Below, in pieces: positions 1 to 64,000 of a DNA stretch of 64,000 bases. The translations under genes were made by a program, and so were the position numbers. The notes under the pieces are model-generated. The model saw only the letters and a program-made list of their open reading frames with translations, made no database searches and was not told the origin of the DNA. The stretch spans positions 37,946 through 101,945 of the forward strand of contig CAVUSE010000009.1 of assembly GCA_963744135.1 (NCBI GenBank), given 5' to 3'. Numbering within the stretch: position 1 is the first letter of the stretch; each line of letters starts with the position of its first letter. Origin of the DNA: an uncultured Solirubrobacterales bacterium (GTDB lineage Bacteria; Actinomycetota; Thermoleophilia; Solirubrobacterales; Solirubrobacteraceae).

Positions 1-192
1 TTCACCCCCGCCGACATCAGCAACCGGGTTATTCACCTCATCACTTGTTGGCGGGGCAGGTTGTGAGCGCTGGGTGCGATCCTCGACTTTACCCTTGGCG
101 AGCAGCCAGATAGCGACCTCCATCTTGGTCCCATCAAGCTTACTCAACCGATCCTCACGGATCTTGATATTGCGTGGCTTACGCCGTCCCAT
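1..192 (-). CDS. small hypothetical protein, runs off the left edge (MGRRKPRNIKIREDRLSKLDGTKMEVAIWLLAKG...)
   Basis: Manual translation: ATG at 192 with GGAGGTG RBS upstream, no stop before base 1. Resembles the small genes that precede serine recombinases in actinobacterial integrative elements (inference). Confidence 0.6.
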   Translation of the reverse strand, partial: MGRRKPRNIKIREDRLSKLDGTKMEVAIWLLAKGKVEDRTQRSQPAPPTSDEVNNPVADVGGGE

Positions 193-219
193 CGCTCACC
201 TCCCTTCACCTACTTAATT

Positions 220-236
220 TGTTACGCAACGTAACA
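220..236. promoter_or_regulatory. 7-3-7 inverted repeat TGTTACG-CAA-CGTAACA in an AT-rich intergenic region; candidate operator
   Basis: Perfect inverted repeat seen directly upstream of the 1..192 ORF. Confidence 0.45.
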
Positions 237-323
237 TTTAGCCTGCCACACATTGTGACACTTGTCAACAACATTGTTATTTTCACCCGCAATTTCGGGG
301 GATAAAAATGTCAAGAACGGCTG

Positions 324-494
324 TTACAACTGTGTGTACCGCCAGACAAGACGGACGATGATCACGACGACAGCCAGTACCACCAGCGGTACCAATAGCC
401 GCGGGAGCACGCTCGCTAGAACTTGCAAGCTGATAGCTCCCACGACCAACCAAGCAACGATGCGCTCCCACGATGGTTGACTACCGTGATTCAT
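324..494 (-). CDS. small two-TM membrane protein
   Basis: Two hydrophobic stretches. ATG at 494 overlaps the end of the upstream ORF; the ORF track allows extension to 587. Confidence 0.55.
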   Translation of the reverse strand: MNHGSQPSWERIVAWLVVGAISLQVLASVLPRLLVPLVVLAVVVIIVRLVWRYTQL

Positions 495-774
495 GACTGC
501 CACTCCCGCTCGTCCAATTAGTGCCCCGAGCTGCATGACCACGAGGCTGATCGGATTCCGCCTCGGCCTGTCGTAGCGCCTCGGCAAAGAGTTGCTGCTT
601 CGCGTCCTGGGCCGCGTTCTGTAGGCGGATGGCAGCGTGCAGCACCTCGCGGTACGGGGCAGCCAGGTCTTCTTCGAGTGGTTGGGCGTTGATCCGCAGC
701 ATGCGCCAGAAGACGGCCGCTCCGACGAGCGCCAGCAGGCCGATCACGGCGAGAACTGCCTCCAAGACGCCCAT
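481..774 (-). CDS. hypothetical protein with N-terminal TM helix and coiled coil
   Basis: 97-aa ORF coupled (TGATG) to 774..1070. Confidence 0.65.
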   Translation of the reverse strand: MGVLEAVLAVIGLLALVGAAVFWRMLRINAQPLEEDLAAPYREVLHAAIRLQNAAQDAKQQLFAEALRQAEAESDQPRGHAARGTNWTSGSGSHESR

Positions 775-1070
775 CAGCGCTGCCCCCGATTCTGGATGCC
801 GAGGGCCTGGATCTCCGCGACCGCCACAGAGCCGTAGGCCGCGAGGATCGCTCTGTAGGTGTCCTCGCCCATCGGCGACTGACGAAAGGCAACATCAGCC
901 GAGTGGGACAACATGCTGGCATTGTGCATCGCCACCGAGGCAACAAGCGCGGCGCCTTGGACTCCGGCTAGGGCGCCGAGACTGTGGCGCTCGCGTTCAG
1001 CGACCTGAGCGTTTAGGAATGGGTCGGGCTGGACGACCTGCGTCGAGCGACGGGATACGATGTTAGACAT
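774..1070 (-). CDS. hypothetical protein
   Basis: 98-aa ORF with a GGAAGG RBS-like sequence; first of three coupled small genes. Confidence 0.65.
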   Translation of the reverse strand: MSNIVSRRSTQVVQPDPFLNAQVAERERHSLGALAGVQGAALVASVAMHNASMLSHSADVAFRQSPMGEDTYRAILAAYGSVAVAEIQALGIQNRGQR

Positions 1071-1073
1071 GGC

Positions 1074-2333
1074 GTGGCTTCCTTCCGTCGTTGGCGACCT
1101 TCAGTGCCGGTAAGTCGCCCATATGGGCAACGAAGCCCGGCGGATGCGATTCATGCAGGTTGTCAGCCTGCTGGGCTGCTGTCAGCCCAAGTTCGGGCCG
1201 CGGGCCAGAACCGGGTCACCGCCGGATTACAGACCGCGCTTGACGAGCAGATAGAGAGCATCGTTGATGAGCTCATCAAAATTGGTAAAGATCGAAAGCC
1301 GCTGGAGAGTAAGGATTTGACAAAATACCGTACCCTCTTAAACAGCCAAGAGGTATTAGAGCGCGCGCCGGACAATGCAGATGATGCTCAGCTTGCCAAA
1401 TGCGCAGCGCAAGCGCTAGAAGACTTCATAACCAAAATTGAAGACGATGGAGAAAGGGAGGCTATTCAGGCGGCCCTTGTCACATCTAAGAAGTTTGCCA
1501 ATAAAACGATCACAAGCCGACGCCCTCGGTACCTCACAGAAAGCACGTTTAAGAGAATACGCACTAGGCAGTTCTATGAGATTGCCAAGTTTCTATGTGG
1601 TGGACTGCCACAAAATACGCTAGACGCTTCCATCGTCGTTACCGATACCGAAAGAGCGTATATCGCTTATGGCCTTGATTGTCTAGCTAGGGCCGCGGTC
1701 ACGCTTCATTTTGCCGGCCTCGCCTGTCTTTTCATTCATGCTTTTGACGCTTCACACAAACCTCATGAGCCAGCGTTGGTGCAACCCGATCACCTAGCCT
1801 GCACAGAGCATTGCCTTTTAAGCTTGCTACATCTACTTGACAGAGCAAACTATTGGCGCACCATTCCACCCCAAGCTCGCTCCTCAACGATTGACTCCTT
1901 GCCCCCCGCAAGAGACCGCTATCTGACGTCACTCATCGATGAGGTTAGAGACTGCTGGACGCTTGTTGAAGGCAGACCGACCAAGCGTCAGTTGTCTTTC
2001 ACTTTTGCATCTGTACTTGGCCTGGGCGGCGACCTGTATTTCCTCGATCTGTACAGCGATATTTGGGTTCCGTGGTACAGGCGCAACCTACCGCACGGGA
2101 ACGAGCCTGCGGGCATTGAGTTGCTCACCGCTAAGAGCGGTCTCCTATCGGAAGCTCTTTACCCCTACTGCAAGGTGACGCGATTGGTTGGGAATGCCTT
2201 GGACCTTGCTTACAGGGCGTTGGCGCACTACTACGGCCGTAGTCTACATGATGTCATTGCAGATGGTCGAACACTCCAAGATCACGCTGAAGTCTTTTTC
2301 ACCGATAGGACATTTGCCTTGCTAAAACCGTAA
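1074..2333 (+). CDS. hypothetical protein, possible N-terminal HTH-like region; true start probably downstream
   Basis: Long ORF in visibly lower-GC DNA; no family recognised with certainty. Confidence 0.65.
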   Translation: MASFRRWRPSVPVSRPYGQRSPADAIHAGCQPAGLLSAQVRAAGQNRVTAGLQTALDEQIESIVDELIKIGKDRKPLESKDLTKYRTLLNSQEVLERAPDNADDAQLAKCAAQALEDFITKIEDDGEREAIQAALVTSKKFANKTITSRRPRYLTESTFKRIRTRQFYEIAKFLCGGLPQNTLDASIVVTDTERAYIAYGLDCLARAAVTLHFAGLACLFIHAFDASHKPHEPALVQPDHLACTEHCLLSLLHLLDRANYWRTIPPQARSSTIDSLPPARDRYLTSLIDEVRDCWTLVEGRPTKRQLSFTFASVLGLGGDLYFLDLYSDIWVPWYRRNLPHGNEPAGIELLTAKSGLLSEALYPYCKVTRLVGNALDLAYRALAHYYGRSLHDVIADGRTLQDHAEVFFTDRTFALLKP

Positions 2334-2347
2334 AATATTGCTATAAT

Positions 2348-2971
2348 ATGCGGACAAATCTATGCTGTAAGTATATGAAAGGAGTCGTACGGGAAAAGTG
2401 TATTATGAGAGACGGCCAAAGAGACGTATACAAGGAACTTGCCGGGGATGACTGGTTTGCCTATCGTAGAATGGAGCGAGCCGCCAATATCACCGTGCGG
2501 CACATGTATGCAAGCTGGCAACGGGCCGACGATCACGACCGACATTTAGAGCGCATGGCGTTATGGGGTGCTATCCTATTGGATGCTGACTGTGCTGAAG
2601 CACTCCAACCAGGCCACGAGCTACGACTGTGGCCTCCAGACATCAGCGCAGAAACCCGTTATGGGCTCCAGGCCGGCATCCGAATGGTACACGCCGTATT
2701 ACCGTTTACGACTATAGAACGGGATACCCTCAATGATCGGCCTATGCAATCCTTCGCAGCTCAGTTTCCAGCGGTTGAAAGTGATGAACTCGCTTCACAT
2801 GAACCAGAATTAGTGGAGCGCTGGCACCAGTGGCTGTGGCAAGACGAATTCGGTAGGCCACAAACTAGTGTTGAAGCCATCGGCGCCGCTGCTATCTTGA
2901 TGGAAAGTTGTCGGCAACTTTTCCTGAGTCTCGACACAATCCTGTCCGACCCGCTGGCCACCCCTCTCTGA
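2348..2971 (+). CDS. hypothetical protein
   Basis: 207-aa ORF with TATAAT immediately upstream; start codon uncertain. Confidence 0.6.
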   Translation: MRTNLCCKYMKGVVREKCIMRDGQRDVYKELAGDDWFAYRRMERAANITVRHMYASWQRADDHDRHLERMALWGAILLDADCAEALQPGHELRLWPPDISAETRYGLQAGIRMVHAVLPFTTIERDTLNDRPMQSFAAQFPAVESDELASHEPELVERWHQWLWQDEFGRPQTSVEAIGAAAILMESCRQLFLSLDTILSDPLATPL

Positions 2972-3104
2972 GAAGTTCGAGCAGACCTAGCGGTTACGCA
3001 ATAACGGCACCGTGGCCATCACCCCCCAGCCACGAACATATCCTCGACCTCATTACATCCAGAGCCACCCTTGTTGAGCTGAGCATAGGGCATCCTTCAC
3101 AAGA

Positions 3105-3941
3105 TCATTCAGACGGCGATCCCCCGGGCGTGAAGGTATCCGTGGCCTTATGACACACAGTGCCATTCACGGTGCTGGGCAGATGAGCATACGGCAGCAC
3201 CTTATATTTCTCTGGTCCGTATTCATTGCAGGTGGCCGCTTGAGGCCCGCTGAGGGTTATAGTGGTGTGATCTTCCGACTCCCAGGCTCCGGTCGGCACG
3301 AGATTGAACGTCACCCCATTTAGTTCAGTCTGTGACAGACTTGGGCGGGAATTAGTGAGAGCGTTGCGATTCAGAACCCAAAACGGCGTGGTCACGGTCT
3401 GGTCCGGCTGAAAAGTGTATTGGAGTCCTTCCCCGCCGCAGGTCCATCCTTGGGAGGTGTGGAGCACTGTGTCCGAAGGACCGCCCGCACCAGTCATAGC
3501 ACCCTTGCCATCGATGACCATTTGAAGAGGTACGCTGCCTTCAGCATAAGACATTACCAGTTCACCTTGTGCAAAGGCTTCATTACCAACGCTGTCGCTC
3601 GTTTCTTCGTCTGTCGGACAAGCGCTCAGCACTTCCGACGGTGGTGCCCCTGCCTGGCCATACTGAAGTGAGCCGAGTATGACCTTGGAGACGAACTTGG
3701 TGTTCTTGGCAACCAAGGTGTATGTACCGATTTCCGGCAGCGTCGCAGTCGTTGCAGGCGTCGTCTCCGTGGATGGAGTCGATGTGGTCGGTTCGTTCTG
3801 CCCGCTGGCTACTTGCGCAGCCGAGGGAGGACCTACTGAATTGCTTGGGCCGGATGAGCCGCAACCAATCAGAGCAGCCACCATGATCCCGACGCTCGCC
3901 AGCACGCCAAGCTCGGCGACAACGCTGATACCTCTCCTCAT
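3105..3941 (-). CDS. putative lipoprotein
   Basis: Signal peptide with lipobox-like ALIG-C, then S/T/P-rich linker and Cys-containing domain; AGGAG RBS. Confidence 0.75.
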   Translation of the reverse strand: MRRGISVVAELGVLASVGIMVAALIGCGSSGPSNSVGPPSAAQVASGQNEPTTSTPSTETTPATTATLPEIGTYTLVAKNTKFVSKVILGSLQYGQAGAPPSEVLSACPTDEETSDSVGNEAFAQGELVMSYAEGSVPLQMVIDGKGAMTGAGGPSDTVLHTSQGWTCGGEGLQYTFQPDQTVTTPFWVLNRNALTNSRPSLSQTELNGVTFNLVPTGAWESEDHTTITLSGPQAATCNEYGPEKYKVLPYAHLPSTVNGTVCHKATDTFTPGGSPSE

Positions 3942-3994
3942 GTTCAGACTCCTTTGTGGTTGGGGCTGCCCGTGCAGCCATTTGTCCGCGCGGG

Positions 3995-4030
3995 ACGCTA
4001 CTTATAAGTCTGTAGACTGTCAAGTAGCAA
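3995..4030 (-). promoter_or_regulatory. sigma70-type promoter (TTGACA-N17-TAGCGT) for the lipoprotein gene, overlapped by a palindromic C-box-like operator upstream of the divergent XRE gene
   Basis: Plus strand GCTACTTATAAGTCTGTAGACTGTCAAGTAGC has GCTACTT/AAGTAGC and AGTC/GACT dyads; TTGACA on minus at 4023-4018. Confidence 0.55.
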
Positions 4031-4049
4031 ACCGGGACCGTGTCCCGGC

Positions 4050-4328
4050 ATGGAAGGCGATCTACAACGAGCGGTCGGCCACAACCTGCGGGCCTACCGC
4101 CAGGCCCTCGGCCTCAGCCAAGAGGCGTTCGCGGACGAGCTCTGCGTCCACCGCACCTACATGGGCGGCATCGAGCGCGGTGAGCGCAACCTGACCCTCA
4201 AGAGCCTGGAGCGCATCGCCGGCCGGATCGACGTCGACCCGCTCGCCCTGTTGCAGCCGCCCGAGGACGAGTCAACGCCGCCGTCCGCACGGGCCACAGG
4301 CTTGACGGCTCACGCCACGCGGCCCTAG
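4050..4328 (+). CDS. XRE-family HTH regulator (controller C-protein-like)
   Basis: LSQEAFADELCVHRTYMGGIERGERNLTL matches the Cro/C1 HTH_3 signature. Confidence 0.9.
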   Translation: MEGDLQRAVGHNLRAYRQALGLSQEAFADELCVHRTYMGGIERGERNLTLKSLERIAGRIDVDPLALLQPPEDESTPPSARATGLTAHATRP

Positions 4329-4398
4329 CCTCGGGCAGACCCGTTCAACAAGGACGGCCCCACAGAGCGATGACCGCCGAGCCCCAGACACGAGAAGA

Positions 4399-4689
4399 GT
4401 GTGCCTCTCATGCCCGATGAGCAGCCGACCCACGACCAAGGCCCGCGCCGATTGGCTGATCCTTGACCTCTTGCTTGAGGAGGGCACCCGTCGCCCCTGG
4501 GCGACCGCCGAGATCACCCGCGAATACGGCCACGAACTCAACGCCATCGACGCGATCGACCGCCTCCACGGCGCCGGACTCACCCACAAGACCAGTGACG
4601 GCTTCGTGTTCGCCACCCACGCTGCTGCCCGCTACCACCAAATCGCCGATCAGGCACCATCGCCACGCGCCTCACCGGCGAGCGAGTAA
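4399..4689 (+). CDS. small winged-helix-like protein
   Basis: ILDLLL..RPWATAEI..DAIDRLHGAGL..SDGFVFA pattern; similar to 5574..5843. Confidence 0.6.
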   Translation: MCLSCPMSSRPTTKARADWLILDLLLEEGTRRPWATAEITREYGHELNAIDAIDRLHGAGLTHKTSDGFVFATHAAARYHQIADQAPSPRASPASE

Positions 4690-4737
4690 GAAGCGGCCCA
4701 GGCCACCGGGCCATCAACACGCGAGTAGCCGACGCGG

Positions 4738-5160
4738 CTACTGCTCCGGCTGCCCGCCCTCGATCACCCACAGCCGAGGGAGCCGCAGCGGCGGCTCGCC
4801 CACGCCGCCGAGCGTCCGGCTGGCGACCTCAGCCACACAGAACGCATCAGCCAACATGGCCCGAGCGAACTCGCTGATCGCGTCATCGATGACCCGGCTT
4901 GCCCGTTCGTGCAAGCGGCCAAACAGCGCCAAGACATCGGCGTCGCCCAGCTGCACCTCGTAGCGCTCGCGGGAGCCCACCTTCTCCCACCCGATCAGAT
5001 CCAGCAGCCGCGCGGCCTGCTCGAAGTTGCGACGCAGCCACCGGGCGCGATTGATCTCATCGGCTGCCAGCACCAACGCCAAGTCCCCGGCCTCGGCCAA
5101 GTCGCTGACTACGAAGCCATATACCGCGTTGCGCTGCGCCCGATCCAACACGATTGCCAT
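4738..5160 (-). CDS. hypothetical protein
   Basis: ATG at 5160 preceded by GGAGG; 140-aa helical ORF. Confidence 0.55.
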   Translation of the reverse strand: MAIVLDRAQRNAVYGFVVSDLAEAGDLALVLAADEINRARWLRRNFEQAARLLDLIGWEKVGSRERYEVQLGDADVLALFGRLHERASRVIDDAISEFARAMLADAFCVAEVASRTLGGVGEPPLRLPRLWVIEGGQPEQ

Positions 5161-5573
5161 ACCAGGAGCCTCCAATCCGAGGGACAGAGCGGCCCAGATC
5201 CCAGGAGCGAACAAGGGCCTGGGCCGCCCCCAAAGCAAACCAAGCCAGGCCGTGATATGGCAAGGTGTGGAGCTGGCTAATCATCATGATTCGTGTGCTG
5301 GCGGTCCGATGGTAGTGGCACTATCGAAAATCTCCTGTTCGCGGCAGTTACTCGGGTGACTGGCTCTCATTCACAGATATTTACGAGTGACAGTTCACGC
5401 GCTGCCACGAGGCACGATCATTCGACGACAAGCCGCCGATTTACCGAAAATCCCGGCAAAACCAAAGGGGGATTTTTGGCGTCCTGGCGGGCTGGTAGAC
5501 CTTGCGCGTGAAAAGGGTAAACCAGTGACCCCCGGCCGGATAGTAGCCAGCCGGGGGTCGTACACAGGAGGAC

Positions 5574-5843
5574 ATGTCTCCCATGCCGGCCCATCATACG
5601 CCACAGAGCGACACATACCTGGAGCAGCGCGCCATCATCCACCAGCTGCTCCGCGACGACCACACCGAACGCTGGACACCCAAACAACTCCACCAACGCG
5701 CCCTCTCGGACATCGCACCCGAGACGATCGACGAAGCTCTCGCCGAACTGGAGGCCGCTGGCGTGGCCTGGCGCCTGGACGGCTACGTCGGCGCCTCACT
5801 CTGTGCCCGCCACCTGTTCTCACTCGACCTCATCGGCATCTGA
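5574..5843 (+). CDS. small winged-helix-like protein
   Basis: AGGAGG RBS; IIHQLL..ERWTPKQL..DEALAELEAAGV..LDGYVGAS. Confidence 0.65.
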   Translation: MSPMPAHHTPQSDTYLEQRAIIHQLLRDDHTERWTPKQLHQRALSDIAPETIDEALAELEAAGVAWRLDGYVGASLCARHLFSLDLIGI

Positions 5844-5852
5844 GAGGCCGCC

Positions 5853-6485
5853 ATGCGACTCTCAGAAATGGGCCTTGAGCCCACCACGCTGGCCTGCCTG
5901 CACCGCGGCGGCATCAACACCACCTACTGGCTACTCGATCACACCTACCGGGAGCTGATCTGGCATTCCGAGATCACCCCCGAGGCACTCTACGACATCC
6001 TCCGTGCGCTCCGCCGGCACGACCTGACGCTGAAATCGCACACCAAGGGAAGAGAGCGGCCGGTGAACGAGCGCAATCTCGAGGTCTTCCGCCTGCGCGT
6101 TGTCAAGGGCCACCGGCTCAAGGCAACCGGCGAGCAGGTCGGCATCGGCGTCGAGCGCGTCAGGCAGATCCTTGCGGCCTGCTTCGGTCTGCGGGGCGCA
6201 CCACCGGCCGTCAAAGCCAAACCCCACCGCATCGAGAACCAAAGCTTGCCCCCCGACTGCGATCAGGTCGGCCGCGCCATAGGGCGCCTGCGCGCCGCCC
6301 GGGGCCTCACCGTCGATGACCTCGCCGCCGCGATCGATATCAGCGCTGAGCAGCTGGCCCGGATCGAGGACGGACTGCGCGACCCCACCTGGACCACGCT
6401 CTCCAGGCTCGCCATCGCGCTCGACACCACGGCGGCGCTGCTGGCCTACGCCATCGAAGTCGAGCAACCCACGGGTAGCACCTGA
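5853..6485 (+). CDS. fusion regulator: RNAP alpha-CTD-like domain + sigma70 region-4-like HTH + XRE HTH
   Basis: LSEMGLEPTTLACLHRGGINT..L resembles alpha-CTD; VFRLR..GHRLKATGEQVGIGVERVRQI resembles sigma R4; LRAARGLTVDDLA..IEDGLRDPTW is an XRE HTH. Confidence 0.7.
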   Translation: MRLSEMGLEPTTLACLHRGGINTTYWLLDHTYRELIWHSEITPEALYDILRALRRHDLTLKSHTKGRERPVNERNLEVFRLRVVKGHRLKATGEQVGIGVERVRQILAACFGLRGAPPAVKAKPHRIENQSLPPDCDQVGRAIGRLRAARGLTVDDLAAAIDISAEQLARIEDGLRDPTWTTLSRLAIALDTTAALLAYAIEVEQPTGST

Positions 6486-7174
6486 TGCCTGATCGCCAGC
6501 TCATCCTCGTCATCGAGGCCGACGACACCGTCAGCCGCCCGATCGTTGACCAGCTCGCTGCCGATGACCACGCAGCAAAGATCGCCCGCAGCGTGGGCCA
6601 CGCCACCGCCTTGGCCGTCATGGAGCCGCCGGCGCTCGTGGTGCTCGGCGCACTCGCTACACCCACCGACGCCCTCACGCTGCTGCGCATGATCCGCAGC
6701 AGCCCGGACGCTCCCTGGCAACAGGACGTGCCCGTGATTCTGCTCAGCCCCCACACCCAGGAGTCCGACCTACTGCGAGCCTTCGAGGCAGGCGTCGATG
6801 ACTTCATGGCCCACCCGCCGAGCTACCTGGAACTACGCGCCCGCCTGCGAGCCCTCCTGCGACGCGCCACGCCGCGAAACCACCGAGTGCTCCAGGTCGG
6901 CCCGCTGAAGATCGACACCGACGCACACACGGCCAGCCTCCACGGACAACGCCTCGCCCTACGCCGCATGGAGTACGAGTTGCTCGTCCACCTCGCCGGC
7001 GAGCCCCAGCGGGTCTTCCCCAAGCACGAGTTGCTGCGGGCCGTTTGGGGATACCCCGAGGTCTGCTCCACGCGAACGCTCGATAGCCACGCCAGCCGCC
7101 TGCGCCGCAAGCTCGCCGCCAGCAACGAACGGTGGGTCTTCAATGTCCGCAGCGTGGGCTACCGGCTTATATAA
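6485..7174 (+). CDS. orphan OmpR/PhoB-family response regulator with an atypical receiver domain
   Basis: C-terminal trans_reg_C (EYELLVHL..ELLRAVWG..RTLDSHASRLRRKL..VRSVGYRL). Phospho-acceptor Asp position reads G (ALVVLG); conserved KP reads HP. Confidence 0.85.
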   Translation: MPDRQLILVIEADDTVSRPIVDQLAADDHAAKIARSVGHATALAVMEPPALVVLGALATPTDALTLLRMIRSSPDAPWQQDVPVILLSPHTQESDLLRAFEAGVDDFMAHPPSYLELRARLRALLRRATPRNHRVLQVGPLKIDTDAHTASLHGQRLALRRMEYELLVHLAGEPQRVFPKHELLRAVWGYPEVCSTRTLDSHASRLRRKLAASNERWVFNVRSVGYRLI

Positions 7175-7194
7175 GGCGCCGGCAGGCCCGACCA

Positions 7195-7218
7195 GTCGCC
7201 CAATGGCACTTGTGCGAC
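7195..7218 (+). repeat. dif/Xer-like site A: GTCGCCCAA-TGGCAC-TTGTGCGAC
   Basis: Imperfect inverted arms around a 6-bp spacer; intergenic; repeated at 9514, 11048 and 12340. Confidence 0.75.
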
Positions 7219-7237
7219 GCCGAGTGCATATTGCTAC

Positions 7238-7267
7238 TTGACAACTTTGCCAGTGTAGACACATACT
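7238..7267 (+). promoter_or_regulatory. sigma70-type promoter TTGACA-N18-CATACT, probably giving a leaderless mRNA
   Basis: -10 element ends 6 nt before the ATG at 7274. Confidence 0.6.
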
Positions 7268-7273
7268 AAGCCA

Positions 7274-7525
7274 ATGCCGCACAAAACCAACACACCAAAA
7301 ACTCTCAAACAACTTCTTTCCACTGACAATCATATTCCCGGTATACGGCCACGGTATTACCTACCGGTGTTCATCGTTTCGGTTATCCTTTCGTTCATGA
7401 TTACGCCATCGCCCAACTATCTCCCGATAGACGTACAGCTTTTTCTTGCCTTCGTCATATTTGCCTTGATCTCGGCGATCTCGGCTTTTATTGGCCGTAT
7501 CCTGCGTCGTATCAAGCATCACTGA
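7274..7525 (+). CDS. small two-TM membrane protein (possible immunity-type protein)
   Basis: 83 aa, two hydrophobic helices, low GC, own promoter, convergent with 7531..9405. Confidence 0.7.
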   Translation: MPHKTNTPKTLKQLLSTDNHIPGIRPRYYLPVFIVSVILSFMITPSPNYLPIDVQLFLAFVIFALISAISAFIGRILRRIKHH

Positions 7526-7530
7526 TCGAC

Positions 7531-9405
7531 TCACGGGGCTCCAGCGTTCGCAGCAACTTGTACGCATGCATGAAGGCCGAGGATGCTGTTGAAGTCGTAG
7601 GCAATCTGGCTCACGTTGGACCTGAGAAATGCTCGCACTAGATCGGGAAGTATCTCGACATCTGCCAGCGCATTTTTCGCGTCTTTGATCTTCGCAACAA
7701 TCTCAGACACGCTCCTATAGCCAGCCGGCGCCTTCGGAAGCACCTTGTAGTGCGCAATGTCGTAAAACGTCTCTGCGGCTGGATAGAGTGCCTTTGGGAT
7801 CTTGGCCAAAACCTCGGCACTCTTGGCAACCTCAATTACCTTGAGCAGCTTGAGCGGAAAGGCAACGAGCAGCGCAACCCCAGCTGCACACTTCGCATCA
7901 AGCACTGCCTCGGCAGCCTTGCACTTCAAGCCTGCAAGGACACGCTTCAAGAGGCTGCCATGCACGGGTTTGCACGCGCTTATAACAGGTAGCGACGGAC
8001 TGCTGCTACCTCCACCCTCCTGGGGTGGTGCCCCGCTGACTGGTTGAGCGCCGCCGGTGCCGTTTGTGTTTGCTCCACCGCTTGACGGCGACTGTGGACT
8101 GCCTGTCGTCGTCAATGCTTCCTGTAGGCCGAGCTGGTAATCCTTTCCGAGACCAGGAACGGTGTATGCCGACACCGTTGGTGCGACCGTCGGTTCCTCT
8201 ACTTCACCGGCCATATACAGACGTTCGCTATCGAGTGCGGTACCAAACATGGTAAAGCCATATTCACCATAGCCATCAGCTTCGATCGGAGGGAACATCA
8301 TTGATCCCGTCTGGGCTGATCGGAATTCAACCTGTGCTCCAAGAACATCCTTCACTCGGCTGCACCGAGCAGCGGTAGATCATAAAGGCCGGCAAAGCTA
8401 CAACACCGTTTACATCTACATGCACCGGAAAAGAGCCGCCATCCTGGGCAGGCCCGATCGGCCCTTTGGCATGATCGGTCCACCGTTCTGATCCGGTGGC
8501 GCTCAGTGATGTAAAGACCGCCGACGCATTGGACTCACTATTGGCGAAAATCACTCCACCATCCGGCGTAGCAGCTAGGTTGGTCTGACTACAGTACGCT
8601 TCTTTATCCGTCCAAGTCCACGCGATACCACTCGGGGTGATCTTCTCGACACTCGCGTGTTCGCAGCCCCCATCGTAACCAGCGACAAAGACAGTCCCGT
8701 CGGCGCCCGCCGAGTTGCTATATGCCTCATACGCGGAAATAGGCGCGCCGGTGGTGTAGTTGGTGAGTTCTTCGCCACTATAGTTCAGGTAGTAGACCAG
8801 ACTGTCGGTCTCCACAACAATGATGCCACCAGTGTAGGCGTGCAAGCCGGTGACATCGGAGAAAGATTGTTCAAACGTCATCGCGCCGGTCTGCTCGTTA
8901 TACCCGACTACCTTGGAGTAGGCGCCGTTCCACATCGAAAAGAACACGCTGCCATTCGCCCCCAGGACCGGCCCGGTGCGCCAGCTCACAAATCCGCCGG
9001 TGGGCGTCCCCATCTGACCGAGCCTGCCGCCGAAATCGACTCAATGACTGGATTGCCAGAGGCTTCTTCCGTCAGCACGTAGAGATTACCCTCACTGTCA
9101 CTAATTCCATCCATGCAGGTCGGCGCATAGCCCTTCACGAGCGGCAGATGCCATACGACGCTGCCATCACGAGTTACATACTCGCAATTACTCGTCAAGA
9201 GGTTGCCGTTCGGCGCCACAAAAGCCGTGTCGTTCCGTTCGATTGGAACACTCCACGCCACGCTTGGAAGGTCTGCGCGCCCGATCGCAGGACCCACCAG
9301 GCCAGCAGCGATGCAGACTATCACCGACGAGAGCACGGCAAGCAGCCGTGAGGAGCGGGGCAGACCACCGGCAGCAACGAGCAGCAACAACTTCCGTGCG
9401 TCCAT
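7531..9405 (-). pseudogene. secreted protein of about 624 aa (signal peptide, PQQ-like beta-propeller repeats, G/S/P linker, helical Cys-containing C-terminal domain) split by two single-base frameshifts
   Basis: Three overlapping ORFs (8986-9405, 8327-9013, 7531-8355) join at indels near 9010 and 8345. Repeated 'dG.v.W' blades. May be intact if the indels are sequencing errors. Confidence 0.7.
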
Positions 9406-9513
9406 AGGGTCGGCAGTCTATACGGTTCGCCGCCTATTGAGACTGTACGGGTCTGCTGCCGCCATCAAAGCCGCTATCCGCACCGCTCGGATAAGTTGAT
9501 GCCTCAGCGCATC

Positions 9514-9537
9514 GTCGCCCAATACCGGTTGTGCGAC
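9514..9537 (+). repeat. dif/Xer-like site B: GTCGCCCAA-TACCGG-TTGTGCGAC
   Basis: Both 9-bp arms identical to site A; different spacer. Confidence 0.75.
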
Positions 9538-9726
9538 GTAAGGCCACCCTCCGTGGCAGATCGGGGCGCCCAGCTAGAGCTCAAGTGACGTGCTCGACGT
9601 TGCAACCGCAGGATGGAGGTCAATCCGTACCGGAGGCATGGCGTTTGATGGCCTGACCCCCTGAGTTCGGTCCGGTGCGTATGAGAGTTCTACCCGTCCG
9701 TGAGAATGGACGAGGAAGGAACTCTG

Positions 9727-10005
9727 ATGAAGCGACGCAGGCATACCCCGGAGCAGGTGATCCGCAAGTTGCGCGAGGCGGAGAGGATGCTCGGAGAGGG
9801 CAAGGCGGTCCCGGAGGTCGCCAAGGCGCTGGAGGTCTCTGAGGCGACCTTCCATCGCTGGCGTAACCAGTACGGAGGGATGAAGGCCGATGACGTCAAG
9901 CGCTTGAAGGAGTTGGAGCGCGAGAACGGCCGGTTGAAGCGGATCGTCGCTGACCAGGCGCTCGAGAACCAGGCGTTGAAGGAGATCGCCAAGGGAAACT
10001 GGTGA
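9727..10005 (+). CDS. IS3 transposase OrfA
   Basis: HTH plus leucine zipper (RLKELERENGRLKRIVAD); GGGAAAC slippery site at 9993-9999 for -1 frameshifting. Confidence 0.92.
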   Translation: MKRRRHTPEQVIRKLREAERMLGEGKAVPEVAKALEVSEATFHRWRNQYGGMKADDVKRLKELERENGRLKRIVADQALENQALKEIAKGNW

Positions 10006-10874
10006 GCCCGGCCCGTCGGCGTCAGGCGGTCGCGATGCTTCGCGGCCGCCTCGGTGTCAGCGAGCGCTGGGCGTGCAAGGTGGTGGGGCAGCATCGCTCT
10101 ACGCAGCGCCACGAGCTCACGCGCGCCGGCGGCGATGCCGTGGTGCGCGGGAGGCTGCGCGAGATCTCCGAGGAGCGCCCGCGCTGGGGTTACCGGCGTG
10201 CGCACCACAGGCTGTGTGAGGAGGGCTGGGAGATCAACCGTAAGCGGGTGCAGCGCCTGTGGCGCGAGGAGGGCCTACGGGTGCCCGTCCGGCGGCGTAA
10301 GCGTCGCCGCCTGGGAGATTCGACGGTCCCGGCCAGGCGGCTGCGCGCTGAACGCGCCAACCAGGTGTGGGCGCTGGACTTCCAGCACGATCAGACGGCC
10401 GACGGCCGGGCGCTGCGGCTGCTGAACATCATCGATGAGTTCACCCGCGAGGCGCTCCAGATGCTGGTCGCGCGCAGCATCGACGCAGACACGACTGTCA
10501 GCGTGCTCGAGAAGCTCGCCGCCGAGCGCGGCGCACCCGAGTACATCCGCTGCGACAATGGCCCGGAGCTGACCGCGCACGCCCTCAAAGACTGGTGCCG
10601 TTTCACCCACACGGCGACGAGCTACATCGACCCAGGGGCGCCTTGGCAGAACGCGTTCGTGGAGTCCTTCCACTCCCGCGTGCGTGACGAGCTGCTCAAC
10701 GTCGAGGAGTTCTCATGCCTCGGCGAGGCCAGGGTCGTGATCGGCGACTGGCATGAGGACTACAACCAGCGCCGCCCACACTCAGCGCTCGGAATGCAGA
10801 CCCCAGCCGCGTTCGCAAAAGCCCACCCGCGAGCTCCTGCCCGTGGACATGACGCGCTGTGGACAGCAAGCTGA
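10002..10874 (+). CDS. IS3 transposase OrfB (DDE/rve)
   Basis: WALDF..D, DNGPE, PWQNAFVESF, YNQRRPHSAL motifs. Confidence 0.95.
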   Translation: MSPARRRQAVAMLRGRLGVSERWACKVVGQHRSTQRHELTRAGGDAVVRGRLREISEERPRWGYRRAHHRLCEEGWEINRKRVQRLWREEGLRVPVRRRKRRRLGDSTVPARRLRAERANQVWALDFQHDQTADGRALRLLNIIDEFTREALQMLVARSIDADTTVSVLEKLAAERGAPEYIRCDNGPELTAHALKDWCRFTHTATSYIDPGAPWQNAFVESFHSRVRDELLNVEEFSCLGEARVVIGDWHEDYNQRRPHSALGMQTPAAFAKAHPRAPARGHDALWTAS

Positions 10875-11047
10875 CCACAGCGCTTGGACAACCCCTGCGG
10901 GGTTGCCCACATGCCCACCGGCACGACCACCACACCCGCCGACCGCCAGGCCCGTTACGCTCCCCGTGTCACCATTCCACCCACTCTCACACGCGGTGGA
11001 CCGACAAACGGGGGCCGGCCATTGATGCTACCGCATCGTATGGGAGC

Positions 11048-11071
11048 AACGCCCAACGCCGATTGTGCGAC
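11048..11071 (+). repeat. dif/Xer-like site C: AACGCCCAA-CGCCGA-TTGTGCGAC
   Basis: Right arm identical to A and B; left arm 7/9 identical. Confidence 0.7.
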
Positions 11072-11246
11072 CTCGTGTGATCGACTACACTCAAACGAAT
11101 GCATTGGGTCTTTGAGGGCATTGGCACGGCACTAGTTATCTTTGTTTTGGGTTTGATCGCGAGTAAGCGCCGCAGCGTCGTTCAGCGACAGCGAGCCCGC
11201 GATCACGCGACCCAGATACAGAGCGGGCGCAACACAAAGCTCAAAG

Positions 11247-12317
11247 ATGACTGATCAGTCGCAAAAATCGGGAGCGGATAGCCTCCAGATCCAAGCGGGC
11301 CGAGACGTCATTGTCGGTGTGACAGCTGAGGAAGTAGTCAGTATTACCCGGGCTGAGATCGCACGAGGTGTCGAGCTGTTGACCGCAACGGCGAAGGAAG
11401 TAGCCGAGGCGCGCGTGCAAGCCCTGGGCGACAAGATCATTGAGGCGTTCTCCGACAGACACGAGTTGGTTGCGGCGTTCGCCGATCCCGACTTTCAGTT
11501 TTCATTGCGCGATGCCGCCCGGACCGCAGCCTCCAGCGACAACGAATACACAGAGCAACTACTAGTAGATCTGCTCGCAAATCGGGCAGAGGAGGGAAAT
11601 ACAGCTCGGGTTCGTTTGGCTACCAGCCACGCGATCCGCGCTGCGGACAAGCTGTCGAAGGAAGCGCTGAATGGCCTTACCGCGATCTGGGCGCTCAGCT
11701 TTCTTTGGTCGCCGGGCGCCACGTTTGACGAGAGCCTCACCGGCGAATCAAGCGATGCTGGCACGTTGGTCGCCTTGGGGCTTCCGTCCGACAATGGTTG
11801 GGTGAGTGATCTCGACGTTCTCAATCTAGCGAGACTACAGACTCTTGGTAGGCGCAATGCGTATGTTGACGTTCTCGCACATCGCTTCCGCGCGTTTCTA
11901 GTTCCAGGGATAGATGGCGAGGCTGACCAAGCCTTGCTCGCCGAAACGCAGCAAGCAGTTCCCGAGCTTCGATCCCTTATCATTGAGCATCCCTTGAAGC
12001 CGGGCTACTTCATGCTGACACCCTCTGACGAGGAGGCGGTCAAGGCGGCACTGCCAGAGGGTGCGACGAGGGATCAGTCTATAAGCGCGATAATCGGCAA
12101 GAATGGGTACGGCATGGAAGACAATACGGCCCGCGCAAGCTTGGCCGCGCTCACCGACGCTGCGCCGCTCGCGACGGTACGGGATTGGTGGAGCACAGTG
12201 CCGACTTTCGACTTCACGGTGGCGGGCGATGTGATTGGCTTCGTAAGCGCCCGGCGGCATTTTGGTATTGCAAACGCTCGATCGATTGCGGACCTTCTCC
12301 GAATGCGTGCAACCTGA
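11247..12317 (+). CDS. LPO_1073/Vpar_1526-like protein
   Basis: N-terminal Q..G..S.QIQAGRD and DPDFQFSL..A...AA....LLVDLL..R motifs recalled for this family; not verified by search. Confidence 0.75.
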   Translation: MTDQSQKSGADSLQIQAGRDVIVGVTAEEVVSITRAEIARGVELLTATAKEVAEARVQALGDKIIEAFSDRHELVAAFADPDFQFSLRDAARTAASSDNEYTEQLLVDLLANRAEEGNTARVRLATSHAIRAADKLSKEALNGLTAIWALSFLWSPGATFDESLTGESSDAGTLVALGLPSDNGWVSDLDVLNLARLQTLGRRNAYVDVLAHRFRAFLVPGIDGEADQALLAETQQAVPELRSLIIEHPLKPGYFMLTPSDEEAVKAALPEGATRDQSISAIIGKNGYGMEDNTARASLAALTDAAPLATVRDWWSTVPTFDFTVAGDVIGFVSARRHFGIANARSIADLLRMRAT

Positions 12318-12339
12318 GGTTGCGGCGCAAGCGGGACGC

Positions 12340-12363
12340 GTCGTGGAATGCCGCTTGTGCGAC
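12340..12363 (+). repeat. dif/Xer-like site D: GTCGTGGAA-TGCCGC-TTGTGCGAC
   Basis: Right arm invariant; left arm 6/9 identical; intergenic, 22 bp after a stop codon. Confidence 0.65.
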
Positions 12364-12370
12364 ACAGCGG

Positions 12371-13483
12371 TTAGGATGTACTGGGTTGAGGAGGGCTGGA
12401 GGGAGTGGTGGATTGAGTCAGTGGGTCCACCCCGGACATGAGACGTGAAGCGAACCGCCCAAGGTCAGCATGTAGCTGGCGGTCGGCTGGAGTCTGCCAA
12501 TTTTCCGTGCGGTTACGTAGTAGTGTGAGAGTTCGCTTCAACTCGAGAAATCGGGGGGCTAGACCTTCGACATACGCCTTGATGAGCGTGTCAAGTTGCG
12601 CTTTGACCGCTTGCGGCATACCGATCGTCATCTGCGGGAGTGGAGTGACGGGATCGGGTTCGATGAGCGAAGCTACTGGGGCAGATTCCCGTCGCGGTTC
12701 AAGGCGACGCAACAGCAAAAGGAGCTGCGGCTCTAATGCCGAGAATAGCTCCATGTACTCATCGGCAGCAGCCTTTTGAGCGGGAACTTGTTCACCTTCA
12801 ACCCTGCGCCCGGTTAATGCGGCCAACCTATCGCGGTTAGCGACGATTTCGCTGTACGTTTGGGTCCAGAAAGTGTTACTTGAGCGGATCGCTCGCAGCA
12901 GTGCCTCTGTTTCGCCGGCTGTCGGCTCAACCTCGGTATCCGTTATTGGTACTGGTTCGGCCTCAGTGAGAGCGTCTACGATTTTGATGGTTGAGGCTTG
13001 GAACTTAGCTCCTGCTGCCTCCAGCTCCTTGAGATCTACATGGCGGTGGCGACTTGCCGGGCGATGTTTTGTGTCGACGGGGTAGCGATAAGCGAAGCTA
13101 CCTGGGTCGCTTCGATGCATCAGTTGCACGAACTCATCGGTTTCTGATGAGAATTGCATCGCCAAGTCGCTACGGCCTACCGCATCGAGGGCGCGTTTGC
13201 ATCTTTCTGTCAACTCGGCGATGTCGTGGCGTGGTGGGATTGTTGCCGAAGTGCGCTCAAGAATCAGCTTAAGGCCGACCTCCACTCGGTGGCGCTGGAG
13301 GAATACGACATCGACTGCGATGTCGTCCACAGCTGCGCTAAATATCAATAGGTACTTTGACAAGAAGGCGGTGTGGCGACCCAAGCCGCGGAATTGCGAC
13401 TCCCAGCTACCGACGTACTCAGTTTGCGCGATCAGTCCATCGCGTGGCGAGCCTTTGGGGAAAATGTCGTCGGAGAGAGCCAT
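12371..13483 (-). CDS. hypothetical protein with HEPN-like N-terminal domain
   Basis: RHRVEVGLK..HDIAEL..DPGSFAYRYP resembles the HEPN E..LK / H.L..L / RY pattern. Confidence 0.6.
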   Translation of the reverse strand: MALSDDIFPKGSPRDGLIAQTEYVGSWESQFRGLGRHTAFLSKYLLIFSAAVDDIAVDVVFLQRHRVEVGLKLILERTSATIPPRHDIAELTERCKRALDAVGRSDLAMQFSSETDEFVQLMHRSDPGSFAYRYPVDTKHRPASRHRHVDLKELEAAGAKFQASTIKIVDALTEAEPVPITDTEVEPTAGETEALLRAIRSSNTFWTQTYSEIVANRDRLAALTGRRVEGEQVPAQKAAADEYMELFSALEPQLLLLLRRLEPRRESAPVASLIEPDPVTPLPQMTIGMPQAVKAQLDTLIKAYVEGLAPRFLELKRTLTLLRNRTENWQTPADRQLHADLGRFASRLMSGVDPLTQSTTPSSPPQPSTS

Positions 13484-13521
13484 CTAGAGCCAAATGGGGA
13501 GTCGACCACGATGGGCTGTAG

Positions 13522-14076
13522 CTAGCCGTGGCTTCTATTTTCTGGTGGCCAGCTACCGGGAACGGGGAATCCCTGTTCAGCAGCATAGTAGTAGTCGGTG
13601 AGGGGCCGGCCTACCTCGGTTGTTCCGCTGCCGTCTAGGGGGATGTAGACGCCGTTGGTTGCTTTCATGATTCGCCCAGCCTTCCAGGCATCATAGAGGC
13701 TCGCGCCGAGCGCGCTGGGATTTGTGGGAGTCTTCATCCCTCGTTCCGTCATGAACTTATAGAGGGAGGTTGGCCCCATTGCGGTACCTCCGAGTTCGTT
13801 ATAGGCTCGTTCGAGCGCGGCTACCGCAAGATCCTGGGCCGGTGCCGCTCGTCTCCTGAGCGGCTGCTCATCCGGTCGGGTGGGAGCCTGCTCCGCTGGT
13901 TGCGCTCGACCCCGCGCAATGGCCGCTGGATGCCCGACCACTCGGCGCAGCAGCTCGACCTGCTGGTTGAGCTTTGTTTGCTCGTGGAGCTTTTCTTCAT
14001 AGAGACGCAGAAGCATGGGCATCTTGGCCGCCACCTCCTCCGGATTGGATAGATCGATGTTGAAGTCCTCAGACAT
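13522..14076 (-). CDS. hypothetical protein, coiled coil plus winged-helix-like domain
   Basis: 184-aa ORF; helical pattern ending in G.I.K..NGVY wing. Confidence 0.65.
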   Translation of the reverse strand: MSEDFNIDLSNPEEVAAKMPMLLRLYEEKLHEQTKLNQQVELLRRVVGHPAAIARGRAQPAEQAPTRPDEQPLRRRAAPAQDLAVAALERAYNELGGTAMGPTSLYKFMTERGMKTPTNPSALGASLYDAWKAGRIMKATNGVYIPLDGSGTTEVGRPLTDYYYAAEQGFPVPGSWPPENRSHG

Positions 14077-14281
14077 CGCTAGCCTAACTCTAGCATGCCC
14101 TAGCGATGGCAGAGTCCACCTAGCTATGGCGCTACGTCGTTCCTGGACCTCGCTGGTGCATGACCGCCTCGACCAGCACGTAGCGCCCCCGAGCTACCCG
14201 GACCAGCCGGCCCGAAGAGCCCGCAACGTCCGAGGCGAGCGCGCCCTTGACCGAGGACCGCGGCACAGGCTCGCCCACTAG

Positions 14282-15272
14282 ATGATTGATTCCACGGCGG
14301 TGGCTGTGGTACGGGCGGGTTTATAGGCAGCAGGGTCGAAGTCGGCGGTGCTCTAAACACACCGTCGACCGAAGGGGGCCTCGATGGACGCCGACCTCGA
14401 CCTGCTGCTGACTGCGGTTTATGTCACGGCTGACGATCTCCTGCCCGAGCGGCCGGGGAACGCCAAGCGGATCGTCACAGACGCGGAGGTCGTCACGCTC
14501 TGCGTTGCCCAGGCGATCATGGGGATCCCGTCTGACCGGCGGTTCCTCGCTGTCGCTTCCAAGCATCTGCGCCACCTGTTCCCGCAGATCCCTGCCCAGC
14601 CCGGGTACTTCAAGCGCCGTCGCCGTCTGTCGGACACGCTGGAGTGGCTGATGGGCGTGTTCGCCAGCCAGAGCCCGGGGTTCTATGACGATCTGCTGCT
14701 GGTTGACAGCACGCCGGTTGAGTGCGCTCGCAGCCGCGAGACGGTCAGGCGCTCAGCGCTCGCTGACGCCGCGGACTATGGGTGGTGCGCCAGCCACAGC
14801 CGGTTCTTCTGGGGCTTCCGGCTGCACGCGCTGTTCTCCCCGGACGGCACCCCGAGAGCACTCGCGCTCACGTCACCTAAGCGTGACGAGCGGGAGGTCG
14901 CGCTGAAGCTCCTCGAGCGCTGCCGGCGCCATGGCGGAGAGACCGTGATCGGCGACAAGGGCTACGCGGGACGCGAGTTCGCCACCCGCGTCAGCGAGCT
15001 GGACGCCACGATCATCAGACCCCGCCGCAAGGACGAGCCCGGCCGCGGACCGCACCTCGCGCCGATCCGCCAAAGGATCGAGAGCATCCTCTGGACCTGC
15101 AAGGACATCCTCACGCTCGAGCGCCACGGCGCACGAACTCTCGCCGGGCTCAGAGAGCGCATCCTGCAACGCCTCCTCACCCTCGCCGCCGCCATAACCC
15201 TCAACCACCAACTCGGCCGACCAAGCCGCGCACTCGTCAACTACTGCGCATGAACCCCGTGGAATCAATCAT
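14282..15272 (+). mobile_element. IS982-family-type insertion sequence
   Basis: Perfect 16-bp terminal IR ATGATTGATTCCACGG / CCGTGGAATCAATCAT flanked by CTAG at 14278-14281 and 15273-15276. The IR/target boundary is ambiguous because CTAG is itself palindromic. Confidence 0.92.
14384..15253 (+). CDS. DDE transposase (actinobacterial IS982-like)
   Basis: VDSTP, GDKGY, RQRIES motifs; DAEVVTL N-terminus. Confidence 0.9.
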   Translation: MDADLDLLLTAVYVTADDLLPERPGNAKRIVTDAEVVTLCVAQAIMGIPSDRRFLAVASKHLRHLFPQIPAQPGYFKRRRRLSDTLEWLMGVFASQSPGFYDDLLLVDSTPVECARSRETVRRSALADAADYGWCASHSRFFWGFRLHALFSPDGTPRALALTSPKRDEREVALKLLERCRRHGGETVIGDKGYAGREFATRVSELDATIIRPRRKDEPGRGPHLAPIRQRIESILWTCKDILTLERHGARTLAGLRERILQRLLTLAAAITLNHQLGRPSRALVNYCA

Positions 15273-15812
15273 CTAGCGCCTCAACGGCTATATGGATGTC
15301 CTTGGCACGCATCGGCTCGCCCCGGTCCGTCAGCACCTGAACGACGGCGTTGAGCACCCAGCCGGGCCGGCGGGCTCGCTGCCGACGGCTCTCAGGCCGC
15401 CGTCGAGGCCCGCCACTGGCCCGCAAGGCCGCCAGCTTCTTGGCCAGACGGACAAGCGACCCCTGTAGATCATGGTTCGAATAGTGTCCAAGGAGGTCCA
15501 TTTTTGGAGACCTAAACCTCGCTAATCGAACCAAGCTGGGCACCCAGTCGATGATCGTGTCGTCCGGCGAGGCTGTGGGCTGTTAGGGCCGGGCACCAGA
15601 GGCACCATGCGAGCCGCCGGAGCCGCCGCACCGCGAACTCATCCCGAGTACGACTGCGCTGTACCGCGGGTGGCGGGCTTGCCAGCACGACGGAGACCGC
15701 ATTTTCCATGCCAGAAAGCGACGCTTGCGCGTGGCCCGTTATCCTACTCTGCGGATACGATCAGAGTCCCGTCACGATTCCTGTCGTCGCAACTCGATCG
15801 CCCCCCTCGGCC

Positions 15813-17594
15813 ATGACCGCAACCACAACATCGGGACCAACGGCGCCGGTTCCCAAGGATCCGCAGCCTAGCGTTGATCGGATCGACGGCCTCGCAAGCC
15901 GGATCCTCACTGGCGACATCCTACTACCGAAGTTCCAGCGCAACTTCGTATGGGATCGTCCACAGATCATCTCTCTGCTCGACTCTGTAGCTCGCGGCTA
16001 TCCTATCGGCAGCGTCCTCCTCTGGCAGAGTAGCCAAGAGCTTCGTAGCGAGAACCGAATCGCAGACTTGGAGATTAAGCCTCCGAAGTCGGGGTATCCG
16101 GTCAATTACCTCCTCGACGGCCAGCAGCGTCTCTCGACGATCTGTGGTGCGCTGCACTGGTACGGCTCGGATCCAAAGAGTCGCTGGAACCTCGCCTACG
16201 ACCTGCGTACCCAACAGTTCATCCATCTCGACACTCTTGACGACCCGCCGCTACACCAGATCAGGCTCAACAAGATGCCCGATCCATCAAAATACTTCGG
16301 CCAGATGGCCGCTCTGGATAGCGCAGATAAGGACGAGCTCCGAATGCGGGCAGATGCGCTTTTTAATCGATTCAAGGACTACAAGGTCGCCACCGTGACG
16401 CTCGGCGATATGTCGATCGAGGACGTTGCCCCGATTTTCGAGCGAATCAATAGCACGGGCACGCCGCTCACGATTGTAGATCTCATGCGCGCGGCTACGT
16501 GGAGTCCCGAGTTCGACCTGATTGACACCATCGACGCTTTGCTCTCGGCTATGGCATCGAAGGGCTTCGGAGCTATCGATAAGAAGGTTGTGCTACGCAA
16601 TTTGTCAGCGGCCGCTGGGGGTGGCTTCTCGACGGACAGTATTGATGAGCTTCGCAAGCTCCAACCCCCAGCACTCAAAGCTGCCGCCGAGGACACCGAG
16701 AAGTCGTACTTCCGGACCGTCGATTTCCTAGCAACTCAGATGAACGTGCCATCCGCACAGATCATCCCGTACTCGAACCAGGTCACCGTACTGGCTGAGA
16801 TCTTTCGGAGGACTACTTCGCCTACATCTGCTCAGTACGCTGCAATCACTCAGTGGCTTTGGCGTACTGCGGTGGCTGGCTACTTCAGCGGCTGGAATAC
16901 TGGTGAGATGGCCTCCGACCTAAAGGCCGTCGCAAACTTTGCTGATGGCAATGGTGCCGACATCGCGGTCGATATCACCCCTCCGCGGCCCGAGATATGG
17001 ACGACGCGGCAGTTCCGGGCCAACAATGCACACGCCAAGCTGCTTGCGATCATTCTCGCTCATCTTCGGCCCGTCGACCTGCTGACCGGCCAGCTAATCG
17101 ATCCCGGCGAGGCACTCGCTTGGACGAATCAAAGAGAGTTCCACCACTTTTTCCCGAGGCATTACCTTGAGAACAAGGGGATCGCTCGTCAGCGTCTTAA
17201 CGCTCTTGCAAATATTATCATGCTTACGTCCGACAGCAACAAGAAGATCTCGAATCGGGCCCCCTCCGACTACCTGCGGGACGTGGAGGACGCTGCGCAA
17301 CAGGCGGGCGCGAGCGTTCAGAGTTGGCTCGATCCCAATCTAATCTCTGCCGAGGCGTTTGAAGCTGCAAAGGACGACGACTTCGAGCGGTTCTTGGCGC
17401 TTCGAGCACAGACAATCCACGCTCACGTTTTCGGGCTTGCCGGCTGGCCTGACGTTGCGATAGGCTCCCCCGTTCTCTCCCTCGGTAAGGATGATTCGGA
17501 GATGCTGGTCGCTGCCGAGGAAGATACGGATTATGTGTTCGAGTCGCCAAAGGCCGACGCGGTCGCTGGCGACATTCACAGCTCGAGCGGATGA
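15813..17594 (+). CDS. GmrSD-like type IV restriction protein (DUF262 plus C-terminal HNH-like DUF1524)
   Basis: PKFQRNFVW, LLDGQQRL, FERINSTG, EFHHFFP..NALAN motifs; start could extend to 15708. Confidence 0.85.
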   Translation: MTATTTSGPTAPVPKDPQPSVDRIDGLASRILTGDILLPKFQRNFVWDRPQIISLLDSVARGYPIGSVLLWQSSQELRSENRIADLEIKPPKSGYPVNYLLDGQQRLSTICGALHWYGSDPKSRWNLAYDLRTQQFIHLDTLDDPPLHQIRLNKMPDPSKYFGQMAALDSADKDELRMRADALFNRFKDYKVATVTLGDMSIEDVAPIFERINSTGTPLTIVDLMRAATWSPEFDLIDTIDALLSAMASKGFGAIDKKVVLRNLSAAAGGGFSTDSIDELRKLQPPALKAAAEDTEKSYFRTVDFLATQMNVPSAQIIPYSNQVTVLAEIFRRTTSPTSAQYAAITQWLWRTAVAGYFSGWNTGEMASDLKAVANFADGNGADIAVDITPPRPEIWTTRQFRANNAHAKLLAIILAHLRPVDLLTGQLIDPGEALAWTNQREFHHFFPRHYLENKGIARQRLNALANIIMLTSDSNKKISNRAPSDYLRDVEDAAQQAGASVQSWLDPNLISAEAFEAAKDDDFERFLALRAQTIHAHVFGLAGWPDVAIGSPVLSLGKDDSEMLVAAEEDTDYVFESPKADAVAGDIHSSSG

Positions 17595-17694
17595 GCGTCA
17601 ATGTGTCGGCAGATGTTGTAGCGGATTGCGTGGTAGATGATCTCGAAGCTCGGCCTTTGAAGGACAAACCTGCTCCTTGCGACGGGGCAGTAAG

Positions 17695-18135
17695 TTAAGC
17701 GCCCGGCAGTTGGACGCGCTGAAAGACGAGCACCTCGGCGAGCTTGTCGAAGTGCGCGTCGCGGTGGAGTACAGCGAGGCCACCGTGCTCCGCGGCTGCC
17801 GCGGCGATCAGCGCGTCGGTGACGGGCACGCGGTGGTAGCCGTCGCTACGCTCGGCCAGCTCGCCGAAGGCGCTCATCGCGGCGTCGGCGACGGCGCGAT
17901 CGTTGCGCAGGATTCGCAGCGCGTCGAGCTCGGCCTCCAATGCGAGGTACTCGGAGGTGCTTCGCGCCGAATATAGGATCTCCATGCGCACGATTGGCGT
18001 GATCCACATGCGATCGTCGAGGATCGCCTCGTGAACGAGGGCGCCGAGGTCCTCCGGGAGCGCCGCGATGCGCCACCAAGCGGAGGTGTCGGCGATGAAC
18101 GGCTGGTCGCTGCGCAGCAGTTCGGCGGCGTCCAC
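17695..18135 (-). CDS. vapC: VapC PIN-domain toxin
   Basis: IADTSAW, MEILYSARS, DALIAAAA, VLHRDAHFD. Confidence 0.9.
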   Translation of the reverse strand: MDAAELLRSDQPFIADTSAWWRIAALPEDLGALVHEAILDDRMWITPIVRMEILYSARSTSEYLALEAELDALRILRNDRAVADAAMSAFGELAERSDGYHRVPVTDALIAAAAAEHGGLAVLHRDAHFDKLAEVLVFQRVQLPGA

Positions 18136-18140
18136 CGCGG

Positions 18141-18308
18141 CTATTGCTCAGTATCGGTCAGCTGCTCGATGCGCGCGAGCGTGTCGCGATCCAGACCATC
18201 CGGGCTGCGCAGGCGCTCGGCGAGGGAGCGTAGGCGCTCGGCGCGCTCCTGCTGGCTCAGCGTCGGCTGCTCCGCGGTGGGCGTCGTGCTCAGGACCGAA
18301 TGCTTCAC
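18141..18308 (-). CDS. small putative antitoxin
   Basis: 55-aa ORF immediately upstream of vapC; GTG start just after a TACCCT -10-like element. Confidence 0.55.
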   Translation of the reverse strand: MKHSVLSTTPTAEQPTLSQQERAERLRSLAERLRSPDGLDRDTLARIEQLTDTEQ

Positions 18309-18312
18309 GCCG

Positions 18313-18684
18313 TCAGGGTAGCGCGCGAGACCCCGGGCGCTGCACCTCGACCAGCACGTAGCGCCCCCGCGCCACCCGGACCAGTCGTCCCGACGAGCCC
18401 GCAACGTCCGAGGCCAGCGCACCCTTGACCGAGGATCGCGGCACCGGCTCGCCCACCAGCGCCTCAACGGCCGCGTGGATGTTCTTGGCCCGCATCGGTT
18501 CGCCCCGGTCGGTCAGCACTTGGACGATGGCCTTGAGCACCCAGCCAGGCCTGCGGGCTCGCTGCCGGCAGACCACGGGCCGCCGCTGAGGCCCGCCACT
18601 GGCCCGCAAGGCCGCCAGCTTTTCGGCCAGACGGCCAAGCGACCCCTGTAGGTCGTGGTTCGAATAGTGTCCAAGCAGGTCCAT
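18313..18684 (-). CDS. winged-helix (HARE-HTH-like) protein whose 5' end overlaps a tRNA-end-like motif
   Basis: VLKAIVQVL..GEPMRAKNIHAAVE..SSVKGAL..RVARGRY; conserved with synonymous changes in the second copy. Confidence 0.7.
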   Translation of the reverse strand: MDLLGHYSNHDLQGSLGRLAEKLAALRASGGPQRRPVVCRQRARRPGWVLKAIVQVLTDRGEPMRAKNIHAAVEALVGEPVPRSSVKGALASDVAGSSGRLVRVARGRYVLVEVQRPGSRALP

Positions 18685-18725
18685 TTCTCCGGAGATGCTG
18701 GTTCCCGGGCCATAGAGTCCTCCTC

Positions 18726-19676
18726 ATGGCTGTAGAGAGTTTGCGTCGGCGCCTCGCCGACCTGTTGGGATTTGAGGTCCCGCCCGCGCCCGACCCGCTC
18801 GTCCGCGCCGTACAGCGGCGAGGTGGATATGTCGAGCAGGTAGTCAGCTACACAGGAGATGAGGGCGATGTGCCAGCGCTGCTGCTGATGCCCGACCGCC
18901 CGTGCGGCGCGGGCGTGGTGGTGCATCATCAACACCACGCCCAGTGGCAGTTCGGCAAGTCAGAGGTAGCAGGACTTTGCGGAGACCCATGGCAGGCGTT
19001 CGGACCGGCGCTTGCTCGGCGAGGCGTGACGGTCATCGCCCATGACGCTGTCGGATTCGAGGACCGCAGGCCCGGGCCCCCTGGCACCGATGCTCGGGGG
19101 TCAGACGCAACCGACTACTTCACGACGATGTGCCACCGGCTCGTGCGGGGACGATCGCTGATGTGCACCGTCCTCGCCGATGCCGCCGCGGCGCACTCGG
19201 TGCTCGCAGGGTGCGACGGAGTCGAGGAGACTCGCATCGGGGCCGTCGGACACTCGATGGGCGGCGCCAGTGTTCTGTTGCACGCCGCCCTCGACCAGCG
19301 GATTGCGTTCGCCGTCGTCAGCGGCTCCGCGTGCACCTACCAGGACAGGATTGCCCATGGCGTCGGTATCGACTGTGCTCAGGCCATCCCCGGCTTGCTG
19401 GAGCTCGGGGACCTGGACGACATCGCCGGGCTGGTTGCACCTCGGCCGTTGCTGCTGTGCTCAGCCGAGGATGACAAGTACTCGCGTGATGCTCCTCGCA
19501 TCGCCCAAGCGGCCGAATGCGCTTACCGGCAGGCGGGAGCACCGCAGGCCCTCGAGCATTATCGCGCGCGTGGTGGGCATGCCCTCACCGAGGAGCGCTT
19601 CGACGCCATCATCGAATGGCTCTCCTCATTGATCGCGATGGCTTGGGGCGGAGCGTCGATGGGTCCTTGCTGGTAG
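18726..19676 (+). CDS. alpha/beta hydrolase (dienelactone hydrolase-like)
   Basis: GHSMG nucleophile elbow, APRPLL, D and GGH catalytic positions. Confidence 0.85.
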   Translation: MAVESLRRRLADLLGFEVPPAPDPLVRAVQRRGGYVEQVVSYTGDEGDVPALLLMPDRPCGAGVVVHHQHHAQWQFGKSEVAGLCGDPWQAFGPALARRGVTVIAHDAVGFEDRRPGPPGTDARGSDATDYFTTMCHRLVRGRSLMCTVLADAAAAHSVLAGCDGVEETRIGAVGHSMGGASVLLHAALDQRIAFAVVSGSACTYQDRIAHGVGIDCAQAIPGLLELGDLDDIAGLVAPRPLLLCSAEDDKYSRDAPRIAQAAECAYRQAGAPQALEHYRARGGHALTEERFDAIIEWLSSLIAMAWGGASMGPCW

Positions 19677-19765
19677 CTCGACTCGAGCTCGGTTGGCTCC
19701 ATTGTTGTCGACCGAGCGAAGTCGTGCCGACGAACCCGGCTGCTGCGTTGAGGGTTCTCCAGTCT

Positions 19766-20578
19766 TCACACTTTCGCGATAGGTCCCTCAATCTCGAGTA
19801 GACGGGCGATCAGCATGACGTTGTATTCAACGCCGTCCTCGGCATAATGCGCACGTCGATGACACGTTGGGCATAGGGCGATGACAGCGGCCGGGTGATC
19901 AGGCCCCCCGTCGGACAAGCGCCGCGTATGGTGTGGCTCGAGGTAGGGGCGACCAGCTCCCGTACGGAAGGGCGCGGGAGCGCGGCATCCCTCGCAGTTT
20001 CCGTTGGCACGTGCGAGCGTGTAAGCCCGGACCGCCGCGGAGCGGCGGTAGGCGTTGCGCTTTGCATCGGAGGGTCCCGCTGGCGCGGCGGGAGGTTGCA
20101 GGGCAGCCTCCCGTAGCTGCTGGAGCGACAGTCCGGCAACATCCGCATCCGCAAGGTTTTCGTCGAGCTCATCTTCCTCAAGCGGGGCAAGTTCGAATGC
20201 GATCGCCCTACGAGGCGAGTCCTCGACATCCGGCACATTCTCGACAAACCTGTATCCCGAGCAGATGAACTGACCGAGGTAGCGCAGGTGGGCCGGTGGG
20301 GTCTGCTCGAAAAGGTGGAGGTCGCGACCGTTTTGCGCATGATCGCGGATCGCACGATTGCCGCGGACAAACTCCATCGGCCCCCGCTGGCCTTCACCGT
20401 AGTAGAGAAAGGACCCATCAGGGCAGGCTTCATCCTGATAGCCGTAGGCTAGACCAGCCTTTCCCGTGATCAGGAAAATCAGTGGATGGCTGGCAGGCGT
20501 CACAATGCCGCCCTGTGGCTGGCCCCCAAAACGCGCCCGAAGGTCGCTTCGGCGGTAGATCTTTCCCAACTCGAACAC
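19766..20578 (-). CDS. SRA-like + HNH endonuclease (McrA-type modification-dependent restriction)
   Basis: N-terminal GGI..YGY.D..F.YYGEGQ.G.M...RGN; C-terminal CEGC..LEPHH..GGPD..LCPTCH. Confidence 0.88.
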   Translation of the reverse strand: MFELGKIYRRSDLRARFGGQPQGGIVTPASHPLIFLITGKAGLAYGYQDEACPDGSFLYYGEGQRGPMEFVRGNRAIRDHAQNGRDLHLFEQTPPAHLRYLGQFICSGYRFVENVPDVEDSPRRAIAFELAPLEEDELDENLADADVAGLSLQQLREAALQPPAAPAGPSDAKRNAYRRSAAVRAYTLARANGNCEGCRAPAPFRTGAGRPYLEPHHTRRLSDGGPDHPAAVIALCPTCHRRAHYAEDGVEYNVMLIARLLEIEGPIAKV

Positions 20579-20614
20579 AGTCCGAGTCTTTCATAGTTCG
20601 GAGTCATATATATC

Positions 20615-21439
20615 TCACGATTGCGCGGCACTCCGGCGGCGCGGAACCTCCGGCCGGCCGGACAGAGTCTCGCCGGTCTCGAGCAGCGTCTTGAGGCTCG
20701 CCAGGATCCGGGGCCAGCCGTTGCTGACGCTCTCCAGCATCTCGCTTCCCGCGTCGAAGTCGTCGTGGATGACGGTCAGCTTGACGCCATCCCCGACCGG
20801 CTCGATGTTGAAGCTCACCTTCGATCGCCGCTCGGCGGCCACCTTCGCGAAATACTCGTCGCTGAACCCGACCACCTTGGCGAACTCCGGCGTCACCGTC
20901 TGCCAGGTGTAGGCCAACCTGCGGTGGGGCTCGGACTCCAGCACCACCTGCGCGGGATCGGCGATCGTGACACCACCGTACTCCCAGGTCATAGGGGAGC
21001 CGGCCTCCCAATCCGATGTGAGGGTCGCCCCCCAGTAGCGTTGAGTGAACGTGGGATCCGTCAGCGCCTGCCAAAGCTGCTCGGGCGTGGTTTTGATGTA
21101 GGTCGTGTAGACGAACTCGGGCTTCTGCATCGTGGTTTCCTCCAGCGCTCTCTTGAGGTCCGCCAGCGCGCGCACGCGCTCGCGGCTGTATTGATTGATC
21201 CAGCGTTCGCTGATGGCGTTGATCGGCTCGGCGTTGAGGTAGTGCAGCTTCTCCCGACCCCGCCGGACCGTGGTCACCAACCTCGCGGCTTCAAGCACCG
21301 CCAAGTGCTTGCTGACCGACTGCCTCGTCATGTCGAGCTCACCGCACAGATCCCGCAGGCTCTGCCCGCTGCGAGCGTTCAAGCTGTCGAGCAGCCGGCG
21401 ACGGCCAGGGTCGGCCAGCGCCTTGAAGACCTCGTTCAT
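20615..21439 (-). CDS. ArsR/SmtB regulator fused to SRPBCC (AHSA1) domain
   Basis: FKALADPGRRRLL..SKHLAVLE; YIKTTPEQLWQALTDP..GWPRILASLKTLLETG. Confidence 0.92.
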   Translation of the reverse strand: MNEVFKALADPGRRRLLDSLNARSGQSLRDLCGELDMTRQSVSKHLAVLEAARLVTTVRRGREKLHYLNAEPINAISERWINQYSRERVRALADLKRALEETTMQKPEFVYTTYIKTTPEQLWQALTDPTFTQRYWGATLTSDWEAGSPMTWEYGGVTIADPAQVVLESEPHRRLAYTWQTVTPEFAKVVGFSDEYFAKVAAERRSKVSFNIEPVGDGVKLTVIHDDFDAGSEMLESVSNGWPRILASLKTLLETGETLSGRPEVPRRRSAAQS

Positions 21440-21460
21440 CCACCATCCTCGCTATGCCAG

Positions 21461-21514
21461 ATATGCAGCCATAAGGCTGCCTATACTATATGCAACTGGA
21501 CGGCTGCATGTCAA
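21461..21514 (-). promoter_or_regulatory. promoter TTGACA-N18-TATAGT overlapped by two ATGCAGCC-N4-GGCTGC-type dyads (likely ArsR operator)
   Basis: ATGCAGCCATAAGGCTGCCT and ATGCAACTGGACGGCTGCAT seen directly. Confidence 0.7.
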
Positions 21515-21626
21515 GGCCGCTCGTTTGCCAAGCGTGGACTCGGTCCGCTGACCCCCTCTGTCAAGATCCGTCAATGGTCACACTCGCGCCCTGACGCGCA
21601 TGCTGCTGCAGCCCAGTATCGTCGCG

Positions 21627-22124
21627 ATGATGGAAATCGACGAGGGTGCAGACGAGCGCGCGCTGGATTGGAACGCCCCCTCCCCCCGACTTCGGGTGCT
21701 GCGGCACTGCGAGGTGGCGGGCACCACCCTGGTGTCGCTGATCCTCGCGGCAGGCATCGCGATCGCCGCCGGCGCCGACACGGCCGCGGTGGTGGCGGCG
21801 CTCTGCGTGATCCTCGCCGGATCGATCGCCGACGTGGTGGCGGGGCGGCGTGTGCGTGCCTGGGGCTACGCCGAGCGGGCAGAGGACCTGCTGGTCAGGC
21901 GCGGTGTGATGTTCCGGCGGATGTCGGTCATCCCGTACGGGCGGATGCAGTACGTCGAGGTCACCGCCGGGCCCTTCGAGCGAGCGTTCGGCCTCGCCAC
22001 CGTGCAGATGCACACCGCCGCGGCCGCCAGCGACGCGCGCATCCCCGGGCTGCCCGCAGTCGAGGCAGCCCGCCTGCGCGACCAGCTGACCTCCCTGGGC
22101 GAGGCTCACGCGATGGGGCTGTGA
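21627..22124 (+). CDS. PH-domain (bPH_2, YdbS-like) membrane protein
   Basis: Two TM helices, then IPYGRMQYVEV..GPFERAFGLA..HTAA. Confidence 0.88.
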   Translation: MMEIDEGADERALDWNAPSPRLRVLRHCEVAGTTLVSLILAAGIAIAAGADTAAVVAALCVILAGSIADVVAGRRVRAWGYAERAEDLLVRRGVMFRRMSVIPYGRMQYVEVTAGPFERAFGLATVQMHTAAAASDARIPGLPAVEAARLRDQLTSLGEAHAMGL

Positions 22125-23530
22125 GCGCGCCGGCGGGCTCACCACCGTCAGCGAATGGGCTCCCCTCGCCGGACCCTCATCTGGCAGCTGGACTGGGGGG
22201 CGAGTGGCAGCGGCTGCATCCACTCTCACCACTCGTGAGGGCCGGACGAGGCGTGATCGCGATCGTCCTGGTTCTGCTGATTCCGGCGGCGCGTGGCAGC
22301 CAGCAGGGATCGCTGAGCAGCGATCTTGCCCATCTTGGTGTGCTCATCGTGGTGTTCGCGCTCGGGCTGATCTCCTGGCTGGTCACCCGGTGGCGCCTGG
22401 AGGGTGGGGTTCTGCGAGTGGAGAGCGGCCTGATCCGGAGGACCTCGGGGCGCTTCCCGCTGAGCCAGATCCAGGCGATCGACACCGTCCGCCCCGGTCT
22501 GGCGCGATTCTTCGGCCTGGCCGAGTTGCGGATCCGGTTGGCCAGCGGCAGCGGCAAGGCCGGCCGCCTGGCGTACCTGACCAACGCGGAGGCCGAAACG
22601 CTGCGAGACCGTCTGCTGGCCCTCAGTCATGGCATGGCCGAGGAGACGCCGCCAGCGCCGGAGCAGGCGCTCCTGACCGTCCCTCCCGGGCAGCTGTTCG
22701 CCTCCATCCTGCTGAGCGGCATCGGCTTGATGCTGGAGTTGGCGATCGTGGCGCTCGTCGCACTCGCCATCTTCGCACCGAGCGCCGCAGCGGCCGCGCT
22801 CAGCATCGGGGCCGTGGGCCTGATCTCGCTGGTGGTGGGCCCGTTCCGGCGCTTCAATGGCGACTACCGCCTCACGGTGGCCGACGCTGCCGACGGGGTG
22901 CGACTCCGTTCGGGCCTGGTGGAAACCTCGGCCGAGACGATCCCCCGGGGACGGATCCAGGCGATCCGGATGATCGAGCCCCTAGCGTGGAGGCCATTCG
23001 GATGGTGCCGGCTGGAGGTGGATGTCGCCAGTCAGAAGTCCAAGGGCCGCCAGGACCGCAACCAGGCCAAATCAGCTCGCGCTTTGCTTCCCGTGGGCAG
23101 CCACGCGCAGGCCGCCTTCCTGTTGGCCAGGGTCTTCCCCGACCTGCCCGAGGAGCGACTCCCTCCACCGGCCCGCGCCCGCTGGAAGTCACCGCTGCGC
23201 TTCCGACTCCTGTCGTGGGGGGCCAACGACCGCTACGCCATCACCACCAGCGGCCGGCTGCGGCGAGTGACCGACTGGGTGCCGCTGGCCAAGGTGCAGA
23301 GCATTCGTCTTGTGGAGGGCCCCATCCAGCGCCGCCTGCGCCTCTCGAGCATTCATCTCGACACGGCAGGGCGCAGGGTTCACGCTGTCCTGCGCGACCG
23401 GGATCGAGCAGAGGGGACACGGCTGCTGGAGGAGCTTCCCGAGCAGTGTCGCCGAGCCCGGAAGTTGGAGGACCGGAAGTTGGAGGACCGCCGCGAAGTC
23501 GGCCGGCTGTCTGATCCTGACGTTCCCTGA
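22121..23530 (+). CDS. multi-PH-domain (YdbT-like) membrane protein
   Basis: GTG overlaps the upstream stop; WQRLHPLS and three IQ-type bPH_2 repeats. Confidence 0.88.
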   Translation: MSAPAGSPPSANGLPSPDPHLAAGLGGEWQRLHPLSPLVRAGRGVIAIVLVLLIPAARGSQQGSLSSDLAHLGVLIVVFALGLISWLVTRWRLEGGVLRVESGLIRRTSGRFPLSQIQAIDTVRPGLARFFGLAELRIRLASGSGKAGRLAYLTNAEAETLRDRLLALSHGMAEETPPAPEQALLTVPPGQLFASILLSGIGLMLELAIVALVALAIFAPSAAAAALSIGAVGLISLVVGPFRRFNGDYRLTVADAADGVRLRSGLVETSAETIPRGRIQAIRMIEPLAWRPFGWCRLEVDVASQKSKGRQDRNQAKSARALLPVGSHAQAAFLLARVFPDLPEERLPPPARARWKSPLRFRLLSWGANDRYAITTSGRLRRVTDWVPLAKVQSIRLVEGPIQRRLRLSSIHLDTAGRRVHAVLRDRDRAEGTRLLEELPEQCRRARKLEDRKLEDRREVGRLSDPDVP

Positions 23531-23558
23531 GCGCGGCGGTCGATCTGGCAGAGCCCGC

Positions 23559-23885
23559 TCAGTCGAAGTCAGCGACCGAGTAAACCTCGCCCCGCTGCAG
23601 CACCGTCGGCACCGTCGACTGATCGGGCTCGCTCGGCACGTGGTGCACGGTGTAGGTGTCGCGGCCGAGCTGGAGGATCGCGGACACCGTCCGGCCGTCG
23701 ATCGCATCGGGCTCGCCCACGCACAGAAGGTGGTCGAGGCCCTGGCGTCGGCATTCGATCTGGCGTATGCGGCGGTCGCGCGAGACAGATCCCGTGCACG
23801 CCTCCGCCTGCTCTCGCAAAGAGCTGTAGTCGCGCTCGGCTGCTGCGTCGCCTGTCTGCGACGACGGTAGGAAGAAGCTTGTCAT
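23559..23885 (-). CDS. hypothetical protein
   Basis: 108-aa ORF coupled (TGATG) to the upstream small gene. Confidence 0.65.
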   Translation of the reverse strand: MTSFFLPSSQTGDAAAERDYSSLREQAEACTGSVSRDRRIRQIECRRQGLDHLLCVGEPDAIDGRTVSAILQLGRDTYTVHHVPSEPDQSTVPTVLQRGEVYSVADFD

Positions 23886-24061
23886 CAGCGCCGCTTGGAG
23901 CCGCCGCGCGGACGGCTGCCGGCCTCGCGCGGCGGATAGCGCTTGCGCTCGTCGGCGGTCATCTGCCTGATCACGAGCTTGCCCTGGGCGACCTGCTCGC
24001 GAATGTCCTCGAGCTTTTCGTCGTGCTTTTCCTGCTGGCGAATCTGCTGGGGACCTGGCAC
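23885..24061 (-). CDS. 58-aa basic protein not in the ORF track (MPGPQQIRQQEKHDEKLEDIREQVAQGKLVIRQMTADERKRYPPREAGSRPRGGSKRR)
   Basis: Manual translation; AGGAG RBS, GTG start, stop overlaps the next ATG. Confidence 0.7.
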   Translation of the reverse strand: MPGPQQIRQQEKHDEKLEDIREQVAQGKLVIRQMTADERKRYPPREAGSRPRGGSKRR

Positions 24062-24477
24062 GTGACCGCTCCTAATGGCCTGTACGACTTGGATTTGCGC
24101 GGACTACAGTAAGTGTGAATCTGCATTTACAGGTTAGCGCAACCATCCGCACATTCCGGCGGTCTGTCGGCTCAACCCTCCCAGCAGCGCGCGCGGCGCC
24201 GGTGGGTCAGGCGCACCGATCCACACGCCGGCACACAGAACTTCCCCTGCCGGCACACAGAACCTCCCCTTCGGGCGGGCCCCAACGAGACCCTCGCCCC
24301 GGATGTGGATTCCCGGCTGCACCGCCCGGCCCGGCGGCCTGCGTCTGCTAGCTTGGCGGCAGCGGCCGAGCCTTTTGGCCGCGAGGCAGCTCGCTTGAGT
24401 CCCGCTGAGGAGTGCGGTTCGGGTAGGCCAGAGCCTCCGAACCGTACGCGGCACAAGCGCCGCCAAAGGAGTCATTC

Positions 24478-25680
24478 ATGGAAAAGCAGTCCTTCGCCGA
24501 TCTCGGCGTCTCAAACACGGTCACCGCCGCGCTTGCGCGTCGCGGGATCCACGAGCCGTTCCCCGTCCAGCGCCTGGTCCTCGCCGACGTCCTCGCCGGG
24601 CACGACGTGCTCGTCAAGTCGCCCACCGGCTCGGGCAAGACGCTCGCCTTCGGGGTACCGCTCGCCGATCGCATCGGAGCCGGTGAACACGTGCCCGCGC
24701 GTCCCGCCGCACTCGTGCTGGCGCCCACCCGCGAGCTTGCCAGCCAGATCGTCGACGAGCTCGGCGACATCGTCCGCGCCTGCAACCTGCGTGTCACTGC
24801 CGTCTACGGTGGCGTAGGCCTCGCCAAGCAGGCGGCTCTGGCCGCTAAGTCGCACATCCTGGTCGCCACGCCTGGTCGCCTGGAGGACCTGCTGCAGCGC
24901 CGCGCCTTCACGCTCGCAGCAATCCGGATCCTCGTGCTCGACGAGGCCGACAGGATGCTCGACATGGGCTTCCGCCCGGCGATCGATCGCATCGTCGCCG
25001 CCTGCCCGGCGGAGCGCCAGACGCTGTTCTTCTCGGCAACCCTCGACGGCATCGCCGGCCGCGTGGCGGCGCGCTACACGAGGCGGCCGATCACCCACGA
25101 GCACGGTGAGCCGGGTCGCTACGAGACGGCCGACATCGAGCACCGCTTCGTCGCGATCCGCGAGAACGCCCGGTTGCAGACGCTGGTGGATGAGCTCGGC
25201 TGCGAGCGCGATCGCGCGCTGGTGTTCGTGCGCACCAAGCGAGGCGCCGACCGGCTCGTCAAACGGCTCGGCGACAGTGGCGTGGAGGCGCTCGCGATCC
25301 ACGGCAACAAGTCGCAGGGCCAACGCGAACGTGCCCTCGCCAGCTTCAGGTCGGGGCGGGTCGACACACTGGTGGCCACCGACGTAGCCGCCCGGGGCAT
25401 CGATGTCGACGGCATCTCGCACGTGATCAACTTCGACCCGCCGGACAACCACGACACCTACGTGCACCGGATCGGGCGCACCGGACGCGCCGGGCGCCAG
25501 GGCATCGGCATCACGCTCGTCGGCGCCGGTGAGCAGCACGAGATGCGCGAGCTCGCTCGCCGGCTCGGCCTCACGCACGGGCTCGGGGGCAACCACGAGC
25601 ATTCGGGCAGGCCGGCCGGCTCGGCCTCCCGCCAGCAGCGCTCGCGCCGGAGAAGGCGGACAGCTTCGGCCGTGTCTTAG
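24478..25680 (+). CDS. DEAD-box RNA helicase (RhlE-like)
   Basis: Q motif, SPTGSGKT, PTRELA, DEAD, SAT, ARGID, HRIGRTGR. Confidence 0.97.
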   Translation: MEKQSFADLGVSNTVTAALARRGIHEPFPVQRLVLADVLAGHDVLVKSPTGSGKTLAFGVPLADRIGAGEHVPARPAALVLAPTRELASQIVDELGDIVRACNLRVTAVYGGVGLAKQAALAAKSHILVATPGRLEDLLQRRAFTLAAIRILVLDEADRMLDMGFRPAIDRIVAACPAERQTLFFSATLDGIAGRVAARYTRRPITHEHGEPGRYETADIEHRFVAIRENARLQTLVDELGCERDRALVFVRTKRGADRLVKRLGDSGVEALAIHGNKSQGQRERALASFRSGRVDTLVATDVAARGIDVDGISHVINFDPPDNHDTYVHRIGRTGRAGRQGIGITLVGAGEQHEMRELARRLGLTHGLGGNHEHSGRPAGSASRQQRSRRRRRTASAVS

Positions 25681-25697
25681 GACCTTTTAGGACCCCC

Positions 25698-25843
25698 AAC
25701 CAAATGAGATCAAGTCTCATTCTCGTTTGGTTAGGGCCCAAAAAAAGAGAACATGGCGCGGACCGGTGATGGGTGGGGGATCAAACGGATTCATTGGAGG
25801 CCTATACCAAATGAGACAAAGTCTCATTATTTTGGTTAGGGCC
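25698..25843. repeat. two related AT-rich palindromic units (AATGAGAN5TCTCATT cores at 25703-25721 and 25810-25828)
   Basis: ACCAAATGAGATCAAGTCTCATTCTCGTTTGGTTAGGGCC and ACCAAATGAGACAAAGTCTCATTATTTTGGTTAGGGCC. Confidence 0.8.
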
Positions 25844-26022
25844 TCTCCAGGACCCATCCCGAAGCGGCGAGCCTGAATCCTTTTCGCGGCGGCAGACCTC
25901 CTATCTGCGTACGTTCACGCCGATCGAACAGGAGAATGCCACCGTGCCCACGCTCGTCTATCTCGCCATCGGAGCGGTCGCCGTCTGCGGCTGCCTCTTC
26001 TTCTTCACGCGAGCGCGCTCCC

Positions 26023-26595
26023 GTGACTGAGACGCACACCTGGCCCACCGAGCGGGTCGTCAGCGCCGCTCGGCAGGGCGACCCGCGTGCGATCGCCTCG
26101 CTGGTGCGCGGCTCGCACGCCCATGTGCAGCGCTTCGCTCACACGCTCTGCTCGACACCCGAGGATGCGGAGGACGCCGCGCAGGAGGCGTTGATCGTCC
26201 TCTACCGGAGGATCGGGACGCTGCGTGCCACCGCCGCACTGGCGTCGTGGATCTTTCAGATCGTGCGTCACGAGTGCATCCGCAGAGCGCGGGTCGCGTT
26301 GCACGGCCCGGCCTCCCCCGCTGTGACCGAGCCCTCCGCCGAAGACGCCGCCCTCGCCCGCCTGGAGCTCGAGCGGATCGTGGGCTCGATCGCGCAACTC
26401 CCTCCCGACCAGCGCGCCGTCCTCGTCCTGCGCGACATCCAAGGGCTGTCGGGAGCGGCCACGGCTCACGCGCTGGGACTCAGCCGAGCCGCGATGAAGT
26501 CACGTCTGCGCCGCGGACGCGAGACGCTCCGCTCGCAGCTTGGCAGGCCCAAGCACGTCGCCAGCCAAGGAGGCACCGGCAATGCCAGACCATAA
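26023..26595 (+). CDS. ECF RNA polymerase sigma factor
   Basis: DAEDAAQEA..SWIFQI region 2; LPPDQRAVLVLRD..MKSRL.RGR region 4. Confidence 0.92.
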   Translation: MTETHTWPTERVVSAARQGDPRAIASLVRGSHAHVQRFAHTLCSTPEDAEDAAQEALIVLYRRIGTLRATAALASWIFQIVRHECIRRARVALHGPASPAVTEPSAEDAALARLELERIVGSIAQLPPDQRAVLVLRDIQGLSGAATAHALGLSRAAMKSRLRRGRETLRSQLGRPKHVASQGGTGNARP

Positions 26596-26908
26596 TCGCG
26601 GCGCTCTCGCCAGCACCTCGATCGCTCGTCACCTCGCGCGTGGCGCGATCGGATTTGGGCTGATCGGGTTGGGGCTCGCGCTGACGCCGAGCGCCGGTCC
26701 CGTTGCGCTGTTGCTCGCGCCGCCCGGCATGGTCGCGTTGCGCGGCTGCCCCACCTGCTGGATCGCCGGGCTGATCCAAACGATCTCCGCCAGCCGCCTG
26801 CAGCGCAGCTGCAGCGACACCGGCTGCACGCTGCGCCGAGCCTCCACACCCGCAGCCACCACTGACCCATCCTGCGCCGCCACCCTCGCTGCCCCGCGGT
26901 CCTCCTGA
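26582..26908 (+). CDS. small membrane protein with CxxC (RGCPTCW); candidate anti-sigma or redox partner
   Basis: Overlaps the sigma gene end; TM segment plus Cys motifs. Confidence 0.65.
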   Translation: MPDHNRGALASTSIARHLARGAIGFGLIGLGLALTPSAGPVALLLAPPGMVALRGCPTCWIAGLIQTISASRLQRSCSDTGCTLRRASTPAATTDPSCAATLAAPRSS

Positions 26909-26953
26909 TGATGCCAGCGGCGGCGCCTCGCCACAGCGAGGCCCGATAGCCGC

Positions 26954-28057
26954 TCAGCCAACGGCTACGCAGCTGACCGCAAACCGTGCCCGGCAGCTCT
27001 CGCCGGGGGCAAGCAGGCGCAGATGATCGCCGCTGCGCAGCGCGTTGGCGGGCGCAGTCATCGGCTCGAAGCAGATGAACTCGCCAGGGCGCGGAGCGTA
27101 GACCTGCGCGCAGGGATAGCCCTCGAGCAGCTCGAGCTCGAGCCGCCGGCCGCCGGCCTCGGCCGCGAAGCGGGCGTGTGCGGGCACCGCCTCGAAGCCG
27201 TCGTCGAACTCGCGCTCGGCAAGCTCGAACTCCTGGCTGGTCAGCTCCTCGCCGGGGCCAGTTGGGATCTGGTGGTCGTCGAGCAAAAGGGTCCGCATCG
27301 CCGGCAGCTCCACCCACCAGCGCTCGCGGGGGGTGCCAGGTAGGGAGAGATAGGGGTGAAAGCCAAACGCGACGGGCACCGTGTCCTGCCCGCACGCGTG
27401 CACCGTCACCGCGATCTCCAGGCGTCCGCCCTCGAGGCTGGCCTCGTAGCGAAGGTCGTGACGGAACGGGAACACCTCGAACAGCTCACCGCGCGACTCG
27501 CTCCAGCTCAGCAGCGCCGTGAGCGCTTGAGCTTCAAGAGCGCTGGTCGGCGCCTGAGCCTCAGGGCCCCCGAGCCCGCTGGTCGGCGCCTGAGCCTCAA
27601 GACCCCCCAGCCCGCTGGTCGGCGCCTGAGCCTCAAGACCCCCCAGCCCGCTGACCGGAGTCCGAGCCTCAAGGCCCCCGAGGCCGCTGGTCGGCGTCTG
27701 TGCCTCGCTGCCGGGCCCGGCGATCTGCTCCCACGCCATCCGCCCACCGATCACCCCGTGGATCGGCAGGCCACGGTTGTCGAGCGCCACACGCGTAGTG
27801 TCGTGCGGTACCGCAACGCTGTGCCCGGCGACCGTGTAGTCGAAGGCCGCCAGCCGGTTGGCCCACGGGTAGAGCAGCGGAATGCCCATCGTCTTACCGC
27901 GCTCGACATACGCTGCCACGCCGCGGTTCTGCGCCAGCAGCTCCTCGCCGCGGTGGCGCAGCGAGCTGCACAGCATCCCCGCGCCCAGCAGGAACGTCGC
28001 CTCCAGCTGTGCCTGCTCGTCACGCAGCGTCACCGCCGTTGACTCGGCCGCACTCAT
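26954..28057 (-). CDS. aldose 1-epimerase family protein with an internal repeat insertion
   Basis: LYPWANR, IHG, FGFHPY, ICFEP motifs. Confidence 0.9.
   Translation of the reverse strand: MSAAESTAVTLRDEQAQLEATFLLGAGMLCSSLRHRGEELLAQNRGVAAYVERGKTMGIPLLYPWANRLAAFDYTVAGHSVAVPHDTTRVALDNRGLPIHGVIGGRMAWEQIAGPGSEAQTPTSGLGGLEARTPVSGLGGLEAQAPTSGLGGLEAQAPTSGLGGPEAQAPTSALEAQALTALLSWSESRGELFEVFPFRHDLRYEASLEGGRLEIAVTVHACGQDTVPVAFGFHPYLSLPGTPRERWWVELPAMRTLLLDDHQIPTGPGEELTSQEFELAEREFDDGFEAVPAHARFAAEAGGRRLELELLEGYPCAQVYAPRPGEFICFEPMTAPANALRSGDHLRLLAPGESCRARFAVSCVAVG
27541..27706. repeat. in-frame 36-bp tandem repeat, about 4.6 copies (SGLGGLEAQAPT)
   Basis: Seen directly in DNA and protein. Confidence 0.9.
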
Positions 28058-28144
28058 GGCCGCGAACCCGTCCAGGTGGCGCTCTGCCCGGGTCCCATCA
28101 TGCCCGCCCGGTACCCAACCGACTCCGCTCAGCCCCAGCCCCGC

Positions 28145-28996
28145 TCATGCGAACCGCGGCTCCTCGCGCCCCGGGAACAGCTCGGGCAGGCCGTCGCTCA
28201 CCCGGTCCGGGAAGCTCGGCGGGCGCTTCTCGAGGAACGAGGCGATCCCCTCGCGCGCGTCGGCCGAGCGGCCGCGCGCGAACATCGCGCGCGAGTCGGC
28301 GCGGTGGGCCTCCATCGGGTGGGCGGCGCCCAGTCCGCTCCACAGCAGCCGCCGCGCGAGCGCCACCGACACCGGCGCAGTGTTCTGCGCGATCTCCAGC
28401 GCCAGCTCGCGCGCCACGCCGAGCAACTCGCCCTCCGGGTGCACGCTGCGCACCAGACCGCCGGCGAGCGCCTCCTGTGCGGTGAACACCCGCCCGCTCG
28501 CGACCCACTCCATCGCCTGGCTGATCCCCACGACGCGCGGCAGAAACCAGCTCGAGCACGCCTCCGGCACGATCCCGCGGCGCGTGAAGACGAAGCCGAT
28601 GCGCGCGCCCTCGGCCGCTAGGCGGATGTCCATCGGCAGCGTCATCGTGATCCCCACACCCACCGCCGGCCCGTTGATCGCCGCGATCACCGGCTTGGTC
28701 AGCTCGAAGATCCGCAACACCACCCTGCCGCCGCCGTCGCGGGGGATCTCGCCGTCCGGGCGCTCGCCGTAGTCGAAGGTGCTGCCACCCTCACCAAGGT
28801 CCATGCCGGCGCAGAATCCGCGGCCGGCCCCGGTGACGACGATCGCGCGAACCTCGTCGTCGCGATCGGCACGCTCGAACGCCTCGATCAGTTCGGCGCC
28901 CATCCCTTCGGTGAACGCGTTCAGACGCTCGGGCCGCTGCAGCGTGATCGTCAGCACGCCGTCTGCCACCTCGTAGCCGATGGTCTCGAACTCCAT
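28145..28996 (-). CDS. enoyl-CoA hydratase/isomerase (crotonase)
   Basis: FCAGMDL, KPVIAAINGPAVGVG, REGIASFLEKR; GGAG RBS before MEFETI. Confidence 0.93.
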   Translation of the reverse strand: MEFETIGYEVADGVLTITLQRPERLNAFTEGMGAELIEAFERADRDDEVRAIVVTGAGRGFCAGMDLGEGGSTFDYGERPDGEIPRDGGGRVVLRIFELTKPVIAAINGPAVGVGITMTLPMDIRLAAEGARIGFVFTRRGIVPEACSSWFLPRVVGISQAMEWVASGRVFTAQEALAGGLVRSVHPEGELLGVARELALEIAQNTAPVSVALARRLLWSGLGAAHPMEAHRADSRAMFARGRSADAREGIASFLEKRPPSFPDRVSDGLPELFPGREEPRFA

Positions 28997-29053
28997 GGTG
29001 CTCCTCTCCCGCCTCGATTTTGCGCCGGTCGCACAGCCTATCCTCCCGACCGC

Positions 29054-29131
29054 GACTTCCCGGCCGATCGCGGGTGGGTCGATTTCCCGGCCGATCGCGG
29101 GTAGGTCGACTTCCCGGCCGATCGCGGGTGG
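29054..29131. repeat. 27-bp tandem repeat x3 in a divergent promoter region
   Basis: GAYTTCCCGGCCGATCGCGGGTRGGTC units. Confidence 0.85.
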
Positions 29132-29148
29132 ATAATCACCGTCGAGTG

Positions 29149-30918
29149 ATGGGAGAGTTCGGTCGACACCTGCCACGGTGGAGCGGCGCGGTCGCGCTGC
29201 TGGCCGCTTGCGTGCTGGCGCCGAGCGCCCACGCCGTGACGATCTCCCCCCTCCCCGGAACTCCGGACGCACCCCCGCACACCCAGATCAGCTTCCTTGG
29301 CGTTCCCGCCGGCGAGATCCACCAGATCTCGGTCGTGGGCTCCCGCACCGGCTCTCACCGCGGGCAGCTGCACGGCTACGACAGCGCGCCGGGGGCGAGC
29401 TTCATCCCCAATCGAGGGTTCAGCGACGGCGAGAGCGTCCGCGTGAGCGCGCTCGTCGGCCCCTCCGGACACCCGCAGCGCGTCGACAGCAGCTTCACGA
29501 TCGCGCAGCTCGCGCACTACCACTTCACGCCGATGTCCACCAAGGCGCCGCCGGCGAAGCCGGGGATGGTGCAGAGCTTCGTCTCCCAACCAAACCTGGA
29601 GCCGCCGACGGTGTCGGTGATCACCAACACCCCGCCCGCCTCCGCGGACGATGTGTTCATCGCCGCCAACGGCAGCTATCCGCAGCGGGGCCCGATGATC
29701 TTCAACCGCGCCGGCCAGCTTGTGTGGTTCAAGCCGATTCCCGCCGGCAAAGCGGCGATGGACCTCCAGGTCGAGCGCTATCGCGGCGAACCGGTGCTGG
29801 TGTGGTGGCAGGGCTATATCGGGCTCGGCGTCGGCTTCGGCACCGACGAAATCTACGGCCAGAACTATCAGCGGATCGCTTCGGTGAATGCCGGAAACGG
29901 CTACCAGGCCGACCTCCACGACATCCAGATCACGCCGTCGGGTGCGGCCTTCATCACCGCCTACTCGGTCGTCGAGGCCAATCTCTCCTCCGTCGGGGGC
30001 GCCACGCGGGGCGCGTTGCAGGACGCGATCGTGCAGGAGGTCGACGTCAAGACCGGCCTGGTGATGTTCGAGTGGCACGCCTACGGGCACGTGGCGCTCG
30101 ATGACTCCTACTGGCCGCGCCCCGCTTCGCCCGCGACCCCGTGGGACTACTTCCACGTCAACTCGATCTCGCTCGACCCGTGGGGCGACGGCAACTTCCT
30201 GATCTCGGCGCGCAACACGTGGGCGGGGTATGAGATCGACCACAGCACCGGCCAGGTCCTGTGGCGGCTCGGCGGGCGCTACTCCAGCTTCAAGATGGAC
30301 CCTGGCACGGAGACGGCGTGGCAGCACGACATCAACTGGCAGCCCGACCACACTCTGACGCTGTTCGACAACGGCGACTCCCCGCAGGAGCACAAACAGA
30401 CGCGCATCGTCCACGAGCGGATCGACTGGAGCGACCGCACTGTGCAGCTGATCTCCCAGGCGGTGCACACGCCCTCGCTGCTGGCCAACAGCCAGGGCGA
30501 CGAGCAGCTGCTGCCGGACGGCAACTCGTTCGTCGGCTGGGGCGCTCTGCCCTACATGAGCGAATTCAGCCCCGCCGGCAAGCTGGTGTTCGACGCCCGG
30601 ATCGCCGCCCCGGGCGCGTCCTACCGCGCGTTCACCTACCCATGGACGGGCGCCCCGGCCGCTCCCCCGGCACTCGCGCTGCGGAGCGCCGGCGCGGAAG
30701 CGCTCACCGCGTATGCCAGCTGGAACGGCGCCACCGGCGTGAGCGCCTGGCAGCTGCTCGCGGGGCCCAGCCCGACCCAGCTCACAGTCGTCGCGACAGC
30801 GCCGAGCTCGGGGTTTGAGACGGCAATCGCGGCAAACAGCGCACAGCCCTACTTCGCCGTCGCCGCGCTCAATGCGGCCGGCCAGCCGCTCGCGACCTCA
30901 GCCACCCTGCCCCGCTGA
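29149..30918 (+). CDS. secreted arylsulfotransferase (ASST) family protein
   Basis: Signal peptide; DLHD, WDYFHVNSI, SARNT, WQHD, FDNG, SQG, SYRAF motifs. Confidence 0.9.
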   Translation: MGEFGRHLPRWSGAVALLAACVLAPSAHAVTISPLPGTPDAPPHTQISFLGVPAGEIHQISVVGSRTGSHRGQLHGYDSAPGASFIPNRGFSDGESVRVSALVGPSGHPQRVDSSFTIAQLAHYHFTPMSTKAPPAKPGMVQSFVSQPNLEPPTVSVITNTPPASADDVFIAANGSYPQRGPMIFNRAGQLVWFKPIPAGKAAMDLQVERYRGEPVLVWWQGYIGLGVGFGTDEIYGQNYQRIASVNAGNGYQADLHDIQITPSGAAFITAYSVVEANLSSVGGATRGALQDAIVQEVDVKTGLVMFEWHAYGHVALDDSYWPRPASPATPWDYFHVNSISLDPWGDGNFLISARNTWAGYEIDHSTGQVLWRLGGRYSSFKMDPGTETAWQHDINWQPDHTLTLFDNGDSPQEHKQTRIVHERIDWSDRTVQLISQAVHTPSLLANSQGDEQLLPDGNSFVGWGALPYMSEFSPAGKLVFDARIAAPGASYRAFTYPWTGAPAAPPALALRSAGAEALTAYASWNGATGVSAWQLLAGPSPTQLTVVATAPSSGFETAIAANSAQPYFAVAALNAAGQPLATSATLPR

Positions 30919-32267
30919 GCCGTGCGCCGGCCGGTGACGATCACACGTCCGCCGCGGGCCGGCACCAGCGTGATGTGGTGGACCTTCACCCGCTCGGACT
31001 TGGCACTGGGGGCGCGCAGCGACACGCGTTCCAGCACCGTGCGCATGATCGCCCGCATCTCCATCATCGCGAAGCTCGCCCCCACGCAGCGGCGGGCGCC
31101 GCCGCCGAAGGGGATGAACGTGTAGGGATGGGATGCCCGCCCACCCGCACTCCCCTCCAGGAAGCGCTCGGGGCGGAACGCGCCGGCGTCGGCGAAAGCG
31201 TCGGAGTGCTGCACGATTTCGATCGAGGGCATCACCGTCGCCCCCGCCGGCAGCAGCCAGCCGGCGACTTCGGCGGGCGCCGAGAGCTTGCGCCACACGG
31301 CGTCGATCACCGGGCGCACGCGCAGCGTCTCGTTGAGCACGGCATCCAGGTAACGCTCCTCCTGGCCCTCATCAAGCTCGCGCTGCAGGCGCAGATGGGC
31401 GGCCGGGTGGCGCAGCAGCCGCTCGAAGCACCACGCCAGCGCAGTCGTCGTCGTCTCGTGGCCGGCGACCAGCAGCGTGATCAGGTGGTCGCGCAGCTCC
31501 TCGTCGCTGAGGCCCTCGCCTCGCTCGTCGCGCGCCGCTAGCAGCAACGCCAGCACGTCCTCGCGGCCCTCCGGATCGGCGCGGTGGGCGGCGATCTCCT
31601 CATACAACAGCCGGTCCACCTCGGGCAGCAGCCGCAGCGTCGAGAGGCGTTTCACCGACGCATGGTCGATCAGGTGAGGGTAAGCCCACACGATCCACAT
31701 CTCCACCACGCCCACTTGCGTGACCTTGCGCAGCAGCGTTCGCAGGCGCTCCATACGCCGCTCGTCGCTGACACCTACCACGGTCTGCAGAATCACCTCC
31801 AGCGTGATCGCCTGCATGCGCGGGCGGATCGGGAACTCCTTGCCCACCGGCCAGCGGTCGACCTCGGCCGCCGCGATCTCCGCGACCCGCTCGCCGTAGG
31901 TGCGTACCGCCTCGCCGTGGAACGGGGCGCTCACCAGCCGCCGGTGGCGGATGTGGCGCTCGCCGTCGAGCGTCAGCAGCGAGTGCTTGCCCACGATCGG
32001 GCCCATCACCGCGTTGGCCTCCCCCGCGCGCAGCACCTCGCGGTCGCCGGTGAACACTTCCCTGATCGCCTCCGGCTGCGTGAGCACGACGACGTCGCCG
32101 ATGCCCAGCGGGCGCAGCGTGAAGGTGGGGCCGTAGCGCCGCTTGCAGTAACGCGAGAGCGCCCCCGGGTAGACCGCCCACAGAGCGGACTGCGCGAGCC
32201 GCGGCAGCCGCGTGCCGGGGGGCAGGCTGGGCTGGCGCCTCGTCACGGTGCTCGCTGCAGTGGCCAT
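30849..32267 (-). CDS. cytochrome P450
   Basis: AGHETT, ETLR, FRPERF, FGGGARRCVG heme motif. Confidence 0.96.
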   Translation of the reverse strand: MATAASTVTRRQPSLPPGTRLPRLAQSALWAVYPGALSRYCKRRYGPTFTLRPLGIGDVVVLTQPEAIREVFTGDREVLRAGEANAVMGPIVGKHSLLTLDGERHIRHRRLVSAPFHGEAVRTYGERVAEIAAAEVDRWPVGKEFPIRPRMQAITLEVILQTVVGVSDERRMERLRTLLRKVTQVGVVEMWIVWAYPHLIDHASVKRLSTLRLLPEVDRLLYEEIAAHRADPEGREDVLALLLAARDERGEGLSDEELRDHLITLLVAGHETTTTALAWCFERLLRHPAAHLRLQRELDEGQEERYLDAVLNETLRVRPVIDAVWRKLSAPAEVAGWLLPAGATVMPSIEIVQHSDAFADAGAFRPERFLEGSAGGRASHPYTFIPFGGGARRCVGASFAMMEMRAIMRTVLERVSLRAPSAKSERVKVHHITLVPARGGRVIVTGRRTAQRGRVAEVASGWPAALSAATAK

Positions 32268-32288
32268 CCCTCACATCTTGGCAGAGCC

Positions 32289-33311
32289 CTACCCCACCAG
32301 CTCCAACAGCGGCTCGCACAGCGCGGGCGGCGCGACAAGGATCCCCCAGGGGAGATCCTCGTGCTCCGGCAGCTCGACCACGCGCAGCCCCACCGTTTCG
32401 CACAGCAGCGTCCCCGCGGCGATGTCCCACGGCTTGACGGTGCGCTCGAAGTAGGCGTCGTAGCGGCCCGCCGCGGTCCACGCGAGGTCGAGCGCGGCGC
32501 TGCCGAAGCGGCGGATGTCGCGCACGCGCGGGATCACGTTCGCGAGCACCTGCGCCTGCGCAGCGCGTACGCGCGCGTCGTAGGCGAAGCCGGTCGCGAC
32601 CATCGCGCTCGCCAGGTCGCTCGAGCGGGGGCGCAGCGCGTGCGCGTCCCCCAACTCGATCGTCTCCTCTGGTCCTGTGAGCGTCGCGCGGACACCCCCC
32701 AACTCGGCCCTCCCCGACGGTCCCGTCATGAGCGTCGCGCGGACACCCCCCAACTCGGCCCTCCCCGACGGTCCCGTCGTGAGCGTCGCACGGGCACCTC
32801 GCGCCGCGCTGAACAGCTGTTCGCGACTCGGGTCGTGGATCGCGCCCGCGAGGATCGTCCCCCCCGCATCGCGCACCGCCACGCTCACACACCACTGCGG
32901 GAGCCCGAACAGGAAGTTGACGGTGCCGTCGAGCGGGTCCACCACCCAGCTCAGCCCACTCGTGCCCTGCACGTGGTCTCCCTCCTCCCCCACGAAGCCG
33001 TCGTCCGGACGCAGCGCGGCAAGCAGCTCGCGGATCGCCCGCTCGGAGGCGAGATCGGCCTCGCTCACCAGATCGGTGGGGGTGCTCTTGCTGCTCACCT
33101 CCCGCTCGGCGCCGTCGCGCACGCGATCGGCCAGCAGCGCGCCCCCGTGCCTCGCCGCTTCGACCGCGACCTCCAACAGCTCGTCGGCACGCGGCGGCTC
33201 GGCCTGGATGAGTCCAGCAGGTGTGGGCTCGGCCGGGGTGAGCCCAGCAGGTGTGGGCTCGGGCGGCGAACCGACCGGCGGCCGCGCTTGGCGGGCGGGA
33301 GCGTCGCTCAC
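32289..33311 (-). CDS. suhB: inositol monophosphatase family protein with repeat insertions
   Basis: GEEG, WVVDPLDGTVNF, RRFGSAALD, WDIAAG; GTG overlaps the amidase stop. Confidence 0.88.
   Translation of the reverse strand: MSDAPARQARPPVGSPPEPTPAGLTPAEPTPAGLIQAEPPRADELLEVAVEAARHGGALLADRVRDGAEREVSSKSTPTDLVSEADLASERAIRELLAALRPDDGFVGEEGDHVQGTSGLSWVVDPLDGTVNFLFGLPQWCVSVAVRDAGGTILAGAIHDPSREQLFSAARGARATLTTGPSGRAELGGVRATLMTGPSGRAELGGVRATLTGPEETIELGDAHALRPRSSDLASAMVATGFAYDARVRAAQAQVLANVIPRVRDIRRFGSAALDLAWTAAGRYDAYFERTVKPWDIAAGTLLCETVGLRVVELPEHEDLPWGILVAPPALCEPLLELVG
32677..32789. repeat. in-frame 51-bp tandem duplication within the IMPase gene
   Basis: TGPSGRAELGGVRATL occurs twice. Confidence 0.9.
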
Positions 33312-34729
33312 GAGAACCCGGGCGGGCGATGCTGCTCCCACGGGCGCTCGGCCTCGACCTGGCCGGCGAGCGAGATCAGCGTCGCCTCGTCGTCGGGCCG
33401 GCCGACCAGCTGCACGGCGAGCGGCAGGTGGTCGGCGTCGTCGGTGAAGCCCGTGGGAATCGAGACTGCCGGCTGACCCGTGGCGTTCCAGGTGCCGAGG
33501 AACGGGATCAGGCGTGTGCCGCCGAACATCGTCTGCACCATCCCGCGCCCCTCGAACTCGCCGATGCACAGGGCGGGGCGGGCGGTGCAGGGGAGCAGCA
33601 GCGCGTCGCAGTCGCTGAGCACCCGCCCCACACGCGCGTTCAACGTCGCTTCGGAGGCGAGCGCGCGCGCGATGCCCTTGGCGCCGACCAGCTCGCCAGC
33701 ACGGACGATGTGGCGGCTGCGGCGCTCCATGCGCTCGACGTGGCCGATGTCGGTCGCCGACTCGTAGGCGCCGCGCAGGTAGCGCGCTATCAGATGGGGA
33801 CCCAGCCATGGGGGGTAGTCGGGGTCGCGCTCGACGAGCTCGTGGCCGAGCGAGCGCAGCAGCTCGACGGCCTGCTCGTGGGCGCGCAGCACGCGCGCAT
33901 CGAGCGGCTGCGGCAGGATCGGCTTGGTCGAGAACGCGATCCGCAGGGGATCAGGTGCCCGCCCACCCGCCCCCCCACCCCGCGCGGCGGCCTCGCCGAA
34001 GCTGCCCTGCGCGGGCGGCGTCTGCGCGGTGACGTCTAGGAACAGCGCCGCGTCGCGCACGTTGCGCGCGATCGGCCCGTACACAGCGAGGCCGTGCCAC
34101 CCGTACAGCTGCTCGGTGTGGGGGGCGAGGGAGATGCGGTGGCGCTGGGGCTTGATCCCGAACAGGCCGCAGAAGCTGGAAGGGATGCGAATCGAGCCGA
34201 GGCCGTCGGAGCCGAGCGCGGCGCCGACCAGGCCGGCGGCGACCGCCGCGCCCGAGCCGCCCGAGGAGCCCCCAGGGGTGTGCTCGAGGTTCCAGGGGTT
34301 GCGCGTGATGCCGAAGGTGGGGGTCTCGGTGAACGGCCACAGCGTCAGCTCGGGCACGTTGGTCTTGCCGAGCACGATCGCGCCGGCCTCGCGCAGACGG
34401 CGCACGACCTCCTGATCGGCGCTCGCGACCCGCTCGGCCGCGCGCGTCCCGTAGGAGGTGACCTCGCCGACCACGTCGGTGTCGTCCTTGATCGCGATCG
34501 GCACCCCCAGCAGCGGACGCTCCCCGCCGGCCCCGCGCCGGGCGTCGGCCTGGTCGGCTTCGAGCAGCGCGCGTTCGGCGAACACCGTCTTGTAGGCGTT
34601 CAGCTGCTTGTCATAACGCTCGATCCGGCCGAGGTAGAGCTCGACGAGCTCGCGCGAGGAGATCTCCCCCGCGGCGATCAGCTCCGCCTGGCGGGCAATC
34701 CCGGCGAAGGCTAGGTCGGCGGCGTCCAT
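33308..34729 (-). CDS. amidase signature family enzyme
   Basis: GVPIAIKD, GKTNVPE, PGGSSGGS, GSDGLGSIRIP. Confidence 0.95.
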   Translation of the reverse strand: MDAADLAFAGIARQAELIAAGEISSRELVELYLGRIERYDKQLNAYKTVFAERALLEADQADARRGAGGERPLLGVPIAIKDDTDVVGEVTSYGTRAAERVASADQEVVRRLREAGAIVLGKTNVPELTLWPFTETPTFGITRNPWNLEHTPGGSSGGSGAAVAAGLVGAALGSDGLGSIRIPSSFCGLFGIKPQRHRISLAPHTEQLYGWHGLAVYGPIARNVRDAALFLDVTAQTPPAQGSFGEAAARGGGAGGRAPDPLRIAFSTKPILPQPLDARVLRAHEQAVELLRSLGHELVERDPDYPPWLGPHLIARYLRGAYESATDIGHVERMERRSRHIVRAGELVGAKGIARALASEATLNARVGRVLSDCDALLLPCTARPALCIGEFEGRGMVQTMFGGTRLIPFLGTWNATGQPAVSIPTGFTDDADHLPLAVQLVGRPDDEATLISLAGQVEAERPWEQHRPPGFS

Positions 34730-34844
34730 CCAGGGCATCCTGACAGAAGCCGCGAGCAGGGAGAGGATGGGAAGTGATCAAAACGATGCAAACCACTTCA
34801 CAAAATGAAGGGTTGGGGCCCGAAAAAAACACATACAACCCCAC

Positions 34845-34957
34845 CCGTCGACGAGCGCCCCCACCCGCGGACGCCAACCAGCCCGTCGGCGAGCGCCCCC
34901 ACCCGCGGACGCCAACCAGCCCGTCGGCGAGCGCCCCACCCGCGGAGGCCAACCAGC
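34845..34957. repeat. 38-bp tandem repeat x3 downstream of the carboxylase gene
   Basis: CCGTCGRCGAGCGCCCCCACCCGCGGACGCCAACCAGC units. Confidence 0.85.
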
Positions 34958-36555
34958 TAAACCGGGGTGATCGGGTTATTCCGCGCCGGCCATTCACGGC
35001 GGCGCTCGGCCGCCAGCGCGAAGCGGCGGATCAGCTCGGGGCGCAGGTCGTCGGGCTCGATCACCGCGTCCACGACCATTTCGGAGGCGAGGTGCAGGAT
35101 GTCGATGTCGGCGGCGTACTCCGCCCGCAGGCGCTCGGTCTCGGCGGCGCGCTCGGCCTCGTCGGCGATCGCCTGCAGCTGGTTGTAGTAGACGGCGTTG
35201 ATCGCCGCCTGCGGCCCCATTACCGCGATCGAGGCACTCGGCAAGGCGATGCAGCAGTCGGGGTCGAACGCCGGCCCCGCCATCGCGTATAGCCCGGCGC
35301 CGTACGCCTTGCGCACGACCACCGAGATCTTTGGCACGGTCGCTTCGCTGACGGCGCTGATCATCTTCGCGCCGTGGCGGATGATCCCCTGGCGCTCGAC
35401 CTGGGTGCCGATCATGAAGCCGGGCACGTCGGCGAGGAACAGCAGCGGCACGTTGAAGGCGTTGCACATCCAGATGAAGCGCGCGGCCTTGTCGGCGGAG
35501 TCGACGAACAGCACGCCCCCCTTCACCTTCGGCTGGTTGGCGACGATCCCGACGGGCCGGCCCTCCAGGCGCGCGAAGCCGACGATCAGCTCCTTCGCCC
35601 AGCGCGCGTGGATCTCCATGAAGGAGTCGGCGTCGAGCAGCGCGTCGAGCAGCAGCTTCATGTCGAACGGCTTGTTCTCATCGGCGGGGATCAGCTCGCC
35701 GATCGGGGTGTGGGAGGCCGGGGCGAGCGGTGAGGCGGCGAGCCTGGTGGCGCCCTCGGTGTTGGGAGGGGGGGAGGAGGAGGGGCTGTTTGCGGCAGAC
35801 CCGGCCGGGGCGAGCGAGGGTGGGGCCTGCTCGAAGTTGCCCGGCAGATAGGAGAGGTAGCGCACTGCTGCATCGATCCCCTCCGCGTCGCTGGCCACCA
35901 GCACATGCCCGCAGCCGCTCACACCCGTGTGCATCCGTGCGCCGCCCATCTCCTCGAGCGTGACGTCCTCGCCGATCACCATCTGCGCCATCCGCGGCGA
36001 GCCGAGGTACATCGAGGCGTTGCCGTCGCGCATGATCACGATGTCGCAGAACGCCGGGATGTAGGCGCCGCCGGCGGCGGAGGGACCGAACAGCACACAC
36101 ACCTGCGGCACGAGGCCGGAGAGCTTCACCTGGTTGTGGAAGATCCTCCCCGCCCCTCTCCGCCCGGGGAACATCTGCACCTGCTCGGTGATCCGCGCCC
36201 CCGCGGAGTCCACCAGGTACACCATCGGCACCCGCAGCTGCAGCGCGCGTTCCTGCACGCGCAGGATCTTCTCGACCGTCTTCGGGCCCCACGAGCCGGC
36301 CTTCACGGTCGGGTCGTTGGCCATCAGCGCGACAGGACGCCCGCCGATCCGCCCGAGGCCGGTCACCACGCCATCCGCCCCCAACCCCTCCTCCTGCCAG
36401 TTGGCCAGCAGCGCCTCCTCAGCGAACGTGCCGGGATCGAGCAGCCGCGCCACGCGCTCGCGCACCGGCAGCTTGCCCTGCTCCTTCGCCTTCTCGTGGT
36501 GGCGCTCGGGGCCGCCCCGCAGGGCACGCTCGGCGGCGCCGCTCAGGGCGCTCAC
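34957..36555 (-). CDS. acyl-CoA carboxylase beta (carboxyltransferase) subunit
   Basis: DSAGARI, GPSAAGGAY, DSADKAARF, DVPGFMIG, RKAYGAG. Confidence 0.95.
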   Translation of the reverse strand: MSALSGAAERALRGGPERHHEKAKEQGKLPVRERVARLLDPGTFAEEALLANWQEEGLGADGVVTGLGRIGGRPVALMANDPTVKAGSWGPKTVEKILRVQERALQLRVPMVYLVDSAGARITEQVQMFPGRRGAGRIFHNQVKLSGLVPQVCVLFGPSAAGGAYIPAFCDIVIMRDGNASMYLGSPRMAQMVIGEDVTLEEMGGARMHTGVSGCGHVLVASDAEGIDAAVRYLSYLPGNFEQAPPSLAPAGSAANSPSSSPPPNTEGATRLAASPLAPASHTPIGELIPADENKPFDMKLLLDALLDADSFMEIHARWAKELIVGFARLEGRPVGIVANQPKVKGGVLFVDSADKAARFIWMCNAFNVPLLFLADVPGFMIGTQVERQGIIRHGAKMISAVSEATVPKISVVVRKAYGAGLYAMAGPAFDPDCCIALPSASIAVMGPQAAINAVYYNQLQAIADEAERAAETERLRAEYAADIDILHLASEMVVDAVIEPDDLRPELIRRFALAAERRREWPARNNPITPV

Positions 36556-36563
36556 AGGCGGAT

Positions 36564-36672
36564 GAGCCCTCCGCGCCGGGGGAGCACCGCGAGACAACAG
36601 AGCCCTCCGCGCCGGGGGAGCACCGCGAGACGACGGAGCCCTCCGAGCCAGAGCCCTCCGCAACGGGGGAGC
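36564..36672. repeat. 36-bp tandem repeat with partial copies, intergenic
   Basis: GAGCCCTCCGCGCCGGGGGAGCACCGCGAGAC units. Confidence 0.85.
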
Positions 36673-36679
36673 GCTGCGC

Positions 36680-37186
36680 TCACGGACGCGGCGGGAGGGT
36701 GGGCCACCAATTCTTCCGGTGGCGACGGCGCCCGCGCGCGAGGTTGCGTTCGTGGCGCGCCTGCTGCCTGGCTTCGACCAGTTCGAGGTCGGAGGCAGGC
36801 CCGAACAGCCGCCAGGCGTCGCGCACGACCGGCAGCAGCGTCACGCCGATCACCCACCCCGGCCAGAACTCGGCCGGCGGGCCGCTCGCCAGCCAGATGC
36901 CGACGCTCAGCGCCGACACACCCACCGAGCCGCCCGCCTCCTGCGCGAGGCGACGACGCAGATGCGACTTGCGCTTGACCAACGCGCGCTTCACCGAGGT
37001 CGAGCTGACCGGCAGATCGGCGCGCAGCACGTCGAGGTCGGCGCGCGTCGAGGCCCTGTACGCCTCGCCGACGCGATCCTCCAGCTCCTCGGAGGTCAGC
37101 CGCCCCGCGCCGGCGTGCTCGCGCAGCTCATCGATCAGCTGCTCACGCTCATCGTCGGCGACGCGCAGCTTCGACAGGTCGCTCAT
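36680..37186 (-). CDS. DUF1707 (SHOCT-like) membrane protein
   Basis: LRVADDERE..LREH..GRL..EELEDR..ADL...RADLP; FWPGW TM segment. Confidence 0.88.
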   Translation of the reverse strand: MSDLSKLRVADDEREQLIDELREHAGAGRLTSEELEDRVGEAYRASTRADLDVLRADLPVSSTSVKRALVKRKSHLRRRLAQEAGGSVGVSALSVGIWLASGPPAEFWPGWVIGVTLLPVVRDAWRLFGPASDLELVEARQQARHERNLARGRRRHRKNWWPTLPPRP

Positions 37187-37376
37187 ACCTTGAATGTAAC
37201 CGACAACGTCCACTCGCGGATGATTCCTGCTGATTAATCAACGTTCCTGTTGATCAATCAATAGTCGTAGGAAAGAAACGTGCGGGGCGGCTCCTCCTCC
37301 GGGGCGGCTCCTCCTCGCTACACGAGGGTGATCGCCTCTTCGATTTAGGTGGGACGGCTCGTCGGGCATGGCTGCC

Positions 37377-38262
37377 CTACAAAGCCGGGTTGGGCTCAGG
37401 CTCCGCGCTGGCGTAGGTGTAGAAGCCCGTCCCCGACTTGCGCCCCAACCAGCCTGCCGAGAGCATCTTGCGCAGCGTCGGGGGGCAGGCGAAGCGCCGT
37501 TCGCTGAACTCCTCCAGCAGCACGTCGCAGATCGCGCCGAGCGTGTCCAGCCCGACGAAGTCGGAGAGCAGCAGCGGGCCCCATCGGGTGGCCGGCGCCG
37601 GCCTTCATCGCGGCGTCGATCTCGACCACCGAGCCGACCTGCTCTTCCAGCGCGCGGATCGCGTCGAGCATGTACGGCACCAGCAGGCGGTTGACGATGA
37701 ACCCCGCTTTGTCGCGCGTGGGGATCGCCAGCTTGCCCTCCGAGCCGATGAACTCCAGCGCGGTATCGAGCGTCTCCTGCGAGGTGGTCACGCAGCGCAC
37801 GACCTCGACCAGCTGCATCACCTGCGCCGGATTGAAGTAGTGCAGCCCGACGAACTGCTCCGCGCGCGAGGTCGTCGCCGCCTGGTCGATCACCGCGAGC
37901 GAGGAGGTGTTGGTCGCGAAGATCGCCTGCGGCTTGACGATCGCATCGACCTCGCGCCACATCTCGAGCTTCAGCGGCAGGCTCTCGGTGATCGCCTCGA
38001 TCACGAGGTCGCAGTCGGCCAGATCGCGGTAGTCGACCGTGCCATGGATGCGACCCCGAACCGCGTCGGCATCCTCCTGGGAGCTCTTGCCCTTCTCCAC
38101 CGCGCGCGCCAGCTGCTTCTCGATCTTGCCGATCCCCTTTGCGAGCGTCGCCTCGTCCACCTCGCGCAGCACCACCGCGTAGCCGGCCTGCGCGGCCACC
38201 TGGGCGATGCCGTGGCCCATCAGCCCCGCTCCGAGCACTCCCACCTTCTCGATCTGCGCCAT
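37377..38262 (-). CDS. 3-hydroxyacyl(butyryl)-CoA dehydrogenase with an apparent +1 indel near 37577
   Basis: GAGLMG, EAITE, TNTSS, GLHYFNP, GFIVNRL. C-terminus (LSDFVGLD..GRKSGTGFY) lies in another frame after a G/C run. Confidence 0.9.
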
Positions 38263-38531
38263 CGTTATGAACCTCCGCTCGCTCACTCCAGTTGTGTGTG
38301 AAGGAGCGGGAGCCTACCGGGAAGGGTGGGATGCGAGCAGAGCACCCGGCGACCCCTGGGCGCTGCAGGCGATGTCTTTGGCGACCCGATGTGGCGCCGG
38401 CGATACCCGCGAAACTGGTGCGTGGCATGGGTCTCCCCTGTGCGGGCCAAACATTTTTGCCAAACATTGGGAAGGTTTGGCCAACTTTGGAGTCTCCTTC
38501 GGATAAAGCCCCGACCAGAGGAGGCATCTTT

Positions 38532-39632
38532 ATGCCCAGCCGAAGGCACTTCTCAACCACGATCGTCACGGCGCTTGCCTGCGTGGCGCTCACTCCGGGG
38601 GCGGCCTCAGCGTTCGACCACCCCTTCATCGGACAGTTCCACTCGATCACCTCGATCGCCAGCACCGTGCCGGCCAACGGGGACGTGAATCCCTACGGGA
38701 TCGTCACCGTTCCCGGCAGCACCGGCGCGCTGGTGCGCGGGAATACGCTCGTCAGCAACTTCAACAACGAAGAAAACCTCCAGGGAACCGGCACGACGAT
38801 TGTGCAGATCACACCCGCGGGAGCGCTCTCCGTCTTTGCCAAGATCAAGCCCTCAGCGCTCCCCGGCCCCTGCCCCGGCGGCGTGGGCCTGACGACCGCG
38901 CTCGCGATCCTGCCGGGTGGGTATGTGGTAGTCGGCAGCCTGCCCACGAGCAACGGCCAGGCGGCCACCGCCCAGGCGGGCTGTCTGATCGTGCTCGACA
39001 GCTGGGGTCGCGTGGTGCAGACGATCTCCGGCCCGCCGATCAACGGCCCCTGGGACATGACGGCGGTCGACCAGGGCTTTGGCGCCACGCTGTTCGTCAC
39101 CAACGTGCTCAACGGCACCGTCGCCTCGGGCGAAACCCCCACCAACCAAGGCACCGTGGTGCGCATCCGCGTGCAGCCCCGCTTTCGCCGCGGATTGCGG
39201 GTGACGAGCGAGGAAGTGATCGCCGAAGGCTTCCCCGAGCGCACCGACCCCGCGGCGCTCGTGGTGGGCCCCACGGGAGTGGGGCTGGGCGAGGAAGGCA
39301 CGCTGTACGTCGCCGACACCCAAGACAGCCGGATCGCGGCAGTCCCCGGCGCGCTCTACCGCAGGACGCCGCAGGGCGAAGGCGGGATCACGGTGGCCAC
39401 CGGCGGCTACCTGAACAGCCCGCTGGGACTGACGATCACCCCCAACGACGACATCCTCACCGCCAACGGCGGGGACGGCAACCTCGTCGAGACCACCCCG
39501 GTGGGAGCCGAGTTCCAGCCCTTCGACACCGGCGCCGGCGGAGGCGGGCTGTTCGGGCTGACAGTCGCACCCTACAACCAGGGCGTGCTGTTTGTAAACG
39601 ACACCAACAACACGCTCGAACTGCTGCACTGA
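38532..39632 (+). CDS. secreted beta-propeller-like (NHL-type) protein
   Basis: GGAGG RBS, signal peptide (ASA), repeated NPYG / GPWD / GPTG / SPLG blades. Confidence 0.75.
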   Translation: MPSRRHFSTTIVTALACVALTPGAASAFDHPFIGQFHSITSIASTVPANGDVNPYGIVTVPGSTGALVRGNTLVSNFNNEENLQGTGTTIVQITPAGALSVFAKIKPSALPGPCPGGVGLTTALAILPGGYVVVGSLPTSNGQAATAQAGCLIVLDSWGRVVQTISGPPINGPWDMTAVDQGFGATLFVTNVLNGTVASGETPTNQGTVVRIRVQPRFRRGLRVTSEEVIAEGFPERTDPAALVVGPTGVGLGEEGTLYVADTQDSRIAAVPGALYRRTPQGEGGITVATGGYLNSPLGLTITPNDDILTANGGDGNLVETTPVGAEFQPFDTGAGGGGLFGLTVAPYNQGVLFVNDTNNTLELLH

Positions 39633-39646
39633 GCCGAGGGTCCTCG

Positions 39647-39680
39647 CAGCTGGGCGGGCCTTGCTTCGGCCCGTCCAGCT
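39647..39680 (+). terminator. GC-rich stem-loop after the secreted protein gene
   Basis: AGCTGGGCGGGCC-N7-GGCCCGTCCAGCT; no U tract. Confidence 0.4.
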
Positions 39681-39729
39681 CGAGCGACGCTTGCCGCGCG
39701 CCCCACCGGCTCGGAGTACCCTTCCAGGC

Positions 39730-40116
39730 ATGCCCACCGAGCAGGACTTCGACCTCTCCGCCGCTGGCCTGCGCGCGGACGGTACCGACCTTCGGATCTC
39801 CGTCGAGGTGCTGGCGAGCAAGCTGGAGGAGTCGCTGCCGGGACGCATCCACGTCGAGCGCCGCGGCGGGGGCCTGCTCGGCCGGGGCGAGAAGCACGTG
39901 CGCCTCGTGCGGGTCGAGCTCGGCGGCAACTGCTACCAGCTGACTGTCGAGGGAGACCGCGTGGAGGGCTCTCGCGAACGGCAGGTGGGAGGCATCTCGA
40001 TCAAGCGTGAGACACTCGACCCCAGCGCGTGGGTGACAGCGCTGACCAGCGATCTGCAAGCGGAGGCCGAGCGCAGCACCCAGGCGCGCGCGGCGCTCGA
40101 GAGGCTGCTGGGCTGA
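39730..40116 (+). CDS. hypothetical protein
   Basis: 128-aa ORF at the head of the YbjQ gene pair. Confidence 0.75.
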   Translation: MPTEQDFDLSAAGLRADGTDLRISVEVLASKLEESLPGRIHVERRGGGLLGRGEKHVRLVRVELGGNCYQLTVEGDRVEGSRERQVGGISIKRETLDPSAWVTALTSDLQAEAERSTQARAALERLLG

Positions 40117-40173
40117 TGGCGCGGCGGCGAGACACCGGAGCAAACGTGGCGTACGAGAGGCCGGTGGGCTGAG

Positions 40174-41249
40174 ATGGCACGGCGGCGGGACAAGGGGGCG
40201 GAAGTGGCCGAAGGCCAGGAAGTGGACGGGGCCGCCGGCGCCGAAATGGCCGACCCCGGGGCCACGGCCGCAGAGCAGCAGGAGTCGCTGGAGCGGATCG
40301 AACGGGGCGGGATCACGGTCGCGGCCGAGCGGCGCCTGAGCGAGCTGCGCGAGAAGGGCGGCCTGTTCACCTCCGACCTCTCGGTCAACGGCTGGGCGCT
40401 CGCCCACCAGCTTGGGTTGCGCCCGCTCTCGCAGGTGATGGGCAGCTCGATCTACCAGATGGGCTATCAGGGCGCGCGCCTGGGGCCAGGGCGAATGGGG
40501 TGGCATGGGTCAGACCTACATGGTCGAGCTGGACACGCTCTCGCGGGCGCTCAACGAGGTGCGCTCCCGCGCGCTCGGGCGGATGGCCGAGGAGGCGATG
40601 CACGTCGGCGCCGACGCGGTCGTGGAAGTGGACACGCGCGCCGGCGAAAGCAGCTTGGAAACAGGGTCGATCTCGCTCGAACACACGGTCTTCGGCACCG
40701 CAGTAAAGCGCGAGGCCGGGGCGTCCAACGCCGGCACGCATAGGGACGACGGCGAGAGACGGCGGCGGGCGGCACGGAAGCGGCCAACACGAAAGCGGGC
40801 AACACGGAGGCGGGCAGCCGGTGCTCACCGAGCTGTCGGTCGCCGACTTTTCAAAGCTCGTGCGAGGAGGCTTCGAGCCACTCGGGATCGTCGCCTGGAG
40901 CTCGGTCTTCTTCGCCAGCTACAACTATGGCCCGGGGATGTCCGGCGGGCGCATGCTGTCGGTCGGAGGGATGGAAAACTTCGAGCTGAGCGAGTTCACA
41001 CGGGCTTTCTATAACGCGCGCGAGAGCGTGATGGGCGAGCTGAACGCGCAGGCCTCCGCGATCGGCGCCTCGGGGATCGTCGGCGTGCGGATCGGCCACC
41101 GCGCGGTCCCCCACACGCTGGGGGGCGGGATGGGCGGCCGCGAGCGCAGCGGCCTGATGGTCACGTTCAACGCGATCGGCACCGCGATCCGCCAAACCGG
41201 CGAGCTCACCGTGTACCCGCCCGAGACGACGATCGAACTGACAGCTTGA
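40174..41249 (+). pseudogene. tandem YbjQ/UPF0145 heavy-metal-binding-domain protein, frameshifted
   Basis: FTSDLSVN, GADAVV, GIVGV, IGTAI motifs spread over three frames; probably sequencing indels. Confidence 0.7.
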
Positions 41250-41361
41250 GCAGCGCTCGAAGCGACAACCACCGCCCCCCTCCCCCTCCTCCTCTTTTCC
41301 CCCCTCCCACCACACCGACCTGACATCTCAACACGAGCCCCTTGGAGCCCCACACGAATGA

Positions 41362-42186
41362 GTGACAGCGAGCAGCGAGACGAACGTACGACCCTCCTCG
41401 CTGGAGGGTGTGCCCGAGGCCGGCCGCGCGCGCCTGCAGCAGAACCGCGCGGGCCTCTTCACCTCCGACCTCAGCGTCAACGAGTTCCTGCTGATCAAGC
41501 AGGCCGGCTTCGACCCCGTCGGCCTGGTGGTCGGCAGCTCGATCTACCACATCGGCATCCAGATGGCCGGCTGGAAGAAAAGCCAGGAGCTGACGGTGCT
41601 CTCGCAGGCGATGTACAGCGCGCGCCAGCTCGCGATGACGCGCATGGAGGAGGAGGCCGACCAGCTCGGCGCGGATGGTGTCGTCGGCGTGCGCCTGGAC
41701 ATTGGGCGCTACGAGTGGGGCCAGGACATGGCCGAGTTCATCGCGATCGGCACCGCCGTCAAGCACCGCTCGGGCGAGATGCACCGCGCCCCCAACGGCC
41801 GCCCCTTCACCAGCGACCTGTCCGGCCAGGACTTCTGGACGCTGCTGCGCACCGGGCACCGCCCCGTCGGGATGGTGATGGGCAGCTGCGTCTATCACGT
41901 CGCCCACCGCGGGATGCTCCAGTCGATGGCCCAGACGGGTCGCAACGTCGAGCTGCCCAACTTCACCCAGGCGCTGTACGACGCGCGCGAGCTGGCGATG
42001 GAGCGGATGCAGACCGAGGCGCAGACGCTCACCGCGGAGGGGATCGTCGGCGTCAAACTCAACGAGACCTCCCACGGCTGGGGCAGCCATACGATCGAGT
42101 TCTTCGCGCTCGGCACCGCGATCGTGCCGCGCGAGGGCCACGACGAGGCGATCGAGCCGCCCACGCCGGTCCTTGATCTGAGCTAA
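41362..42186 (+). CDS. tandem YbjQ/UPF0145 heavy-metal-binding-domain protein
   Basis: Two FTSDLS..G..P.G.V.G..AR.LAM.RM..EA..GVVGV..GTA repeats. Confidence 0.88.
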   Translation: MTASSETNVRPSSLEGVPEAGRARLQQNRAGLFTSDLSVNEFLLIKQAGFDPVGLVVGSSIYHIGIQMAGWKKSQELTVLSQAMYSARQLAMTRMEEEADQLGADGVVGVRLDIGRYEWGQDMAEFIAIGTAVKHRSGEMHRAPNGRPFTSDLSGQDFWTLLRTGHRPVGMVMGSCVYHVAHRGMLQSMAQTGRNVELPNFTQALYDARELAMERMQTEAQTLTAEGIVGVKLNETSHGWGSHTIEFFALGTAIVPREGHDEAIEPPTPVLDLS

Positions 42187-42195
42187 GGAGCCACC

Positions 42196-42963
42196 ATGAG
42201 CATCGTCATCACCGAAGACCGCGGCGCCGTCCGCCACATCGTGCTCAACCGCTCGGAGAAGCGCAACGCGATGAGCCAGGAGCTGCTGCGCGCGCTCGCC
42301 GCGGCGCTGCGCAAGGCCGCCGCCGAGGAGTCGGTCCACTGCGTGGTGCTGCGCGGCGAGGGGCCAGTGTTCTCGGCCGGCGTCGACCTCGTCGAGCTGG
42401 CCGCCTCCGCAGACACGCCCGGCCGCCTGCGCCCCTTCCGCGAGACCTTTCTGGAGTGCGCCAACCTATGCGAATCGATGGCCAAGCCGGTCATCTGCCA
42501 GATCCACCGCACCTGCGTCGGCGGTGCCCTCGAGGTCGCACTCGGCTGCGACCTGCGCGTCGCCTCCGACGACGCCACGCTCGGTCTGCCCGAGGTGAAG
42601 TTCGGGATCATCCCCGACGTCGGCGGCTCCACCCGCCTGCCGGCGGTCGTCGGCCTCGGCCGCGCCAAGGAGCTGATCCTGACCGCCCGCACGATCGACG
42701 CCGCCGAGGCCGAGCGGATCGGCCTGCTCAACCGCGTGGTCGCCCCCGATCAGCTCGACGAGGCCGTCGAAGCGCTGGTCGCAGAGCTGCTCGCCAACTC
42801 GCACGTGGCGGTCGGCCGCGCCAAGCGCGTGATCGACGCCTCGGCCCGCCCGGCCCTCGCCGCTACGCTGGAGATGGAGGTCGCGGTCCAGGAGTACTGC
42901 GTGGCGGCGATGCGCGAGAGCGCACGGTCCGGCGCGGAGGGCCAGGAGGCGCTGGCGAGTTAG
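42196..42963 (+). CDS. enoyl-CoA hydratase/isomerase
   Basis: FSAGVDL, KPVI, GGALEVALGCDLR, GLPEVKFG. Confidence 0.93.
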   Translation: MSIVITEDRGAVRHIVLNRSEKRNAMSQELLRALAAALRKAAAEESVHCVVLRGEGPVFSAGVDLVELAASADTPGRLRPFRETFLECANLCESMAKPVICQIHRTCVGGALEVALGCDLRVASDDATLGLPEVKFGIIPDVGGSTRLPAVVGLGRAKELILTARTIDAAEAERIGLLNRVVAPDQLDEAVEALVAELLANSHVAVGRAKRVIDASARPALAATLEMEVAVQEYCVAAMRESARSGAEGQEALAS

Positions 42964-42984
42964 CTGGCGACGCCAACACAGTAA

Positions 42985-44290
42985 GAGGTCACGACTTAAA
43001 TTACTGTCGCGCTTTGTGGGTCGGATTGTGTAATTCCAGTCACCATGGAAGTCGTGCCGGTGGAGGTTGACTTTGGCGAGTTCGGTGTTGCTGACTTTGA
43101 TCCCCTTGGGGTAGTCGGTTTCGTCGAGGCGGGCGTGGACTTTCAGGCCGGTGCTTGTGGTGGTGCTGGCGATCAGGTTGATGATCGTCGGCGTAGTCGA
43201 TCAGCGGCTTGCCGCGCCAGTTGTGGCTGATGAAGCTGAACAGGCGGTGCTCGATTTTGTTCCACTTCCTGGTCCCGCGCGGGAAGTGGCAGACCACGAT
43301 CTGAAGGCCGGTCCGGTCTGCGAGCTGTCTGCAGCTCGACCTTCCACAGCCGGCCGCGGGCGCTGTTGCTGCCGCCGGAGTCCGCGGTGATCGTCAGCTC
43401 GCGAGCGTCCGGGTAGGCCGCCCTTCCGAGCTGCTCCCACCAGGCGCGCGATCGAGCGCGACCGCGAACGGGCGGTATCGGCGGAGACTCCGACATTGAC
43501 CCAGCCCTCGTTGCGCGCGAGGTCGTAGACCCCGTAGGGGATCGCTTTGCCCTCGCGTGGCTGGGGAAGTCGTGCGTGTTGACCTGCACCGGCTCGCCCG
43601 AGCGCGCCCACTCGCGCCCGACCGCCTTGAACTCGCCGACGAGCTCTTTCTTCTTTGTGTCCACGCTGATCACCGGCTGCTTGGCCTGAAGCGCCGCGGC
43701 GGCGGTGTCGTTGATGTACTGAAACTGCGCGTCGCGGTCGGGGTGATCCTCGCCCTCACGCGTCTTGACGTTCGCCTGCATCGTGTAGCCGATCCCCGCC
43801 AACAGCCGCAGCACCGAGCGATCCGCCAGCTCGTGCCCCAGCTCACGCAACCCCACCGCGAGCTTCGCCGCGCTCTTCGACGTCCACCGCAACGGCCGCT
43901 CAGGATCCCCCAACGTCGCGGGATCCACGAGCCGCTCCAGATCCTGATCACCGTCGGGTCAGAGTCCCGCAGCGCCTTGCGCCCAGCGCCCGCACGACGC
44001 ACCCGACCCGCCTCAAGCGGCCCCCCCTCCCGCTCGCGATCAAGCTCAGCCAGCCCACGATCGATCGTTCGCCGCGCAGACCCCCGTCACTCGCGCCACC
44101 GCCACGATCCCGCCACGCCCATGCGAGCGCGCCTCCGCAGCCACCCAACGCCGACGTCCACGCTCATCAAGCGCCGGCCTCATCGCCTCCCACCGCACAC
44201 CGATCGCACCCTCATCGATCACACCACCAAATTCAACACCAAACCCAGCACACCTCCCACCAATCACGCCACTAATTTAGTCGTGAACCC
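42985..44290 (-). mobile_element. ISAzo13-family insertion sequence; transposase multiply frameshifted
   Basis: GDPERPLRWTSKS, HPDRDAQF, ISVDTKKKELVG, ITADSGGSN, KWNKIEHRLFSFI. IRs GAGGTCACGACTTAAATTA / TAATTTAGTCGTGAACCC; TAA duplicated at 42982-42984 and 44291-44293. Confidence 0.92.
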
Positions 44291-44328
44291 TAACGAGGTC
44301 AGCGATGTTGGCGGCTGTGAGCTAGCCA

Positions 44329-44967
44329 CTACTGCTTGACCAAACGCGCCATCGCGTTTGCTGTATCTGCCTCAAGTGCCCGCCACGCGTTCAATTCCCG
44401 TACTGGTCCTGAGCGATCCAAGCGCTCGAGTAGTTGCCGTCGATGTGCGGGAAAGTCTCTCCTGAACTTCTTGAGTCGGCGCCCCGACAATCCACACGCA
44501 ACCTCAAGAGCGGCCAGGAGCAACGCCTTGGGATCGGACACCGCCTCGACCTGCGAGACCTTTGGAAGATCGAGCGGCTCGATGCCAGACGGGCGTCCCG
44601 CGATCATGCGAATTGCGTCTTCATCGAGTAATAGCCAGGCCTCGGTCATACGTATCGGCACAATCGGCACCACTGGCCAATCAACGTCACAATCCTCGAC
44701 GCCTGCAACAATCTCGGTCTTTCTCTTATCGCGAGTATCACTCTCACAATCGCGGTGAACCAAGAGCACATCGAAGTCCGGGTCAATTTTTAGCATGCGC
44801 TCAAGTCGTTGTCGAACGGTCCGCCCGGGAGGATTGGGCATACGACCAAATTCCGGTGCCACGACATCCAGCATCACGCCGTGTGACTGCGCGAGAGCAG
44901 CAACATGAACTCCCAGTGGCTCGTCAGACGAGCCGTCGGCCAGCAGCAATGCCCGTGCTCTCATCAC
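44329..44967 (-). CDS. DUF4276-like / TOPRIM-like partner of the upstream ATPase
   Basis: LADGSSD, LLVHRD, VPIRMTEAWLLLD, DPKALL motifs. Confidence 0.7.
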   Translation of the reverse strand: MMRARALLLADGSSDEPLGVHVAALAQSHGVMLDVVAPEFGRMPNPPGRTVRQRLERMLKIDPDFDVLLVHRDCESDTRDKRKTEIVAGVEDCDVDWPVVPIVPIRMTEAWLLLDEDAIRMIAGRPSGIEPLDLPKVSQVEAVSDPKALLLAALEVACGLSGRRLKKFRRDFPAHRRQLLERLDRSGPVRELNAWRALEADTANAMARLVKQ

Positions 44968-46372
44968 GCTTCAAGTTTGATTTGAGAGCCAGCAGGGGCG
45001 GTCAAGTAGGGAATCAAGTCCGCCATTCCAACTGATTCGGCCCCGGGGAGCCTTGCCCGCCACGAGCCTTTCATCGGACGCAACTTGAGTGCAGCACGCT
45101 GCACGCCATCGCACTCTATAGCTTCCGTTGAAGCTATCAGTAGATCTTCCTCACCCACAAGCTGCACAACGGCGGGAGAGTGGGTGTTAACGATCACTTG
45201 ACGCAGCGGGTTATCAATTCCAGGCTCTTCCATAGGGTCAACTGCGAGATCACGCACGAGATCGACCATTGGGCCAACATTCGCGGGATGTATCCCGTTC
45301 TCGGGCTCCTCCATGCAGATCAAACCGCCAACCGAGGAGTCCTCGTGCATGACACAGAGCGCAAGGAAGCGCAATGTTCCCTCGGAAAGAGACCTGGCAG
45401 GGAACTCCCTACCAGATCGCTCGCGAAGACGAAGTGTGAGAAGCTCTCGCGTATCGTCGGCGTCAACAAAAATGCTGTCGACATCAACACCGCTCAACTG
45501 TCGCAACCGACTTGCGACCCGTGCGTATGTATCCGGCTCCAATGGTCCGTGACCATTTGTAGTCGTCGCAATACGGTACAGAGCCGCAGCGAGGTGACGA
45601 CCGTCGGCAGATATGGAACGCTGGTCGGTGTACCGGTCCTCCGTTCGAAGTGCGCTCGGCTCAAGGCTCAGCCTCCGCCAATTCTGCATCTCTCGACGTG
45701 CGGCTAGAATAGTCGGCTCGTCCTTGACTGAAGTGGTGCGGACCACTGTCGCAGCGGCCCTGGTTGCTGAACCCCGCCGTGGTCGCCCCCCACTACCCCT
45801 ACCTGGTGAACGGTAATTACTGGCTCGCCGCCAGAATCATCAGTTGAAATATAGGCAGCCCCGCTGCGCCTGCCCATTACAATCTTGCGCCGAAAGTAGC
45901 GCGCGGAATGTGGAAAGCGCACATGCTGAGATGCGTCGCTCTGCTTTATGTGTCCCAGCGACTCACGAAGAAGCACGAGGCGACCAAGGCGCTCCAACCC
46001 TGTCGATGGCTCATAGCCAATCTCAAGCTCGTACCGCAGGAACGTCGTGGTAGCTGTTGCTTCCTGGCCAAAGTCATCGTCGATGTTCGGCGGGACAATC
46101 ATCTCAGCCGCGAAGGACATCGTCCTCGGCCCACCCTTGCCAAGGTCCCAAAATAGATCACGCGGGTCGGCAGAGCGACTGCCGGTGCTTCCACGCACAA
46201 CCTCGACAGCCTCCATCAAGGGCTGGTCGGCAAGCGCGCTAAGGAGCTGTATCGCATCAAAAATATTTGACTTACCAGTCCCATTTGGGCCTGCAATACA
46301 GGTAAAGGGACCGAAGTCAATCGCTATATCCCGCAGGTTCTTGAAGCCTCGAACCTCAAGTCTCGTAAGCAT
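44964..46372 (-). CDS. ABC/SMC-like ATPase (AAA_21-type) with an apparent frameshift near 45800
   Basis: GPNGTGKSN Walker A, LSEGT signature, MEEPENGIHP Walker B/D-loop, NTHSP. Confidence 0.85.
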
Positions 46373-46497
46373 GCCTTAGAGCTTACCGCGCGAGTTAGGC
46401 CCCGCGTGCGTCATCACCGCACCCCGCCGTCCGGCCACCAGCTGCATCGCCGGGCTTTCGGTTCGCCGCGGGCGTGGCCGCCCCCACATTCTCGCGA

Positions 46498-47691
46498 TCA
46501 GCCGCTGCTCCAGCCCTGCTCTCCCAACGGGTAGCGGCGGCGCATGAACGGCGAGAACTCGGGGGCCGTGAAGTCGACCCGGCCGTAGCCCGGGCTGTAG
46601 ATGAGCCCCTTCTTGACCAGCGAGCCTCGCGGTGCCGAGGTGTACGACAGGCGCCTGCCGAGACGCTCGGCGACCGCCGAGGTGCGGTAGGGCCCCTCGC
46701 CGAGGTCGGCCATCGCGGCCATGTATTCACGCTCGCGGTCAGTGGCCTTCTCGAAGCGCACATGGAAGAACTCTTCGTCGAGCTCCGCGAGCACAAGCGA
46801 TTCGGCAGCGAGGACGTCGGCGCCGCGGATCGACGAGCCCCGCGCGTGATTCCACGCCTCCTTGCCGTACGCCTGGATGAACGCGGGATAGCACCCCGAC
46901 TCGCCGACGACCCGCGTGAGGGCATCGTCCTCCCAGACAACGCCCCGGGCCTCGGCCGGCGCGAGGAGCGCCTGGCGGGCCGCCTGCTCGCTCGAGCGGC
47001 CCCAGCTTGGGGTAGGCGAACAGCCGCTCGGCGTAGGACTTGGCCTCGACCATCAGGCCCGGCAGCTGTGGAAGGCCGGCGCCCACCAGCGCCACGGGCA
47101 GGCTCGTCTGCGACATCCGGCGCATTGCGGCCGCCACGGCCTCCAGCTCCCCGCACGCCAAGAACTGCAACTCGTCGACCAGGAACAGGACGCCCGTCTC
47201 GTGCCTCGGGCCGTCTGGCCGAGCTCCTCGAAGAGGTTGGTGAGATCCCGCTCGAGGTTGCCCGTGGAGCCGTTCACCGCGTCCGGACCGAAGGAGAACT
47301 CCACACTGCCGTCGGAGGACGCCCCGACCTTGAAGCCTCGCAGCAGCCCGGTGAACGATCGCAGCCGATCACCGAGCGCCTTGCGAGTGCTGAGCTGCAG
47401 CAGCGCCTGGTAGGCGGCGTCCGCGAGCTCGGCGCGAAAATCGGTGTCCGACTTGATCTCGATCGGCCGCGAGGTCGTCCATCCGGCATCCTTCGCGATC
47501 TCCTCGAACTCCAGCAGCAGCACGGTCTTGCCGACGCCCCTGAGCCCGGACACGATCATGCTGCGGTCGCTCAACCCACCCCCGAGACGCGCAAGCAACG
47601 TCCTGAACTGCTGCTCCTGCGCTTCGCGGCCGGTCAGTGCCGGCGGGGGGTTGCCAGCGCCCATCGAGTACGGGTTTACATCCGGGTCCAT
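46498..47691 (-). CDS. AAA_16-type ATP-binding protein, apparently frameshifted twice
   Basis: NPY..GAG..PP.L.GR, GLRGVGKT, VDELQ, GAGLP, AKSYAERLF, YGRVDFTAP motifs. Confidence 0.8.
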
Positions 47692-47874
47692 TCCACGAAG
47701 ATATCAGACTTATACGCACTTATCCGCTATTATTCATAGTTATCCGGAAAAAATCGGATAACGGCGTATAACTTCTTAGAAACGGCTGCTTCGGCGTTGA
47801 TGGCGCTCATGCACGACGAGGACGGTGCCTCTGCCAACGTGGCCGCCGAGGTCAGGCTTATCCGATAGGGGAGG

Positions 47875-49134
47875 TCAAGGGCCCGGCGTGCTCTGCCAGA
47901 GCCCGGAGATCGGCATGGCCCAGATCCGCTCACCGAGGGGCAGTGTGTGCTCTCCCGAGTAGACGACGATGCCCGCCTTGAAGCGCGCGCCGAACCTGTC
48001 GCGCAATAGGCGCAGCCCGTTCGCATCCGAGGCGGTTGCGGTTGCCGCGGACTTCGCCTCGATCCCGACGATGTCGCCGGATGTAGACTCGATCACGAGA
48101 TCGACCTCGCGCTTGTCGGTATCGCGATAGAAGAACAGCTCCACCGGCGTCGTGCTCCACGTAGCCTGCTTGACCAGCTCCATTAGCACGAACGTCTCGT
48201 ACAGCATCCCCGCGATGGCGCCCTGGTCAGGCGCCGAGTAGCGAGCTGTGTCGACACCGACGAGCGCGGCTGCCAGGCCGGTGTCGCTCAGCAGCAGCTT
48301 CGGCGTCTTGATCTGCCGAGCGCCGAGATTCGCCGAGAACGGGCGCAGCCGATACAGCAGGAACAGCTGCCGAAGCAGCTCTATATGTGCCTTGACCGTC
48401 TTGTCGTCGAGCCCAAGCTCCCGCCCCAGCGCCGCGTGGTTCACCATGCCGCTCGTCCGTGCCGCCAGCAGCCGCAACAGCTGCTCGAGCTTTGCGGGGT
48501 CGGTCCGCACTTCGCCGATCTCGGGCAGGTCGCGGCCGAAGATCGTCTGCACGTACGAGCGGAAGTAGCGCGCACGCTGACGTAGGGTGCGAGTGCGCGC
48601 GTCGGGGAAGCCGCCGGCGAGAACCAGCTCGGCGCTGGCGGCGCGACCCCTGGGGGCGCCACTGATCTGCGGCGGCTCGCCGGCCAGCAGCTCGTCGACC
48701 ACCGAGCCATTCCGGCCGGCGATCTCCGCCTGCGCGAGCGGCCAGAGGTTCACATACTCCACGCGGCCAGGCAACGCGTCGGCGATCACCCTCGCGGTGA
48801 CCAGATCGGCTGAGCCGGTGAGCAGGAACTGGCCGGGCGCCCGATCGCGATCGAGGATCTGCTTGATCGCCAGCATCAACTCCGGCACGCGTTGGATCTC
48901 GTCGACCACCGCAGGACGCGCAAGCGACAGCGCAAAGCCATCCGGATCGGCACGTGCGGCCGCGCGCAGACCCTCGTCGTCGAGCGTGTAGAAGTTGGGC
49001 AAGACGCCCGCCGCATGCAGCTGTTCCGCCAGCGTGCTCTTGCCTGCCTGTCGCGGGCCGGTGATCGCCGCCGCGCGGCTCACGCTGAGAATGTCGCGCA
49101 GCTCGGTCTCTATGCCGCGGGCGATCAGCGCCAT
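47875..49134 (-). CDS. AAA_14 ATPase + DUF4143 protein
   Basis: GPRQAGKST, DEIQ, LLTGSA, KTPK..DTGL, EVDLVIE..IEAK (PD-(D/E)XK-like end). Confidence 0.92.
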   Translation of the reverse strand: MALIARGIETELRDILSVSRAAAITGPRQAGKSTLAEQLHAAGVLPNFYTLDDEGLRAAARADPDGFALSLARPAVVDEIQRVPELMLAIKQILDRDRAPGQFLLTGSADLVTARVIADALPGRVEYVNLWPLAQAEIAGRNGSVVDELLAGEPPQISGAPRGRAASAELVLAGGFPDARTRTLRQRARYFRSYVQTIFGRDLPEIGEVRTDPAKLEQLLRLLAARTSGMVNHAALGRELGLDDKTVKAHIELLRQLFLLYRLRPFSANLGARQIKTPKLLLSDTGLAAALVGVDTARYSAPDQGAIAGMLYETFVLMELVKQATWSTTPVELFFYRDTDKREVDLVIESTSGDIVGIEAKSAATATASDANGLRLLRDRFGARFKAGIVVYSGEHTLPLGERIWAMPISGLWQSTPGP

Positions 49135-49163
49135 GCGCCGCTCCTCAGCGCCGCTGGCCGTAT

Positions 49164-49245
49164 TCGACCACATCGGAGTAGCATACCCCACCAATCCGGA
49201 ATAGCAAGCCCGTCAAATCGGATTAGTGTGCCCACCAATCCGGGA
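49164..49245. repeat. degenerate 22-bp-period tandem repeats (CCCACCAATCCGGAATAGC type)
   Basis: Units at 49186, 49208 and 49230 plus a degenerate unit near 49164; the same motif recurs at 59879. Confidence 0.75.
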
Positions 49246-49322
49246 GCGTCTCAGCGCCTCGAGAAGCTGTGGGAGTAGCGTCGATGTTCGTGTTGTGGCC
49301 TCATCGCTGATAAGGTGGCCAC

Positions 49323-49601
49323 ATGCGTGAGATGGGAGTCCGGGAGTTGAAGACGACGCTGAGCCAGACGCTGCGAGCGGTCGCTCGCGGTCAGCAGGTG
49401 CGCGTGACTCTCCGCGGCCGGCCGCTTGCCGACATCGTGCCAGCCGGTGCCTCGACCAAGGACGATCTCCTGCGCGGGCTGGTGGCCCAGGGACGGCTGG
49501 TTGCACCCGCCCGCGCGCGGCCAACACGGGCGCCCCGGCTCGTGAAGAGCAGCCGCAGCGCATCGGCACTGGTGCTGGCCGAGCGGGAAGCCGAGCGCTG
49601 A
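49323..49601 (+). CDS. Phd/YefM-family antitoxin
   Basis: MGVRELK..LS..LR.V..G..V.VT.RGRP.A.IVP. Confidence 0.9.
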   Translation: MREMGVRELKTTLSQTLRAVARGQQVRVTLRGRPLADIVPAGASTKDDLLRGLVAQGRLVAPARARPTRAPRLVKSSRSASALVLAEREAER

Positions 49602-49999
49602 ACCTCTACCTCGACGCGAGCGCGCTGGTCAAGCGCTATGTCGCTGAGCCCGGCAGCGACACCGTCCGCGACGCGATGGACCGCGCCGACGGCTGGTTCA
49701 TGTGTCGTGTCGGCTTCGTGGAGACCGTCCGCGCCGTTGGCCTGAGCGCAGGCCAGGCGGCCGCCAAGACCGTGCGCGATGAGTGGCCCGCGTTCGCGGC
49801 GATTGAGGTGGACCAACTCCTGGCCGAGGATGCCGCCAAGCTCGCGATCGAACGCGAACTGCGCAGCCTGGACGCCCTGCACCTCGCCGCGGCCTTGATG
49901 CTCCCCCGGGACGATCTCCTCCTCGCCACCTGGGATCGCCGCCTCCACGCGGCTGCCGGTGTCGAAGGGCTCGCGCTCATTCCAGCAAGGCTCGACTGA
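49598..49999 (+). CDS. vapC: VapC PIN-domain toxin, apparent CTG start overlapping the antitoxin stop
   Basis: LYLDASALVKRY at 49604 onward, LRSLDALHLAAA, TWDRRL. Confidence 0.88.
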   Translation: MNLYLDASALVKRYVAEPGSDTVRDAMDRADGWFMCRVGFVETVRAVGLSAGQAAAKTVRDEWPAFAAIEVDQLLAEDAAKLAIERELRSLDALHLAAALMLPRDDLLLATWDRRLHAAAGVEGLALIPARLD

Positions 50000-50033
50000 G
50001 ATGGTCCTCCCCGCCGGCTCGGTGGATTGAGCC

Positions 50034-50990
50034 TCAGCGCGTGGTGGTCTCGGCCTGGCGGCTGATCGTGCGCTCGACGTCGCGGCCCTTGGCCGTGAGC
50101 TGCCAGGCGTTCGGTTCGCCGCGGGCGTGGCCCTCGCCGACGTTCTCGATCAGGCCGAGGCGCTCGAGGCGTACGAGCAGCTTTGAGATCTGGCCCTGGT
50201 CCGCGACGCCGGCCGCATCGGAGACCTCGCGGTTGCTCGCGCCCGGCACGGTGGCGATCGCGACGAGGACCCTGACCGTGCGGTAGGTCAGGCGCATCTC
50301 CAGGTCCCTGAGCGGGTCGGCGACGGGCGGCGCGACACGTTTGCGCCGGGGAGTCGGGCGCCGTGTCTCGCGCTCGGCGACCTCTCGGCCCTGGTAGGGC
50401 AGCACGATCAACCCCATCAACGGGCCGAGCAGACCCACCATCGGCCGCGCCTCAGGCTCAACCAGGCGCGCGTGCAGAACCGCCAAGACCGCGCCGACGA
50501 TCCCCTCCGCCGTGAACCGCTTCACCCCCGCTGCCGCGTTCGGCTCACGCCGACCCCTGTCCACCGCATCGATCAGAACCCCGACCACGCGCGCGCGACG
50601 CTCCAGTGCGATCGGGCCCGCGCCGAGCGCGTCGACGATCGCCAGGCGCCCCAGACCCGGCTCGTCGTCGAGGAACTCCAGCAGCGCCCGCAGCCCAGCG
50701 CGCATCCGCTCAAGCCAGCCGTCGGCCTCCTCGAACGCCGGGACCACCCGCCCGGTGGCCTGCTCGACCGCCTGGTCAAACACGGCGAGAAAGCAGTCCT
50801 CGCGGTCGCTGAACAGTTCGTAGAACGTGCGCCGCGAGACACCCGAGCGGGCGACGACGTGCGCGACCGTCGAACGCGCCACACCCCGCTCCGCTACCAC
50901 CTCGACCATCGCGGTGATGATCCTCGCCCGCTGCAGGCTGACCACGTCGCCGCGGCCGTTCACCACCCCGGGCAGGGTGGGGACGGACAT
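50034..50990 (-). CDS. TetR/AcrR regulator with C-terminal MarR-like winged helix
   Basis: QRARII.AM..VAERG..TVA.VVARSGVSRRTFYELF; SNREVSDAAG..GQISKLL.RLE..WQLT.KG. Confidence 0.9.
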   Translation of the reverse strand: MSVPTLPGVVNGRGDVVSLQRARIITAMVEVVAERGVARSTVAHVVARSGVSRRTFYELFSDREDCFLAVFDQAVEQATGRVVPAFEEADGWLERMRAGLRALLEFLDDEPGLGRLAIVDALGAGPIALERRARVVGVLIDAVDRGRREPNAAAGVKRFTAEGIVGAVLAVLHARLVEPEARPMVGLLGPLMGLIVLPYQGREVAERETRRPTPRRKRVAPPVADPLRDLEMRLTYRTVRVLVAIATVPGASNREVSDAAGVADQGQISKLLVRLERLGLIENVGEGHARGEPNAWQLTAKGRDVERTISRQAETTTR

Positions 50991-51054
50991 CGCCTCCGCC
51001 CGTGCGGGCACTACATCACCCTTGGCCCCAGGAGGTTGACTGACGGCACTGGCC

Positions 51055-54024
51055 TCATCGCCTCTTCTTCGCCCGCTTCGCCTTCTTCGCGTGCTTGCGC
51101 TTGTGGGATGCCTTCTTCGCCTTCTTCTGCTTCGGGCAGCCGGTGACGGAGATCTTCGTTTCCTGGTTGATCTTCAGCCCGTTCTGCCCGGTGATTTCCG
51201 TAGGCATCAACAGCTTCCCGGCCGCCGCGGCCTGGCAGAGGTTCCCGTTCACGCTGAGCGCCGGGTATTCCCGTTTCGGCAGTTCCAGTTCGAAGGTCGC
51301 GAACGGCACATCCGGGACCGTCGCGAACGTCGCGGTCGTGATCCCCGCTTTGCTGATGAACGTTTCCCCATGCACCTGCACCGTCACACCATCCTCACCG
51401 ACCAGGACCATAATCAGTTCCGGGTACTTCGCGCCACCATGGGACACGAAATACGCCGGGCCCTTCAGCCCACCTTCCAAGACCGGCGTCGTGACGTGCG
51501 CTTCCCCGACCCGCGAAGCGACCGGGCAGTTCGCGGGGTTTTCCGCGAACACCTTTTCCGTGCACGCCTTCTGCAACGTTTTCAACGGCGAGGGGAGCTG
51601 TTTGGGTAGCGACACCTTGACCTCTTTGACGTTCGCTTTCGTACCCTGCGCCCCAGCGGGAAGCGTCAACCGCACGTGCAACGTCGCGCCTTCGGTCCTA
51701 GAGGTCTTCTCTTCCGTCGAGACCGCGAATTCCGGCTTGAACGACAGCGACCCACAGTTCGTGACCTGAAACGGAGAAGCCACATTCGCGGTCGCGCCTT
51801 CGCTGCTTTCAAGCTCCCCCGTCAGCCTCATCGGTTCGCAACTGGTCGGGTTGAATACGAACCCCGGACGGTTCACCGTCACGTTGATGTGCTGCAACTG
51901 CAACGGGATACCATCCAGAATCGTCGGGAACGCATCGCTCACGACCGTCAGCTGCGCCGTCGTCGGATCCACCTCCACCTTCGAACGCACCACCTCCGTC
52001 CCGAGGTTGAACGGGCCCGCCACAGCGGGAACGACCACATCCACACCGAATGGGGCACCCTCATACGGCCCAGTGATGTACGCCTTGCCGTCTTCGACCG
52101 AGTAGGGGTCCCCACCCAGGCCGGCACTCGCGATCACCGTCCCGATTTGGCTTCCCGCCGGGCATTCCCCGCTCGCCGCCTGAGGTTCCTCACACAGCTT
52201 CACGCCCTGCAGCCCCGCGGAGATGCCCGGCGGAAACACCACATTCAGCCTTCCCAGCGCCTGGTCGGCATCGGGGCGGGTCATCGTCATCGTCAACGTG
52301 CTGTACGCGCCCGCCTGGATGTTCGTCGTGCCGGCCTCGAACCCCGGCTGAAACGGACGCGGGCTCGAGCACGGCGTGCCGGCGGGACCCGAGGTGATCT
52401 GGAACTTCGAGGACGGGGTCACCGCCGGGGTGCCCGACCACGGTTCAAAAGACGTTGCCGTCGTATACGTCCCGCACAGCGCCGGGGTGCTCAACGGCGC
52501 CCTCGCCGTCCCGAAGAAGTCGAGCTTGAAGTCCGTGAATGGGAACTCCGGCGTTTCCGTGAACGTCGTCACGATCTGCCCCGTCACCGGATCCAACGAC
52601 ACCTGCCCCGCGACCTTCACAAGCACCCCCGCAACAGGATCTTCCGCGACCACATACAACGCGATCAACGACCCGAACGGGTTTTCATCCTGCGTCGCCA
52701 GATACGCATAGCCCGTCAACGCCTCCGGCAACAGCGGCGTGGTCACTTCGACGGTGCCGACCTTCGACGCTTCCGGACACGTCGGCTTTTCCGCGGTATG
52801 CAACCCGATCTGCAGCGGGGAGCACGCCTGCAGCCCATCGGCGGCACCGGGGCTGATCTGCACCCCTTCGGGCAGCGTGACCGTCGTGTTCTTCACGTTG
52901 GCCTCCGCCAACCCCGCCGGGTTCAACGTCGCTTCCTGCGGCGTATGCAGATCGACGTTCAACCCCGTCGGAGTGCTCCCCCCCGTCCCGTCCGGGGTGA
53001 CCTTGATCGTTGGGCTGAAATCGAGTTTTTCGCAGCCCTCCAGCTCCGGCATCGAGACGCTCCGCTTCCTGATGCCGCTGAAGTCGCCCGGTTCCTCCCA
53101 TGAGTCCACGCTCACCGTCGCGGTGCGCGGGACCCCGCACGACGTCGGGTTCGTCAACAACGGCAGCTTCGGTGCCTGTGACGCACACCCACCCGTCTCT
53201 TCGCTCTCTTCGTTCGGCGCAACCAGAACATTATCATTTGCACCGAACAATTCTTCGTACTTGCCGATCGGGCCTTCCAGTTCGTCTTCGCCTTCACGAA
53301 GCCCGTAACGAGGCTTTTCGAAAAGACCGGCCTCCCCAAGGACTTCGTCCACGCATTCTCCGCGGACCAGATTGTGGCTCGGGTCGGCAGGCACGCCCCA
53401 GATCGTCACCTTCGCCGCCTCGATCAGCACAGCCTGGCTGAGATCAGACACATTGACCGTCAGACCGTAATCCCCGCCCGTCCGAACCGACACACTCAGG
53501 AACACGGGCACCGTGTTCACCGCCATGTACGCGAACTCAGCCGCGACACCCGTCGGCGGAACCAAATTATAAACCGGGTTGGTCGTAGGGACCACTTCCG
53601 CACGACCCGCCTGCCCGACGAAGGTGCTCGCGATCCCGACCGCCGTTTCGTTCGGACACCGAGGGCCACGTTCTCCATATTGCCTGACAAATTCCTGGTA
53701 GCTGCAACGCGGAGTTGCGCTCGGGTCCCCAAAGAACCCGGGTGGCAGTTCAACCCTGGTGTCCTTGAGATCGCCTTCCGGACGAACTTGAGTTACATGA
53801 CCGAACAAGCCCTCGCCCGGCGGCTGGTTCAACACGAAGGTCGTCGTCAACGCGTACGGGTGGGACCCGGCCTGCACATCGGGCGAGCCATTCTGGTTCG
53901 TCACCCCAACCGCGGCGCGCTGCAACCCGAATTCCGCCAGCGCGGGAGCCGCCGTGAACGCGAGCGCGACGAGCAGCGACACCAGGGTCACGAGGGGAAG
54001 CTTCAACGAGATACGCATGATCAC
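51055..54024 (-). CDS. large secreted Cys-rich beta protein (989 aa) with internal repeats and a K/R/H-rich C-terminal tail
   Basis: Signal peptide (APALA); repeated LPxG..C..C / NPTSC modules; tail GCPKQKKAKKASHKRKHAKKAKRAKKRR. Confidence 0.85.
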   Translation of the reverse strand: MIMRISLKLPLVTLVSLLVALAFTAAPALAEFGLQRAAVGVTNQNGSPDVQAGSHPYALTTTFVLNQPPGEGLFGHVTQVRPEGDLKDTRVELPPGFFGDPSATPRCSYQEFVRQYGERGPRCPNETAVGIASTFVGQAGRAEVVPTTNPVYNLVPPTGVAAEFAYMAVNTVPVFLSVSVRTGGDYGLTVNVSDLSQAVLIEAAKVTIWGVPADPSHNLVRGECVDEVLGEAGLFEKPRYGLREGEDELEGPIGKYEELFGANDNVLVAPNEESEETGGCASQAPKLPLLTNPTSCGVPRTATVSVDSWEEPGDFSGIRKRSVSMPELEGCEKLDFSPTIKVTPDGTGGSTPTGLNVDLHTPQEATLNPAGLAEANVKNTTVTLPEGVQISPGAADGLQACSPLQIGLHTAEKPTCPEASKVGTVEVTTPLLPEALTGYAYLATQDENPFGSLIALYVVAEDPVAGVLVKVAGQVSLDPVTGQIVTTFTETPEFPFTDFKLDFFGTARAPLSTPALCGTYTTATSFEPWSGTPAVTPSSKFQITSGPAGTPCSSPRPFQPGFEAGTTNIQAGAYSTLTMTMTRPDADQALGRLNVVFPPGISAGLQGVKLCEEPQAASGECPAGSQIGTVIASAGLGGDPYSVEDGKAYITGPYEGAPFGVDVVVPAVAGPFNLGTEVVRSKVEVDPTTAQLTVVSDAFPTILDGIPLQLQHINVTVNRPGFVFNPTSCEPMRLTGELESSEGATANVASPFQVTNCGSLSFKPEFAVSTEEKTSRTEGATLHVRLTLPAGAQGTKANVKEVKVSLPKQLPSPLKTLQKACTEKVFAENPANCPVASRVGEAHVTTPVLEGGLKGPAYFVSHGGAKYPELIMVLVGEDGVTVQVHGETFISKAGITTATFATVPDVPFATFELELPKREYPALSVNGNLCQAAAAGKLLMPTEITGQNGLKINQETKISVTGCPKQKKAKKASHKRKHAKKAKRAKKRR

Positions 54025-57000
54025 TTACTCCCCTTGTGGTGGGTTGACTTTTTCGCCCTGGGCCTCTTCGACCTCTTCCGCTCGATGCACCTACCGCGGC
54101 TGACCCTCTTCCCTTTCGGGCATCTCACCGTCTTCTTCACACTCTTCTTCGGTGCCGAAGCGAGCGGTGCCAGGGTGGGATTCCCGACACCGGAGAACGT
54201 GGCGCTCGCCGGCGCACCAAACACGGCCGGCTGCGGCGTCGGTGGTGGCTTGCACGAATCGCCGTTATCGCACGGCGGCGAAGCCACCGTCACCGGGAAC
54301 CCACCACCAACCCGCGCGTCCCACACAACCACATTGTTACCCGTATCTTCAGGCAACAACTGATCCGCGGTACCGAAGAACACATTGTCCCCATTCAGAC
54401 CAGCACCGAGGAAAAACGATTCATAGCCGCCCGCCGCATCAGAGATCGCATACGCATGGCCACCCTCGTACTCGTACACGTTCTGGCGACCATCGCTGGC
54501 GTGCGGCACGAGCGCATCGGAGCTATCGAAGAACAGGGCGCCATCTTCAGCGAGAGCACCGGGGCTCGACGGGCCGATCGGCCGCGCCCCGGTTGGATCG
54601 CACGACGCGCATTCCAAACTGCCGGTTTCGGCGTCGTAGAGATACACCTCCTGACACCTACCGCCACACTCACCCGGTTCGGCCTGTTCGTTGTCGTAGC
54701 CCGTCGGGCTCCCATAGGACGTGAACGCCAAATAGACCCCATCGGGCGTCACCACGCTGCTACCGCTGCCCTGTGTCACAATGAACTGCGTCGTCCCACC
54801 GTGCGAGACGTACAGGTTTTCTTCACCGGCGACCGGTTCACGACCCAAACCGTTGCGCAGAGTCGCTCCACCGGCACCCTGCAGGACACCCTTGGCGAGG
54901 AAGTAGACGTATGAGCCGTCTTCTGAGATCTGCGCCACACTCTGCACCGTGCCAGCCAGAGCCGTCACCTGACCCGATTCCACATCGTACTCGTGCAGCT
55001 CTTCACCTTCGCTGAAGAACGCCTTCGAGCCATCCATGCTCGCACCCCAGAAACTCGCTTCGCCACTCGACACCGCGACCGTGCACGCCATCGCCACTTC
55101 AGTGCATTCGCCCCCGACGCCTTCTTTGCTCTGTTCCTGTTCGGCGTTCTCACGCACATACACCCTGCCACTGCTCGTAAAGAAGACACGCGAGCCATCA
55201 GAGGACACTGGATGCAAACCTGCCGTGCTCGCCGGCTCCAAGCTTTTACCATCGTTACCGACGGCTACAGGCAAGACCTTGCTATTCACCCACTCAGACA
55301 ATTCCCCTCCTTCACCGAAAACCACATGACTGAGATCGCTCGATGCACCCAAAGCCCCGAGCAATTGGTAGTTGCTTACCATATACTGATAAGAGTCATT
55401 GGCGAAATTGTCAACGTACAGGCTATCTTCGTACGGCGCAGGAGGAGGAGCTTCGCTGGTCAGCGCAGCATTGGTCATTGCCACCCCCTCCGTAAGTTCC
55501 GGCGTGAAAATCCCCCCCACATAAGGTGAGACGGTGAAGGCTTGGGAGGCATCGTAAGGCGGCGTGATGTCCAAGGTCGACCATCCATCCGGCTGACGAC
55601 GAGAAAGGAACTCGTTATCCCGGCCGCCGCCTTTCGCACCCGCAAACGAGCCACGAGAAGAGTACACAAGCGCTTCACCGGACACTGCCGCAACAGACAC
55701 CCCACTTTCAGGGCCACCCGGATAAAGGAACGAGTCGGTCGCGTCCTGCCCATCCGTTTCGCCCGGCGAGACCATCTCATACGCACGGCAGTCGGGGAGC
55801 CCCGCCCCATAAGGCTGTTCCAACCGGAGTTTTTCGTTTTCGCAATGCTGAGGCCCCGCGGACCCGGGGCCAGCCGGTGTCCTGAGGGTCTGGTCCGCAC
55901 CATCGCTGACACACTGTTTGCCCGTTTCGCATTCGTTGTTCGCCACGACGCGGTAGTGGTAGGTCGTGGCGGACTGCAGACCCGTGATCCTGGCCGTGGC
56001 GGCGTGGGCGGTGTCGTCGGCGCCGATCGACGCGGACTCCGGGGTGCTCTGCCCGTACGCTTCGCTGGTGCCGTATTCGAAGCGGTACGTTGTTTCCGCG
56101 CCCTCGGGGACGATCGCGGCTTCGAGCGTCGCCGCCGTCGCTTCCACGGTCAACGCCGACTCGCTTTCGATCGTTGGCGAGGCGGCGGGGGTCACGAAGG
56201 TGTGGTCTTCCGCGGTCTTGGTTTCGCCGTTTTCGTTTGCGGCGACGAGCCGGTAGTGGTAGACGGTGTGGACCGCCAGGCCGCCGACGTCCGCTTTGAC
56301 GGGCACCCCCGCAGTGCCTTTGCCGATTTCCGTGGCGTCGGGGGCCACGCACGGAGCCGTGCTTCCGTAGCTCGTGGTTTCGCCGTATTCGAATTCGCAC
56401 TTGGTTACGGGCAGCCCTTCGGGGTTGACGGTGCCATTCAGGGTCGCCGAGCCTTTGACCACGTTGCTGGTGCCTTCGGTGGTGGTGTCCGGGAGCACGA
56501 CATCCGCAAAAACCTTGACGGTGTTTGTTGCGTCGTCGGCGACGTACACCGTTTCGGTGGACGGGCTCACCGGGCTCACCGCGATCCCGGCACCGCTGGT
56601 CAGCTCACCCGAGCCGAAGCGTTCGAGCTGCGCGCCACTCGGCGACACTGGGCACGGCGCCGCGCTGGTGCAGCTCGGGGCGGTATCGAACTCCGCGACG
56701 CTCGTCCCGTTGTCGATGTAGACGTCGTTGTCGGACAGGTCCACGGCCGCTCCCGTGGATTCTTCTTCGTCCATGTTTTCCACGAGCACTTCGCCGGCGC
56801 TGTTGAGCTTTAGAAAGTGTCGCGAGAAGCGGTTGGCGTACAGATTGTCTTCGGAGTCCACCGCAAATCCGGGGGACGTCAAGTGCGGTGAGGATCGCTT
56901 CGATTCGAACACGTTCACGAGACCGTCGCTGAAGCTATCGATCTCCTGACTTTCCTGGTAGACCCACAGGGTTCCCTTCGCGTCGACGGCGACGCCACTG

Positions 57001-57470
57001 AGCGTGGTAAATCGCGAGCCCGGTTCGGCTTCTTCGATCCGGCCTTCGTAGACGCCGCTTGCGTTGAACTTGTCGACCATGCCGGCGCCGGGATCGGTTA
57101 CGTAAACGTCTTCTTTGGAGGGATCGAGCGCGCCGCCCGAGTTATCGACCGCGATCGCTTCGGGTTCCACAAACCCCGAGGGCGGAGTGAATTCTTTGAG
57201 GAAGACGCCTTCCCCGGTGAACTCCTGCACACGCTTGTTGCCTTTGTCCACCACATACACATCACCAGTCAAATCATTGACCGCGACACCCGCCGGTTCC
57301 TTGAGCTGACCCGAGACGCACGGCAAACTCGTACAGGCTTCGCCGATCGTCTTGCTGAACACATGCGTCTTCCCCGCGAGCGCTGGGGCGCCCCCAAACA
57401 CCAGGCCACCAATCACCGCACACAACGACACCACGCCAGCCGCGAGCAGCCTACGAATACCTACCGGCAT
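54021..57470 (-). CDS. large secreted protein (1149 aa): NHL repeats, two Fn3-like domains, TolB/WD40-like propeller, basic tail
   Basis: P.GVAV..DVYV.D NHL blades; ATL.G.V.P.G..FEYG..YG..YHYR.VA.N twice; LPDCRAYEMVSP; S.DGS.VFF blades; strong GGAGG RBS. Confidence 0.88.
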   Translation of the reverse strand: MPVGIRRLLAAGVVSLCAVIGGLVFGGAPALAGKTHVFSKTIGEACTSLPCVSGQLKEPAGVAVNDLTGDVYVVDKGNKRVQEFTGEGVFLKEFTPPSGFVEPEAIAVDNSGGALDPSKEDVYVTDPGAGMVDKFNASGVYEGRIEEAEPGSRFTTLSGVAVDAKGTLWVYQESQEIDSFSDGLVNVFESKRSSPHLTSPGFAVDSEDNLYANRFSRHFLKLNSAGEVLVENMDEEESTGAAVDLSDNDVYIDNGTSVAEFDTAPSCTSAAPCPVSPSGAQLERFGSGELTSGAGIAVSPVSPSTETVYVADDATNTVKVFADVVLPDTTTEGTSNVVKGSATLNGTVNPEGLPVTKCEFEYGETTSYGSTAPCVAPDATEIGKGTAGVPVKADVGGLAVHTVYHYRLVAANENGETKTAEDHTFVTPAASPTIESESALTVEATAATLEAAIVPEGAETTYRFEYGTSEAYGQSTPESASIGADDTAHAATARITGLQSATTYHYRVVANNECETGKQCVSDGADQTLRTPAGPGSAGPQHCENEKLRLEQPYGAGLPDCRAYEMVSPGETDGQDATDSFLYPGGPESGVSVAAVSGEALVYSSRGSFAGAKGGGRDNEFLSRRQPDGWSTLDITPPYDASQAFTVSPYVGGIFTPELTEGVAMTNAALTSEAPPPAPYEDSLYVDNFANDSYQYMVSNYQLLGALGASSDLSHVVFGEGGELSEWVNSKVLPVAVGNDGKSLEPASTAGLHPVSSDGSRVFFTSSGRVYVRENAEQEQSKEGVGGECTEVAMACTVAVSSGEASFWGASMDGSKAFFSEGEELHEYDVESGQVTALAGTVQSVAQISEDGSYVYFLAKGVLQGAGGATLRNGLGREPVAGEENLYVSHGGTTQFIVTQGSGSSVVTPDGVYLAFTSYGSPTGYDNEQAEPGECGGRCQEVYLYDAETGSLECASCDPTGARPIGPSSPGALAEDGALFFDSSDALVPHASDGRQNVYEYEGGHAYAISDAAGGYESFFLGAGLNGDNVFFGTADQLLPEDTGNNVVVWDARVGGGFPVTVASPPCDNGDSCKPPPTPQPAVFGAPASATFSGVGNPTLAPLASAPKKSVKKTVRCPKGKRVSRGRCIERKRSKRPRAKKSTHHKGSK

Positions 57471-57649
57471 ATCTCCTCCTCCAAAACAGAGGGGAGAGCC
57501 CCTCGATTACGTGACGACGCGCCGAGGGACGCGAATGACGGGCGCACGCGAGGCCCAAGCCGGGCCGCGGCGAACCCACCCCCTATAGGGAACCATGCGA
57601 GACGGCGCAAACGCGCCCGATGAGGGACTTCGGCGGCTAGACCCCTAGC

Positions 57650-57684
<35 letters not shown>

Positions 57685-57908
57685 GACAGCGCCATGCTGG
57701 CGCATCTAGCATCACTCTCTACGTGGGGTGCGATGACCCCTGGCACGTTGATCCCTCTCAAACTCACGCGAAAACCAACTCCCTCACCGAAATGACCCGG
57801 TCCCTCTCCCAAGAATCCCCAAATGCGCTTGATGCCGGCCAGAGAGGCCATGGCCCAAACCCGATCCTATGTATGCCGGCGACCCCGTGGGGACGCCAAG
57901 ACAAGACC

Positions 57909-57937
57909 ACTGTACTCGCCAGTCGCCGAACTGTCAA
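57909..57937 (-). promoter_or_regulatory. near-consensus sigma70 promoter TTGACA-N17-TACAGT directed toward the 57470 start codon
   Basis: Seen directly on the minus strand. Confidence 0.65.
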
Positions 57938-58027
57938 GCCCCCAACTGCAAACTGGTGTTTAGCGCGAGGTCAAAGGCTTGGCGAGGCCGGCGTTGGGGC
58001 GTGCGCGTGAAGCGGCGTCACACGGGG

Positions 58028-58993
58028 TCAGGTCGCGCGCGGGTCGTCGTGCCAATCGACCGGCCCGGCCACCAGCGTGTGGCTCCCGAGCGGCCGGCCG
58101 AGGATCTCCTGGGCGCGCCGGGCACAGGCGATCAGCGCGGGGAGGTCGATGCCGGTCTCGTAGCCCATCTCGTGCAGCATCGAGACCAGGTCCTCGGTGG
58201 CGATGTTGCCGGTCGCGTCGGCGGGGACGGGGCAGCCGCCCAGCTCGCCAAAGCTCGACTCGAAGCTCGTGACCCCGGCCTGCAGCGCGGCGAGCGCGTT
58301 CGCCAAGCCGGCGCCGCGTGTGTTGTGGAAGTGCGCGGTCAGCTCGACGCCGTCGTCGCCCGCGCCGCTTGACCCAAGGCGCTCCCGCGCGAGCGCGAAG
58401 AGCTCTCCCACCTGGCGGGGGTTGGCCATCCCCGTGGTGTCCCCAAAGCCGATCTCCTGGGCGCCCGCGTCGCGCAGGCGGGCCGCTATGTCGAGCACTC
58501 TCTCGGGCGGGATGTGGCCCTCGTAAGGGCACCCAAAGCAGGTGGAGAGAACCGCCTCACAGCGCAGGCCCTCTGCGCGAGCGCGCGCGAGCACGCCCTC
58601 CAGACCGGCGAGGGACTCCGCGATCGAGCGGTTGACGTTCTTACGATTGTGAGTCTCCGAGGCGGAGACGATGACGTTGATCTCGTCGAACGCCGGCCGC
58701 GCGCGCCTCATCCCCTCGCGCAGTGCGAGCGCACGGTCGAGGCCTCGCTCGTTGGGGATCAACACGCTCACCGCGACCCCCTCGGGAATGCTCACGCGCT
58801 CGAGCACCTCCTCGGCGTCGGCCAGCTGCGGGATCACGTCCGCCCGCACGAAGCTCGTCACCTCCAGGCGCCGCAACCCGGTGCGCGCGAGCGCGTCGAT
58901 CAGCTCGACCTTCCGCTCGGTGGGGATCGTCTCAGGCTCGTTCTGGAAGCCGTCGCGCGGGCCCACCTCCCTGATACGGATCGCGTCCCCCAT
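58028..58993 (-). CDS. hydroxymethylglutaryl-CoA lyase
   Basis: EVGPRDGFQNE, FGCPYEG, DTTG, HFHNTRG, GGCP, GNIATEDL. Confidence 0.95.
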   Translation of the reverse strand: MGDAIRIREVGPRDGFQNEPETIPTERKVELIDALARTGLRRLEVTSFVRADVIPQLADAEEVLERVSIPEGVAVSVLIPNERGLDRALALREGMRRARPAFDEINVIVSASETHNRKNVNRSIAESLAGLEGVLARARAEGLRCEAVLSTCFGCPYEGHIPPERVLDIAARLRDAGAQEIGFGDTTGMANPRQVGELFALARERLGSSGAGDDGVELTAHFHNTRGAGLANALAALQAGVTSFESSFGELGGCPVPADATGNIATEDLVSMLHEMGYETGIDLPALIACARRAQEILGRPLGSHTLVAGPVDWHDDPRAT

Positions 58994-59008
58994 CGCTAAT
59001 GCTCATTT

Positions 59009-59104
59009 CTGGGCAGTGCATGCACTGCCCAGCCGGACGGCGCATGCGCCGTCCGGGGCAGGGCCGCATGCGGCCCTGCCGCCATCGCCGCATGCGGCGA
59101 TGGC
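59009..59104. repeat. four abutting perfect 24-bp palindromes with different arms and a common GCATGC core
   Basis: CTGGGCAGTGCATGCACTGCCCAG, CCGGACGGCGCATGCGCCGTCCGG, GGCAGGGCCGCATGCGGCCCTGCC, GCCATCGCCGCATGCGGCGATGGC; checked base by base. Confidence 0.97.
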
Positions 59105-59108
59105 CACA

Positions 59109-59858
59109 TCACCACATCGACAGGCCGCCGCTCACGCCGAGCGTCTGGCCGGTCACGTACGAGGCGTCGTCGCAGGCGAGGAACGCGATCGCCGCCGCGA
59201 CCTCCTCGGGCTCGCCGGCGCGCTTCAGCTGAGTGGTGTCAACCATCCCCTGCTTGAGCCGCTCGCCGATCTCGCCGTACACCTTCGGCGCGGCGTTCAG
59301 CAGCGGCGTCTCGATCGGGCCCGGGGCGACGGCGTTGACGCGCACGCGGTAGCGCGCCGCCTCGCGCGCGATCGCCTTGGTGAAGCCGATCACGCCGGCC
59401 TTCGCGGCGCTGTAGATCGCCGAGCCCTGCGAGCCGACGCGGCCCGCCTCCGAGGAGACGTTGACGATCGCCCCCGCCCGACGCTCCTGCATGCCCGGGA
59501 GCACCGCATGGGTGACCGCGATCACCCCCCGCAGGTTGACGCCCAGCACGAAGTCCCACAGGCCGGGGTCGGTCTTGACGAAGAACGAGAAGAGGTCGGT
59601 GCCGGCGTTGTTGACGAGCACGTCGATCGGCCCGAGCTGCTCCTCGGCGGCTGCCACCGCCGCGGCGATCGAGTCGAGGTCGGTGACGTCCATCGCGAGG
59701 CCCACACCGTCGAGCTCGCCGGCGACCGCCTTCGCGCCCTCCTCGTTGAGGTCGCCCACGGCCACGCGCGCGCCCTCGGCCGCCAGCCGCCGCGCGGTCG
59801 CGGCGCCGATGCCCGACGCGCCGCCGGTGATCAGTGCGATCTTGCCCTCTAGCCTCAT
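59109..59858 (-). CDS. short-chain dehydrogenase/reductase (SDR)
   Basis: TGGASGIG, NNAG, YSAAK, VNAVAPG; start at MRLEGK. Confidence 0.95.
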   Translation of the reverse strand: MRLEGKIALITGGASGIGAATARRLAAEGARVAVGDLNEEGAKAVAGELDGVGLAMDVTDLDSIAAAVAAAEEQLGPIDVLVNNAGTDLFSFFVKTDPGLWDFVLGVNLRGVIAVTHAVLPGMQERRAGAIVNVSSEAGRVGSQGSAIYSAAKAGVIGFTKAIAREAARYRVRVNAVAPGPIETPLLNAAPKVYGEIGERLKQGMVDTTQLKRAGEPEEVAAAIAFLACDDASYVTGQTLGVSGGLSMW

Positions 59859-59878
59859 ATGGTCAGCTGCTAAGAGTA

Positions 59879-59922
59879 CCCCACCAATCCGGAATAGCGT
59901 GCCCACCAAGCCGGAATCGACC
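59879..59922. repeat. two 22-bp units of the same repeat family as 49164-49245
   Basis: CCCCACCAATCCGGAATAGCGT then GCCCACCAAGCCGGAATCGACC. Confidence 0.75.
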
Positions 59923-59978
59923 CAGCCGGCGAGCCTCACCCGCTCATATACTCGGCGGGTGCCCCACCCCTCCCTCAC

Positions 59979-60899
59979 ATGCCCCAACAGGTAGACGTCG
60001 TCGTCCTCGCCGGCGGCACCGGCGGCGCGAAGCTCGCCCGTGGGATGCAGGACGTGGTGGGGGCCGAGCGGCTGGCGGTGGTCGCAAATCCCGGCGACGA
60101 CATCGAGATCTACGGCGCGTACGTCTCCCCCGACCCCGACCTGATCTCCTTCTGGCTGGCCGACCTGATCGACGCGCGCGGGTGGGGCCTGGAGGGCGAC
60201 ACCTTCAACGTGATGGACGGCCTGCGGGCGCTCGGGGTCGATGTGTGGTTCAACCTCGGCGACCGCGACCTCGCGTGGTGCGCCGAGCGCGCGCGGCTGC
60301 TCGCTGAGGGTCTCTCCCCCACCGCGGCGCTGGGGCGGCTGAACGAGGCGATCGGCGTCGGTGCGCAGGTGCTGCCCGCGAGCGACCACCCGGTGCGCAC
60401 GTGGGTCCGCTCGACCGAGGGCTGGCGCTCCTTCCAGGAGTTCATGATCCGCATGCGCGCCGCGGGCCCTGTGGAGGGCCTCGAGTTCCGCGGCGCCGAG
60501 GAGGCCGCGCCGAGCCCCGCGGCGCTGGAGGCGATCGCCCGGGCGCGCGCAGTCGTGATCGGCCCCTCCAACCCGCTCGCCTCGATCGGCCCGATCCTCG
60601 CGATCCCCGGCATCCGCGAGTCGCTCGCCGCGACCGACGCGCCCGTGGTCGCCGTCAGCCCGATCGTCGGCGGGGCGGTGCTGAAGGGACCCACCGCCTC
60701 GTTCATGGCGTTCGCCGCATTGGAGTGCAGCGCCAGGGGGGTTGCCGACTTCTACGGCGAGCTGCTGCAGGGGATCGTCGGCGACGAGCCCGTGGACGTT
60801 CTCGCGACGCTCCAGCTCGACACCCGCATGGACGACGCCGCCTCCCGCGCACGTGTGGCCGAGCAGACGCTCGCGTTCGCCGACTCGCTCGCAGGCTGA
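59979..60899 (+). CDS. cofD: 2-phospho-L-lactate transferase (F420 biosynthesis)
   Basis: LAGGTGGAKL, N.GDD, SPDPD, WFNLGDRD, FQEF, IGPSNP..SIGPIL, VSPIVGG..LKGP. Confidence 0.95.
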   Translation: MPQQVDVVVLAGGTGGAKLARGMQDVVGAERLAVVANPGDDIEIYGAYVSPDPDLISFWLADLIDARGWGLEGDTFNVMDGLRALGVDVWFNLGDRDLAWCAERARLLAEGLSPTAALGRLNEAIGVGAQVLPASDHPVRTWVRSTEGWRSFQEFMIRMRAAGPVEGLEFRGAEEAAPSPAALEAIARARAVVIGPSNPLASIGPILAIPGIRESLAATDAPVVAVSPIVGGAVLKGPTASFMAFAALECSARGVADFYGELLQGIVGDEPVDVLATLQLDTRMDDAASRARVAEQTLAFADSLAG

Positions 60900-60956
60900 G
60901 CGCTGAGCCAGGCACTCGCGTTCGCCGATCTGCTCGAGGGTGAGTATCGTGGCGGC

Positions 60957-61646
60957 GTGTCCGCCCCCGCCCCCGTCTGCATCATCGGCGCCTCCGGCGC
61001 GCTCGGCTTCGGGCTGGCGCTGCGCCTTGGGCGCGCGGGGGTGCCGATCGCGATCGGCTCGCGCAGCGCCGAGCGCGCCACCGAGACCGTGGAGCGCGCG
61101 CGGGCCGCGGTCCCTGGCGGGTCGTTCGCCGGCTACGAGAACGCCGACGCGGTGGGTCGCGTCGAGACCGTGATCCTGAGCGTGCCGTTCCGCAACCAGT
61201 CGGAGATGCTCACCAACCTGAAGGGCGCGCTGCGCCCCGGTCAGCTGCTGATCGACGCCAGCGTGCCACTCGCCGCCGCCCACAGTGGCAAGGCCACGCG
61301 CATGCTCGGCGTGTGGCAGGGCTCCGCCGCCCAGCAGGCTGAGGAGATGGCGCCCGAGGGCGTGCGGGTCGTCTCCGCGTTGCACACCGTCAGCGCGGCC
61401 TCGCTGGCCAACCTCAACCACGCGCTCGGCGAGGACGTGCTGGTGTGTGGGAACTCCCGCGCCGACAAGCGCGAGGCTGCCGCGCTGATCGAGCGGATCG
61501 AGGGCCTGCGCTGCGTGGACTGCGGGCGCCTCGAGATGGCCCGCATCACCGAGTCGCTCACGGCGCTGCTGATCGCCGTCAACGTCCGCTACAAGGCGCA
61601 CGCGGGGATCCACCTCACGGGGCTGCCCCCGCAGCTCTGGGAGTAG
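60957..61646 (+). CDS. npdG: NADPH-dependent F420 reductase
   Basis: IIGASGALG.GLA.R, IGSRS, GSAAQ, VSALHTVSA, ESLT.LLI..N.RYK. Confidence 0.92.
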   Translation: MSAPAPVCIIGASGALGFGLALRLGRAGVPIAIGSRSAERATETVERARAAVPGGSFAGYENADAVGRVETVILSVPFRNQSEMLTNLKGALRPGQLLIDASVPLAAAHSGKATRMLGVWQGSAAQQAEEMAPEGVRVVSALHTVSAASLANLNHALGEDVLVCGNSRADKREAAALIERIEGLRCVDCGRLEMARITESLTALLIAVNVRYKAHAGIHLTGLPPQLWE

Positions 61647-61684
61647 AGCCTCACGGGGCTGCCCCCGCAGCTGTGGGAGTAGAG
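61613..61684 (+). repeat. 36-bp duplication of the npdG 3' end including its stop codon
   Basis: CCTCACGGGGCTGCCCCCGCAGCTSTGGGAGTAGAG twice. Confidence 0.9.
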
Positions 61685-61827
61685 AGCCCACCGCCCCCAC
61701 CAATTTCGAGGGGTCTCGAGCGAGCGTACCGTCCCAAGCGCGGCGTACGGTGCTCGGCATGCACCTGACACCCGACACCGCACCCCCTCCGATGAGGCCG
61801 CCGACGCCCGGGCCCGAACCGAGCGCA

Positions 61828-61855
61828 TATATACCTCCGCTTGGTGGTATATACT
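61828..61855 (+). promoter_or_regulatory. vapBC operator dyad TATATACC-N10-GGTATATA overlapping a TATACT -10 element
   Basis: Seen directly; -10 ends 8 nt before the vapB ATG. Confidence 0.65.
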
Positions 61856-61863
61856 GCCCCGAC

Positions 61864-62058
61864 ATGGCCAAGCACTTGGTGGACATAGACGAGCAGGCTC
61901 TGCGGAATGCACGGATCCAGCTGGGCGCCGCCACGATCAAGGAGACGGTCAACCGCGCGCTGCGGCTGGCCGGCGGCGATCGTGAGGACGCGGTGAAGAG
62001 GCGTCTCGACGCACTCGCCCACGCCGATCTGCTGCCCCGCGAGCAGGCATGGCGCTGA
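61864..62058 (+). CDS. vapB: VapB antitoxin
   Basis: KHLVDIDE..L..A...LG..TIKETVN.AL; overlaps vapC. Confidence 0.88.
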   Translation: MAKHLVDIDEQALRNARIQLGAATIKETVNRALRLAGGDREDAVKRRLDALAHADLLPREQAWR

Positions 62059-62462
62059 CCCATCTCCTCGACACCAGCGTTCTCACCCGGCTGCGTGAGC
62101 CGGCGGTTCGCGAGGCGATCGAGCCCCGCGCGCGCAAGGGGGAGCTGGCGCGCGCGGGGATCAGCGACCTGGAGATCGGCTTCTCGGCCCGCAACGCCGC
62201 GGAGTGGGATCGCCTCACCGACGCCGTCGAAGCCTTCGAGCTGGTGGAGACCGCTGTCGAGCACGTACGTCGCGCAAAGCGGACGCAGCGGCTGCTCGCC
62301 GCCAAGCACCAGCGCGGACGCAAGCTGCCCGACCTGCTCGTCGCTGCCGCGGCCGAGGCGGGCGGCCTCACCGTGCTGCACTACGACGCGGACTTCGACC
62401 TGATCGCCACTGTCACCGGACAGCCGTGCGAGTGGGTCGTCCCCGCCGGCTCGGTGGATTAG
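62049..62462 (+). CDS. vapC: VapC PIN-domain toxin
   Basis: LLDTSV, LEIGFSARN, DLLVAAAAE, VLHYDADFD, EWVVPAGS. Confidence 0.93.
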   Translation: MALTHLLDTSVLTRLREPAVREAIEPRARKGELARAGISDLEIGFSARNAAEWDRLTDAVEAFELVETAVEHVRRAKRTQRLLAAKHQRGRKLPDLLVAAAAEAGGLTVLHYDADFDLIATVTGQPCEWVVPAGSVD

Positions 62463-62576
62463 GCAGCCCCCGCGCCCGGGCGTGGACCTGACCCGAGCGC
62501 CGGCCTCACCCGGAGGGCCGAGCGCCGGCCTCACCCGGGAAGCCGATCGGGCGAGAGCCGGACTATCGTCAGCCCA

Positions 62577-63275
62577 ATGCGCACCGCCGCAATCCTTCCC
62601 GTCAAGCGCTTCTCTGAAGCCAAGCAGCGCCTCGGGCAGAGCGTTGCCGACCCGCTGCGACGGGACCTCGCGCGCGCGATGGTCGGGGACGTGCTCAGCG
62701 CACTGCGCGACTGCGCCGCGATCGAGCGCACGATCGTCATCACCTGCGAGGAGTCGGTCGCCGCCGCGGCCAGCTACCTCGGGGCGATCGTCCTCCCGGA
62801 CACCGCCGAGCAGAGCCAGAGCGCCGCGGTCGCGCTGGGGGTCGAGCGCGCCGTCGCGGAGGGCTTCGAGCGGGCGCTGTGTGTCCCTGGCGACTGTCCG
62901 GCGCTCGACTCGGCCGAGATCGACGCGCTGTTGGGCGCCGAGCGCTCACCCGACGCGCGCGGCGTGGACTCCGGCGACCGCGAGATCGTGATCGTGCCCG
63001 ACCGCCACGGCACCGGCACCAACGGGCTGCTGCTCACCCCGCCGGGCGCGATCCCCCCGAGCTTCGGGCCCGACAGCTTCGAGCGCCATCGTCAGCTCGC
63101 GCGCGAAGCCGGGGTGGCATGCCGCGTTGAGCGGGTGCCCTCGCTGCTACTGGACATCGACACCGGCGAGGATCTCGCCGCCTTGCGCCAGCGGCTGGCC
63201 GGAAAGCCCCGAACCGGGGCACGGCGCACCCGCGCAGTGCTCGGCACGCCGCCGCGCCTCTCGCGCGCGGTGTGA
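62577..63275 (+). CDS. cofC: 2-phospho-L-lactate/PEP guanylyltransferase (F420 biosynthesis)
   Basis: PVKRF..AKQRL, PGDCP, PDRHGTGTNGL, FGPDSFERH, DIDT.EDL. Confidence 0.95.
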   Translation: MRTAAILPVKRFSEAKQRLGQSVADPLRRDLARAMVGDVLSALRDCAAIERTIVITCEESVAAAASYLGAIVLPDTAEQSQSAAVALGVERAVAEGFERALCVPGDCPALDSAEIDALLGAERSPDARGVDSGDREIVIVPDRHGTGTNGLLLTPPGAIPPSFGPDSFERHRQLAREAGVACRVERVPSLLLDIDTGEDLAALRQRLAGKPRTGARRTRAVLGTPPRLSRAV

Positions 63276-63278
63276 GCC

Positions 63279-64000
63279 TCACCCCGCGGCAGCGACGGCC
63301 TGGCGGCTGATCGTGCGCTCGACGTCGCGGCCCTTGGGGGTGAGCCGCCAGGCGTTCGGTTCGCCGCGGGCGTGGCCCTCGCCGACGTTCGCGATCAGCC
63401 CGAGGCGCTCGAGGCGCACGAGCAGCTTTGAGATCTGGCCCTGGTCGGCGACACCTGCAGCATCGGAGACCTCGCGGTTGCTGGGGTCCAATCCGTTTCC
63501 CTCCAGCGTGGCGATCGCGACGAGCACCCTGACCGTGCGGTAGGTGAGGCGCATCTCCAGATCCCTGAGCGGGTCCGCCACCGGCGCAACCGCGGGTCTG
63601 CGCTTTGGGGCGCGGCGCGCGGCCTCGCGCTCAGCGACCGCCCGCCCCTGGTAAGGCAGCACGATCAGCCCCATCAGCGGGCCGAGCAGCCCGATCATCG
63701 GCCGTGGCTCGGGCTCGGTCAGGCGCGCGTGCAGAACCGCGAGCACCGCGCCGACGATCCCCTCCGCCGTGAAGCGCTTCAACCCCGGTGTCGCCTGGGG
63801 CTCACGCCGCCCCCGGTCCACCGCATCGATCAGAACCCCAACCACACGCGCACGGCGCTCCAGCGCGATCGGGCCCGCGCCGAGCGCATCGACGACCGCG
63901 AGACGACCAAGGCCCGACTCATCGTCAAGGAACTCCAGCAGCGCCCGCACACCGCCCCGCATCTGCTCCAACCAGCCCCCGGCATCCTCAAACGCTGCGC
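63279..64000 (-). CDS. TetR + wHTH regulator, paralogue of 50034..50990; 5' end beyond the window
   Basis: Long identical peptide blocks shared with 50034..50990. Confidence 0.9.
   Translation of the reverse strand, partial: AAFEDAGGWLEQMRGGVRALLEFLDDESGLGRLAVVDALGAGPIALERRARVVGVLIDAVDRGRREPQATPGLKRFTAEGIVGAVLAVLHARLTEPEPRPMIGLLGPLMGLIVLPYQGRAVAEREAARRAPKRRPAVAPVADPLRDLEMRLTYRTVRVLVAIATLEGNGLDPSNREVSDAAGVADQGQISKLLVRLERLGLIANVGEGHARGEPNAWRLTPKGRDVERTISRQAVAAAG

Follow-up and report, generated by a model that had tools for sequence, protein, structure and literature searches.

Four co-oriented 24-bp sites with ordered spacers, probable recombinase crossover sites, partition the cargo of a Solirubrobacterales mobile element

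The window, by which we mean the whole stretch of 64,000 nucleotides analyzed here from an uncultured Solirubrobacterales bacterium, carries four short sites at which unrelated genes, including genes of anti-phage defence, replace one another exactly in related elements of soil Solirubrobacterales. Thus, the sites are likely to be recombinase joints. From comparison of their sequences and flanks, we consider it probable that they serve a site-specific recombinase as crossover points in double-stranded DNA, dividing the cargo region of an element into slots. The first-pass annotation of this DNA had listed four co-oriented sites, all of which we confirmed, each 24 bp long and on the + strand:

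7195-7218, + strand: S1, GTCGCCCAA-TGGCAC-TTGTGCGAC, the left border of the variable cargo
9514-9537, + strand: S2, GTCGCCCAA-TACCGG-TTGTGCGAC
11048-11071, + strand: S3, AACGCCCAA-CGCCGA-TTGTGCGAC
12340-12363, + strand: S4, GTCGTGGAA-TGCCGC-TTGTGCGAC, between convergent genes

Each site is built of two inverted 9-bp arms around a 6-bp spacer. As the annotation had stated, the right arm is invariant, always TTGTGCGAC, and the left arm is degenerate, with the consensus GTCGCNCAA. Its statement that the window holds no further copies of the right arm was also correct: TTGTGCGAC occurs exactly four times, always on the + strand, versus 0.68 expected from shuffled sequence (1 of 100 shuffles reached four). 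All four sites lie between genes, again as described, and in relatives 80 of 106 sites fall outside ORFs, as called by a crude caller whose ORFs cover 87% of the DNA. The conserved stretch spans only 24 to 27 bp, and its sequence stays the same where the backbone proteins of an element share just 29 to 59% identity with those of the window element.

Subsequently, we scanned the 4.50-Mb assembly with a matrix of 27 positions derived from 89 unique sites of relatives. Five hits reached at least 30.9 bits, namely the four window sites and one at C3:255374, while the next best scored 16.9 bits. The fifth site belongs to another, decayed copy of the element, with a broken recombinase gene and a degenerate S1. 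Thus, the motif is clustered rather than scattered, with all five strong sites in two element copies. The right arm by itself occurs 22 times in the assembly; however, only in the four window sites is an exact right arm accompanied by a left arm that agrees with the reverse complement of the right one at no fewer than six of nine positions. The matrix scan of the assembly detected no extra upstream site (S0), and in this assembly, which is 86% complete, no tRNA gene or other host locus contained a copy with up to three mismatches.

The sites sit within a 23-kb element at tRNA-Ala. By its predicted gene content, this carrier is an integrative mobilizable element, with a serine integrase, a MOBC relaxase, and a predicted coupling protein between direct repeats. 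The large serine recombinase shows the Pfam domains Resolvase, Recombinase, and Zn_ribbon_recom, the MOBC-type relaxase matches Replic_Relax, and the putative coupling protein has a weak TraD match (E 3e-5). The same gene order was found in 9 to 10 of 14 stretches upstream of arrays in relatives. The backbone around the array comprises the following features:

4050-4328, + strand: XRE-type HTH regulator (Pfam HTH_3, E 5e-13)
4399-4689, + strand: p96, a small predicted winged-helix protein (Atlas leads only, no Pfam or NCBIfam match)
4738-7174: optional pre-S1 module (Pfam, NCBIfam), with genes for a 166-aa protein (- strand), an 89-aa protein, a 210-aa double-HTH protein, and a response regulator
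14173-15501, - strand: HARE-HTH-like small gene of the right-end backbone, split by an insertion sequence (Pfam HARE-HTH, E 1.3e-3 for the intact copy)
15514-15534, + strand: right copy of a 21-bp direct repeat, the presumed right end of the element; the other copy follows tRNA-Ala at C9:30223-30243

In relatives, as in metagenome contigs, homologues of the XRE regulator are encoded upstream of S1. The pre-S1 module, which ends with an OmpR/PhoB-type response regulator (6485-7174), is present in 12 compared loci and missing from others, where p96 adjoins S1. Indeed, p96 is the gene immediately before S1 in many relatives, its homologues stopping 30 to 110 bp before the site in L023, L030, L040, and metagenome contigs. 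At the right end, an insertion sequence (14278-15272) splits the HARE-HTH-like gene, and metagenome contigs contain the empty-site joint 14277>15273. The two remaining parts, 14173-14278 and 15277-15501, are homologous to 18351-18690 and to the right array flanks in relatives. Small HTH proteins are thus encoded both before S1 and after the last site. Streptococcal integrative mobilizable elements also possess a serine integrase, a MOBC (PF13814) relaxase, and a VirD4 coupling protein (PMC5357655), and so share with the present element the core of large serine recombinase, Replic_Relax/MOBC relaxase, and TraD/VirD4-like ATPase. In contrast to the Solirubrobacterales element, the portions of that article available to us do not mention a site-bounded cargo array (PMC5357655).

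Next, we compared the cargo of homologous arrays, as the annotation had suggested. Homology to five relatives, including L002, L003, L004, and L020, ends at 7217-7221, which is the end of S1. In all nine site pairs that have one flank in common, the other flank is unrelated. When the upstream flank was the common one, the spacer and left arm were identical or nearly so (five of five pairs), whereas with a common downstream flank the spacer differed in two of four pairs. Thus, the left arm and spacer remain with the upstream DNA, and the same downstream cargo can follow any type of site. A cassette encoding hicAB illustrates this, as it follows S1 in L006, S2 in L002 and L005, S3 in L043, and S4 in L001 and L003, and hence is not tied to a slot; it is preceded by the right half-spacers CGG, CGC, CGA, and CAC. 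Cargo other than hicAB and the terminal flanks is very diverse, with few homologous pairs. It yielded five two-member clusters, two of which occupied the same slot, one different slots, and one variant sites, while one is probably an IS3 transposase.

In contrast to the cargo, the spacers fall into few types. Across the genus there are four, TGGCAC/CGGCAC, TACCGG, CGCCGA, and TGCCGC, and 90 of 110 copies of TTGTGCGAC in the fetched loci bear one of these five sequences. Among neighboring sites in 32 arrays, 48 pairs ascend in spacer type, 3 are equal, and 1 descends, while 20,000 shuffles within arrays gave a mean of 25 descending pairs and a minimum of 13; because the arrays are kin by descent, this test overstates their independence. 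An identical order was found in 16 metagenome contigs. A contig scan with the response regulator gave four true relatives among the matches listed, all of them Solirubrobacterales MAGs. Spacers that look like hybrids (TACCGC, CGCCGC, and TACCGA) occur at the expected positions. The annotation had taken the array for an integron-like capture platform; however, its spacers are not arbitrary but of four conserved types in a fixed order, which suggests that elements exchange cargo slot by slot instead of capturing it at a single attI-like site. Furthermore, like-type duplicates are adjacent (S3-S3 and S4-S4), which is the trace expected from a circle inserting into a like site.

These observations can be accommodated by a scheme in which the recombinase would bind the two arms as a dimer and, as with tyrosine recombinases, would need matching spacers for efficient exchange. 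Each site would then pair only with its like in another copy, S1 with S1, S2 with S2, and likewise for the others, so that co-resident elements could swap single slots or whole downstream parts without self-deletion of the array. Circles would insert between two like sites, while in rarer joins of unlike sites the crossover would fall at the invariant right arm or within it, giving shortened arrays. The enzyme would be supplied in trans; XerC and XerD, common to five array-bearing genomes, might be considered, yet the sites are unlike host dif. We tentatively suggest that the whole amounts to a natural recombinase-mediated cassette exchange, in which four incompatible, ordered sites may let co-resident copies trade slots of defence and toxin-antitoxin genes, with a trans-acting recombinase that is perhaps of a new kind. 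An analogy is provided by engineered heterospecific lox/FRT sets, which likewise combine shared arms with differing spacers and for which pairing of like sites only, and slot swaps without array deletion, would be expected. However, those sets are man-made, whereas the arrangement here is natural and has a putative spacer dependence.

The core layout of the sites, 9-6-9 with inverted arms of which one is invariant, fits a tyrosine recombinase. The annotation had gone further and called the sites dif/Xer-like, and its description of the inverted 9-6-9 arms, the 6-bp spacer, and the unequal conservation of the arms holds. However, reverse complementing the right arm gives the left-arm consensus of the 89 unique sites, and arms that represent the same half-site in inverted order suggest a homodimer, not XerC plus XerD. 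The comparison with dif likewise went against this assignment. We identified a host dif candidate, ACGCTCGATAA-TGAATG-TTATGTAAACT at C5:30013 (form ATAA-N6-TTATGTAAA), which is present once per genome in four of five genomes with no control hits. Between its right arm, TTATGTAAA, and TTGTGCGAC, 5 of 9 positions agree, and the S sites do not resemble this candidate. The plasmid pdif modules of Acinetobacter also rely on short double-stranded sites with inverted arms, a 6-bp spacer, and one better conserved arm, which bound gene modules including toxin-antitoxin pairs and are served by a host recombinase in trans. In contrast to the S sites, which are co-oriented, unlike dif, made of one half-site, and of four ordered spacer types, pdif sites are copies of the host dif whose orientation alternates. 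The sfx sites of the Rci shufflon, which are used by a tyrosine recombinase, are similarly asymmetric, the right arm being conserved and the left one variable, but they are inverted and lead only to inversions within one gene, whereas the S sites are direct and bound unrelated genes.

The annotation had seen no tyrosine recombinase gene in the window, and we found none on the whole 104-kb contig either; thus, any such recombinase would act in trans. We mapped PF00589 and PF00239 in 10 genomes. Near the arrays of four complete genomes there was no tyrosine recombinase, and the only ones common to the five array-bearing genomes were XerC and XerD. None of these five genomes gave an integron integrase match above the TIGR02249 cut-off. 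In metagenome contigs, a tblastn panel of limited sensitivity detected no recombinase in the 5 kb before S1, and flanks of this length are too short to include the serine recombinase. Two tyrosine recombinases, one between the response regulator and S1 in a single species (G009, three copies) and one to the right of the G216 array, were rejected as they have no counterpart at other arrays.

This failure to find a recombinase on the contig, in the array surroundings, by the integron integrase search, or by the tblastn panel would also be expected if the sites were operators or insulators of p96, the XRE regulator, or the HARE-HTH protein, and the turnover of cargo a by-product of slippage or homologous exchange over 15 to 24 bases. 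The palindromic 9-6-9 layout would suit a dimeric HTH protein, genes for p96, XRE, or the response regulator stand directly before S1, and the end of the array adjoins the HARE-HTH gene. In addition, where unlike sites are joined, the crossover lies in the invariant 9-mer, which is what slippage would produce. Nevertheless, we regard this explanation as unlikely. A spacer that no protein reads should drift, yet four discrete, ordered spacers persist at 29 to 59% protein identity. The S4 of the window lies between convergent gene ends and not at a promoter, and 15 to 24 bp is short for homologous exchange, yet all nine flank-sharing pairs break there.

Returning to recombination sites, we asked how well the element's own enzymes would account for them, with the sites serving either as secondary attachment sites of the serine recombinase, as in composite SCC, or as extra nick sites of the MOBC relaxase. 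Both genes are conserved 8 to 20 kb upstream of the arrays, CcrB and CcrC are the nearest NCBIfam models for the serine recombinase (though with scores far under the cut-offs), and the hybrid-looking spacers would be compatible with such activity. However, large serine recombinases use sites of about 40 to 50 bp with a central 2-bp crossover. The conserved stretch here is shorter, and a crossover at the spacer center predicts one constant half-spacer before hicAB instead of the four observed. Furthermore, the 21-bp end repeat is unrelated to the S sites, which are invariant even though the serine recombinases of relatives are 29 to 44% identical to that of the window element (74% in one close relative). 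MOBC relaxases are restriction-enzyme-like, and we know of none that rejoins DNA. Thus, action of the element's own enzymes appears quite improbable. Composite SCC islands (CcrAB) do resemble the present arrangement in that co-oriented short repeats split a serine-recombinase island into modules that are gained and lost; their repeats are of one type and come from the chromosomal attachment site, in contrast to the four S types.

We also considered whether the sites could function as folded single strands, that is, as attC-like hairpins for an IntI-type integrase. The end of the left arm together with the start of the spacer can read RYYYAAC (GCCCAAC in S3), and crossover just before the TT of the right arm recalls that at G|TTRRRY, both resembling integron motifs. 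As in integrons, the cassettes form a co-oriented array with each cassette's own site at its 3' end and crossover where an invariant motif led by TT begins, and both gene-less and toxin-antitoxin cassettes occur. However, folding compared to shuffled sequence was better on both strands only for S2 and no better for S3 and S4, and changes in the left arm come without compensating changes in the right. That folding is not conserved favors a double-stranded site, and for S3 and S4 folding at shuffle level also led us to reject a terminator or hairpin; no known RNA family matched positions 1-22000 at E 0.1 or better. Moreover, the sites measure 24 bp as compared to 57 to 141 bp, and genes lie on both strands with almost no bias (16,575 residues, or 58%, on the array strand versus 11,958 on the other, from 142 crudely called ORFs in 60 cassettes). 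Integrons further differ from the present arrays, which have no IntI, no adjacent integrase or common promoter, and an ordered set of site types, in an actinomycete host. The integron-type explanation is thus already largely refuted, and we consider it extremely improbable.

To our knowledge, few gene-cassette platforms have been recognized (integrons, pdif modules, and SCC islands), and integrons are rare or absent in Actinomycetota. A full-text literature search found no published description of a four-site ordered cassette system. The arrays would add such a system in Thermoleophilia, abundant yet poorly studied soil bacteria, with sites of just 24 bp whose four spacers, in fixed order, look like an address code. 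Through them, anti-phage genes may pass from one mobile element to another, and if spacer-governed pairing is true, the sites together with their enzyme would supply orthogonal recombination sites ready for use. The array cargo comprises genes for dCTP deaminase, OLD/Gabija-like ATPases, viperin-like enzymes, and toxin-antitoxin systems, while no Pfam family matched 64 of 99 cassette ORFs, and this large unknown share would offer candidate defence genes.

Last, we characterized the cargo of the window itself. In agreement with the lower GC described for it, the DNA between the sites has a GC content of 0.55 to 0.62, compared to 0.68 for the genome:

7219-9513: slot 1 cargo, an 83-aa membrane protein (+ strand) and a large PQQ-like beta-propeller gene (- strand)
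9645-11021, + strand: IS3-family insertion sequence in slot 2 (Pfam HTH_Tnp_1, rve)
11072-12339, + strand: slot 3 cargo, a 51-aa ORF and an LPO_1073/Vpar_1526-family gene (11247-12317)
12364-14170, - strand: post-S4 cargo, a 370-aa and a 184-aa protein (no Pfam, NCBIfam, or PADLOC match)

The LPO_1073-like assignment was borne out by NCBIfam NF045477 (E 8.7e-20). In contrast, the gene after S4 that had been called HEPN-like gave no match in Pfam, NCBIfam, or PADLOC, and its Atlas HEPN lead scored just 0.79. Contigs from four public soil and permafrost runs, compared over 6400-15600, revealed the unoccupied site of each insertion sequence as well as one deletion variant; since contigs drop rare forms, the absence of S-S joints in the four runs is uninformative either way. 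The IS3 insertion was substantiated by contigs from three runs and as many studies, which contain the joint 9644>11022. When the insertion is taken out, 133 bp separate S2 from S3 and slot 2 is gene-less. The PQQ-like beta-propeller gene reads in three frames in this assembly, and metagenome contigs differ from it by single bases at 8344 and 9007.

All four 24-bp sites described by the first-pass annotation are present in the window, in the same orientation and between genes. Each consists of a left arm, a 6-bp spacer and an invariant right arm:

S1: 7195-7218, + strand, intergenic, begins 20 bp past a response-regulator stop codon
S2: 9514-9537, + strand, intergenic
S3: 11048-11071, + strand, intergenic
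S4: 12340-12363, + strand, between the 3' ends of a convergent gene pair

The window holds four copies of the 9-mer forming the right arm, TTGTGCGAC, against a shuffle expectation of 0.68, and one shuffle in 100 gave as many. The impression, gained by eye, that there was no other copy was exact for the window; the whole 4.50-Mb, 12-contig assembly holds 22. Among these 22, only S1-S4 also have a left arm that agrees with the reverse complement of the right arm at six or more of its nine positions. The clustering that the annotation proposed to look for by a matrix scan was borne out: a matrix of 27 positions, based on 89 unique sites from relatives, gave five matches of at least 30.9 bits in the assembly, namely S1-S4 and a site at C3:255374 in a second copy of the carrier element, while the next best match scored 16.9 bits. 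The DNA between the sites is, as described, lower in GC (0.55-0.62) than the genome (0.68). In relatives, 80 of 106 sites lie outside ORFs as called by a crude caller, which covers 87% of the loci.

Of 24 genomes of the same genus, 12 contain the pattern AA-N6-TTGTGCGAC; none of 16 from five other families of the order does. A stricter S1/S4 pattern matched 5 of 15 genus genomes, 1 of 74 from the family's other genera and 5 of 211 from other families. Because the matches outside the genus were all single and about as frequent as those of a reversed control pattern, the system is essentially confined to one genus among the genomes searched. Many genomes carry two to six arrays, that is, runs of S sites with their cargo.

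In the fetched loci, which cover part of the genus arrays, 90 of 110 copies of TTGTGCGAC follow one of five hexamers, corresponding to spacer types S1 (TGGCAC or CGGCAC), S2 (TACCGG), S3 (CGCCGA) and S4 (TGCCGC). The left arm is degenerate; its consensus, GTCGCNCAA, gives the right arm when reverse-complemented. Beyond the right arm, three bases show weak conservation, and nothing further is conserved. The sites keep the order S1, S2, S3, S4: neighbouring pairs in 32 arrays were ascending in 48 cases, equal in 3 and descending in 1, compared with a mean of 25 descending pairs and a minimum of 13 across 20,000 within-array shuffles, a statistic that is not a true probability because the arrays are related by descent. 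Genus-wide lists, from which one irregular row belonging to an unpublished genome was left out, showed the same order with few tandem or irregular arrays. Among metagenome contigs with the S1 17-mer, 16 have S2, S3 or S4 downstream, in order, and three are irregular or tandem.

Cargo boundaries in relatives coincide with the sites, as the annotation's reading had implied. Homology between the window and five other loci ends at 7217-7221, right at the end of S1. A comparison of 104 unique sites gave nine pairs with one flank in common, five sharing the 250 bp upstream and four the 250 bp downstream; in each of the nine, the opposite flank is unrelated. In the upstream-sharing pairs the spacer agrees and the left arm is nearly identical (5/5); the spacer differs in two of the four downstream-sharing pairs. 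A 520-bp hicB-hicA toxin-antitoxin cassette begins directly after the right arm in every context, be it S1 (locus L006), S2 (L002, L005), S3 (L043) or S4 (L001, L003), and where the cassette is site-terminated, its terminal site combines a left arm of its own with a TGCCGC spacer. Similarly, a cargo of 829 bp is found after S4 in L002 and after S1 in L008. Thus, left arm and spacer stay linked to the DNA upstream of them, and where unlike sites are joined, the crossing lies at the border of spacer and right arm or within the invariant arm.

Two junctions have a different form. Where hicAB lacks its own S4 and abuts the HARE-HTH gene (L001:9545-9570, L005:596-620), the junction reads GGTGCTCGA-TGGCAC-GACCTGACG, a left-arm-like string with the S1 spacer and without a right arm, which may be a hybrid terminal site. 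On a contig from a permafrost run (X6), the 17 bases ending at 11096 are joined directly to 13364; this variant is without the LPO_1073-like gene, S4 and most of a 370-aa gene, and its break is not at a site.

Both the presence of the sites and their pattern across relatives are firmly established. An inverted repeat of 9-6-9 layout at which homology breaks exactly is what one expects of the crossover site of a dimeric recombinase, and we consider it fairly probable that the S sites are crossover sites at which a dimeric site-specific recombinase exchanges cargo slot by slot. The spacer is conserved not as one sequence but as four discrete, order-keeping ones, which persist in elements whose proteins share about 29-59% identity. 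Tyrosine recombinases require spacers to match between partners; a spacer so constrained would therefore be held to a few shared types. Alternatively, the small HTH proteins encoded on either side of the array may bind the sites as regulators; we give this regulatory reading a rather small chance, because a spacer that the regulator does not read should drift, whereas four ordered types have been retained. If the S sites are indeed recombination sites, different spacers within one array would protect it from self-deletion, and like sites of two element copies would recombine, swapping a slot or everything downstream. Circles carrying one site would insert into a like site, a step consistent with the S3-S3 and S4-S4 pairs found next to each other. 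Rarer joins between unlike sites, either by single-strand exchange at the right-arm border or by slippage on the 9-bp repeat, would account for shortened arrays and for the occurrence of hicAB after every site type. Both the spacer dependence and the enzyme are what we infer from sequence.

The two arms are alike, which suggests that a homodimer binds the sites. The annotation had seen no tyrosine recombinase gene in the window, and we found none on the whole 104-kb contig. There was likewise none near the arrays of four complete genomes, which have 7-8 such genes each, and no integron integrase in any of five genomes. The only tyrosine recombinases common to the five array-bearing genomes compared are the XerC and XerD pair, 64-71% identical between genomes and located, in the window's genome, in the regions C5:163016-164020 and C5:426756-427930. 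Four of these five genomes (three of the four complete relatives and the present assembly) each hold a single copy of a candidate host dif, ATAA-N6-TTATGTAAA:

C5:30013-30040, candidate chromosomal dif, ACGCTCGATAATGAATGTTATGTAAACT

This candidate, a comparison with which the annotation had proposed, is unlike the S sites. The carrier element's own serine recombinase is an unlikely agent, given that the conserved span is just 24-27 bp, that the repeat at the element's ends shows no relation to the S sites and that the sites are constant while the enzyme varies.

In one species (genome G009; L006, L008, L117), the stretch between response regulator and S1 encodes three proteins: a tyrosine recombinase of 402 aa, an HTH protein and an uncharacterized protein of 464 aa. 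Two copies of this module are at arrays and a third is without S1; a collapsed site-like string, GTCGC-G-TTGTGCGGG, directly follows the regulator stop. No counterpart was found at other arrays. Elsewhere in the window's genome, four consecutive tyrosine-recombinase genes (C4:1784416-1789023) lie beside a palindromic ATAA-N6-TTAT motif (C4:1786957).

Closest in working to the S-site system are pdif modules and engineered incompatible lox/FRT sets. The S sites are not dif-like and form no conserved hairpin, in agreement with the annotation's separation of the array from pdif modules and attC hairpins. Its integron-like capture platform stands as regards the cassette logic, common to both systems, but not as regards integron membership: IntI and a conserved hairpin are absent, and the cargo genes, found on both strands, show little orientation bias (16,575 residues on the array strand vs 11,958 on the other). 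For SCC-type attachment sites, conservation covers too few bases and the crossover lies off-centre. Membership tests thus failed for the pdif, integron and SCC-type families alike. Full-text literature searches found no description of the system, which we rate as a putative site-specific-recombination cassette platform.

The window corresponds to C9:37946-101945 of the assembly. Upstream of it, a tRNA-Ala gene ends at C9:30222, and the 21 bases after this gene recur once, at window 15514-15534. These repeats probably delimit an integrated element of 23 kb, with the following order from the tRNA:

Gene 1: large serine recombinase, frame crosses the repeat
Gene 2: IrrE/ImmA-like peptidase
Gene 3: coiled-coil protein
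Gene 4: N6/N4 DNA methylase
Gene 5: Replic_Relax (PF13814) protein
Gene 6: 749-aa ATPase, weak TraD match
Then: small genes, XRE regulator, p96 (small predicted winged-helix protein)
Then: optional four-gene module, last gene an OmpR/PhoB-type response regulator
Then: the array
Then: HARE-HTH-like gene on the other strand, adjoining the right repeat

PF13814 is the MOBC relaxase family, which accompanies a serine integrase and a VirD4 coupling protein in streptococcal integrative mobilizable elements (PMC5357655) and has a restriction-enzyme-like fold (PMC3424549). Because its serine recombinase, PF13814 protein and TraD-like ATPase match this class, the carrier is, judged by gene content, an integrative mobilizable element of the streptococcal serine integrase/MOBC/VirD4 kind. 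The same gene order lies 8-20 kb upstream of relatives' arrays (recombinase in 10, Replic_Relax in 10 and ATPase in 9 of 14 stretches), with 29-59% protein identity to the window element, one close relative excepted. Close relatives of the response regulator on named public contigs were, among the matches listed, MAGs of Solirubrobacterales or Solirubrobacteraceae.

The recombinase frame stops inside the antisense of tRNA-Ala (L018:12158-12260, equal to C9:30158-30260); therefore, integration may set the enzyme's C-terminal tail. A decayed second element copy (C3:239763-255397; L019, L020) has its serine recombinase gene in pieces, a response regulator 66% identical to the window's, a degenerate S1 (AGCGCCCTA-TGGCGC-TTGGGCGAG, C3:252696) and an intact S4 (C3:255374). 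Just outside the putative right end, window 15708-20578 holds a GmrSD-type gene (PADLOC PDC-M55C, E 6e-84), a PIN gene, a second, intact HARE-HTH gene (18313-18684) and an HNH protein matching type IV restriction enzymes; it may be a defence patch or an older element's remnant.

Slots measure 2-5.6 kb after S1 and mostly 0.3-1.1 kb later. A Pfam family (E 1e-5 or better) was assigned to 35 of 99 cassette ORFs. HicAB pairs occur in at least six arrays, and other named cargo includes cytidine and dCTP deaminases, a deoxynucleoside kinase, a radical-SAM enzyme, methyltransferases, a subtilase and RHS proteins. PADLOC named four defence-type proteins:

Cargo 1: dCTP-deaminase defence protein, E 1.5e-127
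Cargo 2: AriA/GajA/Old-like ATPase
Cargo 3: viperin-like protein
Cargo 4: ShosT-like protein

In the window, the LPO_1073-like gene reported earlier was recovered as a family match in slot 3; the HEPN-like gene was not, as the genes after S4 matched no family in Pfam, NCBIfam or PADLOC. The IS3 insertion indeed lies within a short non-coding unit: contigs of three runs from three studies carry the empty-site joint 9644>11022, without which insertion S2 and S3 are 133 bp apart. For a second insertion sequence, the empty-site joint 14277>15273 appears in one run's contigs. A metagenome contig (L148) has an S1-S3 distance of just 147 bp, a near-empty array resembling this gene-less 133-bp slot. 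Last, three overlapping ORFs on the - strand at 7531-9405 (7531-8355, 8327-9013 and 8986-9405) look like pieces of a single PQQ-like beta-propeller gene that two single-base differences have split. At 8344, one base is missing from contigs of three public runs, and after 9007 two runs show an additional C, so that the record may contain assembly errors or a real pseudogene.
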